Shown: positions 1-24,000 of the stretch, piece by piece
How the letters are laid out: each line of letters begins with the position of its first letter
How positions within the stretch are numbered: the first letter of the stretch is position 1
Source of the DNA: Aerococcus urinaehominis
GTDB taxonomy: Bacteria > Bacillota > Bacilli > Lactobacillales > Aerococcaceae
Length of the DNA stretch: 24,000 nucleotides
Direction of reading: 5' to 3'
Assembly: GCF_001543245.1 (NCBI RefSeq)
Contig: NZ_CP014163.1
Span: 950,387-974,386, forward strand
Notes under the pieces: model-generated
Told to the model about the DNA's origin: nothing
Databases searched by the model: none
What the model saw: the letters and a program-made list of their open reading frames with translations, nothing else
Program-made: the position numbers and the translations under genes

Positions 1-328
1 CAGCCAAATAACCCATCAAAGCCTCAAAGCCTGTCGCAATTCGGTAAGTTTGAATATCAGTATTTTTGGCAGCAGTATGACTTTTAGCATTACGGCCGCG
101 TTTATAATAGCTTAGTTCTTGGTCACTTAAAAAGCCCTCCTGGTCTAGCATCGCTTGCATCAAGCGGGCCTGGCCCTTAGCAGAAACAAAGCGGGTAGCT
201 GTCTGGTGTAGTTGGTTAGGCTTAGTTAATCCTGCAGCTAAAATATGGCGTCTAACCATTACTTCCCACTCCGCATCGCCCAAGTAGGCTAAGGCTAAGC
301 CATTTATTTGCCTAATATCACTAACCAT
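1..328 (-). CDS. mrnC: Mini-ribonuclease III, N-terminal ~109 codons (gene runs off the window start)
   Basis: Not in the ORF track because it is truncated. ATG at 328..326 overlaps the cysS stop (TAATG). Own translation is [56 protein letters not shown]..., with the RNase III-type AYLGDA signature. It lies directly after cysS, as in Bacillus and lactic acid bacteria. Confidence 0.8.
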
Positions 329-1749
329 TATTGGTCAACTCGTTTCCAACGGGTCCCTTGCGGTGTATCATCTAATTCGATACCCTGGGCCTTTAACTGG
401 TCACGAATCTGGTCAGCGCGAGCAAAATCCTTGTTTTGACGGGCAGCTTGGCGGTCATCAATTAGGGCCTGAATATCATCTTCAAGTAAGTCTGCTTCAC
501 TAGTAAATATGAGACCAAAGACACCAGTAAGTTGGCTAAAACTATCTAAGTATGCTTGCAGTACAGCCTGAGAAACCTGGTCCTGTTCACTATATACATT
601 CATATCTCTTATCAGCTGGAAGATAACAGTCATGCCATTCGGGGTATTGATATCATCATCCATAGCCGCAACAAAGGCCGCCTCATGGCTAGCTATTTTT
701 GCCAGCTCATGGTCATCTTGGTCCAGTGCTTGCACAGCTGTTGGGAGACGATAGTTGGCATTTTTATAAGCATTATTTAATTTTTCCAAGTTATTTTTAG
801 CATCTTGGATGTTTTGCTGGCTAAATTTCAAAGGACTACGGTAGTGGGCCGTCGCTAAGAAATAGCGGATAACTTGGGGATCAATTTCGGCAATTAAATC
901 ATGGGCCAGCACAAAATTCCCTAAAGACTTGCTCATTTTTTCGCCATCATCACCCATAGTTACAAAACCGTTATGCATCCAATAGTTAGCAAAAGTTTGA
1001 CCGGTTTTAGCTTCTGACTGAGCAATCTCATTTTCATGATGCGGGAAAATTAAATCGTGGCCACCAGCATGAATATCAATTGTATCCCCCAAATACTTGG
1101 TAGCCATAACTGAACATTCAATATGCCAACCGGGACGCCCTATCCCCCAAGGTGAGTCCCAAGATACTTCACCTGGTTTGGCTGCTTTCCAAAGGGCAAA
1201 ATCCACACTATCCTCTTTGACTGCCTGATCATCACTAGCAAGCCGCTGGCTAGCTCCTTCACGTAGGTCATCTAAATTCTGGTCTGATAGCTTGCCATAA
1301 CCCTTAAATTGTCGCGCCCGGAAATATACGTCCCCATTAGTTGCATAAGCATAGCCTTTATCAATTAGGTCAGCCACAAAAGCAATAATATCCGCCATAT
1401 TTTCAACTACCCGGGGATTAGCAGTAGCCCGCATCACATTTAGGGCGTCGGTATCCTGGTAGAAGGCCTGGATATATTTATCCGCGACCTCATCAGTTGT
1501 AAGACCCTCTTCATGCGCTCGGTTAATAATCTTGTCATCAACATCAGTAAAATTAGAAACATATTTAACCTGGTAGCCCCGGTACTCCAAGTAGCGGCGT
1601 ACCGTATCAAAAGCTACTGTTGACCGTGCATTACCAATATGAATGTAGTTATAAACGGTAGGGCCACAAACATACATGCTAATTTCACCAGGCCGTAGTG
1701 GTTTAAGTTCTTCTTTTTCTCTAGTTAAGCTGTTGTAAATTTTGATCAT
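328..1749 (-). CDS. cysS: Cysteine--tRNA ligase (473 aa)
   Basis: Track ORF 328..1878 trimmed to the ATG at 1749 ([15 protein letters not shown]...). It has the class I HIGH-type motif ([10 protein letters not shown]) and a KMSKS motif. The extra 43 N-terminal codons of the track ORF lie inside cysE. Confidence 0.95.
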
Positions 1750-2290
1750 GCTTATCGACACCCTCACTCTGCTTGCTGTCTCTTTCAATATTACGGGCCG
1801 GATTGCCAACAGCTGTTGCATAGGCCGGCACATCCTTAAGAACAATTGCACCCGCACCAACCTTGGCATGGGCACCAATACAAATTGGCCCTAAAACCTG
1901 GGCATGGGCACCAATCATTGCACCGTCGCCAACATCAGGATGACGTTTACCCTTATCTTTGCCGGTCCCACCTAAGGTGACACCGTGAAATATCATAACA
2001 TCATCACCAACCACAGCTGTTTCACCAATCACTGTGCCACCCCCATGATCAATCACCAAGCGACGACCAATCTGGGCACCCGGATGAATTTCTATTCCGG
2101 TTATAAAGCGTGAAAAATTTGCAATTAAACGAGCGATTAAATAAAGACGGTGCCTATAGAAGAAATGACCTACTCTGTGCAAACCCAAAGCATGGACACC
2201 TGGGATAGTGAGCAACACTTCTAAGGAGGATTTAATAGAGACATCATTAGCCTTGTAAGCACCAATTAGCTCTTTAATTGCAGAAAACAC
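1721..2290 (-). CDS. cysE: Serine O-acetyltransferase (189 aa, GTG start)
   Basis: Hexapeptide-repeat left-handed beta-helix sequence (GIEIHPGAQIGRRLVIDHGGGTVIGETAVVGDDVMIFHGVTLGGTG...). The 3' end overlaps the cysS start by 29 nt. A GTGAGG Shine-Dalgarno lies 8 nt upstream of the GTG. Confidence 0.9.
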   Translation of the reverse strand: MFSAIKELIGAYKANDVSIKSSLEVLLTIPGVHALGLHRVGHFFYRHRLYLIARLIANFSRFITGIEIHPGAQIGRRLVIDHGGGTVIGETAVVGDDVMIFHGVTLGGTGKDKGKRHPDVGDGAMIGAHAQVLGPICIGAHAKVGAGAIVLKDVPAYATAVGNPARNIERDSKQSEGVDKHDQNLQQLN

Positions 2291-2468
2291 ACCTCTAACC
2301 TCACTCTCTTACATTTTAATGAATTCTTTATAATTATAAAGCTTATTTACAATAATCTTACCTGATTTTCACAAATTTTACATTAACTGATTTCAAGTTA
2401 ACGGCAAAAAGCCAGTGCTGGCAACGATTAACGCTTAAATTTTAAATTTTAAGTAAATTTGTTATTTC

Positions 2469-2477
2469 ATTATACCA
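2469..2477 (-). promoter_or_regulatory. Candidate extended -10 promoter (TGGTATAAT on minus strand) for cysE-cysS-mrnC
   Basis: The plus strand reads attatacca, which is TGGTATAAT on the minus strand, about 180 nt upstream of the cysE GTG. No clear -35 was found. The AT-rich leader contains a short hairpin plus T-run near 2406..2422. Confidence 0.3.
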
Positions 2478-2530
2478 ATCTTTTTGATTTTTCTATAGTC
2501 ATAGACTAAAAACCATATTTTATAGACGTA

Positions 2531-2558
2531 AAAAAGCCTAGTGGTAGCCCACTAGACT
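2531..2558 (-). terminator. Rho-independent terminator after glgP
   Basis: A 7-bp stem (2539-2545 pairs with 2550-2556) has a 4-nt loop. It is followed on the minus strand by a T-run (plus-strand A-run 2531-2536), about 30 nt after the glgP stop. Confidence 0.6.
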
Positions 2559-2584
2559 CTTCTTAATAATTTGATTTACAGCAC

Positions 2585-4876
2585 CTAGGCTTCAGTTTGA
2601 TAATTACTTTCTAAATGCCAGATATCATCATTATACTCGCGGATAGTCCGGTCACTTGAGAAGTAACCTGCTTCAGCGATGTTAACTAGGACCTTACGCA
2701 TCCAGGCTTCTTGGTCTTCATAATCAGCATACATTTGTTCTTTGACATCGATAAATTCTTCCAAATCAATCAAGGCCATAAAGTAGTCTTTATTAGCAAT
2801 ATCCGTATGGAGACGACGCAGGTTTTCCTTGTTACCTAACTCGAGCATTTCATCAGAAACGATAAAGTCCACGATTGGCTTAATTGCTTCCCGGTGATAA
2901 TAGTCGTGAGCGCTATAAGCATTGCGCGCATAAAGGTCAACAATTTCCTCTGAAGAACGACCAAAGATATAGATATTATCTTCACCAACTTTTTCCGCAA
3001 TCTCAACGTTGGCGCCATCTAAGGTACATAAGATCAAGGCCCCGTTAAGCATGAACTTCATGTTACCAGTACCAGAAGCTTCCTTAGAAGCCAAGGAAAT
3101 TTGTTCAGAAATATCAGCTGCCGGAATCAAGTACTCAGCCTCAGTAACATTATAGTTTTCAACCATTTCTACCTGTAAGTAAGGTCTAACTTCTGGATCA
3201 CGTTGGATCAAATCAGATAGAGTCAAGATCAGGTGAATAATATCCTGAGCAATGGTATAAGCCGGCGCAGCCTTACCACCGAAGAGAATCGTAATTGGTG
3301 TCTTTGGTTTTTGACCAGCCTTAATCATTTGATATTTCTTGATAATATAGAGGGCCAACATTTGTTGACGCTTGTACTCATGAATCCGTTTAATTTGGAC
3401 ATCAATAATGGAGTTAGTCCGGATTGGAATATTTTGGGTGATACGGAGATGTTCAGCCAAATGTTCTTTCTTGGTAGCCTTAATTTCAGCTAGTTTTTGA
3501 TAGACTTCTTCATCATCTTGGAAGTCATATAAACCAGTTAAGTCGGCATCATGATGCCAAGCCCGACCAATTTTTTCATCTAAGAATTCACTTAATTCAT
3601 GGTTAGAAGCCATAATCCAACGACGGAAGGTAATACCGTTCGTCTTGTTATTAAAGCGCTCAGGATAAATATCGTAGAAGGCTTTAAGTTCAGAATTCTT
3701 CAAGATTTCAGTATGCAGACGTGCTACCCCGTTAACTGAAAAACCATAGTGGATGGCCATATGCGCCATATGAGCCCGGTCGTTATTATCGATAATGCTT
3801 ACCGCATCATTACCAGGGAAGTTATGCTTCACTAGATCAGATAAGCCGCGGATAATATTAGCCACATCAGGAATAATTTCATCCAGATAGTTCATTGGCC
3901 ATTTTTCTAAGGCCTCTTGCAGGATAGTGTGGTTGGTGAATGCTACAACCTTGCTAACCACATCAACAGCTTCTTCAAAGGTCAAACCATGCTTGGTGGT
4001 TAATAGGCGCACAAACTCAGGGATAATTAAGGCTGGGTGGGTATCGTTGATTTGTACCACAGCGTACTCATCCAGGTCATGTAGGTTAGAACCTTTTTCT
4101 AAGGCTTCGTCAATAATTAATTGGGCAGCATTAGATACCATGAAGTATTGCTGGTAAATACGTAATAATTCACCGTTACGGTCGGAATCATCTGGATACA
4201 AGAAGAGGGTTAGGTTTTCTTCGATATTTGTTTTATCAAAGGAAATTGAGCCCTTTTCAATAATATCAGCATTGACTGAATCTAAGTCAAATAAGCGCAA
4301 ACGGTTACGCGTTTCTTGCTTGTAACCTAATACTTCTAAATCATATAGAGTGGAAGTTAGGGTAAAGCGGGCAAAGGGTACTTCATATTGCACGTCGCTC
4401 TTAGTTAACCAGGTCGGCTCAATCAACCACTCATCTGGTTTGTAGCCTTGTTGGTTAAATTTAAAGAATTGTTGGAAAAGACCAAAGTGGTAGTTCAAAC
4501 CAACACCATCAGCTGTTAAGCCTAGGGTAGCTTGTGAGTCTAAGAAACAAGCTGCTAAACGGCCTAAGCCACCATTACCTAGTGACGGCTCAATTTCAGC
4601 CAATTCAATATCATCCAATGACTTGCCATTAGCAGCTAGCTCAGCCTTCACTTCATCGTAGATGCCTAGGTTAAGCAAGTTATTACTTAACATTTTACCA
4701 ATTAGAAATTCAGCTGAAATATAGTAAAGCTTTTTCTTTTCATTATTGACTGGCAATAATTTGGCTTCGCGTTGAACAATTTTTAATAAAATATAATAGA
4801 GCTCTTGGTTGGTGCATTCGCTAATCGGCTTATCTAGGTATTCCATAGCAACGCTTTTTACATTATTATTTGGCAT
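2585..4876 (-). CDS. glgP: Alpha-glucan (glycogen/maltodextrin) phosphorylase (763 aa)
   Basis: Track ORF trimmed to the ATG at 4876, which is preceded by GGAGGA (the track start at 4888 is a TTG inside the Shine-Dalgarno). It has the GT35 pyridoxal-phosphate lysine motif EASGTGNMKFMLNGA. It lies downstream of malQ, like the streptococcal malM-malP pair. Confidence 0.95.
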   Translation of the reverse strand: MPNNNVKSVAMEYLDKPISECTNQELYYILLKIVQREAKLLPVNNEKKKLYYISAEFLIGKMLSNNLLNLGIYDEVKAELAANGKSLDDIELAEIEPSLGNGGLGRLAACFLDSQATLGLTADGVGLNYHFGLFQQFFKFNQQGYKPDEWLIEPTWLTKSDVQYEVPFARFTLTSTLYDLEVLGYKQETRNRLRLFDLDSVNADIIEKGSISFDKTNIEENLTLFLYPDDSDRNGELLRIYQQYFMVSNAAQLIIDEALEKGSNLHDLDEYAVVQINDTHPALIIPEFVRLLTTKHGLTFEEAVDVVSKVVAFTNHTILQEALEKWPMNYLDEIIPDVANIIRGLSDLVKHNFPGNDAVSIIDNNDRAHMAHMAIHYGFSVNGVARLHTEILKNSELKAFYDIYPERFNNKTNGITFRRWIMASNHELSEFLDEKIGRAWHHDADLTGLYDFQDDEEVYQKLAEIKATKKEHLAEHLRITQNIPIRTNSIIDVQIKRIHEYKRQQMLALYIIKKYQMIKAGQKPKTPITILFGGKAAPAYTIAQDIIHLILTLSDLIQRDPEVRPYLQVEMVENYNVTEAEYLIPAADISEQISLASKEASGTGNMKFMLNGALILCTLDGANVEIAEKVGEDNIYIFGRSSEEIVDLYARNAYSAHDYYHREAIKPIVDFIVSDEMLELGNKENLRRLHTDIANKDYFMALIDLEEFIDVKEQMYADYEDQEAWMRKVLVNIAEAGYFSSDRTIREYNDDIWHLESNYQTEA

Positions 4877-4925
4877 TTTTTCCTCCAAAAAGAATTAGTC
4901 GTAACAGTTACATTTTAAATTAGGA

Positions 4926-6449
4926 CTAAATGTCCTCAGGGTCTTCGCTTAATTTTTCGTTCTCCCTGAAATACAGGCTGGTTAAATTAAGCAGCTGCTC
5001 CTTGAGCGTGTTTGTAATTGCCCGGCTGTCCATCCGCCACATCCAATTAATGCCGATTGTGGACGGCACATTCATCCGTGCCTCATTACCTAAATCTAAT
5101 AAGTCCTGCATAGTATAAATCACAGTATCGCTGACACTGGCGGCAATCCCCCGGTTAAGGGCATGAGAAGCAGGTTCTCCTGGTCGCCGGTTCAAGTAAG
5201 CATCCATCTGGTCACGGATTGCCTGGCTAGCAGTTTCTTCATACCAACCACGGGCTGTTTCATTATCATGGGTGCCCACATAAGCCACACTGTTTACTGG
5301 ATAATGGTGAGGTAGGTCGTCGCTATCAGCCTCACCATCAAAGGCAAATTGTAATATCCTCATGCCCGGATAGCCTGTGGCATCGCGCATATCGATCACT
5401 TCTTGGGTCATATAACCTAAATCTTCAGCAATAATCGCCAAATCACCGCGGGCTGCTTTAAGACTATCAAAAAGCTGGTTACCCGGCCCCTTGGTCCAGT
5501 GACCATAGGCAGCAGTCGGCGCGCCGAAAGGCACCTCCCAGAAGGATTCAAAGCCCCGGAAGTGGTCAATGCGGATAATATCATAAAGATCAAAACTATG
5601 GTCTAAACGCCATAGCCACCAGTCATAGCCCTGGTCAGCCATATAATCCCAATCATAAATCGGGTTGCCCCAATATTGACCATCGGCCGTAAAGGCATCA
5701 GGTGGTACACCAGCAACCATGGTCGGATTCATCTTGACATCAACCTTGAAATATTCGGGCCGTTGCCACATCTCCACACTATCGCGAGCCACATAAATCG
5801 GCATATCGCCGATAATTTGGATATGGTGACTATTAGCATAAGCCTTGAGCTCCTGCCACTGAACCTGGAAGAAGTATTGGCAAACTTCATGAAACTTATA
5901 AGTATCAGGTTGACTAGCGACATAATGAGCCACTGCCTCACTCTGATAGTCCTGGTAGGCTTCATCCCATTCATACCAAGCCTGTAGGCCAAATTTTTCT
6001 TTTACCGTCATGTAACGACAATAGGGATCAAGCCAGTCTTGGCTAGCCGTCACAAATTTTTGATAGGCCGACGACTGGTCCAAGCCTTGATTGACAAAAT
6101 TGGCAACCGCCTGCTCCAGGATAGGCCGTCTAGCCTCAAACACCTTAGCATAATCGATTTTATTAGGGTCACTACCAAAGTCCACATCCCGGTAAGCAGC
6201 AGGATTTAACAAACCTGCCTGACTTAGACGCTCTAAGTCGATAAAATGGGTATTGCCGGCAAAAGCCGAGAAAGATTGGTAGGGTGAATCACCATAACTA
6301 GTTGTTGTCAGTGGCAATATTTGCCAGTAGCTCTGCTTGGTTGCTACTAAAAAATCAACGAAGTCATAGGCTGATTGACCAAAAGAGCCGATACCAAAAT
6401 CATTGGCTAGGGAAGAAATATGTAATAATACACCGCTTGCTCTAGTCAT
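4926..6449 (-). CDS. malQ: 4-alpha-glucanotransferase (amylomaltase, GH77; 507 aa)
   Basis: The N-terminus RASGVLLHISSL...GIGSFG...FVDFL and the motif IIRIDHFRGF are typical of MalQ/GH77. An AAGGAGAG Shine-Dalgarno lies 5 nt before the ATG. Confidence 0.95.
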   Translation of the reverse strand: MTRASGVLLHISSLANDFGIGSFGQSAYDFVDFLVATKQSYWQILPLTTTSYGDSPYQSFSAFAGNTHFIDLERLSQAGLLNPAAYRDVDFGSDPNKIDYAKVFEARRPILEQAVANFVNQGLDQSSAYQKFVTASQDWLDPYCRYMTVKEKFGLQAWYEWDEAYQDYQSEAVAHYVASQPDTYKFHEVCQYFFQVQWQELKAYANSHHIQIIGDMPIYVARDSVEMWQRPEYFKVDVKMNPTMVAGVPPDAFTADGQYWGNPIYDWDYMADQGYDWWLWRLDHSFDLYDIIRIDHFRGFESFWEVPFGAPTAAYGHWTKGPGNQLFDSLKAARGDLAIIAEDLGYMTQEVIDMRDATGYPGMRILQFAFDGEADSDDLPHHYPVNSVAYVGTHDNETARGWYEETASQAIRDQMDAYLNRRPGEPASHALNRGIAASVSDTVIYTMQDLLDLGNEARMNVPSTIGINWMWRMDSRAITNTLKEQLLNLTSLYFRENEKLSEDPEDI

Positions 6450-6470
6450 AAGCGCTCTCCTTACTTTAGT

Positions 6471-6508
6471 TTACAAATTCATTATAAGCGATTTGTAAGA
6501 TTATGCAA
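6471..6508 (-). promoter_or_regulatory. Candidate sigma-A promoter of malQ-glgP with an operator-like inverted repeat
   Basis: Minus strand reads TTGCAT (6508..6503), a 16-nt spacer, then TATAAT (6486..6481). An 8-bp inverted repeat, TTACAAAT (6471-6478) and ATTTGTAA (6491-6498), brackets the -10. Confidence 0.45.
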
Positions 6509-6522
6509 GCACTTTCATAGAT

Positions 6523-7632
6523 TTACATAGCCGTCTTTTGAGCCATATAATTCTCTAGACGCTCAAAATTAGTTTGCAAGAAATCTTCATCAACTTGGTA
6601 AGGCAGCGTGTGGACCTGGCTGCGCCGGTTCATCCGCTGGGCCAAGTCGCGCGCTAAGTCCTGGTCTAGGACAATCCCCATATCAGCCAGAGCGCACGGC
6701 AGGTTAAGCGGCCTAAAGAAGTCCTGTAGGCGGTCAATCTCCGACCACTTTTCTTCAGCTGCTAGCTGAAAGAAGATGCCATAAGCCACAATCTCACCAT
6801 GGTTATACTGGTGGATAGCCGGCAGGGCTGCCGTCAAAGCATCATGGGCCGCATGGGCTAGGGTCACACGAGCATACTTGTTAGCGAAACCGCCTACCAA
6901 GCCAGCCACTGCCATAATCATTTCTGATACCTGTTTAAAGGCCGGGGTAACTTGACCAGCTGCCATATCGGCAATGGCTTGTTGGGCCTGGTCAAACATG
7001 ATATCCCGACACATAATTGTCGTTTGCCGGGCCAAGATAGGAAAGGCTTCTAGTTGGAACTTTTCCTGGGAGAGAATGGCATCAGACTCATACCACTTGG
7101 CCATGGTATCTGCAACACCAGCGATAAAAAGCCGCTGGGGGGCATCAATAATTAAGCGCGGATCGGCTAGCATAAAAACAGCTTGGCGGTCTTCATGTTC
7201 CGAAATTTCTTCAGCGCTACCATCTTCCTTGTACATCACAGAAATCGGCGTCCAAGGGGCGCAGTTAGAGGCCAAGGTTGGCACCACGCCATAAGGGATA
7301 TTACTGATAGCTGCTGCTTGTAGGGTAACATCACAAATCTTGCCGCCACCGACGCCGATGACAAAGTCAATGTGGTGACTTTGGATGATTTGAGCCAGGC
7401 GGTTAGCTTCCACATAGGAACACTCGCCCCGGTGTTTTTCTTCATAAATAGTGAGTTTACTGCGATAAAGTTTAGCTAAATAAGGTTGCGCCTTTTGCCA
7501 GGACACCTGGCCGTGAACCAACAAGATACGCTGGGCACGGTGGGCCTGCAAAATACCAACCATATCGTCAAGGGCACCCTCATGGTATTGGTAGACCTGG
7601 GGACCAACCTTGACCTTTAAATCATTTAACAA
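6523..7632 (-). CDS. Glycerol dehydrogenase-like, iron-containing alcohol dehydrogenase family oxidoreductase (369 aa, TTG start)
   Basis: GldA-family motifs are present: GVGGGKICDVT (NAD-binding loop), ADTMAKWYE, HAAHDALT and HGEIVAYG (metal ligand positions). A GGAG lies 8 nt upstream of the TTG. Confidence 0.75.
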   Translation of the reverse strand: MLNDLKVKVGPQVYQYHEGALDDMVGILQAHRAQRILLVHGQVSWQKAQPYLAKLYRSKLTIYEEKHRGECSYVEANRLAQIIQSHHIDFVIGVGGGKICDVTLQAAAISNIPYGVVPTLASNCAPWTPISVMYKEDGSAEEISEHEDRQAVFMLADPRLIIDAPQRLFIAGVADTMAKWYESDAILSQEKFQLEAFPILARQTTIMCRDIMFDQAQQAIADMAAGQVTPAFKQVSEMIMAVAGLVGGFANKYARVTLAHAAHDALTAALPAIHQYNHGEIVAYGIFFQLAAEEKWSEIDRLQDFFRPLNLPCALADMGIVLDQDLARDLAQRMNRRSQVHTLPYQVDEDFLQTNFERLENYMAQKTAM

Positions 7633-7667
7633 GGTGATAACTCCATTCTCTTTTAAGAATTAGTTAA

Positions 7668-7695
7668 ATATTAGCATATACAAACTGGTTAACAA
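7668..7695 (-). promoter_or_regulatory. Candidate promoter of the dehydrogenase gene (TTGTTA-16-TAATAT)
   Basis: On the minus strand the -35 TTGTTA is at 7695..7690 and the -10 TAATAT at 7673..7668. A 12-bp perfect palindrome, AGCAAATTTGCT (7696-7707), abuts the -35. A cre-like GGTAAACGCTTAAA lies at 7730-7743. Confidence 0.3.
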
Positions 7696-8000
7696 AGCAA
7701 ATTTGCTAGTGTTTGCCCAAGTCGATCACGGTAAACGCTTAAATATAAATCAAAAGAACAAGCTTAGTATTTTAGCAATCTTACAGCCCCCTATATATAT
7801 AAATGATCTGGTTGAGTCACTTTAAAATATGACTATTTCGACTATGATCAAAAAAACACTAATTTTGGTTAAAATTACAGCATCACTTGACTAAAAATCT
7901 TCCTGAAAGACTGCTAATCATTAGGGGATTAATCACCCTTTCCTAATTCGAGATGAAGAACGGCTGATTGAAGAAAGACCGCGCCTTGTTGCTTACAATA

Positions 8001-8029
8001 TTGATAAAATAAATTTGTAATCGATTACT
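8001..8029 (+). promoter_or_regulatory. Putative promoter/operator of bacteriocin module 1; contains the 12-bp perfect palindrome GTAATCGATTAC (8017-8028)
   Basis: TTGATA (8001-8006), a 17-nt spacer, then ATTACT (8024-8029). The 14-nt string TGTAATCGATTACT is identical to 12155-12168, although the flanking spacer sequence differs. Confidence 0.35.
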
Positions 8030-8113
8030 TCAAGTTGAATCACTAATGTTACCATTTATTTTAAGGACTTGTTAGCCTTGCTAGTATGTTATACCTAGAA
8101 AGGAGTGGGTAGT

Positions 8114-8473
8114 GTGCAAGAAGCAGCAAAATATATGCGAATCTATGTATGGATGCGATCATTTATCAACCTAATTGGCATAACGAGCTTTGCTTGGGAC
8201 ATCTTTCTAGTAGCTGCTGTCGATTTATTCACTAACTACGACGATTTCCACCAAAAATTGCACGAAAATAAAAGTTTAATCTACGCCTTTAGCCAATTTA
8301 TCTGGCGTGGCTACGTTTTTTTAACCGGACTAGGCATGTTTACCAAGTTACTAAGAACAGGCCAGTTAATTTGGCAAGCAAGCGATGTCCTGTATGAACT
8401 TGGCTTTGTTGCGGTCCTAAGTTTACCTTTTACTATAATCATCTATATCGCCATTAGAAGGGGAGATATCTAA
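8114..8473 (+). CDS. 119-aa polytopic membrane protein, putative bacteriocin immunity protein (paralog A)
   Basis: Track ORF 8105..8473 trimmed to the GTG at 8114. AGGAG lies 8 nt upstream, and the length then matches the paralog at 12485. It has three to four hydrophobic segments. Its stop overlaps the next start (ATCTAATG). By eye it is roughly 60 percent identical to the 12485 product. Confidence 0.6.
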   Translation: MQEAAKYMRIYVWMRSFINLIGITSFAWDIFLVAAVDLFTNYDDFHQKLHENKSLIYAFSQFIWRGYVFLTGLGMFTKLLRTGQLIWQASDVLYELGFVAVLSLPFTIIIYIAIRRGDI

Positions 8474-8670
8474 TGAAAATCTTACATGAAACATCTATTA
8501 ATGAGGGGTTACTACTGCAAATTAAAGGCGGTGGTAAGCGAACTGATATTGCAGCTGGTATATTACATGGCGCTGCTGCTGGTTTTAAAGTTTGTCCCGC
8601 CGGCTATAAGACTGCTTGTGCTGTAGCTATTGGCGCAGCGGGAGCAGCTTATAGCGCTTGGGGAAATTAG
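8473..8670 (+). CDS. Double-glycine-leader class II bacteriocin precursor, LafX-like Gly/Ala-rich peptide (beta-1; 65 aa)
   Basis: Leader and mature peptide: MKILHETSINEGLLLQIKGG|GKRTDIAAGILHGAAAGFKVCPAGYKTACAVAIGAAGAAYSAWGN. Hydrophobic residues occupy -4, -7 and -12. The mature peptide has 2 Cys and GxxxG/AxxxA motifs. A GGGGAG Shine-Dalgarno lies inside the upstream gene. Confidence 0.85.
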   Translation: MKILHETSINEGLLLQIKGGGKRTDIAAGILHGAAAGFKVCPAGYKTACAVAIGAAGAAYSAWGN

Positions 8671-8758
8671 ATCTTATCATTATATAAAACAACCTTGTAT
8701 AGCCCCATCTTGCATGAACCACCTCCATTAAGTAAACAATAATATAAATAAATACTGA

Positions 8759-8793
8759 GACCGCCTATACTAGTTGTATAGGTGATCTTTTTT
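8759..8793 (+). terminator. Rho-independent terminator of module 1
   Basis: The stem pairs 8764-8770 with 8776-8782, with an imperfect extension. The loop is tagtt, followed by T6 (8788-8793). Confidence 0.55.
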
Positions 8794-8863
8794 ATATCCG
8801 TATCTTTGATTCCATTTTTTAAAGAAATCAGATGAGCTACATCTTCTATACTAAATTAATACA

Positions 8864-8896
8864 TAAAAATCCCCCTAAAGTAGTTTACCTTAGGGG
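8864..8896 (-). terminator. Terminator after the DUF975-like gene (end of the ABC operon)
   Basis: The 7-bp stem CCCCTAA/TTAGGGG pairs 8872-8878 with 8890-8896 around an 11-nt loop. It is followed on the minus strand by a T5 run. Confidence 0.5.
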
Positions 8897-8959
8897 AAGC
8901 ACATTAAATTCTAGATTCTCTCATTATATGAATATTGGCATCACTGTCGAGTTAGTTAA

Positions 8960-9583
8960 CTATGCCTGCACAGCTTGCCTGTAAAGAGCTATCATTTTTT
9001 CCTGATAGCTACGATAACTGGCAACCATTAGCGGGCTGGTTACGACAGTGGCTAGCAGCATAAAACATAGTAAAGGGGTCAGGCTAGCACCTGCTACACC
9101 TGGCTGGCGTAAAGGAGCTAGGAAAATCGGGTAGCCCAATAACAACATAGCTAGTTGCAGACCTGCAATTTTAAAAGAGCAAGTCAAACGGTAGCCACAT
9201 ATTTGCCAACGGTGACCCTTGGCTAGCTGCTGACTCTCTGCCAGTAATTTTCGTGAGCCACTGTCAGACCTATCCATCAACAGGTATGGCGCTAGGCTAT
9301 AATCCAATGACTTGATCACGCCAGGAACCACCAATAGTAATGACCATAAGCCCACTTTCACACAGGTAACTAGTTGTAGAAAGACGAAGCGACTTAGGTA
9401 ACTGGTAGGCTCCTGCCTAGAACCAGCAAACAACCGCCATAAACCAAGCGCCAAGACTAACTGTGCCAAAATATTAGCTAGTAGCCCCCAAAACTCATAG
9501 AAGCTCGTTAAGTAGACATTAGCCATTAAAAGTATTAGTAAATAGATCGCCAATAAACGGTTGGTTGTTAAAGTGAGTTTCAT
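8960..9583 (-). CDS. 207-aa polytopic membrane protein, DUF975-like; candidate immunity or partner protein for the upstream GG peptide
   Basis: Track ORF 8960..9667 trimmed to the ATG at 9583, with AGGAG 8 nt upstream. It has five to six hydrophobic segments. The segment VIKSLDYSLAPYLLMDRSDSGSRKLLAESQQLAKGHRWQ resembles the DUF975 core as I remember it, which has not been verified. Confidence 0.55.
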   Translation of the reverse strand: MKLTLTTNRLLAIYLLILLMANVYLTSFYEFWGLLANILAQLVLALGLWRLFAGSRQEPTSYLSRFVFLQLVTCVKVGLWSLLLVVPGVIKSLDYSLAPYLLMDRSDSGSRKLLAESQQLAKGHRWQICGYRLTCSFKIAGLQLAMLLLGYPIFLAPLRQPGVAGASLTPLLCFMLLATVVTSPLMVASYRSYQEKMIALYRQAVQA

Positions 9584-9611
9584 TTTCAAAGCTCCTATTT
9601 CTCTTAAATTT

Positions 9612-9788
9612 TTATTGGTAAACCTGAGCTGGACAATAAACGGCTGGGAATTTAATGCTTTGGGCAATTTCGGGCCTCATCTTACCGCTAGCAACTAAGT
9701 CAGCTATCCGAGCTTGCTGAGCCCTAATATTGGCACATAGATTGCCACCACGAACTAGTCCTAGCTGACGATTATCGAGCTTATTCAT
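9612..9788 (-). CDS. Double-glycine-leader peptide precursor (58 aa) with a hydrophilic, two-cysteine 43-aa mature part
   Basis: Track ORF 9612..9878 trimmed to the ATG at 9788, preceded by AGGAGGTGAT. The start overlaps the ABC stop by 8 nt (ATGAATAA). Sequence: MNKLDNRQLGLVRGG|NLCANIRAQQARIADLVASGKMRPEIAQSIKFPAVYCPAQVYQ. The leader has L-12, L-7 and V-4. Confidence 0.75.
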   Translation of the reverse strand: MNKLDNRQLGLVRGGNLCANIRAQQARIADLVASGKMRPEIAQSIKFPAVYCPAQVYQ

Positions 9789-11949
9789 CTGAATCACCTC
9801 CTGTCTGGTCTTGGCCATACATGGCCTGATAAAGTTCAGACTGCTGTAATAGAGTTTGCTGGTCACCGTCACCAACAATCCGTCCCTGGTCTAATAAAAT
9901 CACCCGGTCAAATTGGGCAACCAAGGGTAGATGATGGGCAATAAAAATAATGGTCTTGTCTAAAGAAAGTAAGTAACTAACCACCTGCTTTTCTAGGATG
10001 GGATCCATGGCACTAGTCGCCTCATCTAAGATATAAATATCTGCATCCCGTAACAAGGCACGAGCTAGGACAATCCTTTGTTTTTGCCCACCTGATAAGT
10101 TTTGACCCCCTTCTTCGAGCGGTTGGTCTAGCCCCAGCGAATGACTCAGGGCAAAATCTCTTAAGTCCAACTGATTCATGACATATTCAATGCGGCCGAA
10201 GCTAATCTGGTCCTCTTGGTCCAAGACCAAGTTATTATACAAACTCCCCTTTATAATAAAATTATCCTGGGGCAGGTAATAAATTCGCTCGCGAAGCGAT
10301 TGAATTTTCAAATCATTAATAGCAAGGTCCTCAAAACAGATTTGACCAGTTTGGGGACGATGGAGGGCAACTAGGAGTTTGGCCAGGCTAGACTTACCAG
10401 ACCCGCTAGGCCCTACCAAGGCTACTTTTTGCCCATAAGGGATGGTTAAATTAATATCTTCTAAGGTAATTTGATTAATATTATAGGCGAAGGACAGTTG
10501 GCAGATACTGATCTCCTTCTTCAAGTTATTCGTATAAATCCCATACTGGTTGCTTGCATACTCACTGTCAATTTCCAGGACCTCATTTAAACGCTGGTTG
10601 GCAACACCAGCTTCCTGGAGACTAGCTTGAAGCTTGAAAATATTTTGCAAGGGACCAGTAAAATAAACAACTAGGGCATTGTAAGTGATTAATTGCCCCA
10701 AAGTCAGCTGGCCTTGCATCACCAGATAAGCGCCATACCACAAGGTCAGGCTAGTTGTTAACAAACCAACCAATTCTTTGATACTTTCTTGCTTAATCTC
10801 TAAAACAGCTGTAATGAGCGCATCCCGCATGGTAACTAAAAACTGAAATCTTACTGCCTGCTTAGCAGCAGTCGTATAGTTATTGGTTTTTAGGCTCTCG
10901 ATTCCTTGTAAGTATTCAATAATCTTAGCGTTCAATTGACTTTGACTGGACATTTCTTCTCTGTTGGCCTGATCGAGTGGCTTAACAAATCGGTAGATGG
11001 CCAAGAAATAAAAAGGCAAAGAGAGTAAAGTTAATAAAAATAAAAAGCCATTTTGCCAGGCTAGTGTTAACCCAACAATAACCGCCATCCCAACATCTAA
11101 AACCAGGGTGATAGATGCTGAGCCTAGAGCATTGACAATTTTATTGGCATCTAAGAAGCGAGAGATAATGTCACCGGCCTGGCGGTTAGTAAAAAAATCT
11201 AAGGGTAGGTCTAAAACATGGTTAAAATAATCTAACATAATTGTTTGGCTCATCTCTTGACCCAAAATTACCAATAATTTGCTCCGAATGTATTTAAAAA
11301 TGACCATGGCCAAGTAGGCAGCTAATAAACCTAGAGAAAAAACATTTAGCCAGTGATAGTTGTTCCGAGGAATTAATTGGTCAATCAGTACTTGAAAATA
11401 AAAAGAAGACCCAATGCTAATAGCGATGACCACTATTGAAGCCAAAATAATTTTAGCCAGCAGGATTTTATTATCCATAATCAGTGAGAAAAACTGTGAT
11501 AGCCCTTTACTTTTATGAACTTGGATTTGATAATTTTCTCCTGGCGTCGGAATCAAGAGGACACCCGTCCAAATACTTGCAAAGTCAGCCAAGCTCATCT
11601 GTATTTTAGCTTCAGCCGGATCAGCAATTAACAGTTGGTCACCCTCTAGACCATAGACAACTAGGTAATGGAGTTGGTCACCTTCTTTAATGACATGGGC
11701 GATGGCCGGGAAGGACATGTCCGGATCTTGCCAAACAGTATTATCAGCCTCAACTGCCAAACAATCAAAGCCATAGCCCTCTAAGGCTATTTTCAGACCA
11801 TAGGCAGAAGTCCCCTGCTTATCTGTACCTGATTCTCGTCTTAACCGGTGTAAGGGCACCTGGCTGCCGTAATGGGCTAGGACCATGGCCAAACAGGCAA
11901 CACCACAATCACTCTGGTCCTGTTGGGCAATAAATTTAAATTTAGCCAT
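9781..11949 (-). CDS. Bacteriocin-processing ABC transporter with N-terminal C39 peptidase domain (722 aa; ComA/LagD/BlpA type)
   Basis: C39 catalytic Cys context QDQSDCGVACLAMVLAHYG and His context HYLVVYG. It has a six-TM ABC domain, Walker A GPSGSGKSS, signature LSGGQKQR and Walker B IYILDEATSAMD. GGGGGAG lies 6 nt before the ATG. Confidence 0.95.
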   Translation of the reverse strand: MAKFKFIAQQDQSDCGVACLAMVLAHYGSQVPLHRLRRESGTDKQGTSAYGLKIALEGYGFDCLAVEADNTVWQDPDMSFPAIAHVIKEGDQLHYLVVYGLEGDQLLIADPAEAKIQMSLADFASIWTGVLLIPTPGENYQIQVHKSKGLSQFFSLIMDNKILLAKIILASIVVIAISIGSSFYFQVLIDQLIPRNNYHWLNVFSLGLLAAYLAMVIFKYIRSKLLVILGQEMSQTIMLDYFNHVLDLPLDFFTNRQAGDIISRFLDANKIVNALGSASITLVLDVGMAVIVGLTLAWQNGFLFLLTLLSLPFYFLAIYRFVKPLDQANREEMSSQSQLNAKIIEYLQGIESLKTNNYTTAAKQAVRFQFLVTMRDALITAVLEIKQESIKELVGLLTTSLTLWYGAYLVMQGQLTLGQLITYNALVVYFTGPLQNIFKLQASLQEAGVANQRLNEVLEIDSEYASNQYGIYTNNLKKEISICQLSFAYNINQITLEDINLTIPYGQKVALVGPSGSGKSSLAKLLVALHRPQTGQICFEDLAINDLKIQSLRERIYYLPQDNFIIKGSLYNNLVLDQEDQISFGRIEYVMNQLDLRDFALSHSLGLDQPLEEGGQNLSGGQKQRIVLARALLRDADIYILDEATSAMDPILEKQVVSYLLSLDKTIIFIAHHLPLVAQFDRVILLDQGRIVGDGDQQTLLQQSELYQAMYGQDQTGGDSDE

Positions 11950-11985
11950 CTATAGCTCCCCCAAATTTTAAATCAGTTTTAGCTT

Positions 11986-12050
11986 ATTCTATCTATTTAA
12001 AAACAAAACTGTGATAATCCTTCCTAAACTGCTATTAATTTTTCATGAAT
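11986..12050 (-). promoter_or_regulatory. Candidate regulated promoter of the ABC operon with paired direct repeats
   Basis: Minus strand reads ATTCATGA (12050..12043), 13 nt, GTTTAGGA (12029..12022), 30 nt, then TAGAAT (11991..11986). The repeat starts are 21 bp apart, the same layout as at 16827-16890. Confidence 0.4.
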
Positions 12051-12139
12051 CGAACAGCATAGTATATTTAACTAACTTATTCACAGTTTAAGAAGAAAAA
12101 AAGTAATTTAATGAAGGTTTTTTCTAAGAACTTAAAATC

Positions 12140-12168
12140 TTGTTATACTAAAGATGTAATCGATTACT
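12140..12168 (+). promoter_or_regulatory. Putative promoter/operator of bacteriocin module 3; contains the palindrome GTAATCGATTAC (12156-12167)
   Basis: TTGTTA (12140-12145), a 17-nt spacer, then ATTACT (12163-12168). The geometry and palindrome match 8001-8029. Confidence 0.35.
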
Positions 12169-12235
12169 AAACGAACCTTGGCAACCAATGGAAGTTTTGT
12201 TAGTTAGCTAAGCCTAGTGAAAGGAGGTCGTCATA

Positions 12236-12454
12236 ATGAATTTTACAAAATTAGAAGATCAATCACTAAAATCAATTCGAGCCGGCCATAATAAGTGGCA
12301 GCAATTAGGAGAGGTGACTAAAGGAATGGTTGAGGTTGGTGCTGGTGGTGCAGCTTTAGGTAGTGTAGTCTGTGGACCTGGTTGTGCCGTTCTAGGTGGT
12401 TTAGCAGGTGTCGCTGTAGGTGGCGCCACAGGTGCCTTAGATGCCCAAAATTAA
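12236..12454 (+). CDS. AG-leader class IIb-type bacteriocin precursor, LafA/GatA-like (alpha; 72 aa)
   Basis: Sequence: MNFTKLEDQSLKSIRAG|HNKWQQLGEVTKGMVEVGAGGAALGSVVCGPGCAVLGGLAGVAVGGATGALDAQN. The leader has L-12, L-7 and I-4. The mature N-terminus xNxWQ and the VCGPGCAV motif recall lactacin F LafA (RNNWQTN...ICGPACAV) as I remember it. AAGGAGG lies 8 nt upstream. Confidence 0.85.
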   Translation: MNFTKLEDQSLKSIRAGHNKWQQLGEVTKGMVEVGAGGAALGSVVCGPGCAVLGGLAGVAVGGATGALDAQN

Positions 12455-12484
12455 AAAATTAAATTTTAAAAGGAGGTTGGCCCT

Positions 12485-12844
12485 ATGACAAAAGCAGCAA
12501 AATATATGCGTATCTATGTCTGGATTAGATTGTTGATCAACCTGCTAGGCATAACGAGCTTTGCTTGGGATATCCTTCTAGTAGCTGCTGTCCACTTATT
12601 TACCAGCTACAAAGATTTCCACAAAATTTTTCAAGCAAACAAAAACATGACCTATTTCTTCAGCCAAGCAATCTGGCGTGGCTATGTTGATTTAACTGGA
12701 GTAGCTATGCTTATCAGATTATTACAATCAGGTCAACTGTCCTGGCAAGCCAGTGATATTATTTATAACTTTGGTGGTATTATTTTGTTAAGTTTAATTT
12801 GTACTGGAATTACTTATATAGCTGTTAGAAGGGGAGATATCTAA
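12485..12844 (+). CDS. 119-aa polytopic membrane protein, putative immunity protein (paralog B)
   Basis: AGGAGG lies 8 nt upstream. It is a paralog of 8114..8473, sharing AAKYMRIYVW, ITSFAWDI, LVAAV, IWRGYV, SWQASD and RRGDI. Its stop overlaps the next ATG (TAATG). Confidence 0.65.
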   Translation: MTKAAKYMRIYVWIRLLINLLGITSFAWDILLVAAVHLFTSYKDFHKIFQANKNMTYFFSQAIWRGYVDLTGVAMLIRLLQSGQLSWQASDIIYNFGGIILLSLICTGITYIAVRRGDI

Positions 12845-13038
12845 TGAAAATTTTACATGAAAAAACTATTAAAGCAGAAAGACTACTAAAAATAAAAGGC
12901 GGTGGTAAGCGCACTGATGTGGCATCTAATATGCTGTCGTGGGCTGCAGCTGGCTACCGCATTTGTCCCGCCTATAAACCGGTCTGTGCCGTAGTTGGAG
13001 GAGCAGCCGGTGCAGCTTATGGCGCCTGGGGTAATTAA
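12844..13038 (+). CDS. Double-glycine-leader bacteriocin precursor (beta-2; 64 aa), paralog of 8473..8670
   Basis: Sequence: MKILHEKTIKAERLLKIKGG|GKRTDVASNMLSWAAAGYRICPAYKPVCAVVGGAAGAAYGAWGN. By eye it is roughly 70 percent identical to beta-1. Confidence 0.85.
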   Translation: MKILHEKTIKAERLLKIKGGGKRTDVASNMLSWAAAGYRICPAYKPVCAVVGGAAGAAYGAWGN

Positions 13039-13054
13039 TAATAAGTAAACAACA

Positions 13055-13094
13055 TAAAAAAACTTCGCTGAGCAACTCGCTAGCGAAGTTTTTT
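13055..13094. terminator. Bidirectional terminator between the convergent beta-2 and response regulator genes
   Basis: The stem CTTCGCT/AGCGAAG pairs 13063-13069 with 13082-13088. It is flanked by an A-run (13055-13062) and a T-run (13089-13094). Confidence 0.65.
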
Positions 13095-13848
13095 ATGTCT
13101 TATGTTTAGCTAATACAAATTTTTCTAACGCCACTTTCTTGCTGGCTGAGAAGGGTAATTGGTCACCATTATCAAGCGTGAGCAATCGCTTGTCACCATC
13201 AACCAAACGAATTTTATCGGGATTGATTAGGGTGCTACGACTAATACCAAATAAGTCTTGGGGATATTCCCTTTGGTAGGCTTTAATTTTGCCATAGAAC
13301 TGATAATGCCCGGTCTCTGTCACCAGTTCCAAACGGTGGGGCAGCGATGAGATCTGGATATAAATCACCTCATCAATTAAAAATCGATAGACTTTGTTGC
13401 CTATTTTAAAAGAAATCATAGGATCCTCTTGATTTGAAACGCTATTTTCTTGGTCCGTGATCAAATTTAAACACTGGAAAATTTCTTGACGCATCACCTC
13501 TTTATCACCCTTTTCAACTAGGGCAAAGGGTTCTACCTTGCGCTTCAAGACCATAGGAGCATATTTAGTATGGCTGGTAATAAAAATAATTTTACCAAAG
13601 GGATCTATCTGGCGAATCGCTGTTGCTAAATCAATGCCATTGGTGTCAAGGTTGCCTAATTCAATATCTAGAAAATAAACACCCAGTCTCACTTGATCTG
13701 CCTGAATCTGATTAAATAAGTCAGCTGGATCTGGACTGAAGCCCCCCATTTTATAAGCATGGTTATGAAAAAGGACATAATCTTTAATGATATCAGTAAT
13801 ATCTAGTAGCTGGATAGAATTATCGTCACAAATATAGATTGAGTGCAT
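13093..13848 (-). CDS. LytTR-family response regulator (251 aa; AgrA/ComE/PlnC type)
   Basis: The receiver domain has the phospho-acceptor context VYFLDIEL. The C-terminal LytTR domain reads ISFKIGNKVYRFLIDEVIYIQ...FGISRSTLINPDKI. TAGGAGG lies 5 nt upstream. Confidence 0.9.
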   Translation of the reverse strand: MHSIYICDDNSIQLLDITDIIKDYVLFHNHAYKMGGFSPDPADLFNQIQADQVRLGVYFLDIELGNLDTNGIDLATAIRQIDPFGKIIFITSHTKYAPMVLKRKVEPFALVEKGDKEVMRQEIFQCLNLITDQENSVSNQEDPMISFKIGNKVYRFLIDEVIYIQISSLPHRLELVTETGHYQFYGKIKAYQREYPQDLFGISRSTLINPDKIRLVDGDKRLLTLDNGDQLPFSASKKVALEKFVLAKHKT

Positions 13849-15112
13849 AAAAACCTCCTAAGGGGCTGTGATAATCAATTGAACAGAAAAAGTGTTAGCT
13901 TGATTTTCAAGATGTATAAAAAGATTAGGATATTTCTTGGCGATACGCCGCAAATTAGACAAACCCAAACCCGTATGATTGGCTTTACTAGAAAAGCCCT
14001 TAATTTGAATTTTTTCTAAATCAATCGCTTGATTTAAAGAGTTTTCAATATAAATTTCAATTTGATTGCCTTCTAAATAAAACAAGATATTGATTTGACG
14101 AGCCTGGTTCTGATCAGCTACCGCCTCAAGCGCATTGTCTAATAAAATTCCTAGAATACGAATCAGGTCATAGTCAGCAAGATAAAAATCCTGTATATTA
14201 TGCGGACATTCAAAATAAACCAAGACTCCCTTGTCTGCAATCAAATAGAATTTTTCTAGTAGCAGGGCTTTTACATAAGGATTTTTTACCTTAGTAAGAT
14301 CTAAAATTTTATCATTTTTGATATCTAACTCTCTTTTTGAGTAGCTATCCAAGCCTGCTACAAATTCTAATAAATCATCTATACGATTATCATTCAAAAG
14401 AGATTTAACAGTAGTCAATAGATTCTTATAATCATGCCTAAAGGCCCTTATTTTATCTTGGCTTGCTTCTAGTTGGTCTACATATTTAGCCATATTATCT
14501 AGTCGAGCCTCCATTAACTTATGCTCGTATTCTCTCCTGTTATTTTGCAAGATAACAAATACAAACACTGCCACAACTATAATCTGCAAAACAAAAAAAT
14601 AGAAAGACTCCTGTACCCGATTTTGAGAACCTGCACTCGTAGGAAGTATAATATTATTGTAGAACCCAAGTATGTTCAGCAAAGCGAATATACTATAATT
14701 AACCAGAGGAAGTAGCGGATTTTTAAAATATGGCGAATTGATGTATCGCTTTGTCACAACTAAAGTCAAAATACACACTAGCAAACTAGGGATTAATCGC
14801 TTCAAGTAGTCAAAAAATATTATTTGCGAAACATCCTCTATTGCTTGACTCATCAAATAATTTCCTGCCACATAATCAAAGCATTCCAAAATAAATTGTG
14901 GCATTAGTGTAGCAAAAATGATCTGTGATGACTCCCTTTTTTTGAATTATATAAAAAGAAAAGGAATATGGCATAGAGAATATCGATTAAATTTACGGTA
15001 TTAAAAGGCAATAAATTGAGTAGTGAATTAAGAAAAATAAAAGGATATATGCTTACTAGGCCAATTCCAATTTTTCTTAATTTAAAATCATCTAACAGGT
15101 AAGCTGTTCCCA

Positions 15113-15120
15113 AACATCTA
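15113..15120. repeat. Target-site duplication, left copy (AACATCTA; possibly 9 bp with the A at 15112)
   Basis: Identical to 16446-16453 and immediately flanks the IS inverted repeats. Confidence 0.8.
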
Positions 15121-16445
15121 GATTAAGTCCATATAATTGTGTAAAAAGAAAAACCATAATAATCTTTTTTGGTTACAATGTAATTGGCTAAAACACATTG
15201 AAAGGAAGATTATTATGGCTCAACTAAATATTACCCTAAACTTAGAAGAAATTACAGAGGCAGTTCTAAACAGTGATATGGATCAGATGATGAAGTCCCT
15301 AACTGTAACCATCTTTAATGCCTATATGCAAGCAGAGCGTGAGGAATTTATTAATGCTAAGCGCTATGAGCGCACAGATGACCGGAAAGATTATCGTAAT
15401 GGCTCCTATAAAAGAAACTTTAAAACAAAGGTAGGGACTGTTGAACTGGATGTCCCTCGGACACGATCAGGAGAATTTGATACCAAGCTATTCGATAAAT
15501 ATCAACGTATGGACAAGGCCTTTGTGGCTGTTTTAACCGAAATGTATATTAATGGGGTCTCAACACGCCGTATTAAGAAGGTTGTTGAAACACTCTGTGG
15601 CGAAGGTGTTTCTAAATCATTTGTCTCTTCAGTAAATAAAAACTTGGACCCTGCTGTTTTCGAATTTAAAGGGCGTTCCCTAACACATACGAATTTTCGA
15701 TATGTTTATGTCGATGCCATGTATATTAAAGTTCGCGAAAACCATCGTTCTGTCTCTAAAGGTGTTTATATTGCTCAGGGTATTAACGATGATAATCGTC
15801 GCGAAATTATCGGCTTTATGATTGCTGATAATGAATCAGAAGAAAACTGGAAGAACTTCTTCCTTGATTTAAAGGCCAGAGGCCTAACTAAACCAACATT
15901 AATTATATCTGACGCCCACAAGGGACTAAAATCAGCGATTAGTAATCAATTTTTAGGCACTACCTGGCAACGGTGTACGGTTCATTTTCTACGTAATATT
16001 TTAGCTCATTTTCCAAAAAAGGATTGCAGTCATGAGAGAAGTCTTCTAAAGAGAATATTTAATGCTGATAGTCAACAAAGAGCGCGAGAGTTAAAATTTG
16101 AATTTGTAGAATACGTTAGTGGCAATGAGAAATATGACAAAGCTGTTAATACGCTAGAGGAAGGCTTCGAAGATGCTATCCCATACTTATTAGAACCCAC
16201 ACCTTATCGCGTTTCACTGAAAACAACTAACAGTCTAGAAAGGCTAAATCGAGAAATTAGAAGAAGAGAGAAAGTTGTCGGCCTCTTTCCTAATATAGAG
16301 GCTGCGGAGCGACTTATAGGAAGTGTATTGCTTGATTTGCATGAATATTGGGAGACATGTCCTCATAAATTCTTTAATAACATAGTCTAAATATTTATAC
16401 CCACCAATTACATTCTATAATTTACACAAGATTGTGGACTTGACA
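15121..16445 (+). mobile_element. IS256-family insertion sequence (about 1.3 kb)
   Basis: Imperfect terminal inverted repeats: left gattAAGTCCAtataaTTGTGTAAA (15121-15145), against the right-end reverse complement tgtcAAGTCCAcaatcTTGTGTAAA (16445-16421). It has a single transposase ORF and a perfect 8-9 bp direct repeat of the target. Confidence 0.85.
15215..16390 (+). CDS. IS256-family (mutator-type) DDE transposase (391 aa)
   Basis: Track ORF 15137..16390 trimmed to the ATG at 15215 (GAAAGGAAG upstream). MAQLNITLNLEE...YERTDDRKDYRNGSYKRNFKTKVGTVELDVPRTRSGEF...VYVDAMYIKVRE...ISDAHKGL...WQRCTVHFLRN is a typical IS256-family sequence. Confidence 0.9.
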   Translation: MAQLNITLNLEEITEAVLNSDMDQMMKSLTVTIFNAYMQAEREEFINAKRYERTDDRKDYRNGSYKRNFKTKVGTVELDVPRTRSGEFDTKLFDKYQRMDKAFVAVLTEMYINGVSTRRIKKVVETLCGEGVSKSFVSSVNKNLDPAVFEFKGRSLTHTNFRYVYVDAMYIKVRENHRSVSKGVYIAQGINDDNRREIIGFMIADNESEENWKNFFLDLKARGLTKPTLIISDAHKGLKSAISNQFLGTTWQRCTVHFLRNILAHFPKKDCSHERSLLKRIFNADSQQRARELKFEFVEYVSGNEKYDKAVNTLEEGFEDAIPYLLEPTPYRVSLKTTNSLERLNREIRRREKVVGLFPNIEAAERLIGSVLLDLHEYWETCPHKFFNNIV

Positions 16446-16453
16446 AACATCTA
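16446..16453. repeat. Target-site duplication, right copy (AACATCTA)
   Basis: Identical to 15113-15120. Confidence 0.8.
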
Positions 16454-16511
16454 AAAGCAAAAACGGCTACTATTCTTAATAAAAAGGCCCAAAGTGTCAT
16501 ATCTATACTAC

Positions 16512-16640
16512 TTATTTGATACGGCATTGTCTTAATAGATTAAAAATCAGCGCACAATTTTTTTCTTTAGAATTAGCCTGGTTATAGTTGAAAACGCCAC
16601 CTTTAATTAATTTAAGTTGATTAATTGCTATTTTTTTCAA
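16512..16640 (-). CDS. Putative inducer-peptide (pheromone) precursor with double-glycine leader (42 aa, TTG start)
   Basis: Not in the ORF track. AAGGAG (16654..16649) lies 8 nt before the TTG at 16640. Sequence: MKKIAINQLKLIKGG|VFNYNQANSKEKNCALIFNLLRQCRIK. The 3' end overlaps the kinase start (16527) by 16 nt, which is the classic IP-HK-RR gene order. Confidence 0.7.
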   Translation of the reverse strand: MKKIAINQLKLIKGGVFNYNQANSKEKNCALIFNLLRQCRIK

Positions 16641-16813
16641 AATAAACACTCCTTTAATATTTAAAATTCTGCACTAAAAATTCATTTCAATGGCACGATA
16701 GTATATAATACTCACTTCTTACTAGATATATATTAATTGTCAAAAAAATATTTAGCTACTCAATCATCTTATCAGTAAATGAGTACTACTTTATAGCCCC
16801 CCCCTCACAAACC

Positions 16814-16890
16814 ATTCAAGAGATAAATTCAAGAACTAAATACTTGCATTCAGGAAACATTCTCCCTTCTCTCAATATAGTTGTTATAAT
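16814..16890 (+). promoter_or_regulatory. Candidate LytTR-regulated promoter: three ATTCA(A/G)GA direct repeats plus an extended -10
   Basis: ATTCAAGA occurs at 16814-16821 and 16827-16834, and ATTCAGGA at 16848-16855. The last two starts are 21 bp apart. TGTTATAAT lies at 16882-16890, 37 nt after the last repeat start. No good -35 is present. Confidence 0.5.
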
Positions 16891-16933
16891 AATGTTGTAA
16901 GCAGTTACAAAGTTTTTTGAAAGGAGCTTTCCG

Positions 16934-17106
16934 ATGCAAAATGATAAGTCATTACCTGATGAGTGGTTAAAAAAGTCCGTGGTGGTTCCAATGATTACAT
17001 CTGGACCCAAATAGGTCGGCATGCTGGTAATTTTATGAATTGTATGGACAAGCCTGTTAGCACCGACCCCTTCGTTTCTGCCGGTTACTGTATTGGTCCA
17101 AAATGA
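16934..17106 (+). pseudogene. Frameshifted double-glycine-leader bacteriocin precursor
   Basis: Not in the track. GAAAGGAG lies 7 nt before the ATG at 16934. As written, the frame stops after 26 codons. Adding one A to the A6 run (16969-16974) gives MQNDKSLPDEWLKKVRGG|SNDYIWTQIGRHAGNFMNCMDKPVSTDPFVSAGYCIGPK, with L-12, L-7 and V-4, ending at 17106. Confidence 0.6.
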
Positions 17107-17130
17107 GTGATTTAAACTAGGAGGATTATC

Positions 17131-17289
17131 ATGAAAAAATATCATACCTTGAAAAAATCAGAATTGATGCAAATCAAAGCTGGAGGTGCTGCTTTGAATA
17201 TTATCTCAACCATTGGTAGTTTTCTTATAGCTGACGCTTGGAGACATAGCGATCAAATTAGGGAGGGCTACCAACAAACGCGCCACTAG
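17131..17289 (+). CDS. GG/AG-leader bacteriocin-like peptide precursor (52 aa)
   Basis: Not in the track. AGGAGG lies 6 nt before the ATG. Sequence: MKKYHTLKKSELMQIKAG(G)|AALNIISTIGSFLIADAWRHSDQIREGYQQTRH. The LxxSELxxIxAG leader fits the consensus if cleavage follows AG. Confidence 0.75.
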   Translation: MKKYHTLKKSELMQIKAGGAALNIISTIGSFLIADAWRHSDQIREGYQQTRH

Positions 17290-17315
17290 TAACATATAAA
17301 TGAAGGATGATTACT

Positions 17316-17528
17316 ATGAAAAAGGGATTAATTGAGGATTTAAAAGTGATTATAGCAACCTTCATCTTTGGTCTAGCCTGGCTGCTAATCACTAGCTACA
17401 TATCAGGAAGTCAACCTCTGCTAGTAGCTGAAGATTATAAATTTCTCTTTACCTATACCTTTATTGTATCGGTCGTGTTCATAGGCAGCCGTCTAATTAA
17501 AGGTCAAAAAACTAATAAAAGTAATTAA
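17316..17528 (+). CDS. Small two-TM membrane protein (70 aa), putative immunity protein of the 16934/17131 peptide pair
   Basis: Track ORF 17307..17528 trimmed to the ATG at 17316, with AAGGA 8 nt upstream. It has two hydrophobic helices and a basic C-terminus. It is the last gene before the terminator. Confidence 0.55.
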   Translation: MKKGLIEDLKVIIATFIFGLAWLLITSYISGSQPLLVAEDYKFLFTYTFIVSVVFIGSRLIKGQKTNKSN

Positions 17529-17532
17529 TTAA

Positions 17533-17560
17533 AGTAGCCCGCAACCGGGCTACTTTTATA
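17533..17560 (+). terminator. Rho-independent terminator
   Basis: The 9-bp stem AGTAGCCCG/CGGGCTACT pairs 17533-17541 with 17546-17554. The loop is caac, followed by TTTTATATTTT. Confidence 0.7.
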
Positions 17561-17598
17561 TTTTCAGCGCAAGATCTGCTAAATTAGTCCCCAATCTA

Positions 17599-17715
17599 TC
17601 AGGCACAAATTTTACCATAACAGGCCCGCAACCAATCCCAGGCTTTCTTTAGGTCCTGAACGCCTCCAAAGCCCGCTTTAACTTGTCTGAGCTCTTGATT
17701 AGATAAAGTTTTCAT
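17599..17715 (-). CDS. Orphan AG-leader peptide precursor (38 aa)
   Basis: Not in the track. AAAGGAGGGGG lies upstream of the ATG at 17715. Sequence: MKTLSNQELRQVKAG|FGGVQDLKKAWDWLRACYGKICA. The leader matches the LSxxELxxVxxG consensus exactly apart from Ala at -2. The mature 23-mer ends in C-x5-C-A. Confidence 0.65.
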   Translation of the reverse strand: MKTLSNQELRQVKAGFGGVQDLKKAWDWLRACYGKICA

Positions 17716-17841
17716 CAACTTCCCCCTCCTTTAATTGTATATACAATTCCATAATAAACCAAGTCTGTTTTAACTCTGATTAGTCTTCTTAAATCTGCTT
17801 TTTTTATTCCTGAACGAAAACTGTTGGTATCATTAGCTAAC

Positions 17842-17885
17842 AAAATAGCACCCTAGCGAAACTATCCTGCTAAGGTGCTATTTTT
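17842..17885 (-). terminator. Terminator after the distal metQ-like gene
   Basis: The 8-bp stem ATAGCACC/GGTGCTAT pairs 17845-17852 with 17874-17881, with further inner pairing. It is flanked by A and T runs and lies 12 nt after the stop at 17897. Confidence 0.55.
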
Positions 17886-17896
17886 ACCTACTGATA

Positions 17897-18721
17897 TTAG
17901 GGTTGCGGTGCACCCTCCCAAACTGGGATAGATGAACCATTGGACATTTCATCGATGATCTTAGCGACTTGGTCGGTTTGATAGTACTTAATAATCGTTT
18001 GGAAAATTTCCTCGTCCTGGCGGTCACCCCGAGCTGCAATAACATTGTAATAAGGTTTAGAGCTCTCAGCCACTGGCTCCAAGTAAATTGAATCTTGGGT
18101 TGGGATAAAGCCAGCATCAGTAGCCATATCATTGTTAACCAGGGCGATGTCGACATCATTTAATGAGCGCGCCGTTTGGTTGGCAGCCATAGAGGTAAAC
18201 TGAAGGTTTTTAGGATTTTCAGTAATATCATTGATAGTTGGTAAGAGACCCTTGGCTGGATCCAGCTTGATTAGGCCAGCCGTTTGTAAGAGTAAGAGGG
18301 CCCGGCTCTCGTTAGACACATCATCAGGAACCGCTACCTTGGCGTTATCAGCTAATTGGTCTAGACTAGTAATTTTTTCAGAGAAGACCCCCATAGGATT
18401 AAGGGTGGTATAGGCAATGGTCGTATTGGTATAACCCGATTCCTTGTTAACCTCTTCCATGAAAATTTCAGTCAAGGCTGAATGAAGGTCAATTGAACCA
18501 TCTTCAAGGGCCACAATTGGCGCCCGGTAGTCAGTAAACTTAACGAGCTCCAAATTGATATTTTCCTTGTCGGCTAATTCTTTTTGGATGTATTCCCACT
18601 GGTCATTCTTTTCCCCAACTACCCCTAAGCGGACAGTAGTTGCCTCACTGGAACCGGAAGAACCACAGGCAGCTAGGACAAAGGTGACAGCTAAAAATAG
18701 GGCAAGTAGTTTCTTTTTCAT
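17897..18721 (-). CDS. metQ: MetQ/NlpA-family substrate-binding lipoprotein (274 aa)
   Basis: Track ORF 17897..18802 trimmed to the ATG at 18721 (AAAGGAAAT upstream). The signal peptide and lipobox read MKKKLLALFLAVTFVLAAC. By eye it is roughly 45 percent identical to 19969..20802. Confidence 0.85.
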   Translation of the reverse strand: MKKKLLALFLAVTFVLAACGSSGSSEATTVRLGVVGEKNDQWEYIQKELADKENINLELVKFTDYRAPIVALEDGSIDLHSALTEIFMEEVNKESGYTNTTIAYTTLNPMGVFSEKITSLDQLADNAKVAVPDDVSNESRALLLLQTAGLIKLDPAKGLLPTINDITENPKNLQFTSMAANQTARSLNDVDIALVNNDMATDAGFIPTQDSIYLEPVAESSKPYYNVIAARGDRQDEEIFQTIIKYYQTDQVAKIIDEMSNGSSIPVWEGAPQP

Positions 18722-18725
18722 TTTG

Positions 18726-19931
18726 TTAATTTCCTTTCGCGCGACTGGTTTGGTAATCAGTCTTAATTTTTTGACGTAAATTGTCATCAGTATAAAGGTC
18801 AAGGGCTGTCCGAGCTAGCAGTTCGGCGGCTAGGGCAATCGAAGCTAAGCCCTTATCGCTTTTGGCAGCTGCTTTAAATTCGCTTGAGTGACCAGCAATA
18901 TAGTCATCTGATATCGAGATATAAGGCTGGATCGTCGGAATCACCTGGCTCACATTACCAACATCTGATGAACCCAGGCCCTTGTCAACTGGATTTTCCT
19001 CAATATCACAATCCGGGATGTCTAGTGCTTTAATATGGTTGAGAAAGACCTGGTCAAAACTAGGTGTTTTTATCATATCGTCACAGGCATTTTGAAAGAG
19101 GCCAAACTGATAAGTCGTACCGGTTGCTTGGGCAGCCCCGGCAACCACATTTTCTACTTTTTGGTAGACCTGGTCCAGGGTGGCCCGGTTTTTAGCCCGC
19201 AGATAAAAGCGGGCTGAAGTATAGTCGGGCACCACATTGGCAGCTTGACCCCCATCGGTAATGACACCGTGGATATTGACATCCTTGGGCATGGAGAATC
19301 GCAAACTATTGATACCATTAAAGGCTAGAATCATAGCATCTAGGGCCGAAATTCCCTTTTCTGGGGCAGCAGCTGCGTGGGATGACTTGCCGAAAAATTC
19401 AATATCAACCGGATCATTAGCCAAGAAGGCTGAGGTCGGTTGGTACTTGTGGCCGGGATGGGCGCAGAGAGCAAAATCGACGTCAGCAAAGAAGCCATGT
19501 CTCACAAAAGACCCCTTGGCTGACCCATTCTCGCCGCCCTCTTCGCCTGGCGTCCCATAAACCCGGACTTGGCCCCCCAAGTCATCAATCACCTGCTTAA
19601 TAGCAGCGCCAGCTAAGCAGGAATAGTTGCCAAAGAGATTGTGGCCACAGGCGTGGCCAATACCGGGCAGGGCATCATACTCCGCCAAGAAGGCAATGGT
19701 TGGTCCGGGCTGACCAGAATCATAGTAGGCAGCAAAAGCTGTTCGGTGACCAGCCACATCCCGGACCACTTTAAAACCAAGCTGGTCTAATTGGTCAGCC
19801 AAGACCTGCTGGCTATGAAATTCATAGTTAGAAACTTCGGGGTGGGCATGAATATCCAAGGCTAAATCCTGGTAAATTGGCGCTTGCTTGCTAATATAGT
19901 CATGAATTTTTTCTTGATAGTCGCTTAACAT
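18726..19931 (-). CDS. M20-family amidohydrolase / peptidase (401 aa; HipO/AbgB-like)
   Basis: Contains AFLAEYDALPGIGHACGHNL and GTPGEEGGENGSAKG, metal-binding motifs typical of M20D amidohydrolases. GAGGAGGTG lies upstream. Confidence 0.85.
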   Translation of the reverse strand: MLSDYQEKIHDYISKQAPIYQDLALDIHAHPEVSNYEFHSQQVLADQLDQLGFKVVRDVAGHRTAFAAYYDSGQPGPTIAFLAEYDALPGIGHACGHNLFGNYSCLAGAAIKQVIDDLGGQVRVYGTPGEEGGENGSAKGSFVRHGFFADVDFALCAHPGHKYQPTSAFLANDPVDIEFFGKSSHAAAAPEKGISALDAMILAFNGINSLRFSMPKDVNIHGVITDGGQAANVVPDYTSARFYLRAKNRATLDQVYQKVENVVAGAAQATGTTYQFGLFQNACDDMIKTPSFDQVFLNHIKALDIPDCDIEENPVDKGLGSSDVGNVSQVIPTIQPYISISDDYIAGHSSEFKAAAKSDKGLASIALAAELLARTALDLYTDDNLRQKIKTDYQTSRAKGN

Positions 19932-19968
19932 CAGGCACCTCCTCTTATTAGTCGACTAATAGTAACTG

Positions 19969-20802
19969 CTATTTACGGCCAAATTGTTCCCAAGCTGGCA
20001 CATTAGCACCCTTAGAGGTCTCTTGGATGGCTTGGGCCGTTTTATCCGTTTGGTAAGCGTCAACTACTTTTTGATAGACTTCATTGTCCTGGTCTTCAGC
20101 TCGGGCCACGATGATGTTGACATAGGGTTTAGAATTCTCATCAACCGGCTCAGAGAAAATGGCATCACTTTCCGGATTTAAACCAGCATCGACAGCCATG
20201 CCGCTATTAATAACTGAGATGGTCACATCACCTAGGCTGCGGGCTGTTTGTGAAGCATCGACCTCGGTAATCTTTAGGTTTAGCGGGTTTTCCGTAATAT
20301 CAGAAACTGTCGGTGTAATGCCCTTAGCTGGATCAACCTTAATCAGACCCGCTGACTGTAAAAGTATTAGGGCCCGACCACCATTAGTCACATCAGAAGG
20401 TATGGCCACTGTGTCCCCGGCTTTAACCTCTTTGATATCTTGCACTTGGTTAGAGTAGATGGCTAGTGGGGCAATCACGGTATTACCGATAGACACCAGG
20501 TCAGTGCCAAATTCCTCATTAAAATTATCTAAAAAGATTTGGTGTTGGAAGGAATTGAGGTCAATATCACCTTCAGCTAAAGCCTTATTAGGCTGGCTAT
20601 ATTCGGTAAATTTGACATACTCAAGCTCAATCCCATCTGCAGCTAGGTCTTCCTTAACGCTATCCCAGACATCCGTGTCTTCACCAATAATACCTAACTT
20701 AACAGTTTGGTCAGCGCTATCTCCTGATTCTCTACCTCCACCGCAAGCAGCCAGACTCAGACCTGTTGCAAATAATAATGATAGCTTTAATAATTTTTTC
20801 AT
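19969..20802 (-). CDS. metQ: MetQ/NlpA-family substrate-binding lipoprotein (277 aa)
   Basis: The lipobox reads MKKLLKLSLLFATGLSLAAC. NlpA-family sequence continues throughout. AAGGGGGAT lies upstream. Confidence 0.9.
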   Translation of the reverse strand: MKKLLKLSLLFATGLSLAACGGGRESGDSADQTVKLGIIGEDTDVWDSVKEDLAADGIELEYVKFTEYSQPNKALAEGDIDLNSFQHQIFLDNFNEEFGTDLVSIGNTVIAPLAIYSNQVQDIKEVKAGDTVAIPSDVTNGGRALILLQSAGLIKVDPAKGITPTVSDITENPLNLKITEVDASQTARSLGDVTISVINSGMAVDAGLNPESDAIFSEPVDENSKPYVNIIVARAEDQDNEVYQKVVDAYQTDKTAQAIQETSKGANVPAWEQFGRK

Positions 20803-20822
20803 CTTAATTATCCCCCTTAAAT

Positions 20823-21088
20823 AAAAAAAGCCCCTTTACTGGAGACCAGTAAAAGGACGACGTATCGTGTTACCACCTTTAGTTCAGAAGCCAAAGCTTC
20901 CCTCAAACCAACCGCCAAACGATTGGCGCTGATTTTAACGGTTCAGCTACCGGCCCAGCCTCATATCGACTAGACAACCTCCAAGACCATCTTCAGCTAA
21001 TCACCATCTCATTTCTTTCACCAACCGAAATGTCTCTAAAATAGGTCCTTAACTTACTCTTCTTTTCATAGGTATGCTTCATTTGATT
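20823..21088 (-). promoter_or_regulatory. T-box riboswitch leader with intrinsic terminator, upstream of metQ-M20-metQ
   Basis: Minus-strand elements, in order: AGTA and AGAGA (Stem I elements), the distal-loop GGTGAAAG, the F-box CCGTTA (20941..20936), the T-box sequence AAAGGTGGTAACACG (20880..20866), then a 12-bp terminator stem (CCTTTTACTGG/CCAGTAAAGGGG) plus T7 (20857..20823). The candidate specifier is GAU-AUG-A at 20964..20962 (Met). This is not securely folded. Confidence 0.8.
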
Positions 21089-21095
21089 AAATATT

Positions 21096-21124
21096 ATTAT
21101 AGGAGATAGCCCTAACAGGGTCAA
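21096..21124 (-). promoter_or_regulatory. Sigma-A promoter of the T-box/metQ operon (TTGACC-17-TATAAT)
   Basis: On the minus strand, TTGACC is at 21124..21119 and TATAAT at 21101..21096, with a 17-nt spacer. Confidence 0.7.
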
Positions 21125-21144
21125 CATGATAGCCGTCACCCTTT

Positions 21145-21173
21145 TTGCATCATCAGTGATCGTTTTATATAAT
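21145..21173 (+). promoter_or_regulatory. Divergent sigma-A promoter (TTGCAT-17-TATAAT) for the small membrane protein gene
   Basis: TTGCAT at 21145-21150, a 17-nt spacer, then TATAAT at 21168-21173. Confidence 0.6.
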
Positions 21174-21243
21174 CACATAAGTTTTTTGCTATTTGTTTAG
21201 GGCTTGCCTTATAATAAGAATAAAATACCCAGGAGGAAAATTT

Positions 21244-21498
21244 ATGTCTACTAGTCCACAAAGAATGGCCCAAATGTTTACTTTTATTGCTCTATTTTCA
21301 GTTGTTTTTGGCTATACCATCGATAGCAATAGTCTGCAATTTTTATTCAATGTTATTCTGCCTATCGCCATGTATATCGCTAGTTTTGTCGTCCTATTCA
21401 AAGGCCGGGTCCAAGCAACTGACGCTAAAATTTCTTATTATGGCGGTGCCTTTATCGTAGCTATCGGACTGATTATCCAGTTTGTGATCTTAAAATAA
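21244..21498 (+). CDS. Small hypothetical membrane protein (84 aa, three hydrophobic segments)
   Basis: Track ORF 21193..21498 trimmed to the ATG at 21244, which is preceded by CAGGAGGAAAA. No recognisable family. Confidence 0.55.
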   Translation: MSTSPQRMAQMFTFIALFSVVFGYTIDSNSLQFLFNVILPIAMYIASFVVLFKGRVQATDAKISYYGGAFIVAIGLIIQFVILK

Positions 21499-21642
21499 TA
21501 GCTTAATTTTTTATTCATTCTAATATAAAATATAATACGCTTATATTTTCAAAATGATTCTAATCTATTATTTGACTTATTTATTTAAAGGACTTACAAT
21601 TAATTTGTAGCAATAAGTTAATTTATAAAGGAGTCGATTCAA

Positions 21643-22065
21643 ATGGCATTTGATTATAAAGACCACGGTAAAGAACCTTATGTTGTTAATATTGATGACT
21701 ATACGACCGAAAATGAAAATTACCGCACCACTATCTGGACTGGTGAAAAATTGCAAGTAACGGTGATGTCAATTGCGGTTGGTGATGATATCGGCTTAGA
21801 AGTCCACCATGGCATTGACCAATTTATCCGTATCGAAGCTGGTCAAGGCCTCTGCCAAATGGGTGAAGCCGAGGATGACCTCAGCTTTGAACAAAAAGTA
21901 GCTGCTGATGACGCTATTTTTGTCCCGGCTGACAAGTGGCATAATGTAACCAACACTGGTGACGAACCTTTGAAACTCTATACCGTTTACGCAGGCCCTG
22001 ACCATGTGCCGGGCACGATCCACGAAACCCACCAAGATGCAGAAAATGATCCCAATGAACACTAA
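21643..22065 (+). CDS. Cupin-domain protein (140 aa)
   Basis: The two-motif cupin pattern is present: G(x)5HxH-like GLEVHHGIDQFIRIEAG, then FVPADKWHNVTNTG. AAAGGAG lies upstream. Confidence 0.75.
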   Translation: MAFDYKDHGKEPYVVNIDDYTTENENYRTTIWTGEKLQVTVMSIAVGDDIGLEVHHGIDQFIRIEAGQGLCQMGEAEDDLSFEQKVAADDAIFVPADKWHNVTNTGDEPLKLYTVYAGPDHVPGTIHETHQDAENDPNEH

Positions 22066-22074
22066 TTAACACGC

Positions 22075-22118
22075 AAAGGCCCCGCCTATCATTAGAGATA
22101 GGCGGGGCCTTTTTATTT
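22075..22118. terminator. Strong hairpin terminator between the convergent cupin and gltX genes
   Basis: A 15-bp perfect stem pairs 22075-22089 with 22098-22112 around an 8-nt loop. There is a T-run on the plus strand and a weaker one on the minus strand. Confidence 0.75.
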
Positions 22119-22147
22119 GGATTAATTGCTACTAGATGCAAGCTAAT

Positions 22148-23623
22148 CTAGTCTTCAATTAAAGCTAGCGCTTGGTCAAGGTGGTGGAGAACTTTTTCCT
22201 TTCCTAGTACTTCAATCGTTAAACCAATAGATGGGCCATGAGCTTCACCAGAGGTAGCTACTCGAATTGGCATATAAAGGTTTTTACCCTTAATGCCAGT
22301 TTCTTTCTGAACCGCCTTGATGGCAGCCATAATATTGGCTTCGGTAAAATCATCTACTGCTGCTAGTTTATCTTTGAAGTTTACCAAGAGGTCGGCTACC
22401 CCTTCACCTTGTAGAATTTCCTTGGCATCATCAGCTATGGCCAGTTCATCTTGGAAGAACATATCTGATAAAGGCACGATCTGAGCCGCGTAAGACATCT
22501 CATCCTTGTAAAGCGATACTAGTCGTTCTGTCCAAGCTAATTCCTCAGCACTCGGCTTAGCTGAAATACGACCTGCTTCTTGGAGGTGGTCTATGGCTAA
22601 CTTAGCTACCGTTTCCTCATCAGCAGCCTTCATATAACGGTTGTTAATCCACTCTAATTTCTTATTATCGAAGCCAGCCGCTGATTTACCTAGCCGGTTT
22701 TCGTCAAAAATTTCGATGAGTTCCTCTTTAGAGAAAATTTCCTCTTCTCCCTGCGGTGACCAGCCTAAAAGGGCTATAAAGTTAAACATGGCCTCTGGTA
22801 GATAGCCTAAATCCCGGTATTGCTCAATAAATTGGATAATTGAAGCATCCCGCTTAGATAATTTTTTACCTGTTTCGGTATTAACAATTAAGGCCATATG
22901 ACCATAAATCGGATGGTCCCATCCTAGGGCATCGTAAATCATCATTTGTTTAGGTGTATTAGCCACATGGTCATCGCCGCGCAAGACATGGCTAGTAGCC
23001 ATCAAGTGGTCATCTACAACAACTGCAAAGTTATAGGTTGGGGAACCATCATTTTTTAGGATAACAAAGTCACCAGAAATGTCCTTAGATTCAAAAGAAA
23101 CTTCACCCTTAACCATATCCTCAAAACGATAAGTCTGTCCCTCTGGAATACGGAAGCGTACAGTCTCAGGGCGACCTTCTTGACGGGCTTGATCAATATC
23201 GGCCTGGCTCCGGTCACGCCAAACACCAGTATAATGCGGCATCTCGCCACGCGCCTTTTGAGCTTCTCGCTCAGCTTCTAATTCTTCTTCAGTATCAAAA
23301 GCATAATAGGCATCACCTTGGTCAATCAACTGTTGGATATATTTAGCATAAATATCATCACGCTCAGATTGACGATAAGGACCGTATTCACCTGGATTAT
23401 TAGGCCCCTCATCCCAGTCAATACCTAGCCATTCTAAGTTGCTAAGTTGACTCTCTTCACCACCATCGATATTCCGTTTTTTATCAGTATCTTCAATCCG
23501 AATAATGAAGTCACCACCATGGTGACGAGCAAATAAATAATTAAATAGAGCCGTCCGGGCATTACCAATGTGTAGGTAGCCGGTTGGACTTGGTGCATAG
23601 CGCACCCGGATTTTTTCAGTCAT
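22148..23623 (-). CDS. gltX: Glutamate--tRNA ligase (491 aa)
   Basis: Track ORF trimmed to the ATG at 23623 (AAAAGGAG upstream; [25 protein letters not shown]). It has the HIGH motif and the KLSKR (KMSKS-type) motif. Confidence 0.95.
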
Positions 23624-23675
23624 AAAAATCTCCTTTTCAAAAGTCATTCCTGGTTTATTTTAGCATATCCGAAGG

Positions 23676-23704
23676 CAAAGAAAAAGAAGGGCTACTGCCC
23701 TTCT
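23676..23704 (-). terminator. Terminator after yacL
   Basis: The stem AGAAGGGC/GCCCTTCT pairs 23685-23692 with 23697-23704. The loop is tact, followed on the minus strand by TTTTTCTTT. Confidence 0.6.
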
Positions 23705-23715
23705 TTGGCTACTAT

Positions 23716-24000
23716 TAAGCCAGTTTAGCAAAAATCATGCGGCCAGCGTTGGTTTGAATTGCCGAAGTCACTTCTACTTGTACATACTCATCAAGATGGT
23801 CACGGCCATCTTCAACAACAATCATCGTGCCATCATCTAAATAACCGACACCCTGGCGGCGTTCAGAACCAGCCTTAATCAAGTGAACCGACATTAGTTC
23901 ACCCGGTAAGACAACTGTCTTGAGAGATCCGGCTAATTCGTTAACATTAAGGACCTTAATCTTGTGAATTTGACTGACTTTATTAAGATTGTAGTCGTTA
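23716..24000 (-). CDS. yacL: PIN/TRAM-domain protein, C-terminal part (gene starts beyond the window end)
   Basis: Not in the track because it is truncated. Own translation is ...[81 protein letters not shown]. This closely resembles the TRAM end of B. subtilis YacL as I remember it, and it lies upstream of gltX as in Bacillus. Confidence 0.75.

Follow-up and report, generated by a model that had tools for sequence, protein, structure and literature searches.

Regulated Bacteriocin Loci

In the pln, spp, and pneumococcal/thermophilus blp systems, one three-component system drives several bacteriocin operons, and one exporter is common to multiple peptides. The promoters of these systems, which lack a -35 element, carry paired 9-bp repeats upstream with a 21-bp phasing. 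Another type of element relevant here is IS256, which inactivates genes by insertion, as in the ica phase variation of Staphylococcus epidermidis.

Lactacin F, gassericin T, and gassericin E, from Lactobacillus johnsonii and L. gasseri, share with the locus described below an alpha peptide with an x-N-x-W N terminus and CGPxC, a Gly/Ala-rich beta peptide with two Cys, GG-type leaders, an inducer, an HPK10-type kinase, a LytTR regulator, and a C39 ABC exporter. Also shared are 9-bp direct repeats with AT-rich spacers in the promoters; the gassericin E locus, composed of gaePKRTC and gaeAXI, has such repeats together with an accessory protein, GaeC, and the blp repeats are mentioned in the same study (PMC4788914). 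Likewise, enterocin X (E. faecium KU-B5) and acidocin X (L. acidophilus DSM 20079) have in common with this locus an alpha peptide that begins S-N-(D/N)-..-W-T-.-(I/V)-G and contains two Cys, a beta peptide with the motif H-S-D-Q-I-..-G-(Y/F) (PMC5471241), and adjoining alpha and beta genes followed by a gene for a small two-helix membrane protein.

A Low-GC Island in Aerococcus urinaehominis

The window, a stretch of 24,000 nucleotides from A. urinaehominis (contig NZ_CP014163.1), contains an island of ~10.2 kb that is a genuine yet rather ordinary bacteriocin locus. It is probably (at a probability of about 0.8) a horizontally acquired, low-GC class II multi-bacteriocin quorum-sensing locus, with induction predicted to be lost and the locus decaying. 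Several unmodified (class II) bacteriocins appear to be encoded. Sequence analysis identifies one C39-peptidase ABC exporter and eight precursors with double-glycine-type leaders, together with four small membrane-protein genes, an inducer-kinase-LytTR regulator operon, and five repeat-bearing promoters. The computed GC content is 37.7% (37.8% without the IS), compared with 43.4% in the flanks and 42.75% in the genome, in agreement with an earlier sequence-only reading that had judged the island by eye to be AT-richer than its flanks. The exporter, the LytTR regulator, and the broken kinase of that reading are confirmed, as are four membrane-protein genes where it had counted at least four candidate immunity genes, and its division of the locus into six short transcription units is backed by the five phased-repeat promoters and by hairpin terminators. 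Its term "composite" is apt because relatives differ from module to module.

All eight small genes that had been proposed correspond to ORFs at the given coordinates. A strong Shine-Dalgarno (SD) sequence had been claimed for each, and an SD sequence lies 5-10 nt upstream of every start:

Starts 8473 and 12844: GGGGAG
Starts 9788 and 17131: AGGAGG
Start 12236: AAGGAGG
Start 16640: AAGGAG
Start 17715: AAAGGAGGGGG
Start 16934: GAAAGGAG

The leaders end in GG or AG and have L, I, or V at -4, -7, and -12 in 8/8 cases, as had been described, with 16934-17106 showing this pattern solely across its frameshift. Four genes of <60 aa had been reported missing from the ORF track; at ≥60 aa, 16512-16640, 16934-17106, 17131-17289, and 17599-17715 are truly absent, whereas the gene at 9612-9788 (58 aa) lies inside an 88-aa ORF and is therefore not strictly invisible to the track. 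When a leader regular expression with an SD requirement was applied to every start codon of the 1.83-Mb genome, 29 starts matched, 8 of them (7 genes) within the 10.2-kb island against 0.12 expected (Poisson P about 5e-11; 5.5e-11); the 21 matches outside the island look spurious. Conservation, proposed in the earlier reading as a check on the small ORFs, is found for five peptides (8473, 12844, 12236, 16934, and 17131). Homologues of 9612-9788, 16512-16640, and 17599-17715 were searched for and not found; the calls for these three rest on leader, SD, position, and promoter, and their roles are assigned from context. Computed mature masses are about 4277, 4400, 5102, 3824, 4731, and 2627 Da (monoisotopic, before disulfides).

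Bacteriocin Units and Exporter

The peptides at 12236 (alpha) and 12844 (beta) appear to form a lactacin F/gassericin-type two-peptide operon with a 119-aa membrane protein interleaved, and 8114-8670 is a diverged duplicate of the membrane-protein/beta-peptide cassette, with 8473 as a spare beta.

8114..8473, forward: imm1, 119-aa helical membrane protein, candidate immunity gene; stop overlaps the pep1 start
8473..8670, forward: pep1, 65-aa GG-leader precursor, LafX-like (beta type)
12236..12454, forward: pep3, 72-aa AG-leader precursor, LafA-like (alpha type)
12485..12844, forward: imm2, 119-aa membrane protein between the alpha and beta genes
12844..13038, forward: pep4, 64-aa GG-leader precursor, LafX-like (beta type)

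For imm1, the GTG start at 8114 (119 aa) is more likely than 8105. Mature pep1 has 45 aa and 2 Cys, pep3 contains a CGPGC motif and several GxxxG, and pep4 matches Pfam Bacteriocin_IIc at 27.0 bits. For the 12236 peptide, searching the order sample brought up homologues in ten further genomes (best E 6e-11); it aligns with LafA-type peptides, N.W and CGP.C being common to both. Alignment pairs 8473 and 12844 with peptides of the LafX type. These two peptides and the adjoining membrane-protein genes are under purifying selection, with dN/dS of 0.28 for the 8473/12844 paralogues (dS about 0.8, Fisher P 1e-4) and 0.30 for the 8114/12485 paralogues (dS about 0.8, Fisher P 2e-6). A search for homologues of the 119-aa membrane proteins detected none beyond their own paralogue pair, and comparison with known immunity families gave no match. 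Among the loci with related peptides, L050 carries the lactacin F-family pair tabulated for L. taiwanensis in PMC5471241 Table 5, the RNNWQ... peptide being identical and the NRWGD... peptide matching except for its C terminus. The island nevertheless differs from the lactacin F/gassericin loci: its peptides reach no more than about 30-45% identity, its membrane-protein gene separates alpha from beta rather than following beta, the 119-aa proteins are sequence-unrelated to their counterparts, a further membrane-protein/beta cassette is present, and the genome has no equivalent of GaeC (PMC4788914).

A quite different pair, 16934 and 17131, is predicted to encode an enterocin X/acidocin X-type two-peptide bacteriocin, accompanied by a small candidate immunity gene.

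16934..17106, forward: pep6, enterocin X-alpha/acidocin X-like precursor, frame broken (PMC5471241 Table 5)
17131..17289, forward: pep7, 52-aa AG-leader precursor, enterocin X-beta/acidocin X-like, HSDQI..GY motif
17307..17528, forward: imm3, 70-73-aa two-helix membrane protein, candidate immunity for pep6/pep7

To read pep6, the ATG 16934 frame must join the GTG 16963 frame across an A6 run at 16969-16974. Homologues of all three genes occur in congener G032 with gene order kept (identity 43-47% for the peptides, 37% for the membrane protein), and the trio has motifs in common with acidocin X and the L. rhamnosus pairs tabulated in PMC5471241, the acidocin X relation having been judged by visual comparison with the sequences given in that paper. 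In contrast to enterocin X and acidocin X, the alpha is frameshifted in the island, its nearest intact relative being that of the congener, at the same 43-47% identity.

The exporter, an orphan peptide, and a DUF975-like membrane protein would constitute one co-transcribed unit, and a further orphan peptide, pep8, may be a bacteriocin or an orphan pheromone.

9781..11949, reverse: C39-peptidase ABC exporter, 722 aa, intact (domain search)
9612..9788, reverse: pep2, 58-aa GG-leader precursor, orphan; overlaps the exporter stop by 8 nt
8960..9583, reverse: 207-aa membrane protein (five hydrophobic segments; weakly DUF975-like); candidate gene for immunity to pep2
17599..17715, reverse: pep8, 38-aa precursor, near-consensus leader

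At 700 bits, the exporter clears the 523.85 cut-off of TIGR01193, a model for ABC transporters that cleave and export peptides, and the genome has no other C39 peptidase; an HlyD-like accessory protein, sought through the whole genome, was not found. Mature pep2 is a hydrophilic peptide of 43 aa with 2 Cys, without a homologue among 400 genomes of the order or among PDB sequences. Mature pep8 has 23 aa and a C-x5-C arrangement.

Promoters and Terminators

In five promoters, the -10 box is preceded at a distance of 27-29 nt by 9-12-9 direct repeats, the 9-mers being phased by 21 bp with a consensus of about RTTYARGAA and a nearly palindromic TTCNNGAA core. Boxes were ranked with a PWM built from sites picked by eye, each site being left out in turn and ranked over 3.66 M genome positions.

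7946..7975, forward: unit 1 candidate LytTR box, ATTCGAGAT / ATTGAAGAA, 29 nt before -10 TAAAAT; leave-one-out rank 188
12021..12050, reverse: exporter-unit box, ATTCATGAA / GTTTAGGAA, 29 nt before -10 TAGAAT; leave-one-out rank 3
12086..12115, forward: unit 3 box, GTTTAAGAA / TTTAATGAA, 28 nt before -10 TATACT; leave-one-out rank 72
16814..16856, forward: unit 5, three ATTCARGAR repeats, 28 nt before -10 TATAAT
17786..17815, reverse: pep8 box, GTTCAGGAA / ATTTAAGAA, 28 nt before -10 TATTAT; leave-one-out rank 2
8016..8029, no strand: cre-like palindrome TGTAATCGATTACT, 5 nt past the unit 1 -10; fits WTGNAANCGNWNNCW
12155..12168, no strand: second copy of the cre-like palindrome, 5 nt past the unit 3 -10
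8762..8784, forward: unit 1 terminator hairpin (hairpin scan)
8870..8898, reverse: exporter-unit terminator hairpin (hairpin scan)
13062..13093, no strand: bidirectional hairpin terminator between pep4 and the regulator gene (read from sequence)
17531..17556, no strand: hairpin terminator common to convergent units 5 and 6 (hairpin scan)

The unit 5 repeats at 16827 and 16848 form the best 9-12-9 box of the genome (leave-one-out rank 1), and congener G032 has another repeat sequence with the same phasing. The hairpin at 13062..13093 was missed by the terminator scan because its loop is too long. The predicted control of multiple operons through 21-bp-phased 9-bp repeats, the absence of a -35 from the promoters, and the use of a single exporter are as in the plantaricin, sakacin P, and blp regulons, from which the island differs in its repeat, particular to its own regulator, and in a cre-like operator on top of two promoters. 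Near-consensus cre-like sites number only 7 genome-wide, sites of this kind precede sugar-transport and carbon-starvation genes by 26-93 nt, and the genome has a CcpA orthologue; the palindromes at the two lactacin F-type units thus suggest extra CcpA repression under preferred sugars.

A Disrupted Signaling Operon

The operon from which induction would be controlled contains the following elements.

16512..16640, reverse: pep5, candidate inducer with a GG leader, encoded upstream of kinase and regulator
16446..16527, reverse: first 27 codons of the kinase, severed by the IS; start overlaps the inducer gene end
15121..16445, forward: IS256-family element, 1325 bp, inverted ends; splits the kinase after codon 27
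14904..15120, reverse: middle part of the kinase with membrane segments, up to the IS junction
14937..14943, reverse: A7 run at which the kinase frame shifts by one base
13858..14904, reverse: C-terminal part (348 codons) of the AgrC-like histidine kinase, with H-box and GHKL domain
13093..13848, reverse: response regulator, receiver and LytTR domains, 251 aa, intact (domain search)

Mature pep5 is cationic, with 27 aa and a C-x9-C arrangement, and weakly matches the EntF induction factor; its start may be TTG 16640 or GTG 16649. The kinase is AgrC-like (HATPase_c_5) and broken. The IS, whose transposase scores 387 bits for the IS256 family, is flanked by an 8-bp target duplication, AACATCTA, at 15113-15120 and 16446-16453, and joining its flanks in silico gives a single continuous kinase frame. 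Nine copies that are 100% identical occur in the genome (that in the kinase and eight elsewhere). The family of transposase, the 8-bp duplication, and the many identical copies are as in IS256 inactivation; unlike in the ica case, the target here is a quorum-sensing kinase. A second assembly, GCA_900103385.1, shows the A7 and A6 homopolymer lesions and the two IS junctions unchanged. A repeat box was sought on the strand of the inducer-kinase-regulator operon and none was found. A second AgrC-like kinase (440 aa, intact) and a second LytTR regulator are encoded at ~1.198-1.202 Mb of the genome.

Alternative Readings

The locus might still be productive despite its broken kinase if the second AgrC-like kinase, acetyl phosphate, or the unphosphorylated regulator were sufficient. 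No lesion affects the regulator, the exporter, six peptide genes, or any membrane-protein gene, the second kinase could in principle stand in, and a TG in front of several -10 boxes could allow basal transcription. This is nonetheless unlikely: the IS also cuts kinase and regulator off from the promoter of the inducer gene, kinase knock-outs in the pln, spp, and blp systems abolish induction, and an HPK10 kinase usually responds to its cognate peptide only. Dismissing the small genes as chance ORFs in AT-rich spacer DNA would account for the 3/8 without a homologue, but is barely credible in view of the 7 clustered genes, the dN/dS of about 0.25-0.3 where measurable, the homologues in other genomes, and the SD and upstream box promoter or operon membership of every one; for 5/8 it is ruled out.

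Roles of individual genes leave more latitude. It is a tentative but real possibility that pep8, and perhaps pep2, are signaling peptides rather than bacteriocins, for example as a remnant of a second regulatory cassette or as an orphan pheromone sensed by the second kinase. The 23 residues of mature pep8 fall within the inducer range here (20-27 residues), its C-x5-C loop recalls the kinase-adjacent inducers of congeners, in which two Cys toward the C terminus are five to eight residues apart, and it has its own strong box (rank 2) with no adjoining immunity gene; moreover, congener G032 has two inducer-kinase-regulator sets, and in congener G011 a peptide directly follows the exporter gene, then kinase and regulator. 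No kinase adjoins pep8, however, mature pep2, with 43 residues, would be a long inducer and its gene is followed by one for a membrane protein, and the two roles are not mutually exclusive, as plantaricin A and some other pheromones are also antimicrobial. Rather doubtful is the proposal that the 119-aa membrane proteins are a different kind of partner and not immunity proteins, for example an export or maturation helper replacing the accessory protein absent from this genome. Their lack of homologues and of matches to immunity families, and the position of their genes upstream of, and translationally coupled to, the beta peptide, would fit such a role; yet loci with related peptides also have unrelated membrane proteins of 67 to 124 aa (110-124 in three), one Lactobacillus genome likewise has the order alpha, membrane protein, beta, membrane protein, the size and helicity of the 119-aa proteins suit small membrane immunity proteins, and immunity proteins are notoriously divergent.

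Proposed Function and Present State

As a quorum-sensing bacteriocin locus, the intact island would have worked through an exporter that cleaves leaders after GG or AG and secretes the peptides, so that the 27-residue inducer would build up outside the cell and activate the membrane kinase. The kinase would phosphorylate the regulator, which would bind the repeat pairs and turn all units on. Products would include a lactacin F/gassericin-type two-peptide bacteriocin (12236 alpha and 12844 beta, with 8473 as the spare), an enterocin X/acidocin X-type two-peptide bacteriocin (16934 and 17131), the orphan peptide 9612-9788 exported with the transporter operon, and the 23-residue orphan peptide 17599-17715, with the producer protected by the adjacent membrane proteins. 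Given a kinase that is split by the IS and frameshifted at the A7 run, together with the A6 frameshift in pep6, induced production is predicted to be lost or reduced to a basal level in this strain, and the locus is predicted to be decaying.

Small peptide genes and their exporter

Known kinds of class II bacteriocin module, under quorum sensing of the LytTR type, make up this composite locus, and the sequence-only reading of it as a multi-bacteriocin island proved both real as a finding and right as an interpretation. All eight small peptide genes named in that reading (designated here by their coordinates or start coordinate) are present in a listing of ORFs of at least 30 aa over 7000-18500, and the strong Shine-Dalgarno sequence ascribed to each is found 5-10 nt upstream of its start. 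The precursors have leaders of 15-20 residues and, after the predicted cleavage site, mature parts of 20-60 residues. The leader pattern that had been described is found in all eight, the last two residues being GG or AG and positions -4, -7 and -12 being occupied by Leu, Ile or Val, with the qualification that in 16934-17106 it exists only across a frameshift: the frame opened by ATG 16934 must pass into that of GTG 16963, the two meeting at an A6 run (16969-16974).

A scan of every ATG, GTG and TTG start in the 1.83-Mb genome for this leader together with a Shine-Dalgarno sequence gives 29 matches, eight of which (seven genes) fall within the 10.2-kb island where 0.12 would be expected (Poisson P ~5.5e-11); the 21 matches elsewhere look like noise. 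Against the 27.1-bit gathering threshold of the Pfam model PF10439 (Bacteriocin_IIc), the 12844 peptide scores 27.0 bits, 8473 scores 19.5 and 12236 scores 16.7.

The C39 ABC exporter claimed for the island is confirmed by domain content and by a TIGR01193 score of 700.2 bits, relative to a cut-off of 523.85.

9781-11949, minus strand: exporter ORF, with the Pfam domains Peptidase_C39, ABC_membrane and ABC_tran in that order

Its translation contains QSDCG at residues 12-16, LHYLVVYG and IADP, the Cys, His and Asp of which we take to be the catalytic residues. No other C39 protein is encoded in the genome. A bacteriocin accessory protein of the HlyD-like type (TIGR01000) is absent genome-wide, the best score being 16 bits for an unrelated 909-aa frame, and none is seen beside the exporter in G032, the closest exporter-bearing congener. 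Homologues of the exporter occur in five of 24 congeners at 27-47% identity (39-47% in four of the five), and a search of genome contigs returned only remote transporters of 23-29% identity from Anaerovibrio, Geomicrobium and others.

Two families of two-peptide bacteriocin

In a sample of 400 genomes from the order, to which Lactobacillus also belongs, ten genomes other than this one encode homologues of the 12236 peptide, with E values from 6e-11 to 1e-9 per genome. One of the matching loci, L050, carries a lactacin F-family pair in which the peptide beginning RNNWQ is identical to the Lactobacillus taiwanensis entry in Table 5 of PMC5471241, and the peptide beginning NRWGD agrees with an entry of that table save at its C-terminus. 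In alignments, 12236 resembles the LafA type by an N-terminal N.W and a CGP.C motif, and both 8473 and 12844 resemble the LafX type by two Cys and a frame rich in Ala and Gly. Adjacent alpha and beta genes with GxxxG motifs, as in the lactacin F family, lie here in one operon, and such pairs also occur at L050 and three other loci. In other genomes, small unrelated membrane proteins follow or interleave the pairs; at three Lactobacillales loci, L048 (G335:C8), L047 (G068:C39) and L044 (G302:C2), these are of 67-119 aa, and L048, from a Lactobacillus genome, has the order found here: alpha, membrane protein, beta, membrane protein. From the homologues, the alignments and the pairs accompanied by membrane proteins elsewhere, 12236-12485-12844 is assigned as a predicted lactacin F-type two-peptide operon.

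The unit at 8114-8670 is a diverged copy of the membrane-protein/beta half of this operon, at 74-76% nucleotide identity. Comparison of the duplicates gives dN/dS of 0.30 for the membrane-protein genes (Fisher P 2e-6) and 0.28 for the beta-peptide genes (Fisher P 1e-4), each at dS of ~0.8, so that purifying selection acts on the beta peptide and on the 119-aa membrane protein alike. The sequence-only reading had made its case depend on conservation of the small ORFs, and conservation is found for five of the peptides, in these ratios as in the homologues from related genomes.

Remote family ties aside, large protein collections contain no relatives of either the beta peptides or the 119-aa proteins. 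Word-indexed searches of 5.8 billion proteins with the 12844 peptide, the 119-aa pair and the DUF975-like protein of the island returned their own proteins or weak DUF975 matches only; one further weak match was dropped for want of any bacteriocin context. A profile built from both beta paralogues and run against 1.84 billion representatives found itself and a repetitive 872-aa protein only, and the 119-aa pair has no match among PDB sequences. An AlphaFold2 model of the 119-aa protein from a two-row alignment is all-helical, with pLDDT 52 and pTM 0.31, values too poor for a fold search.

The second family is represented at 16934-17528. Downstream of its inducer-kinase-regulator genes, G032 has, intact and in the same order, homologues of 16934 (63 aa), 17131 (52 aa) and the small membrane-protein gene 17307 (70 aa). 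Adjacent motif-bearing alpha and beta genes with a candidate immunity gene, as in enterocin X and acidocin X, were found by tool scoring against G032 and the loci L077 and L078. The motifs S-N-D-Y-I-W-T-.-I-G and H-S-D-Q-I-..-G-Y agree, in a comparison made by eye, with the acidocin X sequences printed in PMC5471241, a paper that reports in vitro production of acidocin X and its relatedness to enterocin X. A profile of the 17131 beta peptide also picks up the L. rhamnosus-type pair of the table in that paper. Taken together, the G032 homologues, the acidocin X motifs and the L. rhamnosus-type pair argue for an enterocin X/acidocin X-type operon, its alpha gene broken in this strain. The dN/dS of 17131 is ~0.25, with dS saturated, and neither this peptide nor the IS element described below has a match in a plasmid collection.

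G032 itself (loci L039, at G032:C8:108000-122000, and L034) has an inducer-kinase-regulator-exporter set twice over, in tandem. Stop codons occur in both of its exporter genes, which means that there too the locus is decaying, at a different gene. A 109-aa ORF at 16816-17145 on the minus strand, antisense to the frameshifted 16934 gene and its promoter, matches no family and is most likely spurious.

The quorum-sensing genes and their lesions

The single LytTR regulator and the single broken kinase of the sequence-only reading are both borne out, the former by its domains and the latter by an insertion and a frameshift.

13093-13848: response regulator, receiver and LytTR domains
13858-14904: AgrC-like kinase, C-terminal part of 348 codons, by domain match
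15121-16445: IS256-family element, with inverted ends and an 8-bp target duplication, AACATCTA
15137-16390: IS256-family transposase ORF (NF033543, 387 bits)

The order of inducer peptide, kinase and LytTR regulator matches that of three-component bacteriocin regulation. The IS element can be placed after kinase codon 27 because a scripted joining of its flanks gives a single continuous frame, running from ATG 16527, which overlaps the 3' end of the 16512-16640 peptide gene, into the ORF at 14904-15113. A second lesion, a one-base shift of frame at an A7 run (14937-14943), precedes the 348-codon C-terminal ORF. The pieces sum to ~445 residues, and the intact kinase of G032 has 435. A second public assembly, GCA_900103385.1, matches at 100% identity over stretches of 15.5 kb and 5.2 kb, both homopolymer runs included, and its contigs end within the IS, so that these lesions are not errors of a single assembly. 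The genome holds nine copies of the element, all 100% identical, which suggests a recent burst of transposition. With the kinase hit twice and one toxin gene frameshifted, the locus is probably silent in the present strain.

The genome encodes another AgrC-like kinase, intact and of 440 aa, at a separate locus (1195500-1204500, L081). On the same strand, 2.6 kb away, is a gene for a LytTR regulator of 249 aa, and between the two lie a transporter-like gene and a peptidase-like gene. Large Ser/Thr/Gln-rich surface-protein genes flank this set, and no GG peptide was noticed beside it.

Promoter boxes and cre-like operators

Five promoters carry paired 9-mers (approximately RTTYARGAA) exactly 21 bp apart, facing their genes and lying 27-29 nt before the -10 hexamer, as a candidate regulator box. 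As these sites had been picked by eye, they were rescanned with each left out in turn; among 3.66 million positions, three ranked 1, 2 and 3 and the other two 72 and 188. In G032 a different repeat, TCATCATATCTGGT, occurs twice, 21 bp apart, upstream of the inducer gene, a difference to be expected as the regulators share only 35-37% identity. The strand of the inducer-kinase-regulator genes has no box apart from the reverse complement of that of the enterocin X-type unit; given the nearly palindromic half-site core, TTCNNGAA, this neighboring box might act both ways. Hairpin terminators after 8670, 8960 and 17528 and a bidirectional hairpin at 13062-13093, together with the promoters, support the six transcription units originally proposed. 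A C8 homopolymer (16797-16804), in the divergent promoter region of the inducer and enterocin X-type operons just upstream of the boxes, could be a further tract able to change length.

In both lactacin F-type units a palindrome, TGTAATCGATTACT, sits 5 nt past the -10 hexamer (8016-8029 and 12155-12168) and agrees with the cre consensus WTGNAANCGNWNNCW. The loose 15-nt consensus alone occurs at about the frequency of chance, and only seven sites genome-wide are within one mismatch of TGTAANCGNTTACA. Inspection covered the five sites of the TGTAANCGNTTACA type outside the island and two looser matches, and five of these seven lie 26-93 nt upstream of genes for a GH3 glycosidase, an MFS sugar transporter, two PTS permeases and CstA.

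Cre-like sites elsewhere in the genome (genome position, gene downstream)
739318: GH3
763858: MFS_2
1233427: PTS EIIC
1763177: PTS EIIBC
290549: CstA

A CcpA orthologue is encoded at 503903-504895 (444 bits, cut-off 442); its own coding region contains a near-consensus cre site at 504301. CcpA control of comCDE, a related peptide-signalling operon, has been reported (PMC10269683). We infer that CcpA would repress both lactacin F-type units.

Island borders

The island, earlier judged by eye to be richer in AT than its surroundings, has a computed GC content of 37.7%, compared with 43.4% in both flanks and 42.75% in the genome, and at the DNA level it was not found in any congener. Its left neighbor, an Fe-dependent alcohol/glycerol dehydrogenase-like gene (6523-7632), is present in only three of 24 congeners, and its right neighbor, a gene for a MetQ-type lipoprotein, has a different neighborhood in the closest relatives. 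Delimitation by empty-site synteny failed at both neighbors for these reasons and was dropped, so that the borders are set by GC and gene content only; likewise, the accessory region is probably larger than the bacteriocin island.

Orphan peptides and alternative readings

For two peptides, 9612-9788 and 17599-17715, neither the 400 genomes of the order nor the PDB sequences yielded a homologue. There is an 8-nt overlap between the gene for the former and the exporter stop, and downstream lies a gene for a membrane protein that has five hydrophobic segments and matches DUF975 below the threshold. The latter, of 23 residues with a C-x5-C arrangement, is served by a box promoter of its own; no immunity gene adjoins it. 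That it is a pheromone is a serious alternative: it is of inducer size, and the kinase-adjoining inducer peptides of congeners share its C-terminal layout, having two Cys near the C-terminus five to eight residues apart.

A broader reading would join the parts without relatives into a single scheme. The 43-residue exporter-coupled peptide with its DUF975-like protein, and the 119-aa membrane proteins, would be new families of bacteriocin and immunity protein; the locus would be governed by a three-layer switch; and the exporter would function without any accessory protein. In the first layer of the switch the repeat boxes would serve quorum sensing; in the second, cre operators placed where transcription of two units begins would mediate catabolite repression; and in the third, slippage (the A7 run of the kinase and the A6 run of the peptide) together with insertion and excision of the IS256-type element would turn the locus on and off reversibly. 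As a joint claim this is improbable, with about one chance in eight. For the composite of known class II modules under LytTR-type control, the more original points are a few orphan components and a possible catabolite layer.

Significance

The island brings divergent members to two known families of two-peptide bacteriocin. For three peptides and two types of membrane protein, searches of very large protein collections detect no relative; these are candidates for new antimicrobials or immunity factors. The locus is also a clean example of decay, the kinase having been hit twice and one toxin peptide once, with the genes for export, regulation and protection retained; a producer turning into an immune non-producer would fit this pattern. 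Finally, the cre-like operators suggest that part of the quorum-sensing regulon is gated by carbon status.

What the first reader, a model, noticed from the sequence alone, without database searches (positions are those of the whole stretch)
8114..13038. Duplicated, diverged two-gene module: a 119-aa membrane protein translationally coupled to a GG peptide, with unusual gene order and one orphan copy
Regions 8114-8670 and 12485-13038 are paralogous. Each encodes a 119-aa polytopic membrane protein whose stop overlaps the ATG of a roughly 65-aa GG peptide through the same junction (GGGGAGATATCTAATGAAAAT). By eye the proteins are about 60 percent identical and the peptides about 70 percent. The 5' ends are much more conserved at the nucleotide level than the middles, which suggests diversifying evolution or gene conversion. 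In lactacin F-type loci the order is peptide, peptide, immunity. Here the immunity-like gene comes before its peptide. In the second copy it sits between a LafA-like alpha peptide (12236) and the beta peptide, whereas the first copy has no alpha partner at all. So the beta peptides may act alone, each with a cognate upstream immunity gene. Alternatively, the membrane protein is not an immunity protein but a dedicated partner of unknown function. I recognise no family for the 119-aa protein. The two copies are direct repeats flanking the ABC operon, so homologous recombination between them could delete the exporter.
Basis: partly seen in the sequence, partly recalled or inferred. Interest (0 to 1): 0.7.

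Follow-up and report, generated by a model that had tools for sequence, protein, structure and literature searches.

The report
Duplicated immunity-like gene plus bacteriocin peptide
An Aerococcus urinaehominis bacteriocin island carries two diverged copies of a small membrane-protein gene fused stop-to-start with a lactacin-F-type toxin peptide; the membrane protein has no detectable relatives and is most likely a new self-immunity protein placed before its peptide rather than after it, which is an interesting variant but not a new kind of system.

Summary
Windows 8114-8670 and 12485-13038 each encode a 119-aa membrane protein whose stop overlaps the ATG of a 65/64-aa double-glycine peptide, through an identical 27-nt junction. 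The proteins are 65% identical and the peptides 66%. dN/dS is 0.29 and 0.28, so all four genes are under purifying, not diversifying, selection.

The upstream 72-aa peptide is a LafA homologue (E=6e-9). The coupled peptides are LafX homologues (E=2e-6). The exporter is 39% identical to the lactacin F ABC transporter. This is therefore a lactacin-F-type class IIb locus in Aerococcus urinaehominis.

The 119-aa protein is an orphan. It has no Pfam, NCBIfam or PDB match, nothing among 1.84 billion protein representatives, and no similarity to LafI (Pfam DUF5504).

It is the only membrane protein in either transcription unit, and it was duplicated and diverged together with its peptide. The best reading is a cognate immunity protein of a new sequence family, in the order alpha-immunity-beta. 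Copy 1 looks like a copy that lost alpha. An immunity-like gene ahead of its peptide has a precedent (plnM-plnN).

The locus's sensor kinase is broken by an IS256-family insertion plus a frameshift, so the system may be silent in this strain. Interest is moderate to low. Function is inferred, not shown.

The parts
7940..8029 (+). Promoter region of transcription unit 1. It has an extended -10 (TGATAAAAT, about 8001-8009) and the palindrome GTAATCGATTAC at 8017-8028.
   Evidence: 38-nt block 7992-8029 is 82% identical to 12131-12168 (D4). The upstream 52 nt are 46% identical ungapped to 12080-12131, reached by 1 of 2000 shuffles. The palindrome occurs exactly twice in the window.
8030..8113 (+). 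5' leader of unit 1, resembling the leader and ribosome-binding site that precede alpha in unit 2. This is the putative scar of an alpha deletion.
   Evidence: Local alignment with 12169-12238 scores 35.5 against shuffles of 23.7 +/- 4.2; 3 of 500 shuffles reach it.
8114..8473 (+). Membrane protein copy 1 (119 aa, GTG start; AWM75_04330), a putative immunity protein.
   Evidence: Three hydrophobic segments.
8473..8670 (+). beta-1, a 65-aa GG-leader peptide of LafX type (leader MKILHETSINEGLLLQIKGG).
   Evidence: Pfam Bacteriocin_IIc 19.5 bits.
8757..8789 (+). Intrinsic terminator of unit 1.
   Evidence: Fold energy -16.2 kcal/mol, z = -4.4.
8960..9586 (-). 207-aa polytopic membrane protein, DUF975-like, last gene of the ABC operon. 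It is the candidate immunity protein for the 58-aa peptide.
   Evidence: Pfam DUF975 30.4 bits, below the cut-off. Listed as DUF975 in the gene call.
9612..9788 (-). 58-aa GG-leader peptide (MNKLDNRQLGLVRGG...). Its start overlaps the end of the ABC gene.
9781..11949 (-). C39-peptidase ABC exporter (722 aa) that would cleave and export the GG peptides.
   Evidence: Pfam Peptidase_C39, ABC_membrane and ABC_tran. 39% identical over its full length to the lactacin F operon transporter (E=6e-173).
12020..12095 (.). Divergent control region with two exact copies of CAGTTTARGAAG (12020-12031 on the minus strand, 12084-12095 on the plus strand). These are candidate response-regulator boxes.
   Evidence: Two exact 12-mers lie within one 286-nt intergenic region.
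12080..12168 (+). Promoter region of transcription unit 2. It has an extended -10 (TGTTATACT) and the palindrome GTAATCGATTAC at 12156-12167.
12236..12454 (+). alpha, a 72-aa LafA-type peptide. Its leader ends in AG (IRAG|HNKWQQ).
   Evidence: 37% identical to LafA over 54 aa, E=6e-9. Pfam Bacteriocin_IIc 16.7 bits.
12485..12844 (+). Membrane protein copy 2 (119 aa; AWM75_04355), a putative immunity protein.
12844..13038 (+). beta-2, a 64-aa GG-leader peptide of LafX type.
   Evidence: 30% identical to LafX over 54 aa, E=2e-6. Pfam Bacteriocin_IIc 27.0 bits against a cut-off of 27.1.
13052..13098 (.). Bidirectional intrinsic terminator between unit 2 and the response-regulator gene.
   Evidence: Fold energy -21.9 kcal/mol, z = -6.6.
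13093..13848 (-). LytTR-type response regulator (251 aa).
   Evidence: Pfam LytTR 56 bits; NCBIfam AgrA-like 104 bits.
13858..15120 (-). AgrC/PlnB-type histidine kinase body, with a -1 frameshift in the homopolymer at 14937-14943.
   Evidence: Pfam HATPase_c_5 57.9 bits. Frame analysis.
15121..16444 (+). IS256-family insertion sequence (1324 bp) inside the kinase gene, flanked by a 9-bp target duplication AAACATCTA.
   Evidence: Transposase_mut 428 bits. Terminal inverted repeats. Target duplication and ORF restoration.
16445..16649 (-). Kinase N-terminus (16527 down to 16445) and the upstream induction-peptide-like GG peptide at 16512-16649 (MFILKKIAINQLKLIKGG|VFNYNQANSKEKNCALIFNLLRQCRIK).

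Best explanation
The 119-aa proteins are most likely producer self-immunity proteins of a previously undescribed sequence family. They belong to a lactacin-F-type (class IIb, two-peptide) bacteriocin system of Aerococcus urinaehominis.

Proposed mechanism:
1. A quorum-sensing LytTR regulator switches on two small operons.
2. Unit 2 makes alpha (LafA-like), then the membrane protein, then beta-2 (LafX-like).
3. Unit 1 makes a second membrane protein and beta-1.
4. Ribosomes finishing the membrane-protein gene re-initiate on the overlapping peptide ATG. A toxin precursor is therefore not made without its protector being made first, and in fixed proportion.
5. The C39-ABC exporter removes the GG (or AG) leaders and secretes the peptides.
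6. The membrane protein stays in the producer membrane and blocks pore formation by its cognate beta (with alpha), probably by binding the peptide or the peptide-target complex within the bilayer.

The ancestral unit was promoter-alpha-immunity-beta-terminator. It was duplicated as a block, and copy 1 later lost alpha. Beta-1 then either pairs with the single alpha or serves as a spare toxin/immunity cassette.

Shown: the coding status of all four genes, the coupling signals, block co-duplication, LafA/LafX/exporter homology, and the absence of any other membrane protein in either unit.

Inferred: the immunity function, its specificity, the pairing of alpha with either beta, and the direction of the alpha gain or loss.
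For: - Real, constrained genes: dN/dS is 0.29 for the membrane gene and 0.28 for the peptide, with the same dS (0.79) in both, so they were duplicated together.
- Coupling: ATCTAATG overlap, with GGGGAG embedded in a 27-nt identical junction.
- Class IIb context: alpha vs LafA E=6e-9; beta-2 vs LafX E=2e-6; exporter 39% identical to the laf transporter; Pfam Bacteriocin_IIc hits for all three peptides.
- Each unit is bounded by a shared promoter block and a strong terminator, and holds no other candidate immunity gene.
- Small polytopic membrane protein with three hydrophobic segments. Its size matches that of LafI (124 aa).
- Known class IIb operons carry a linked immunity gene (PMC5093712; PMC3546714).
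- An immunity-like gene preceding a GG peptide is known from plnM-plnN (PMC3769724).
- Copy 1's leader resembles the alpha leader, and its promoter is homologous to that of unit 2.
Against: - There is no functional evidence.
- The protein has no detectable homologue at all. The exhaustive HMMER profile search of 1.84 billion representatives returned only itself. There is no Pfam, NCBIfam or PDB match and no plasmid hit. The role therefore rests on context only.
- It shows no similarity to LafI/DUF5504.
- Its hydropathy pattern (two strong segments and one weak one) differs from LafI's four clear helices.
- The AF2 model was unusable (pLDDT 48.7).
- The family is known from one species, essentially one strain sequence, so conservation of the arrangement cannot be tested.
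- The sensor kinase is disrupted, so the locus may be decaying. However, dN/dS shows past constraint.
Confidence: 0.62

Rival explanations
1. The 119-aa protein is the immunity protein for the upstream alpha peptide, or for alpha acting alone, following the canonical peptide-then-immunity order. Under this reading the coupled downstream beta is a separate one-peptide bacteriocin or enhancer. Copy 1 would then be an orphan immunity gene that protects against alpha-type peptides made by neighbours.
For: In unit 2 the membrane gene directly follows alpha, which is the canonical order seen in lafA-lafX-lafI and sakT-alpha/beta-IT. By established knowledge, orphan immunity genes are common in such islands.
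Against: The membrane gene has its own ribosome-binding site 30 nt after alpha, but is physically coupled to beta in both copies. It co-diverged with beta (same dS and dN). Copy 1 kept beta and lost alpha. Alpha and beta are homologues of partners that act together.
Confidence: 0.15
2. The membrane protein is not an immunity factor. It is a dedicated partner of the beta peptide with another role, for example a membrane chaperone or export adaptor that replaces the missing HlyD-type accessory protein, or a redox helper for the peptide's two cysteines.
For: No HlyD-like accessory gene lies next to the ABC exporter, unlike the laf operon. Copy 1 has a weak MauE (redox-associated membrane protein) hit, 14.5 bits, E=0.045. 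Both betas keep two cysteines.
Against: The MauE hit is far below the cut-off (27 bits) and is absent in copy 2, which instead hits ORMDL weakly; this pattern is typical of chance matches between hydrophobic proteins. A general export or redox helper would not need to be duplicated and diverged alongside each peptide. Under this reading the operons would have no immunity gene at all.
Confidence: 0.1
3. The modules are decaying remnants of a bacteriocin island with no current function. The regulator is broken, alpha is lost from one copy, and alpha's leader ends in AG instead of GG.
For: The histidine kinase is split by an IS256-family element with an intact 9-bp target duplication, and carries a homopolymer frameshift. 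The same sequence is found in an independent assembly. The family is seen in no other genome.
Against: All five small ORFs are intact, with good ribosome-binding sites and terminators. dN/dS near 0.3 shows long-term purifying selection since the duplication. The intact target duplication suggests the IS insertion is recent. Past function is therefore not in doubt; only present expression in this strain is.
Confidence: 0.13

Closest known systems
Lactacin F operon lafA-lafX-lafI of Lactobacillus johnsonii (recovered here as metagenome locus L086)
   Same: Alpha is homologous to LafA (37% over 54 aa, E=6e-9), including the CGP(G/A)CAV motif. Beta is collinear with LafX (30%, E=2e-6), sharing the glycine-rich C-terminus. 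Both have a C39-ABC exporter, 39% identical. Both operons contain a small membrane protein of about 120 aa.
   Different: The order is alpha-membrane-beta (and membrane-beta alone in copy 1) instead of A-X-I. The membrane protein has no similarity to LafI/DUF5504 and a different hydropathy pattern. It is translationally coupled to the following peptide. There is no HlyD-type accessory gene. The module is duplicated.
plnMNOP operon of Lactiplantibacillus plantarum C11
   Same: A probable immunity gene (plnM) lies in front of a GG-leader bacteriocin-like peptide gene (plnN), within a quorum-sensing-regulated multi-bacteriocin locus (PMC3769724).
   Different: No PlnM sequence was available to compare directly. 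The exhaustive homology search found no relative of any kind. PlnN has no demonstrated activity and is not LafX-like as far as is known. No stop/start coupling or duplication has been described for it.
Streptococcal blp/spb class IIb loci (BlpMN, SpbMN)
   Same: Two-peptide GG bacteriocins, linked immunity, a C39-ABC exporter, peptide pheromone/HK/LytTR-RR control, and frequent natural inactivation of regulatory or export genes (PMC5093712; PMC4860687 listed).
   Different: In these loci immunity is encoded downstream of the peptide pair. The peptides and immunity proteins are unrelated in sequence to those here.

Membership tests
Class IIb lactacin-F-type two-peptide bacteriocin (LafA/LafX; Pfam PF10439 Bacteriocin_IIc) | N-terminal double-glycine-type leader cleaved by a C39 ABC exporter | tested here: met
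   Beta-1 and beta-2 leaders end in IKGG with hydrophobic residues at -4, -7 and -12. Alpha aligns its IRAG with LafA's VVGG, so its site is AG, a variant. A C39-ABC exporter lies in the locus.
Class IIb lactacin-F-type two-peptide bacteriocin (LafA/LafX; Pfam PF10439 Bacteriocin_IIc) | Sequence similarity to family members | tested here: met
   Pairwise BLASTP gives alpha-LafA E=6e-9 and beta-2-LafX E=2e-6. The Pfam scores are 27.0, 19.5 and 16.7 bits against a cut-off of 27.1, so by Pfam's own threshold all three fall just below or below.
Class IIb lactacin-F-type two-peptide bacteriocin (LafA/LafX; Pfam PF10439 Bacteriocin_IIc) | Two complementary peptide genes in one operon | tested here: inconclusive
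   Met for unit 2 (alpha and beta-2, though separated by the membrane gene). Not met for unit 1, which has beta-1 only.
Class IIb lactacin-F-type two-peptide bacteriocin (LafA/LafX; Pfam PF10439 Bacteriocin_IIc) | Antimicrobial activity that requires both peptides | not testable with these tools
   Needs synthetic or expressed peptides and indicator strains.
LafI-type immunity protein (Pfam PF17608, DUF5504) | Sequence match to DUF5504 / LafI | tested here: not met
   LafI from L086 scores 92.8 bits on DUF5504. The 119-aa proteins give no DUF5504 hit at E<=1. BLASTP against LafI gives E=2.1 and hhalign gives a probability of 0.1%.
LafI-type immunity protein (Pfam PF17608, DUF5504) | Gene located downstream of the second peptide gene | tested here: not met
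   The gene lies upstream of beta in both copies. A terminator follows beta directly.
LafI-type immunity protein (Pfam PF17608, DUF5504) | About 120 aa with four transmembrane helices | tested here: inconclusive
   The size matches (119 vs 124 aa). Kyte-Doolittle analysis gives three segments (two strong, one weak) against four clear ones in LafI. No dedicated topology predictor was available.
CAAX-protease/Abi-type immunity (PlnI/PlnL; Pfam PF02517) | Match to the Rce1-like/Abi domain | tested here: not met
   No such hit at E<=1. The protein is also half the usual size.
MauE/DoxX redox-associated membrane proteins (Pfam PF07291) | Match above the family threshold | tested here: not met
   14.5 bits against a cut-off of 27, in copy 1 only. 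Copy 2 does not hit it.
Bacteriocin immunity protein (functional class) | Confers specific protection against the cognate bacteriocin | not testable with these tools
   Support comes from context only: same operon, coupling and co-duplication.

The most novel reading that the evidence does not exclude
The 119-aa protein founds a new immunity family used in an 'immunity-first, translationally locked' design. In this design a single LafA-type alpha peptide can combine with either of two diverged LafX-type beta peptides. Each beta is hard-wired to its own protector, giving a combinatorial two-peptide bacteriocin with two specificities from three peptides.
Probability: 0.25. Interest if true: 0.5.

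Novelty: new variant of a known kind. Interest (0 to 1): 0.33.

Why it matters
If the 119-aa proteins are immunity factors, they add a sequence family with no known relatives to the poorly understood class IIb immunity proteins. They would also show that the canonical 'peptides first, immunity last' order is not obligatory, since here the protector is translated first and the toxin is coupled to it.

The pair of diverged immunity/beta modules sharing one alpha would be a compact natural system for mapping what determines immunity specificity and alpha-beta pairing.

It would also be one of the first described bacteriocin systems in Aerococcus, a urinary-tract genus. The library search found no paper on A. 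urinaehominis bacteriocins.

If the locus is silent because of the IS insertion, it is instead an example of a bacteriocin island caught early in decay.

Tried and rejected
- Homology searches for the 119-aa protein found nothing. These were Pfam and NCBIfam, the word-indexed 5.8-billion-protein search, an exhaustive HMMER profile search of 1.84 billion representatives, a PDB profile search at E<=10 and plasmid tblastn.
- One search failed to return the 65%-identical paralogue, although that protein is in the collection. That tool's negative results are therefore weak. One search is the one that counts.
- Searches with beta-2 and alpha returned only the query proteins themselves.
- Genome-collection scans with the beta and membrane-protein alignments returned no relatives and did not return the source genome either. 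They are uninformative beyond showing no near-identical copies elsewhere.
- A metagenome scan for the beta C-terminal motif found 0 hits.
- A metagenome scan for the LafA motif gave mostly chance hits in GC-rich DNA, but also two lafA loci, one of which (L086) carries the laf operon.
- Diversifying selection was rejected.
- Gene conversion at the 5' end was considered but is not supported statistically.
- The weak MauE and ORMDL hits were rejected as inconsistent between the two paralogues.
- The palindrome as an RNA hairpin was rejected because it has no stable fold.
- A search for 19-23-nt-spaced direct repeats typical of LytTR sites gave only partial patterns. The CAGTTTARGAAG box is exact only in the ABC/alpha intergenic region.
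- No extra copies or remnants of alpha, beta or the membrane gene exist elsewhere in the window.

Full report
**What is there**

The window comes from Aerococcus urinaehominis. The second 119-aa protein is AWM75_04355 and the first is AWM75_04330.

- Copy 1: a 119-aa ORF at 8114-8473 (GTG start, AAGGAG 8 nt upstream) runs into a 65-aa ORF at 8473-8670.
- Copy 2: a 119-aa ORF at 12485-12844 (ATG start, GGAGG upstream) runs into a 64-aa ORF at 12844-13038.
- In both copies the TAA stop overlaps the next ATG (ATCTAATG).
- A 27-nt run is identical in both copies (TTAGAAGGGGAGATATCTAATGAAAAT). It places a GGGGAG ribosome-binding site inside the last codons (RRGDI) of the upstream gene.

The membrane proteins are 65% identical without gaps (E=2e-56). 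The peptides are 43/65 identical. Overall nucleotide identity is 73%. An independent gene caller made the same calls.

**Are the genes real, and how do they evolve?**

A Nei-Gojobori analysis gives dN/dS = 0.29 for the membrane gene (dS 0.80, dN 0.23) and 0.28 for the peptide (dS 0.79, dN 0.22).
- All four ORFs are therefore protein-coding and under purifying selection.
- The equal dS values show that the membrane gene and peptide were duplicated as one block.
- The 5' ~120 nt of the membrane gene are more conserved (83-93% nucleotide identity) than the 3' third (53-63%).
- dN/dS is about 0.2 in both parts, so this is not diversifying selection.
- The excess of unchanged synonymous codons at the 5' end is not significant (Fisher p=0.098), so gene conversion cannot be claimed.

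**Extent of the duplication**

- A 38-nt promoter block (7992-8029 vs 12131-12168, 82% identical) holds an extended -10. Just downstream of it lies a perfectly conserved palindrome, GTAATCGATTAC.
- Weaker homology extends another ~52 nt upstream (1 of 2000 shuffles reach it).
- In copy 2 this promoter drives the order alpha (12236-12454), membrane gene, beta-2.
- In copy 1 the promoter is followed after 84 nt by the membrane gene.
- That 84-nt leader resembles the leader and ribosome-binding site of alpha (3 of 500 shuffles reach the score).
- No alpha remnant exists anywhere else in the window.
- Each unit ends in a strong intrinsic terminator: 8757-8789 (z = -4.4) and 13052-13098 (z = -6.6).

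The simplest history is a duplicated promoter-alpha-membrane-beta-terminator unit, with alpha cleanly deleted from copy 1. The reverse, insertion of alpha into copy 2, cannot be excluded.

**What the peptides are**

A metagenome scan for the CGP(G/A)CAV motif recovered the Lactobacillus johnsonii-type lactacin F operon as locus L086: ABC transporter, HlyD-like accessory gene, lafA, lafX and lafI.
- Alpha is 37% identical to LafA over 54 aa (E=6e-9).
- Beta-2 is collinear with LafX (30% over 54 aa, E=2e-6).
- The window's 722-aa C39-ABC exporter is 39% identical over its full length to the laf transporter.
- All three peptides hit Pfam Bacteriocin_IIc at or below its threshold (27.0, 19.5 and 16.7 bits against 27.1).
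- The beta leaders end in IKGG, with hydrophobic residues at -4, -7 and -12.
- Alpha's cleavage site, aligned to LafA's GG, is AG.

This is therefore a lactacin-F-type class IIb system. It sits in a ~10-kb, lower-GC island. The island also holds:
- a 58-aa GG peptide coupled to the exporter gene, followed by a DUF975-like membrane protein;
- a LytTR response regulator;
- an AgrC-type kinase;
- an induction-peptide-like gene;
- two further GG peptides, one of which is followed in the canonical order by a 73-aa two-helix protein.

**What the 119-aa protein is**

It has no detectable relatives.
- There are no significant Pfam or NCBIfam matches. The only hits are inconsistent sub-threshold ones: MauE at 14.5 bits in copy 1 and ORMDL at 18.7 bits in copy 2.
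- An exhaustive HMMER profile search of 1.84 billion cluster representatives found nothing but itself.
- Nothing was found in the PDB or in plasmids.
- All copies are singleton clusters from A. urinaehominis.
- LafI belongs to Pfam DUF5504 (92.8 bits). The 119-aa proteins do not hit that family, and direct comparison with LafI is null (BLASTP E=2.1; hhalign probability 0.1%).
- Hydropathy shows three hydrophobic segments (about 16-36, 55-80 and 96-114; the middle one is weak), against four clear ones in LafI.
- The AF2 model from the two-sequence alignment was unusable (pLDDT 48.7), so no fold search was run.

**Most likely function**

Each transcription unit contains only GG peptides and this membrane protein. 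Known class IIb operons carry a linked immunity gene. Here the membrane gene is physically coupled to beta in both copies and has diverged in step with it.

I therefore read it as the cognate immunity protein. It would be translated first, with beta translated by re-initiating ribosomes, so the toxin precursor is never made without its protector. I put this at about 0.6.

Rivals are:
- immunity directed at the upstream alpha, following the canonical order (0.15);
- a non-immunity partner such as an export or redox helper, in a locus that notably lacks a HlyD-type accessory gene (0.1);
- present-day decay of the locus (0.13).

By homology the beta peptides are the LafX-type complementary half.

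**Comparison with what is known**

The system works like lactacin F or gassericin-type class IIb loci, and the peptides and exporter are homologous to them. The membrane protein is not a member of the LafI/DUF5504 family, the CAAX/Abi family or any other described immunity family. The gene order, alpha-immunity-beta with stop/start coupling, departs from the A-X-I order.

An immunity-like gene ahead of a GG peptide is not unprecedented. In plnMNOP, plnM is considered a probable immunity gene and precedes plnN (PMC3769724). Immunity proteins of class II bacteriocins are notoriously diverse, so an orphan family is not in itself surprising. I class this as a new variant of a known kind.

**Caveats and side observations**

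- The quorum-sensing kinase is doubly inactivated. A 1324-bp IS256-family element (15121-16444; Transposase_mut 428 bits; terminal inverted repeats; 9-bp target duplication AAACATCTA) splits it after about codon 28. Removing the element and one duplicate restores the reading frame. A -1 frameshift also sits in the A7 run at 14937-14943.
- An independent assembly is 100% identical over 12,986 nt. The locus may therefore be uninducible in this strain.
- Homologous recombination between the two modules would delete the exporter operon and alpha. With 73% identity and perfect runs of at most 27 nt, it should be rare.
- No paper on A. urinaehominis bacteriocins was found.

Noticed in passing
window 15121-16444, with flanks 15112-15120 and 16445-16453: An IS256-family insertion sequence (1324 bp; transposase at 15137-16390) with terminal inverted repeats and a 9-bp target duplication AAACATCTA sits inside the bacteriocin-locus histidine kinase gene. 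Removing it in silico restores the ORF (MPYQ...FRCLGTAYLL...).
   Followed up: yes
window 14937-14943: A second lesion in the same kinase: a -1 frameshift in an A7 homopolymer (T7 on the plus strand). An A8 run would join the 69-aa and 348-aa fragments. The sequence is identical in an independent assembly (FNHJ01000018).
   Followed up: partly
window 8017-8028 and 12156-12167: A perfect 12-nt palindrome, GTAATCGATTAC, is conserved just downstream of the -10 box of both peptide operons while the flanks diverge. It does not form a stable RNA hairpin, so it is more likely an operator for an unidentified dimeric DNA-binding protein.
   Followed up: partly
window 12020-12031 (-) and 12084-12095 (+); also about 17790 (-): The exact 12-mer CAGTTTARGAAG occurs twice in the divergent ABC/alpha intergenic region, each copy facing its own promoter. 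A one-base-longer version (CAGATTTAAGAAG) lies upstream of the 39-aa GG peptide. These are candidate LytTR response-regulator boxes. The copy-1 promoter has only a degenerate version.
   Followed up: partly
window 12236-12454: The alpha peptide's leader ends in Ala-Gly (IRAG|HNKWQQ) where LafA has Gly-Gly. This is a non-consensus cleavage site that might affect processing by the C39 exporter.
   Followed up: no
window 8960-9788 (-): A 58-aa GG-leader peptide (mature part has two Cys and no family match) starts inside the last codons of the ABC exporter gene. It is followed by a 207-aa DUF975-like polytopic membrane protein. This may be another toxin/immunity pair, or a pheromone with its partner.
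   Followed up: no
window 16512-16649 (-), 17131-17528 (+), 17599-17718 (-): There are three more GG-leader peptides. One is induction-factor-like and lies upstream of the broken kinase. One is a 52-aa peptide followed in canonical order by a 73-aa two-helix membrane protein. One is a 39-aa peptide with a GFGG site and two Cys.
   Followed up: no
window 8960-11949: No HlyD/ComB-type accessory gene accompanies the C39-ABC exporter. The homologous lactacin F operon (L086 2410-3003) has one, with a HlyD_3 hit.
   Followed up: partly
window about 7700-17880: The whole bacteriocin island has lower G+C (32-44%) than the flanking glycogen-metabolism and MetQ/amidohydrolase genes (43-49%). This is consistent with horizontal acquisition.
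   Followed up: no
tool behaviour: The word-indexed protein search did not return the 65%-identical paralogue (P0004) even though it is in the collection. Negative results from that tool alone should not be trusted.
   Followed up: yes

Follow-up and report, generated by a model that had tools for sequence, protein, structure and literature searches.

The described systems closest to the locus reported here are the class IId bacteriocins with one long-range disulfide (e.g. enterocin B and carnobacteriocin A), the bacteriocin regulons blpABC of streptococci and pln/spp of lactobacilli, and the DUF975 family (PF06161) of membrane proteins in Bacillota. The immunity genes of class II bacteriocins adjoin the bacteriocin gene and are co-transcribed with it; they often encode unrelated multi-transmembrane proteins, examples of which are the Abi/CAAX-type proteins PlnI and PlnP. 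In the blp loci the gene order is blpA-blpB-blpC, with blpC as the last gene of the exporter operon. The peptide pheromones of such systems usually have 17–27 residues.

The window, i.e. the whole stretch of 24,000 nucleotides that was analysed, is DNA of Aerococcus urinaehominis, the species named in database matches of 100% identity, and carries a class II bacteriocin island. Genes for an exporter, a double-glycine (GG) leader peptide and a membrane protein appear to form a three-gene operon on the minus strand. The features of this region are as follows.

9781–11949, minus strand: C39-peptidase ABC exporter gene, 722 aa, ending GGDSDE-TAA with the stop codon at 9783–9781
9612–9788, minus strand: GG-leader peptide gene, 58 aa, ATG at 9788–9786 and stop codon at 9614–9612
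9744–9788, minus strand: double-glycine leader MNKLDNRQLGLVRGG, 15 aa
9612–9743, minus strand: predicted mature 43-mer NLCANIRAQQARIADLVASGKMRPEIAQSIKFPAVYCPAQVYQ and stop codon, from reading of the sequence
9793–9802, minus strand: Shine-Dalgarno sequence AGGAGGTGAT of the peptide gene, within the 3′ end of the exporter gene, likewise read from the sequence
8960–9583, minus strand: membrane-protein gene, 207 aa, ATG at 9583, about five hydrophobic helices
9596–9592, minus strand: Shine-Dalgarno sequence AGGAG of the membrane-protein gene, with an 8-nt spacer to the ATG
8870–8898, minus strand: intrinsic-terminator-like hairpin and T-run closing the operon, 13-pair stem with 5 GC pairs, tail TTTTTATGTA
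12021–12049, minus strand: LytTR-type direct-repeat box TTCATGAA-N13-TTTAGGAA, upstream of the exporter operon

The exporter and peptide open reading frames overlap by 8 nt at the exporter stop and peptide start (ATGAATAA), and the spacing from GGAGG to the peptide ATG is 8 nt. Thus the peptide ATG lies within the last exporter codons behind an AGGAGG, as the initial annotation of this DNA had described. The same annotation proposed that the peptide is made stoichiometrically with its exporter, but an overlap of 8 nt does not imply this, since the strong Shine-Dalgarno sequence of the peptide gene itself makes independent translation in excess possible. The membrane-protein gene begins after a 28-nt gap on the same strand, with no terminator between, and its distance from the peptide gene, its AGGAG and its set of about five helices agree with the earlier description. 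It has the position of an immunity gene: it adjoins the peptide gene, has its own Shine-Dalgarno sequence and is directly followed by the terminator. The GC content of the peptide/membrane-protein pair (~0.43) is similar to that of the flanking core genes, i.e. host-like.

The exporter displays the Pfam domains Peptidase_C39 (3.1e-41), ABC_membrane (1.1e-46) and ABC_tran (5.9e-32), and matches the NCBIfam model TIGR01193 with 700 bits, the cut-off being 524. With all domains present, it is a full-length peptide cleavage and export ABC transporter (PCAT). Its nearest relatives are only ~49% identical, and its last ~10 residues are outside of the region that aligns with them; this non-conserved tail holds the Shine-Dalgarno sequence and ATG of the peptide gene. 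The loci of the closest exporters do have an LcnD/ComB-type accessory gene, but a tblastn search with two LcnD proteins from these loci gave neither such a gene nor a remnant of one in the 24,000-nt window. As the same search had no match in the peptide/DUF975 stretch, an origin of that stretch as an LcnD-type remnant was rejected.

A double-glycine leader was taken to be a segment of ~15–30 aa which ends in GG (or GA/GS) and has hydrophobic residues at positions −4, −7, −12 and −15. The leader of the 58-aa precursor has G at −1 and −2, V at −4, L at −7, L at −12 and M at −15, i.e. every consensus position is kept. A strict regular expression for such leaders was applied to the window, where it selected four distinct open reading frames out of 437 start-to-stop candidates, and all four are GG peptides of the island; in unrelated DNA the same expression selected 15 of 4424 candidates (~0.3%). 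The peptide gene is linked to a C39 exporter gene by the 8-nt overlap with the PCAT gene.

The mature 43-mer has five K/R and two D/E residues (net charge +3), a GRAVY value of 0.0, cysteines at positions 3 and 37, and no GxxxG motif, and in charge, cysteine positions and lack of GxxxG its composition bears out what had been stated. Two other points in the initial annotation were overstated. The amphipathic helix that it predicted has an Eisenberg moment that does not exceed 0.42 for 11 residues or 0.30 for 18, and is only weakly amphipathic. The two-cysteine composition was called atypical, but of the six other GG peptides in the island five also have two cysteines, and only the 33-residue spacing seen here is unusual. 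By these values, hydrophilicity combined with weak amphipathicity sets the peptide apart from most pore-forming class II peptides. In a single-sequence AlphaFold2 model of the precursor (pLDDT 71.8), a turn at SGKM joins a long helix to a short one, and the tail that follows is rich in Pro.

It may also be observed that the hydrophilic 43-mer has no Gly/Ala-rich or strongly hydrophobic segments and in the first respect differs from the other peptides of the island.

Searches for relatives of the peptide returned the peptide itself and little else. A word-indexed search of 5.8 billion clustered proteins gave self only, and an exhaustive phmmer search of 1.84 billion representatives gave self and one repeat protein. 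There was no relative in the JGI metagenomes (back-translated scan), in plasmids (tblastn) or in the PDB (sequence search). Among the bacteriocin family models of Pfam and NCBIfam there was no match at E ≤ 1 for the peptide and none at E ≤ 10 for its mature part, and the YGNGV box of class IIa is absent; other peptides of the island match PF10439 (Bacteriocin_IIc) weakly. In the Pfam, NCBIfam, protein and PDB searches the peptide belongs to no described bacteriocin family. Three other contigs carry the peptide, with DNA that is 100% identical. Since there is neither a homologue nor any sequence variation, conservation or purifying selection cannot be shown. To judge from these searches, the peptide is an absolute orphan and the pair a sequence-novel singleton from a single clone.

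The single non-self match is a 939-aa TrbI-family protein with seven SHOCT-like repeats (PF22746), each of which aligns weakly with mature residues ~4–30 (38.9 bits summed, E = 6e-5). As the precursor model gives a predicted helix-turn-helix for that stretch, one may ask whether the peptide is not a bacteriocin but an exported protein-binding hairpin, its core ARIADLVASGKMRPEIAQSI forming a SHOCT-like helix-turn-helix whose target would be the DUF975-like protein or some other partner at the surface, with the peptide as e.g. a chaperone, an anchor or a contact-dependent factor. This is considered very improbable. The single-repeat alignments are ~20 bits over 20–30 residues, which is typical of convergent helical-hairpin composition; no SHOCT or HTH family model in Pfam matches the peptide even at E ≤ 10; and a Foldseek comparison of the precursor model with the PDB gave no meaningful match. 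A SHOCT/HTH origin of the peptide was rejected, as no family model matches and the resemblance is to one repeat protein.

The core of the 207-aa protein had been likened to DUF975, and this is partly upheld. In an alignment with two DUF975 proteins the columns of the core LWSLLLVVPGVIKxLxYSLAPY and of a downstream GH(K/R)xQ are invariant, and PF06161.17 is listed in the precomputed database annotation of the protein. The match to the Pfam model (31.6 bits, E = 1.9e-7) however is below the gathering cut-off of 34.8 bits and covers profile positions 111–205 of 243 only. With a custom profile of 79 genomic relatives the score is 84 bits, for positions 68–201 of 236; this value is biased, the members of the profile having been retrieved via the same core motif. 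The protein is without the first ~67 profile positions, i.e. it does not have the full-length DUF975 architecture (~240 aa), and ~35 extra residues are inserted behind its GHRWQ motif (residue ~127). Its best identity to another protein is 47%–52%, over only a quarter of its length. Judged by motifs and profiles, it appears to be a real but divergent, N-terminally short relative of DUF975.

Other sub-threshold matches of the membrane protein are to UPF0259 and DUF7027 in Pfam and, weakly, to YciC in NCBIfam. The Pfam and NCBIfam searches gave no match to known immunity families (Abi/CAAX PF02517, EntA_Immun and others). No close relatives were found in metagenomes, and the 951-bp region had no blastn match in plasmids. 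An AlphaFold2 model from a three-sequence alignment has a pLDDT of 59. A link of DUF975 to immunity was not found in the literature, where the mentions that were checked are gene-table entries only, and a literature search for bacteriocins of A. urinaehominis found nothing.

The pair had also been put forward as a candidate for a previously undescribed peptide/partner system, for which a recurrence of DUF975-like genes with GG peptides and C39 exporters in other genomes was to be looked for. Among 80 genomic loci with DUF975 genes, none has a C39 domain near the DUF975 gene and none has a credible GG peptide within 3 kb of it. Neither a C39 exporter nor a credible GG peptide is present at three metagenomic contigs or at one L. 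plantarum plasmid locus, and bacteriocin genes are absent from that plasmid locus and from the contigs that encode the two nearest DUF975 proteins. At the loci examined, the genes related to that of the membrane protein stand alone. Since such neighbors are absent from these loci and every other copy of the pair has DNA of 100% identity, there is no co-occurrence beyond this strain, an outcome which the initial annotation had itself named as refuting its proposal. With an orphan peptide and these counts, the proposal of a new recurrent system is not supported; the pair is a singleton that has no comparative support.

The surroundings of the operon are those of a regulated bacteriocin island. 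There are at least five other GG peptides, each beside a small membrane protein, and this repetition makes the order of structural gene, then immunity gene, the local rule. A -10-like TAGAAT (11991–11986) is situated ~30 nt downstream of the direct-repeat box, and a promoter scan gave ATCACA/TAGAAT at 12015–11986. The pattern TTNANGAA-N13-TTNANGAA has four exact matches in the window versus 0.35 expected by chance; the other three are upstream of other GG-peptide genes, and a fifth copy, with two mismatches, is upstream of the 8105 operon. The island also encodes a LytTR response regulator and, as the only kinase in the window, one of the HPK10 type. It is about an even matter, as one part of the explanation preferred below, that the exporter operon belongs to the quorum-sensing regulon of this island.

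The place of the peptide gene behind the exporter is like that of blpC in blpABC. The 43-mer could on this ground be a secreted signal, sensed by the island kinase or by the DUF975-like protein as a receptor or modulator. Its hydrophilic and cationic character, without the Gly/Ala-rich membrane-inserting segments of the other island peptides, is consistent with such a role, and the regulon promoter box on the operon would permit autoinduction. We consider this quite unlikely all the same. As the initial annotation had noted, the canonical inducer-peptide gene is elsewhere, at 16512–16640; it has a 27-aa mature product, and the kinase and regulator genes follow it directly. The gene of the 43-mer does not have that position, and 43 residues are well above the usual pheromone length (~17–27 aa). 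In addition, the window contains a single kinase, and a signalling domain is not part of DUF975.

An IS256-family element, with a target duplication of 10 bp, interrupts the kinase gene, in which the frame is also broken at another point. With its sensor kinase interrupted, induced expression may be lost in this strain. This degeneration suggests that the peptide and membrane-protein genes could be silent or decaying cargo, i.e. newly arisen or fast-drifting open reading frames that are well signalled and have no current role. The accessory gene absent from the window, a peptide that is an orphan among ~15 billion proteins, the loss of the first ~67 family-profile positions from the membrane protein, and the non-conserved last 10 residues of the exporter, which give the junction the look of a recent rearrangement, would all fit. 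However, both open reading frames are intact, with ATG starts, near-ideal Shine-Dalgarno spacing and a terminator; all leader consensus positions are retained; no domain is missing from the full-length exporter; the GC content is host-like; and the promoter box is present. Decay of the pair is thus regarded as unlikely, less so than a signalling role of the peptide.

The explanation we prefer, to which about an even chance is given, is that of an ordinary toxin/immunity pair with novel sequences, i.e. a class IId-type bacteriocin and its immunity gene in a quorum-sensing regulon. It starts from the gene anatomy, the leader, the exporter domains, the shared promoter box, the terminator and the DUF975 relatedness, all of which are established here. 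The 58-aa precursor would be recognized by the C39 domain of the exporter through its double-glycine leader. Cleavage after Gly15 would follow, and a cationic peptide of 43 residues would leave the cell. Once it is outside, Cys3 and Cys37 would probably form one disulfide, which would tie the Pro-rich C-terminal tail to the start of the helix-turn-helix hairpin. The exported peptide may then act as an unmodified non-pediocin (class IId-type) bacteriocin, with a presumed antimicrobial activity, and the DUF975-like protein, co-transcribed downstream, would protect the producer. Immunity had been suggested earlier for the 207-aa gene, and from gene position it is a reasonable hypothesis. Several observations speak against the explanation as a whole: the lack of homologues and of sequence variation, the hydrophilic and weakly amphipathic peptide, the missing match to bacteriocin family models, a DUF975 family that the literature does not tie to immunity, relatives of the membrane protein that are not near exporters or GG peptides, the accessory gene absent from the window and the split kinase gene.

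A bolder form of the toxin/immunity explanation is that the disulfide-closed hydrophilic 43-mer founds a new class II family which does not need an LcnD-type accessory protein, the truncated DUF975-like protein being the immunity factor. This is held to be rather doubtful, if a little less so than decay of the pair. If true, it would offer the first experimentally approachable function of DUF975, namely binding or neutralizing an exported peptide at the membrane. Were the peptide active, the class II bacteriocins would gain a hydrophilic scaffold with a unique sequence, and this from Aerococcus, a genus of urinary-tract commensals little explored for antimicrobials. If the partner gene protects the producer, it would open a first way to a function of DUF975, which is common among the membrane proteins of Bacillota and has no assigned role.

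The locus shares with the class IId bacteriocins a consensus GG leader and a dedicated C39 ABC exporter of the TIGR01193 (PCAT) type, a cationic and, by prediction, unmodified peptide of 40–55 residues with two cysteines far apart, a membrane-protein gene immediately downstream, and LytTR-type promoter repeats. It differs from them in several respects. The 43-mer has no sequence similarity to these bacteriocins, and is hydrophilic, without Gly/Ala-rich or strongly hydrophobic segments. The peptide gene here is inside the exporter operon and overlaps the exporter stop, there is no LcnD-type accessory gene in the window, and the immunity candidate is from DUF975.

In comparison with DUF975 proteins, the 207-aa protein has both conserved motifs and a multi-helix membrane topology, but it falls below the gathering threshold, is N-terminally short and carries the ~35-residue insertion. 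Typical members of the family, in contrast, stand alone, away from exporters and GG peptides.

With respect to the streptococcal blpABC and the lactobacillar pln/spp regulons, the peptide behind the exporter is here a 43-mer distinct from the kinase-adjacent one, the BlpB/PlnH-type accessory gene is missing and an IS element disrupts the kinase. The island shares with these regulons an HPK10-type kinase, a LytTR regulator, a GG inducer-peptide gene and direct repeats with a 21-bp spacing in several promoters, and its exporter operon stands under the same box.

The window is from Aerococcus urinaehominis: sequences named for this species match the peptide, the exporter and the membrane protein at 100%. 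All parts of the finding lie on the minus strand. The features are as follows.

9781–11949, minus strand: complete open reading frame of the C39 ABC exporter (PCAT), 722 aa, with Peptidase_C39, ABC_membrane and ABC_tran domains
9802–9793, minus strand: Shine-Dalgarno sequence of the peptide gene, AGGAGGTGAT, within the 3′ end of the exporter gene
9583–8960, minus strand: membrane-protein open reading frame of 207 codons, 28 nt past the peptide stop
8898–8870, minus strand: hairpin of 13 pairs with a T-run

The exporter scores 700 bits against TIGR01193 (cut-off 524). Its C-terminus reads GGDSDE-TAA, and these last codons hold the Shine-Dalgarno sequence and the ATG (9788) of the peptide gene, with 8 nt between GGAGG and ATG. 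The peptide open reading frame has 58 codons and overlaps the exporter stop by 8 nt; its product consists of the leader MNKLDNRQLGLVRGG followed by the mature part NLCANIRAQQARIADLVASGKMRPEIAQSIKFPAVYCPAQVYQ. An AGGAG with an 8-nt spacer precedes the 207-codon frame. Checked against the sequence, the coordinates and sequence statements of the initial annotation are all correct, including the start of the peptide gene inside the exporter gene and the separate ribosome-binding site of the membrane-protein gene. Its proposal that the peptide is made stoichiometrically with the exporter does not follow, because the overlap permits translational coupling only and the peptide has its own strong Shine-Dalgarno sequence.

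Hydrophobic residues at leader positions −4, −7, −12 and −15, together with GG, correspond to the double-glycine leader consensus. Written as a strict regular expression, the pattern picks out 4 distinct open reading frames from the 437 start-to-stop candidates of the window; each is a GG peptide of the island, and the present peptide is one of them. Unrelated DNA (444 kb) gave 15 matches in 4424 candidates (about 0.3%), and none of these 15 has a ribosome-binding site or peptide-like features. The leader pattern and an ideal Shine-Dalgarno sequence occur together in the sole open reading frame abutting a C39 exporter, and this is not chance.

A search of 5.8 billion protein clusters with the peptide yielded only itself. 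Exhaustive phmmer (1.84 billion sequences representing about 15 billion proteins) yielded itself and one 939-aa protein, P0125 (38.9 bits). This is a TrbI-family (conjugation/type IV secretion) protein with seven tandem SHOCT-like repeats (consensus DYAARLxQLVKEGKLTPEQAKKLL), each aligning weakly with mature residues ~4–30 at about 20 bits apiece. A SHOCT-like kinship was rejected because these alignments are weak and the peptide has no match among Pfam and NCBIfam models, whether for bacteriocins or for other families; the resemblance is probably helical-hairpin convergence and not homology. There was no match in PDB sequences, plasmids (tblastn) or JGI metagenomes. By these sequence searches the peptide is an orphan, outside described bacteriocin families as had been supposed. 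The other contigs that carry it (a second assembly, an SRA assembly and one metagenome contig) are 100% identical to the window in DNA, and thus offer no second lineage and no polymorphism for judging selection.

For the mature 43-mer, the first description is right on net charge (+3) and on the positions of Cys3 and Cys37. The amphipathic helix was overstated and is only weakly so (maximum hydrophobic moment 0.42 for 11 residues, 0.30 for 18). Nor are two cysteines atypical, since two are also present in five of the island's six other GG peptides; the only unusual cysteine feature is the spacing of 33 residues, the other island peptides having short loops. A single-sequence AF2 model of the precursor (pLDDT 71.8) displays a long helix from the leader to mature residue 19, an SGKM turn, a short helix and a Pro-rich tail, and Foldseek found nothing similar to it in the PDB. 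That the peptide is an exported hairpin which binds its membrane partner is very improbable. Its hydrophilic composition is mildly unusual.

The 207-aa protein matches Pfam DUF975 with 31.6 bits (E = 1.9e-7), below the 34.8 cut-off, and the alignment spans only profile positions 111–205 of 243. The nearest proteins in a large database are two 190-aa DUF975 proteins (47%–52% identity over a quarter of the length), which share with it the block LWSLLLVVPGVIKxLxYSLAPY and a GH(K/R)xQ motif. A custom profile of 79 genomic relatives gives 84 bits over positions 68–201 of 236; this profile is biased, since the shared motif served to retrieve its members. From this alignment, the family's N-terminal ~67 positions are absent and there is an insertion after GHRWQ. 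The proposed DUF975 resemblance holds for the core motifs, with partial profile coverage, and the protein is a divergent relative of the family. Hydropathy suggests about five membrane helices, where five to six had been proposed. An AF2 model from a three-sequence alignment (pLDDT 59) is too uncertain for use, and JGI metagenomes hold no close relative.

The initial annotation had proposed a new peptide/partner system and, as its key test, co-occurrence beyond this strain. A scan of a genome collection found 260 relatives of the membrane protein; the analysis covered the 80 best loci, each with flanks of up to 10 kb. None of these 80 has a C39 domain, and none has a credible GG peptide within 3 kb; their only ABC matches are generic exporters aligned from residue ~200 onward. 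Bacteriocin genes are absent from the contigs that encode the two nearest DUF975 proteins and from the locus of a Lactobacillus plantarum plasmid copy. Behind the closest exporters (about 49% identity) there is either an LcnD-type accessory gene, starting about 20 nt later (loci L004 and L006), or nothing, and never such a pair. Since the pairing recurs nowhere among the loci and contigs examined, the claim of a new system is unsupported. A DUF975-type partner for a GG peptide is mildly unusual, as is a peptide gene overlapping the exporter gene where relatives have an accessory gene.

The window contains no LcnD gene or remnant. The last ~10 residues of the exporter are a non-conserved tail that holds the start signals of the peptide gene, which suggests a rearranged junction at the exporter 3′ end (9781–9815). 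L008, the locus of another of the closest exporters (ENA ERZ28571322 scaffold_36, 5354–18087), likewise has a bacteriocin island beside gltX, with a GluRS 62% identical; its PCAT is preceded by a Rce1/CAAX-type gene, and there are two LytTR regulators and many small open reading frames. In this group, such islands may have inserted near gltX repeatedly.

The genes are arranged as in a class II bacteriocin operon: regulated promoter, exporter, GG-leader peptide, membrane protein in the immunity position, terminator. The island, about 7900–17900, has at least five further GG peptides, several adjoining small membrane proteins, so that a structural gene with an immunity gene is the local rule. 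The operon anatomy therefore favors, at about even confidence, a class IId-type peptide of novel sequence, probably with a Cys3–Cys37 disulfide, together with a DUF975 protein recruited for dedicated immunity. We infer that the precursor would be cleaved at the GG leader and exported as mature peptide, which would then close the disulfide and kill as a bacteriocin, with the membrane protein conferring immunity. Bacteriocin islands of lactic acid bacteria commonly contain orphan GG peptides whose membrane partners are idiosyncratic, and a specialist would not be surprised. It is rather doubtful that DUF975 serves as immunity to a new bacteriocin family; if true, this would be the first function for DUF975 and of moderate interest.

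The island encodes a LytTR response regulator (13093–13848) and a GHKL kinase. An IS256-family element splits the HPK10-type histidine kinase gene (region 13858–16500; element and duplications 15111–16453):

15137–16390: transposase open reading frame
15125–15145 and 16421–16441: inverted repeats
15111–15120 and 16444–16453: 10-bp direct target duplication, CAAACATCTA

A second frame break lies near 14904–14930, beside an A7 run. The quorum-sensing sensor thus looks, from its sequence, like a pseudogene, and induction has probably been lost in this strain. The broken kinase would agree with the pair being silent or decaying cargo of the island, which is unlikely.

Two paralogous modules (8105–8670 and 12485–13038) consist of a membrane protein (122/119 aa) followed, with an ATGA overlap, by a Gly/Ala-rich GG peptide (65/64 aa) with two close cysteines. 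In both, the immunity-like gene comes before the peptide gene, the reverse of the arrangement in the present pair. A perfect 12-bp palindrome, GTAATCGATTAC, is found at 8017–8028 and 12156–12167 (2 matches, 0.07 expected), just downstream of a -10-like hexamer in two paralogous bacteriocin operons; it could be an operator or a 5′-leader hairpin.

A direct repeat, TTNANGAA-N13-TTNANGAA, has 4 exact copies in the window (0.35 expected by chance), two of which (16828–16856 and 17786–17814) were not used to derive the pattern:

12021–12049, minus strand: followed by a -10-like TAGAAT about 30 nt downstream and by the exporter ATG 72 nt downstream
12087–12115, plus strand: upstream of the divergent 12236 operon
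16828–16856, plus strand: among the GG-peptide genes clustered at the island's far end
17786–17814, minus strand: in the same cluster, directly upstream of the GG-peptide gene 17599–17718
7947–7975, plus strand: copy with two mismatches, upstream of the 8105 operon

Two open reading frames lie in the stretch of about 275 nt that separates the third copy from the GG peptide gene at 17131:

16816–17145, minus strand: 109 aa, no Pfam match
within 16900–17130, plus strand: short frame behind GAAAGGAG

The LytTR regulator probably binds at these repeats. From their spacing, with a copy upstream of the exporter, we infer that the exporter–peptide–DUF975 operon belongs to the quorum-sensing regulon of the island. 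The peptide gene stands behind the exporter as blpC stands behind blpAB, an analogy for a second signalling peptide; such a role is quite unlikely, and an inducer-type GG peptide does lie elsewhere as first noted (16512–16640, directly upstream of the kinase gene). The repeats have the same 21-bp spacing as in the pln, spp and blp regulons, where it is typical of LytTR-regulated bacteriocin promoters.

Follow-up and report, generated by a model that had tools for sequence, protein, structure and literature searches.

Class II bacteriocin three-component operons include plnABCD of Lactiplantibacillus plantarum, sppIP-sppK-sppR of Latilactobacillus sakei, cbnS-K-R of Carnobacterium, and entF-K-R of Enterococcus faecium. 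In the streptococcal blp/com-type bacteriocin loci, natural "cheater" or non-producer alleles occur, in which the exporter is usually hit, while sensing and the induction of immunity are kept. In staphylococci, IS256 has been observed to insert into the sensor part of agrC, with duplications of 8–10 bp and many copies of the element per genome, and such an insertion silences the whole autoinduction circuit (PMC5174738; PMC7891712). IS256 insertions in agrC are already well documented in both S. aureus and S. epidermidis (PMC5174738; PMC7891712).

The locus compared here to these systems is located in the complete genome of CCUG 42038B (CP014163), the type strain of Aerococcus urinaehominis, a urinary bacterium, in a stretch of 24,000 nt that was analyzed as a whole (the window). 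It contains an operon, in which the genes of an inducer peptide, an HPK10 sensor kinase, and a LytTR-type response regulator follow in this order, all on the minus strand. It is very probable that the kinase gene of this pheromone operon is dead, because of a recent insertion of an IS256-family element and a −1 frameshift, and that the strain is pheromone-blind, as would be expected from such damage. The features of the locus, with positions in the window, are the following:

16512–16640, minus strand: inducer-peptide (pheromone) gene, 42 codons, with a TTG start 8 nt past AAAGGAG
13858–16527, minus strand: kinase gene, HPK10 sensor of the three-component operon, including the inserted element
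16446–16527, minus strand: 5′ fragment of the kinase gene, codons 1–27, encoding the first transmembrane segment, with the right duplication copy
15113–15120 (left copy) and 16446–16453 (right copy): target-site duplication, 8 bp, AACATCTA, perfect
15121–16445, plus strand: IS256-family insertion sequence, 1325 bp, with ends fixed by 13 genomic copies
15215–16390, plus strand: transposase gene, 391 aa, of the Mutator/IS256 type (DDE), opposed to the kinase operon
14904–15112, minus strand: middle fragment of the kinase gene, codons 28–96 of the upstream frame, encoding transmembrane segments 2 and 3
14937–14943, minus strand: A7 run on the coding strand, candidate site of the −1 frameshift
13858–14904, minus strand: 3′ part of the kinase gene, 348 codons, encoding transmembrane segments 4–7 and the H-, N-, and G-boxes
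13093–13848, minus strand: LytTR-type response regulator gene, 251 aa, intact

The inserted element was assigned using its transposase, which matched the Pfam family PF00872 over residues 2–380 of 391 aa (E value 2.7e-128), and the NCBIfam model NF033543 (transpos_IS256) with 387.6 bits (cut-off 150). Similar dimensions, 1324 bp and a 390-aa transposase, were described for IS256 itself (PMC5174738). The ends of the element form imperfect terminal inverted repeats of ∼25 bp (15121–15145 and 16421–16445). The closest transposase outside the A. urinaehominis genome is 70% identical and unnamed, and no match to the element was found in a plasmid collection. The element is probably an unnamed member of the IS256 family. 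The counting of its copies, which had been suggested together with the original prediction, gave 13 in the genome with at least 99.9% identity, all aligned over positions 1–1325 with common first and last bases. Several of these 13 copies sit within genes.

The original prediction that an IS256-family element had recently entered the kinase gene at codon 27 was confirmed in its details. The duplication begins with the third base of codon 25, covers codons 26 and 27, and extends one base into codon 28, which places the insertion in codons 26–27. The exact repeat around the element reads as 10 nt, because the element terminates in CA, which matches the target, while the target duplication proper is 8 bp. 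Perfect 8-bp duplications were found at nine of the 13 copies, with a single mismatch at one further copy and a one-base offset at another. Since the duplications are perfect or nearly perfect at most copies, the direct repeat is a signature of transposition and not a chance match. The insertion is recent, because eight of the remaining copies are 100% identical to the one in the kinase gene, which also has a perfect duplication. The expansion of the element in this genome is ongoing, and the insertion in the kinase gene belongs to it. The element is also located, as predicted, between the promoter region of the peptide gene and the kinase and regulator genes. The 5′ fragment in its present form continues in frame into the element and ends at a stop after 39 codons.

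When the flanks were joined without the element, the reading frame starting at 16527 continued in frame into the one starting at 15113. This agreed with the proposed in-frame fusion, but not with the expectation that deleting the element would recreate a functional kinase. The fused frame has only 96 codons and ends at a TAA (14904–14906), which shares bases with the ATG of the next frame (TAATG), while the 348-codon catalytic part is in a different frame. The shift must fall within the ∼50 nt that the two open frames share and in which the A7 run lies. It is a −1 shift near codon 85, most likely the loss of one A from the run at 14937–14943. Removal of the element alone would give no functional kinase, because the −1 frameshift stays.

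Reading through both lesions yields a protein of 445 aa, and the kinase otherwise has no uninterrupted translatable gene. The 445-aa protein aligned from about residue 10 to its end with GHKL/HPK10 kinases of 428–448 aa at about 38% identity. The GHKL ATPase domain is of the HATPase_c_5 type (PF14501, 57.9 bits versus a cut-off of 22, E value 1e-15). The alignment with homologues also located the H-box FRHDYKN, with the histidine codon at 14434–14436 (His254 in the read-through protein), and the N-box LDNALE and the G-box HTGLGL, both of which are kept in the 3′ part. A hydropathy scan of the sensor part detected six clear and one weak hydrophobic segments between residues 7 and 216, so that the read-through protein agrees with the 5–8 transmembrane segments and the ∼430–450 aa of HPK10 kinases. 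These data are consistent with the predicted AgrC/ComD-like kinase. On the other hand, the score against the AgrC model (NCBIfam NF046015) was 101 bits, far under the equivalog cut-off of 500 bits. Judged by its sequence, the kinase resembles AgrC in its fold and belongs to the same family, but it is not an AgrC orthologue. The N-terminal 97 residues alone gave no significant match to the homologues using phmmer (E > 2), and sequence homology was dropped as an argument for this part. It was assigned to the kinase from its collinearity, length, hydrophobicity, and position in the operon. The gene is a pseudogene of the HPK10 family with two independent lesions.

An intact form of the gene was sought in sequence collections. 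The original prediction proposed that the repaired junction would reveal an empty site in related genomes, but the 28-nt exact pattern spanning this junction had no match in genome or metagenome contig collections. No intact kinase allele was present in any searched collection, and because neither this allele nor the empty site was among the collected sequences, the ancestral kinase sequence was inferred rather than observed. Close relatives of the kinase were found neither in genome or metagenome contig collections nor, at the DNA level, in 24 other species of the genus, and the homologues within Aerococcus are distant, with identities of at most 30%. Apart from its own cluster of 100% identical proteins, the best match among 5.8 billion proteins was 39% identical. 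The nearest kinases, with about 38% identity, are those of Enterococcus cecorum, E. columbae, Latilactobacillus, and Companilactobacillus. The absence of an uninterrupted kinase in related strains, which the original prediction had named as a refuting result, was formally observed, but it results from the lack of further sequenced strains and does not speak against a broken kinase gene. A streptococcal blp locus was also considered and rejected, because the genus comprises just 25 species and the relatives of the GluRS are from Aerococcus.

The neighboring genes show to what system the kinase belonged. The inducer peptide has a double-glycine leader ending in KGG, followed by a cationic mature part of 27 residues. 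It had no match in Pfam or NCBIfam, and a literature search for the peptide sequences of the island found none. The final 16 nt of its gene overlap the kinase ATG, in agreement with the predicted overlap of the two genes. The regulator matched PF04397 with 56 bits, while its PF00072 score of 28.3 bits was slightly below the cut-off and its score of 104 bits against the AgrA model was also under the cut-off. Its gene is preceded by a separate ribosome-binding site, AGGAGG, located 10 nt past the kinase stop. An intact ABC exporter with a C39 peptidase is also encoded in the island (TIGR01193, 700 bits versus a cut-off of 524), and no accessory export gene of the HlyD/ComB type was called beside it. 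The claim that the other genes of the island are intact held for the regulator and the exporter, but only in part for the peptides, because the peptide gene at 16934–17106 is also frameshifted, being one base short in an A6 run. The GC content is 34.4% in the kinase and regulator genes, 37.7% in the island, and 42.8% in the genome. The operon is part of a low-GC class II bacteriocin island, which is probably of horizontal origin. A candidate pair of regulator boxes, ATTCAAGAA and ATTCAGGAA, 21 bp apart, is located upstream of the operon at 16934. The 8-mer box pattern was not enriched in the window, occurring seven times versus 3.9 expected, a number reached in eight of 100 shuffles. No suitably placed direct repeats for regulator binding were found upstream of the peptide–kinase operon or of the exporter.

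The kinase would form, together with the inducer peptide and the LytTR regulator, a peptide-pheromone three-component system controlling the bacteriocin island. With two lesions no full-length kinase would be made, and the strain would not sense the pheromone that it encodes. The regulator would then not be phosphorylated by the broken kinase, and the pheromone-induced transcription of the island operons would be lost. While the gene structure was observed, the loss of signaling is suggested by analogy with the circuits of lactic acid bacteria and staphylococci. The broken kinase is a case of ordinary gene decay.

Alternatively, regulation could have been rewired and not lost, if the regulator were transcribed from a promoter in the left end of the element or by read-through from it, with a possible 348-aa kinase starting at the ATG of TAATG, and with the bacteriocin and immunity genes expressed without pheromone. 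This explanation is unlikely. The left end of the element contains a weak outward-facing promoter-like site (ATTACA-17-TATTAT, 15184–15156, 9/12 matches), but the promoter and terminator scan was at chance level, with 16 promoter-like sites versus 16.4 in shuffled sequence. A TTTACA hexamer resembling a −35 element is located 19 nt from the left end, but the flank past it contains no acceptable −10 hexamer. The regulator could make use of its own strong ribosome-binding site, and IS256 is known to change the expression of neighboring genes, such as rot and walKR (PMC5174738). Although the TAATG overlap of stop and start could permit re-initiation, the ATG at 14904 is not preceded by a Shine-Dalgarno sequence, and the putative 348-aa kinase would lack the first three transmembrane segments. 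It is quite unlikely that the element made the circuit pheromone-independent, with transcription from its left end supplying the regulator and a sensor-less, constitutive 348-aa kinase, which would keep the immunity and bacteriocin genes on.

It could also be considered that the insertion alone is real, and that the frameshift in the A7 run is a homopolymer sequencing error, so that excision of the element would restore the kinase. The backbone of the genome is a PacBio assembly, and a second gene of the island likewise lacks one base in an A run, as can result from long-read errors. However, such an error is unlikely because 592× PacBio data were combined with 170× HiSeq data, the latter with 100% coverage (PMC4841142). 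Two contigs of a separate draft assembly (GCA_900103385.1) match the window at 100% identity over 7613 and 6599 bases, with both junctions and both A runs included, and gene callers reported the truncated kinase product of 331 or 348 aa in three assemblies. Hence, this explanation is very unlikely. All A. urinaehominis assemblies found appear to be derived from the type strain, and they confirm the sequence and not the state of the population.

The lesions could instead reflect a reversible off state, in which the A run slips as a phase-variation switch and the element excises precisely, so that subpopulations regain the kinase. Two genes of the island are broken at short A runs, and S. epidermidis infections can contain mixtures of agrC with and without IS256, which was termed phase variation (PMC7891712). 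However, slippage is rare in runs of 6–7 bases, a working kinase would need the reversion of both lesions at once, and the independent assemblies agree on the broken form, which makes reversibility highly improbable. Finally, misplacement of a multi-copy repeat during assembly is hardly credible, because, even though the element has 13 near-identical copies and the draft contigs end within it (at window positions 15470 and 16123), these contigs independently reproduce both junctions, with 350 and 323 bases of the element joined to unique flanks, the 8-bp duplication surrounds exactly this copy, as it does others, and the flanks join as one continuous frame.

The inactivation of the kinase gene by an insertion and a frameshift means that the regulatory sensor in the bacteriocin island of the type strain is dead, which matters chiefly for annotation and for the biology of this strain. 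Genome-mining tools would call the island complete, even though its induction is unlikely. The locus also adds a non-staphylococcal case of an IS256-type element inactivating an HPK10 quorum-sensing kinase, and it documents an unnamed, actively expanding member of this family with 13 copies. The disruption of the kinase raises no new mechanistic question.

The closest precedent for the insertion is staphylococcal agrC::IS256, with which the Aerococcus locus shares the insertion of an IS256-family element, with its short flanking duplication, into the membrane-sensor region of an HPK10 kinase gene, and an IS-rich genome. The two differ in the element, for which the nearest transposase outside its own genome is just 70% identical, and in the kinase, which scored 101 bits with the AgrC model (cut-off 500 bits). 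They also differ in the signal, which in Aerococcus is a linear peptide of the double-glycine type, secreted through a C39 ABC transporter, and in staphylococci a thiolactone made by AgrB, and in the output, which consists of bacteriocin genes and not of the virulence genes controlled by agr. The second lesion in the Aerococcus kinase gene is also unlike the staphylococcal cases. The operons of lactic acid bacteria resemble the Aerococcus locus in the order of a GG-leader inducer peptide, an HPK10 kinase, and a LytTR regulator, with GG-leader bacteriocin and immunity genes and a C39 ABC exporter adjoining. In contrast to them, the Aerococcus system is inactivated, no accessory export gene was called in it, and its nearest kinases are only ∼38% identical. 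The disrupted blp/com loci are similar in the natural loss of one component of a pheromone locus with intact neighbors, but in Aerococcus it is the sensor that was lost, so the induction of immunity should fail as well.

The pheromone sensor gene of the bacteriocin island, located on the minus strand at 13858-16527, carries two disabling lesions, which are the insertion of an IS256-family element and a frameshift. The IS lies, as had been predicted, between the peptide gene and the remainder of the operon; the features concerned are:

15121-16445, transposase opposite to the kinase operon: IS256-family element, 1325 bp, with the ends common to 13 copies
15215-16390, plus strand: transposase ORF, 391 aa, the sole ORF of the IS, matching the Mutator/IS256 family
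directly upstream, with an overlap of 16 nt at the kinase ATG: peptide gene, 42 codons, encoding a double-glycine leader followed by a cationic mature part of 27 residues
directly downstream of the kinase: LytTR response regulator, 251 aa, intact, with its own AGGAGG ribosome-binding site

The IS boundaries are fixed independently of the kinase site, because all 13 full-length copies found by BLAST in the genome (nine 100% and four 99.9% identical) start and stop at the same bases. The coordinates, flanking repeat and family given in the original prediction agree with these ends, with the 8-bp duplication, and with the matches of the transposase to PF00872 (E 2.7e-128) and NCBIfam transpos_IS256 (387.6 bits, cut-off 150). 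The window copy, whose ends are imperfect inverted repeats of ~25 bp, is bracketed by AACATCTA at 15113-15120 and 16446-16453; a repeat finder reported a 10-nt rather than an 8-nt match, because the IS-terminal CA happens to equal target bases. A perfect 8-bp duplication was present at 9 of the 13 copies, while it had a single mismatch at one copy and was offset by one base at another. Long open frames are also interrupted elsewhere, by at least two further copies (401361, 1031861), and the closest transposase relative outside this genome was only 70% identical. The family is actively expanding in the genome, with copies for example at G000:C1 146483-147807, 699037-700361 and 1676256-1677580. 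Three of the 13 lacked a target duplication, which points to deletions or rearrangements mediated by the IS. The region from 1.59 to 1.76 Mb holds a cluster of seven copies, and at G000:C1:1651640-1651702 two overlapping, inverted pieces of the right IS end (40 and 28 nt) resemble a solo-end relic or a palindrome, with two full copies close by.

The empty site was rebuilt by a script, in which the IS and one repeat copy were taken out and the flanks joined. At the rebuilt junction, where the target duplication covers codons 26-27, the ORF starting at 16527 (minus strand) was in frame with the ORF listed from 15113, as originally proposed. The proposal that IS removal repairs the kinase was, however, incomplete. 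A TAA (14904-14906) closes the fused frame after 96 codons, and the catalytic domain is contained in a 348-codon ORF (13858-14904) in a different frame. The two frames share an overlap of ~50 nt with an A7 run inside (coding strand, 14937-14943), and reading this run one base longer gives a continuous protein of 445 aa. With two lesions in the gene, IS removal alone would therefore not restore it. Overall, the observation behind the original prediction is confirmed, and its interpretation is partly supported. The upstream stop and the start codon of the catalytic frame share bases at 14902-14906 (TAATG). This is a classic termination-reinitiation layout, though probably a coincidence; a split kinase product could arise in this way if the upstream part were translated.

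The 348-aa part matched PF14501, the AgrC/ComD-type GHKL domain (57.9 bits, cut-off 22), and the 445-aa read-through retains the H-box FRHDYKN, N-box LDNALE and G-box HTGLGL, in agreement with the predicted AgrC/ComD-like identity. The match to the AgrC model was weak (101 bits, cut-off 500), and by these profile matches the protein is a kinase of the HPK10 kind and not an AgrC orthologue. In a search of 5.8 billion proteins, near-identical matches were confined to the truncated products of this genome; the next-best were GHKL kinases of 428-437 aa, 38-39% identical, from Enterococcus cecorum, E. columbae, Latilactobacillus and Companilactobacillus. Apart from about the first ten residues, the read-through aligned with these relatives over its full length, and six clear and one weak hydrophobic segment lie within its residues 1-216. 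The first 97 residues alone had no significant similarity to the relatives; they are taken as the true N-terminus because of their collinearity, length, hydrophobicity and place in the operon. The genome has just one further HPK10-type kinase (locus L023:3297-4619, G000:C1:1197796-1199118; 440 aa, H-box FRHDWAN), which is intact and 27% identical to the window kinase. It does not adjoin the likely LytTR regulator ~3 kb off (G000:C1:1201773-1202033), and an EamA-type transporter gene and an M20 peptidase gene lie between them on the opposite strand. Cross-talk with this kinase is conceivable but unsupported.

The island also encodes GG-leader peptides, small membrane proteins and an intact C39-peptidase ABC exporter (TIGR01193, 700 bits, cut-off 524). 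The prediction that the neighbouring genes are intact thus held for the regulator and the exporter, but only partly for the peptides. The GG-leader peptide gene at 16934-17106 is split at an A6 run (16969-16974), with the leader start in one frame and the leader end (GG cleavage motif) and mature part in another; it is the second single-base homopolymer lesion in the island. No HlyD/ComB-type accessory gene was found among the gene calls next to the exporter (8960-9878), which are a 58-aa ORF and a 207-aa DUF975 membrane protein.

In the draft assembly GCA_900103385.1 one contig ends within the IS (window 15470) and another starts within it (16123); they match the window at 100% identity over 7613 and 6599 bases and together span both IS junctions and both A runs. 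GluRS homologues assign the genome to Aerococcus. CP014163, the 1,831,400-bp genome of A. urinaehominis CCUG 42038B, was assembled from 592x PacBio and 170x HiSeq (PMC4841142). These data make an error in assembly or in homopolymer length unlikely. The empty site, searched by the exact repaired-junction pattern as originally suggested, was not found in the genome and metagenome contig collections. An uninterrupted kinase was likewise not found by protein-guided scans of these collections, by DNA search of the other 24 species of the genus, or in the protein collection. This is expected, because only type-strain-identical assemblies were found for the species; all appear to be the type strain and are therefore uninformative on other isolates. 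Hence, the missing intact allele is an absence of data and not evidence against the two-lesion reading. Kinase homologues in other Aerococcus species were only distant (≤30% identity), and the nearest relatives belong to Enterococcus and Lactobacillaceae. The GC content is 34.4% in the kinase and regulator genes and 37.7% in the island (7700-17890), compared with 42.8% in the genome and 43% in both flanks. The low GC and the distant Aerococcus homologues suggest that the island was acquired horizontally.

From the established way in which three-component bacteriocin circuits and agr operate, we infer that, with the sensor lost, the regulator would not be phosphorylated via this kinase, and pheromone-induced expression of the bacteriocin and immunity genes would be lost. 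It is very improbable that a promoter pointing outward from the IS end drives the downstream genes instead: a promoter-like site at 15184-15156 (9/12 matches) points outward, and there is a TTTACA 19 nt from the IS end, but such sites are no more numerous than in shuffled sequence and the flank has no good -10 hexamer.

S. aureus and S. epidermidis have repeatedly been reported with IS256 in agrC; the positions vary, the duplications measure 8-10 bp, and agr function is lost (PMC5174738; PMC7891712). The insertion in the A. urinaehominis kinase is the same kind of event, while it differs from the staphylococcal cases in that the IS is a different member of the IS256 family, and in the different HPK10 kinase, the linear GG-leader pheromone, the second lesion and the other genus.

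Follow-up and report, generated by a model that had tools for sequence, protein, structure and literature searches.

The 24,000 nucleotides of Aerococcus urinaehominis DNA analysed here (in the following, the window) contain a bacteriocin island in which a short open reading frame precedes a disrupted kinase gene. This raises the question whether the frame is a real gene and, if so, whether its product, here called peptide A, is the peptide that the kinase was meant to sense. In our assessment, the frame is likely to be a real, uncalled gene for the GG-leader pheromone precursor of a three-component quorum-sensing system that belongs to the island. A literature search yielded neither a description of this locus nor one of bacteriocin quorum sensing in Aerococcus. 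The case is of value for annotation, since short genes for GG-leader pheromones are routinely missed, which makes quorum-sensing circuits look incomplete.

The anatomy of the frame had been outlined in an earlier note on this DNA without indication of the strand; both its length and its TTG start (codon at 16640-16638) behind an AAGGAG motif were reproduced on the minus strand (Table 1). The deduced product consists of the leader MKKIAINQLKLIKGG followed by the mature part VFNYNQANSKEKNCALIFNLLRQCRIK. As the note had described, the leader is of the GG type, with a double-glycine end and hydrophobic residues at -12, -7 and -4 (I, L and I), and recomputation confirmed a cationic mature peptide of 27 residues with two Cys residues nine apart: five K/R stand against one D/E, which gives a computed charge of +4, a pI of 9.7 and a mass of about 3229 Da. 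The two Cys residues enclose the loop CALIFNLLRQC (C-x9-C), which is followed by a short RIK tail. The end of the frame overlaps the kinase gene by 16 nt, counted to the kinase ATG at 16527-16525, in line with the note. This ATG is preferred over a further Met codon at 16500 because the kinase N-terminus can be aligned from there to those of related kinases ('ISSIDMTLW' in the island against 'IIDTKAYLL' in the relatives).

TTG is a minority start codon, which counts against the pheromone interpretation. Nevertheless, it is supported as the start of peptide A by the closest homologue, which begins with ATG and reads MKKL... An in-frame GTG at 16649, from which the longer frame in the list of open reading frames begins, is an unlikely start, as it would place the start codon inside the Shine-Dalgarno sequence of peptide A. 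The frame is indeed unannotated, as the note had stated: it is called in neither of the two available assemblies, the gene calls of the second one skipping it, and the exact sequence, in its 42- or 45-residue form, is absent from a collection of 15 billion proteins. In the region of the peptide A gene, a scan for RNA structures revealed nothing unusual and a scan against Rfam gave no match.

Table 1. Positions of the discussed features within the 24,000-nt window.
Feature	Position	Strand	Remarks
Peptide A ORF (inducer-peptide candidate)	16512..16640	minus	42 codons, TTG start, TAA stop
Shine-Dalgarno AAGGAG of peptide A	16649..16654	minus	8-nt spacer to TTG
Peptide A leader codons	16640-16596	minus	MKKIAINQLKLIKGG; 15 residues
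Peptide A mature 27-mer codons	16595-16515	minus	TAA at 16514-16512
HPK10-type kinase, first 27 codons up to IS insertion point	16446..16527	minus	
IS256-family insertion sequence, 1325 bp	15121..16445	plus	Transposase_mut ORF 15137-16390
Remaining kinase, two frames (15112-14907; 14904-13858)	13858..15112	minus	GHKL catalytic domain in last fragment
LytTR-type response regulator (AgrA-like)	13093..13848	minus	intact
C39-peptidase ABC exporter, 722 aa	9781..11949	minus	Peptidase_C39, ABC_membrane and ABC_tran domains; catalytic QSDCG present
Peptide C, 58 aa	9612..9788	minus	GG leader MNKLDNRQLGLVRGG; start overlaps exporter gene end
Peptide B	17599..17715	minus	MKTLSNQELRQVKAG / FGGVQDLKKAWDWLRACYGKICA; monocistronic; then hairpin 17531-17556
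Predicted box, 8105-8670 membrane-protein/bacteriocin module	7946..7975	plus	ATTCGAGAT-N12-ATTGAAGAA, 29 nt, TAAAAT
Predicted box, ABC exporter operon	12021..12050	minus	ATTCATGAA-N12-GTTTAGGAA, 29 nt, TAGAAT
Predicted box, 12236-13038 bacteriocin/immunity operon	12086..12115	plus	GTTTAAGAA-N12-TTTAATGAA, 28 nt, TATACT
Predicted box, 16934/17131 bacteriocin operon	16814..16890	plus	ATTCAAGAG (16814-16822), ATTCAAGAA-N12-ATTCAGGAA (16827-16856), 28 nt, TATAAT
Predicted box, peptide B	17786..17815	minus	GTTCAGGAA-N12-ATTTAAGAA, 29 nt, TATTAT

The claim that the receptor is broken holds twice over. An IS256-family element has entered the kinase gene, flanked by an 8-bp target duplication (AACATCTA at 15113-15120 and 16446-16453) and leaving a kinase reading frame that is unbroken across the insertion point, and a second lesion is given by a frameshift at an A7 run (14937-14943). 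The second assembly is 100% identical and includes both lesions, which therefore are no assembly errors; the locus is accordingly known from one strain only. In spite of the damage, the kinase type is recognizable from matches to HATPase_c_5 (1e-15) and to the AgrC model (8e-29). Altogether, the genome features 13 full-length, approximately 100% identical copies of the IS256-family element including the one in the kinase gene (e.g., G000:C1 146483, 401360, 628397 and 1757915), which indicates a recent transposition burst, and what remains of one end of the IS, a short palindrome, is found at about 1651639-1651702 (G000:C1). Besides, the genome contains a second, intact kinase of the HPK10 type (440 aa; G000:C1:1197796-1199118, minus strand), which is 27% identical to the island kinase and is accompanied by neither an adjoining LytTR regulator nor a GG peptide within the 6 kb inspected. 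A housekeeping gene of the genome, 78-79% identical to those of A. viridans and Aerococcus sp., assigns it to Aerococcus.

The remaining parts of a three-component system are present. Next to the co-oriented GG-leader frame at the disrupted AgrC/HPK10-type kinase, there are a LytTR regulator (4.9e-15 for LytTR, 7.7e-30 for the AgrA model; a scan of genome contigs with the regulator as query gave no match) and a C39 ABC transporter, which is presumed to process and export all GG-leader peptides of the island. The operon of the latter (8960-11949, minus strand) comprises, behind the exporter gene, the gene of a 58-aa GG peptide, coupled to it in translation, and that of a DUF975 membrane protein, and no accessory protein of the ComB/LcnD type was found in it. 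In addition, several GG-leader bacteriocin/immunity modules belong to the island. From these components, the following sequence of events can be proposed for the peptide A gene. The precursor would be translated from the TTG start, cut after Gly15 by the C39 exporter and released as a cationic peptide of 27 residues, which may form a disulfide loop between Cys14 and Cys24. In the ancestral, intact state, the kinase, whose gene follows directly downstream, would sense this peptide through its membrane domain and phosphorylate the LytTR regulator, and the regulator would bind to the boxes of five island promoters and thus switch on the exporter and the bacteriocin/immunity operons. In the strain at hand, the insertion sequence and the frameshift in the kinase gene leave this loop open. 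Given the box-dependent promoter of the exporter and the dead kinase, export can be expected to be basal at best. The suggestion of the earlier note that neighbours may still receive a signal from the strain is without support, as a search of 5.8 billion proteins revealed no organism with a receptor that is both matching and intact.

The five island promoters exhibit one common layout, in which a copy of [A/G]TT[C/T]A[A/G/T]GAA is followed by 12 nt, a second copy, 28-29 nt and a -10 hexamer; chance alone would not be expected to give this exact pattern of two copies. The operon of peptide A, kinase and regulator is an exception, as no box in sense orientation was found before it. The only box within the 490-nt divergent region is that of the 16934/17131 bacteriocin operon, which points away from the peptide A gene. 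The best pair on the sense strand before peptide A, at -217, is merely the reverse reading of this divergent box, which read backwards reaches the 98th percentile of the background but is misplaced relative to any -10 region. Likewise, nothing convincing emerged when the sequence before peptide A was searched for sigma-70 promoters and for degenerate boxes. In contrast, the inducer operons of the relatives carry (A/G)TTCAGGAA repeat boxes about 95-65 nt before the start of the peptide. The missing box is the main anatomical oddity of the pheromone interpretation, and the gene therefore probably is not autoinduced here. A precedent for weak autoinduction is known from Streptococcus gallolyticus, where the inducer gene gsp depends only weakly on the regulator (PMC8545106). 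The stretch at 16650-16830 (minus strand) further features a run of eight G (about 16799-16806) and TACTCA/TGAGTA inverted repeats.

The assignment of peptide A draws support from the position it occupies. An orthologous kinase was not found in the databases, the next relative after the identical copy being only 39% identical, and the search for a second strain or an intact orthologue merely returned the other, identical assembly. The best matches (36-39% identical) stem from Enterococcus cecorum, E. columbae, Companilactobacillus futsaii, Vagococcus fluvialis and others. For several of these nearest kinases and for loci from species-representative genomes, the slot upstream of the kinase was compared, and every locus examined (kinases 32-39% identical) featured a gene for a GG-leader peptide with a Cys loop in this slot, most of these peptides belonging to the curated EntF family of induction factors. 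The slot peptides of the nearest kinases comprise 36-49 residues with a GG leader and C-x7-C at the end, e.g., ...VVGG followed by TNTKGKAASNLAQCLFSFFRKC or ...INGG followed by ENFNFMGKNGSELEKCVFSLFKKC. They reach 36-53 bits with the NCBIfam model NF033383 ('EntF family bacteriocin induction factor'; cut-off 35), and the slot peptides of relatives match Pfam DUF5841 as well. The scores are lower at two loci of another Aerococcus species, with only 23 and 12 bits for NF033383. A comparison of the sensor fragments of the island kinase with the sensor domains of the relatives, with regard to co-variation of peptide and receptor, gave no significant similarity.

The closest counterpart of peptide A was found in a Lactobacillales genus of two species. 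In one of them (locus L118, genome G144), the peptide MKKLTTKQLKNILGG / QYHRNDDSWTKLKYLFNLMRNC, ending with ...LFNLMRNC, is encoded by a complete frame with a strong Shine-Dalgarno sequence 13 nt upstream of a gene for a 441-aa kinase, which is 32% identical to the island kinase over its catalytic half. This peptide is 41% identical to peptide A, with which it has the leader pattern MKK..xQLKxIxGG and the end [IL]FNL[LM]R[QN]C in common. The slot peptide of the sister species (L124, genome G100) ends with ...RCLFNLRKNC, which widens the common end to [IL]FNL[LM/R][RK][QN]C. Still, there are differences to peptide A with its 42 residues: the peptides of L118 and L124 comprise 37 residues without any tail behind the last Cys, only a single Cys is present in one of them, a regulator box belongs to their operon, and the kinases next to them are undamaged. 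About 5 kb away, both species feature a second pair of peptide and kinase genes (L127 of G144 and L128 of G100), the peptides of which end with ...TCIISLFKKC, i.e., a loop of the EntF type. The leaders of the paralogues L118/L127 and L124/L128 are nearly identical and their mature ends differ (LFNL[MR][RK]NC versus CIISLFKKC), which makes them a naturally occurring example of pheromones that diverged in specificity after duplication. A graded series leads from the EntF motif to peptide A, namely CIISLFKKC, CLFNLRKNC and CALIFNLLRQC with the intermediates RCLFNLRKNC and YLFNLMRNC, and could serve to study the drift of peptide-receptor specificity.

Similarity searches alone gave no significant homologue of peptide A. 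The sole match in NCBIfam is NF033383, with 16 bits (E 0.011; 13.7 bits in the genome scan) against the cut-off of 35 and mostly covering the leader, and this failure of the curated models counts against the pheromone interpretation. No match was obtained with Pfam PF19159 (DUF5841) even at E 10, the genome scan with DUF5841 being negative as well, nor with the ComC and BlpC models (Pfam PF03047; NCBIfam NF033215) at E up to 10. A word-based search of 5.8 billion proteins gave no homologue and a HMMER search of 1.84 billion representatives no credible one; a lone HMMER match of 42 bits, extending over seven stretches of a 1312-aa protein, was judged spurious. The genus-wide six-frame search returned nothing. 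The order-wide one gave nine weak matches, which is about the number expected by chance, and L118 was the sole match in an open frame beside a kinase, the others being interrupted by stops or located inside other genes and hence discarded.

Profiles built from positional relatives led to different ranks. With a first profile of nine relatives, peptide A ranked only 342nd in the genome, a further point against the pheromone interpretation. With a profile of 11 positional inducer peptides, from which peptide A itself was left out, it came out on top (13.8 bits, E 0.09) of the 34,950 segments obtained from the genome in six frames. On the basis of these sequence comparisons, the homology of peptide A to the EntF/CbnS type is read as distant and transitive, i.e., peptide A appears as a far outlier and not as a family member by curated thresholds. 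Neither the curated score nor the C-x7-C loop of the EntF family is found in peptide A, and the slot upstream of an HPK10/LytTR pair is. Peptide A and its relatives in another genus would extend the EntF/CbnS inducer type beyond the reach of the curated models. The proposal of the earlier note that peptide A is the autoinducer of a three-component system stands with regard to position, size, leader and context, whereas no curated model was passed and no box precedes the operon; the assignment is made because of position, leader and the distant, transitive resemblance.

Peptides of the EntF/CbnS type are characterized by a GG leader, a basic mature peptide and a hydrophobic loop bounded by Cys residues near the C-terminus. 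Peptide A resembles them in these features, with mature peptides of 22-27 residues, in the location of its gene directly upstream and on the same strand of genes for an HPK10 kinase and a LytTR regulator, and in the (A/G)TTCAGGAA type of regulator boxes in the island. The respective gene orders are entF-entK-entR in Enterococcus faecium and cbnS-cbnK-cbnR in Carnobacterium (PMC2040187). Differences concern the loop, which with C-x9-C is two residues longer than the C-x7-C of the family (C[VIL][FL]S[LF]F[KR][KN]C), the RIK tail of three residues and the lack of a box before the operon. The note had named PlnA and SppIP as models, which lack a Cys loop and to which no sequence relation of peptide A was detected. 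The similarity to the plnABCD and sppIP-K-R systems lies in the logic of an inducer-kinase-regulator operon, in a C39 ABC transporter that processes the GG leader and in promoters with direct repeats (PMC3546714). In the GSP-BlpH-BlpR system of S. gallolyticus, a GG-leader peptide acts via a kinase and a LytTR regulator on a bacteriocin regulon with a conserved promoter motif (PMC8545106). The island has a gene for a GG-leader peptide presumed to be secreted, the kinase with a LytTR regulator and the use of a conserved promoter motif in common with it; nevertheless, peptide family, DNA motif and gene arrangement differ, and the S. gallolyticus system comprises an additional repressor consisting of LytTR only.

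The most serious rival for the role of the cognate pheromone is peptide B with its mature 23-mer, in which case peptide A would be left as a relic, or would serve as a second signal or a minor bacteriocin. Peptide B features a textbook leader close to the consensus (LSNQELRQVKAG), a strong Shine-Dalgarno sequence and a box of its own with the 9-12-9-29 spacing to the -10 region that is found in other island promoters; it would therefore be autoinduced, and its leader and promoter are a point against the assignment of the role to peptide A. Moreover, the gene is monocistronic and lacks an immunity gene, and inducer genes apart from the kinase/regulator operon are known, e.g., avcF in E. avium (PMC3546714). 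Still, the inducer gene is located directly upstream of the kinase gene in every related locus examined. No inducer model recognizes peptide B, and 401 Lactobacillales genomes contained no relative; peptide B ranked 21st without significance (7 bits) with the nine-member profile and fell outside the top 12 with the 11-member profile that placed peptide A first. On this evidence, peptide B is unlikely to be the cognate pheromone, and peptide A probably would be the ligand of the kinase. Peptide C could be another rival, though a weaker one, or a bacteriocin. With its coupling to the exporter gene and the DUF975 membrane protein following, it looks more like a bacteriocin.

A further possibility assigns a signalling role to both peptides A and B. 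Peptide A might found a distinct inducer subclass, defined by the C-x9-C loop and the basic tail and uncoupled from autoinduction, so that it would be a constitutive low-level signal which the strain cannot sense, and peptide B would be a second, separately regulated signal. This possibility is distinctly improbable; if true, the island would have two candidate pheromones and be an example from nature of a 'vocal but deaf' state.

Returning to peptide A as the pheromone precursor of the island, it has to be asked whether the frame is translated at all. It is short, starts with TTG, is not called by any annotation, has no significant homologue in the databases and no detectable promoter, all of which would fit a chance open frame in the AT-rich leader region of the kinase gene. 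The frequency of such frames was estimated by a genome filter that accepted frames of 30-90 codons only if they began with a start codon behind a Shine-Dalgarno sequence and encoded a leader of the GG type, hydrophobic at positions -12, -7 and -4. In the genome of 1.83 Mb, both strands included, nine distinct frames passed, seven of them (peptide A included) within the island and only two elsewhere; the matches with a strict GG were all located in the island (4/4). With a background of two matches per 3.7 Mb of strand, a chance match within the pre-kinase slot of about 130 nt would be very unlikely. In addition, the first rank of peptide A with the positional-inducer profile and a homologue in the same slot, with which it has the leader as well as the C-terminal motif in common, argue against a chance frame, which is accordingly considered very unlikely. 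Equally improbable is a function of the exported peptide A as a small cationic bacteriocin of class II instead of a signal: although a 27-mer that is cationic, amphiphilic and made with a GG leader would suit this function in a bacteriocin island and some inducer peptides, such as PlnA, show antimicrobial activity as well, the gene is followed not by an immunity gene but, with the overlap mentioned, by that of the kinase, and both size and position are those of the inducers of all relatives.

Apart from peptide A, the state of the island itself deserves attention. A GG-leader bacteriocin gene at 16934-17106 (plus strand; MQNDKSLPDEWLKK / VRGG-SNDYIW...) is split over two frames at an A6 run, which is the second homopolymer frameshift of the island beside the A7 run of the kinase. 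With the kinase hit twice and one bacteriocin gene frameshifted, the island is decaying, and the immediate functional consequence for this strain is probably small. A palindrome, TGTAATCGATTACT, occurs at 8016-8029 and again at 12155-12168, in both cases just downstream of the -10 region in the box promoters of the 8105 and 12236 operons, and may serve as the operator of a second regulator. Flanking the island, genes for an NlpA/MetQ-type lipoprotein and an M20 peptidase are preceded by a T-box leader (20850-21078, minus strand; Rfam RF00230, 106 bits).
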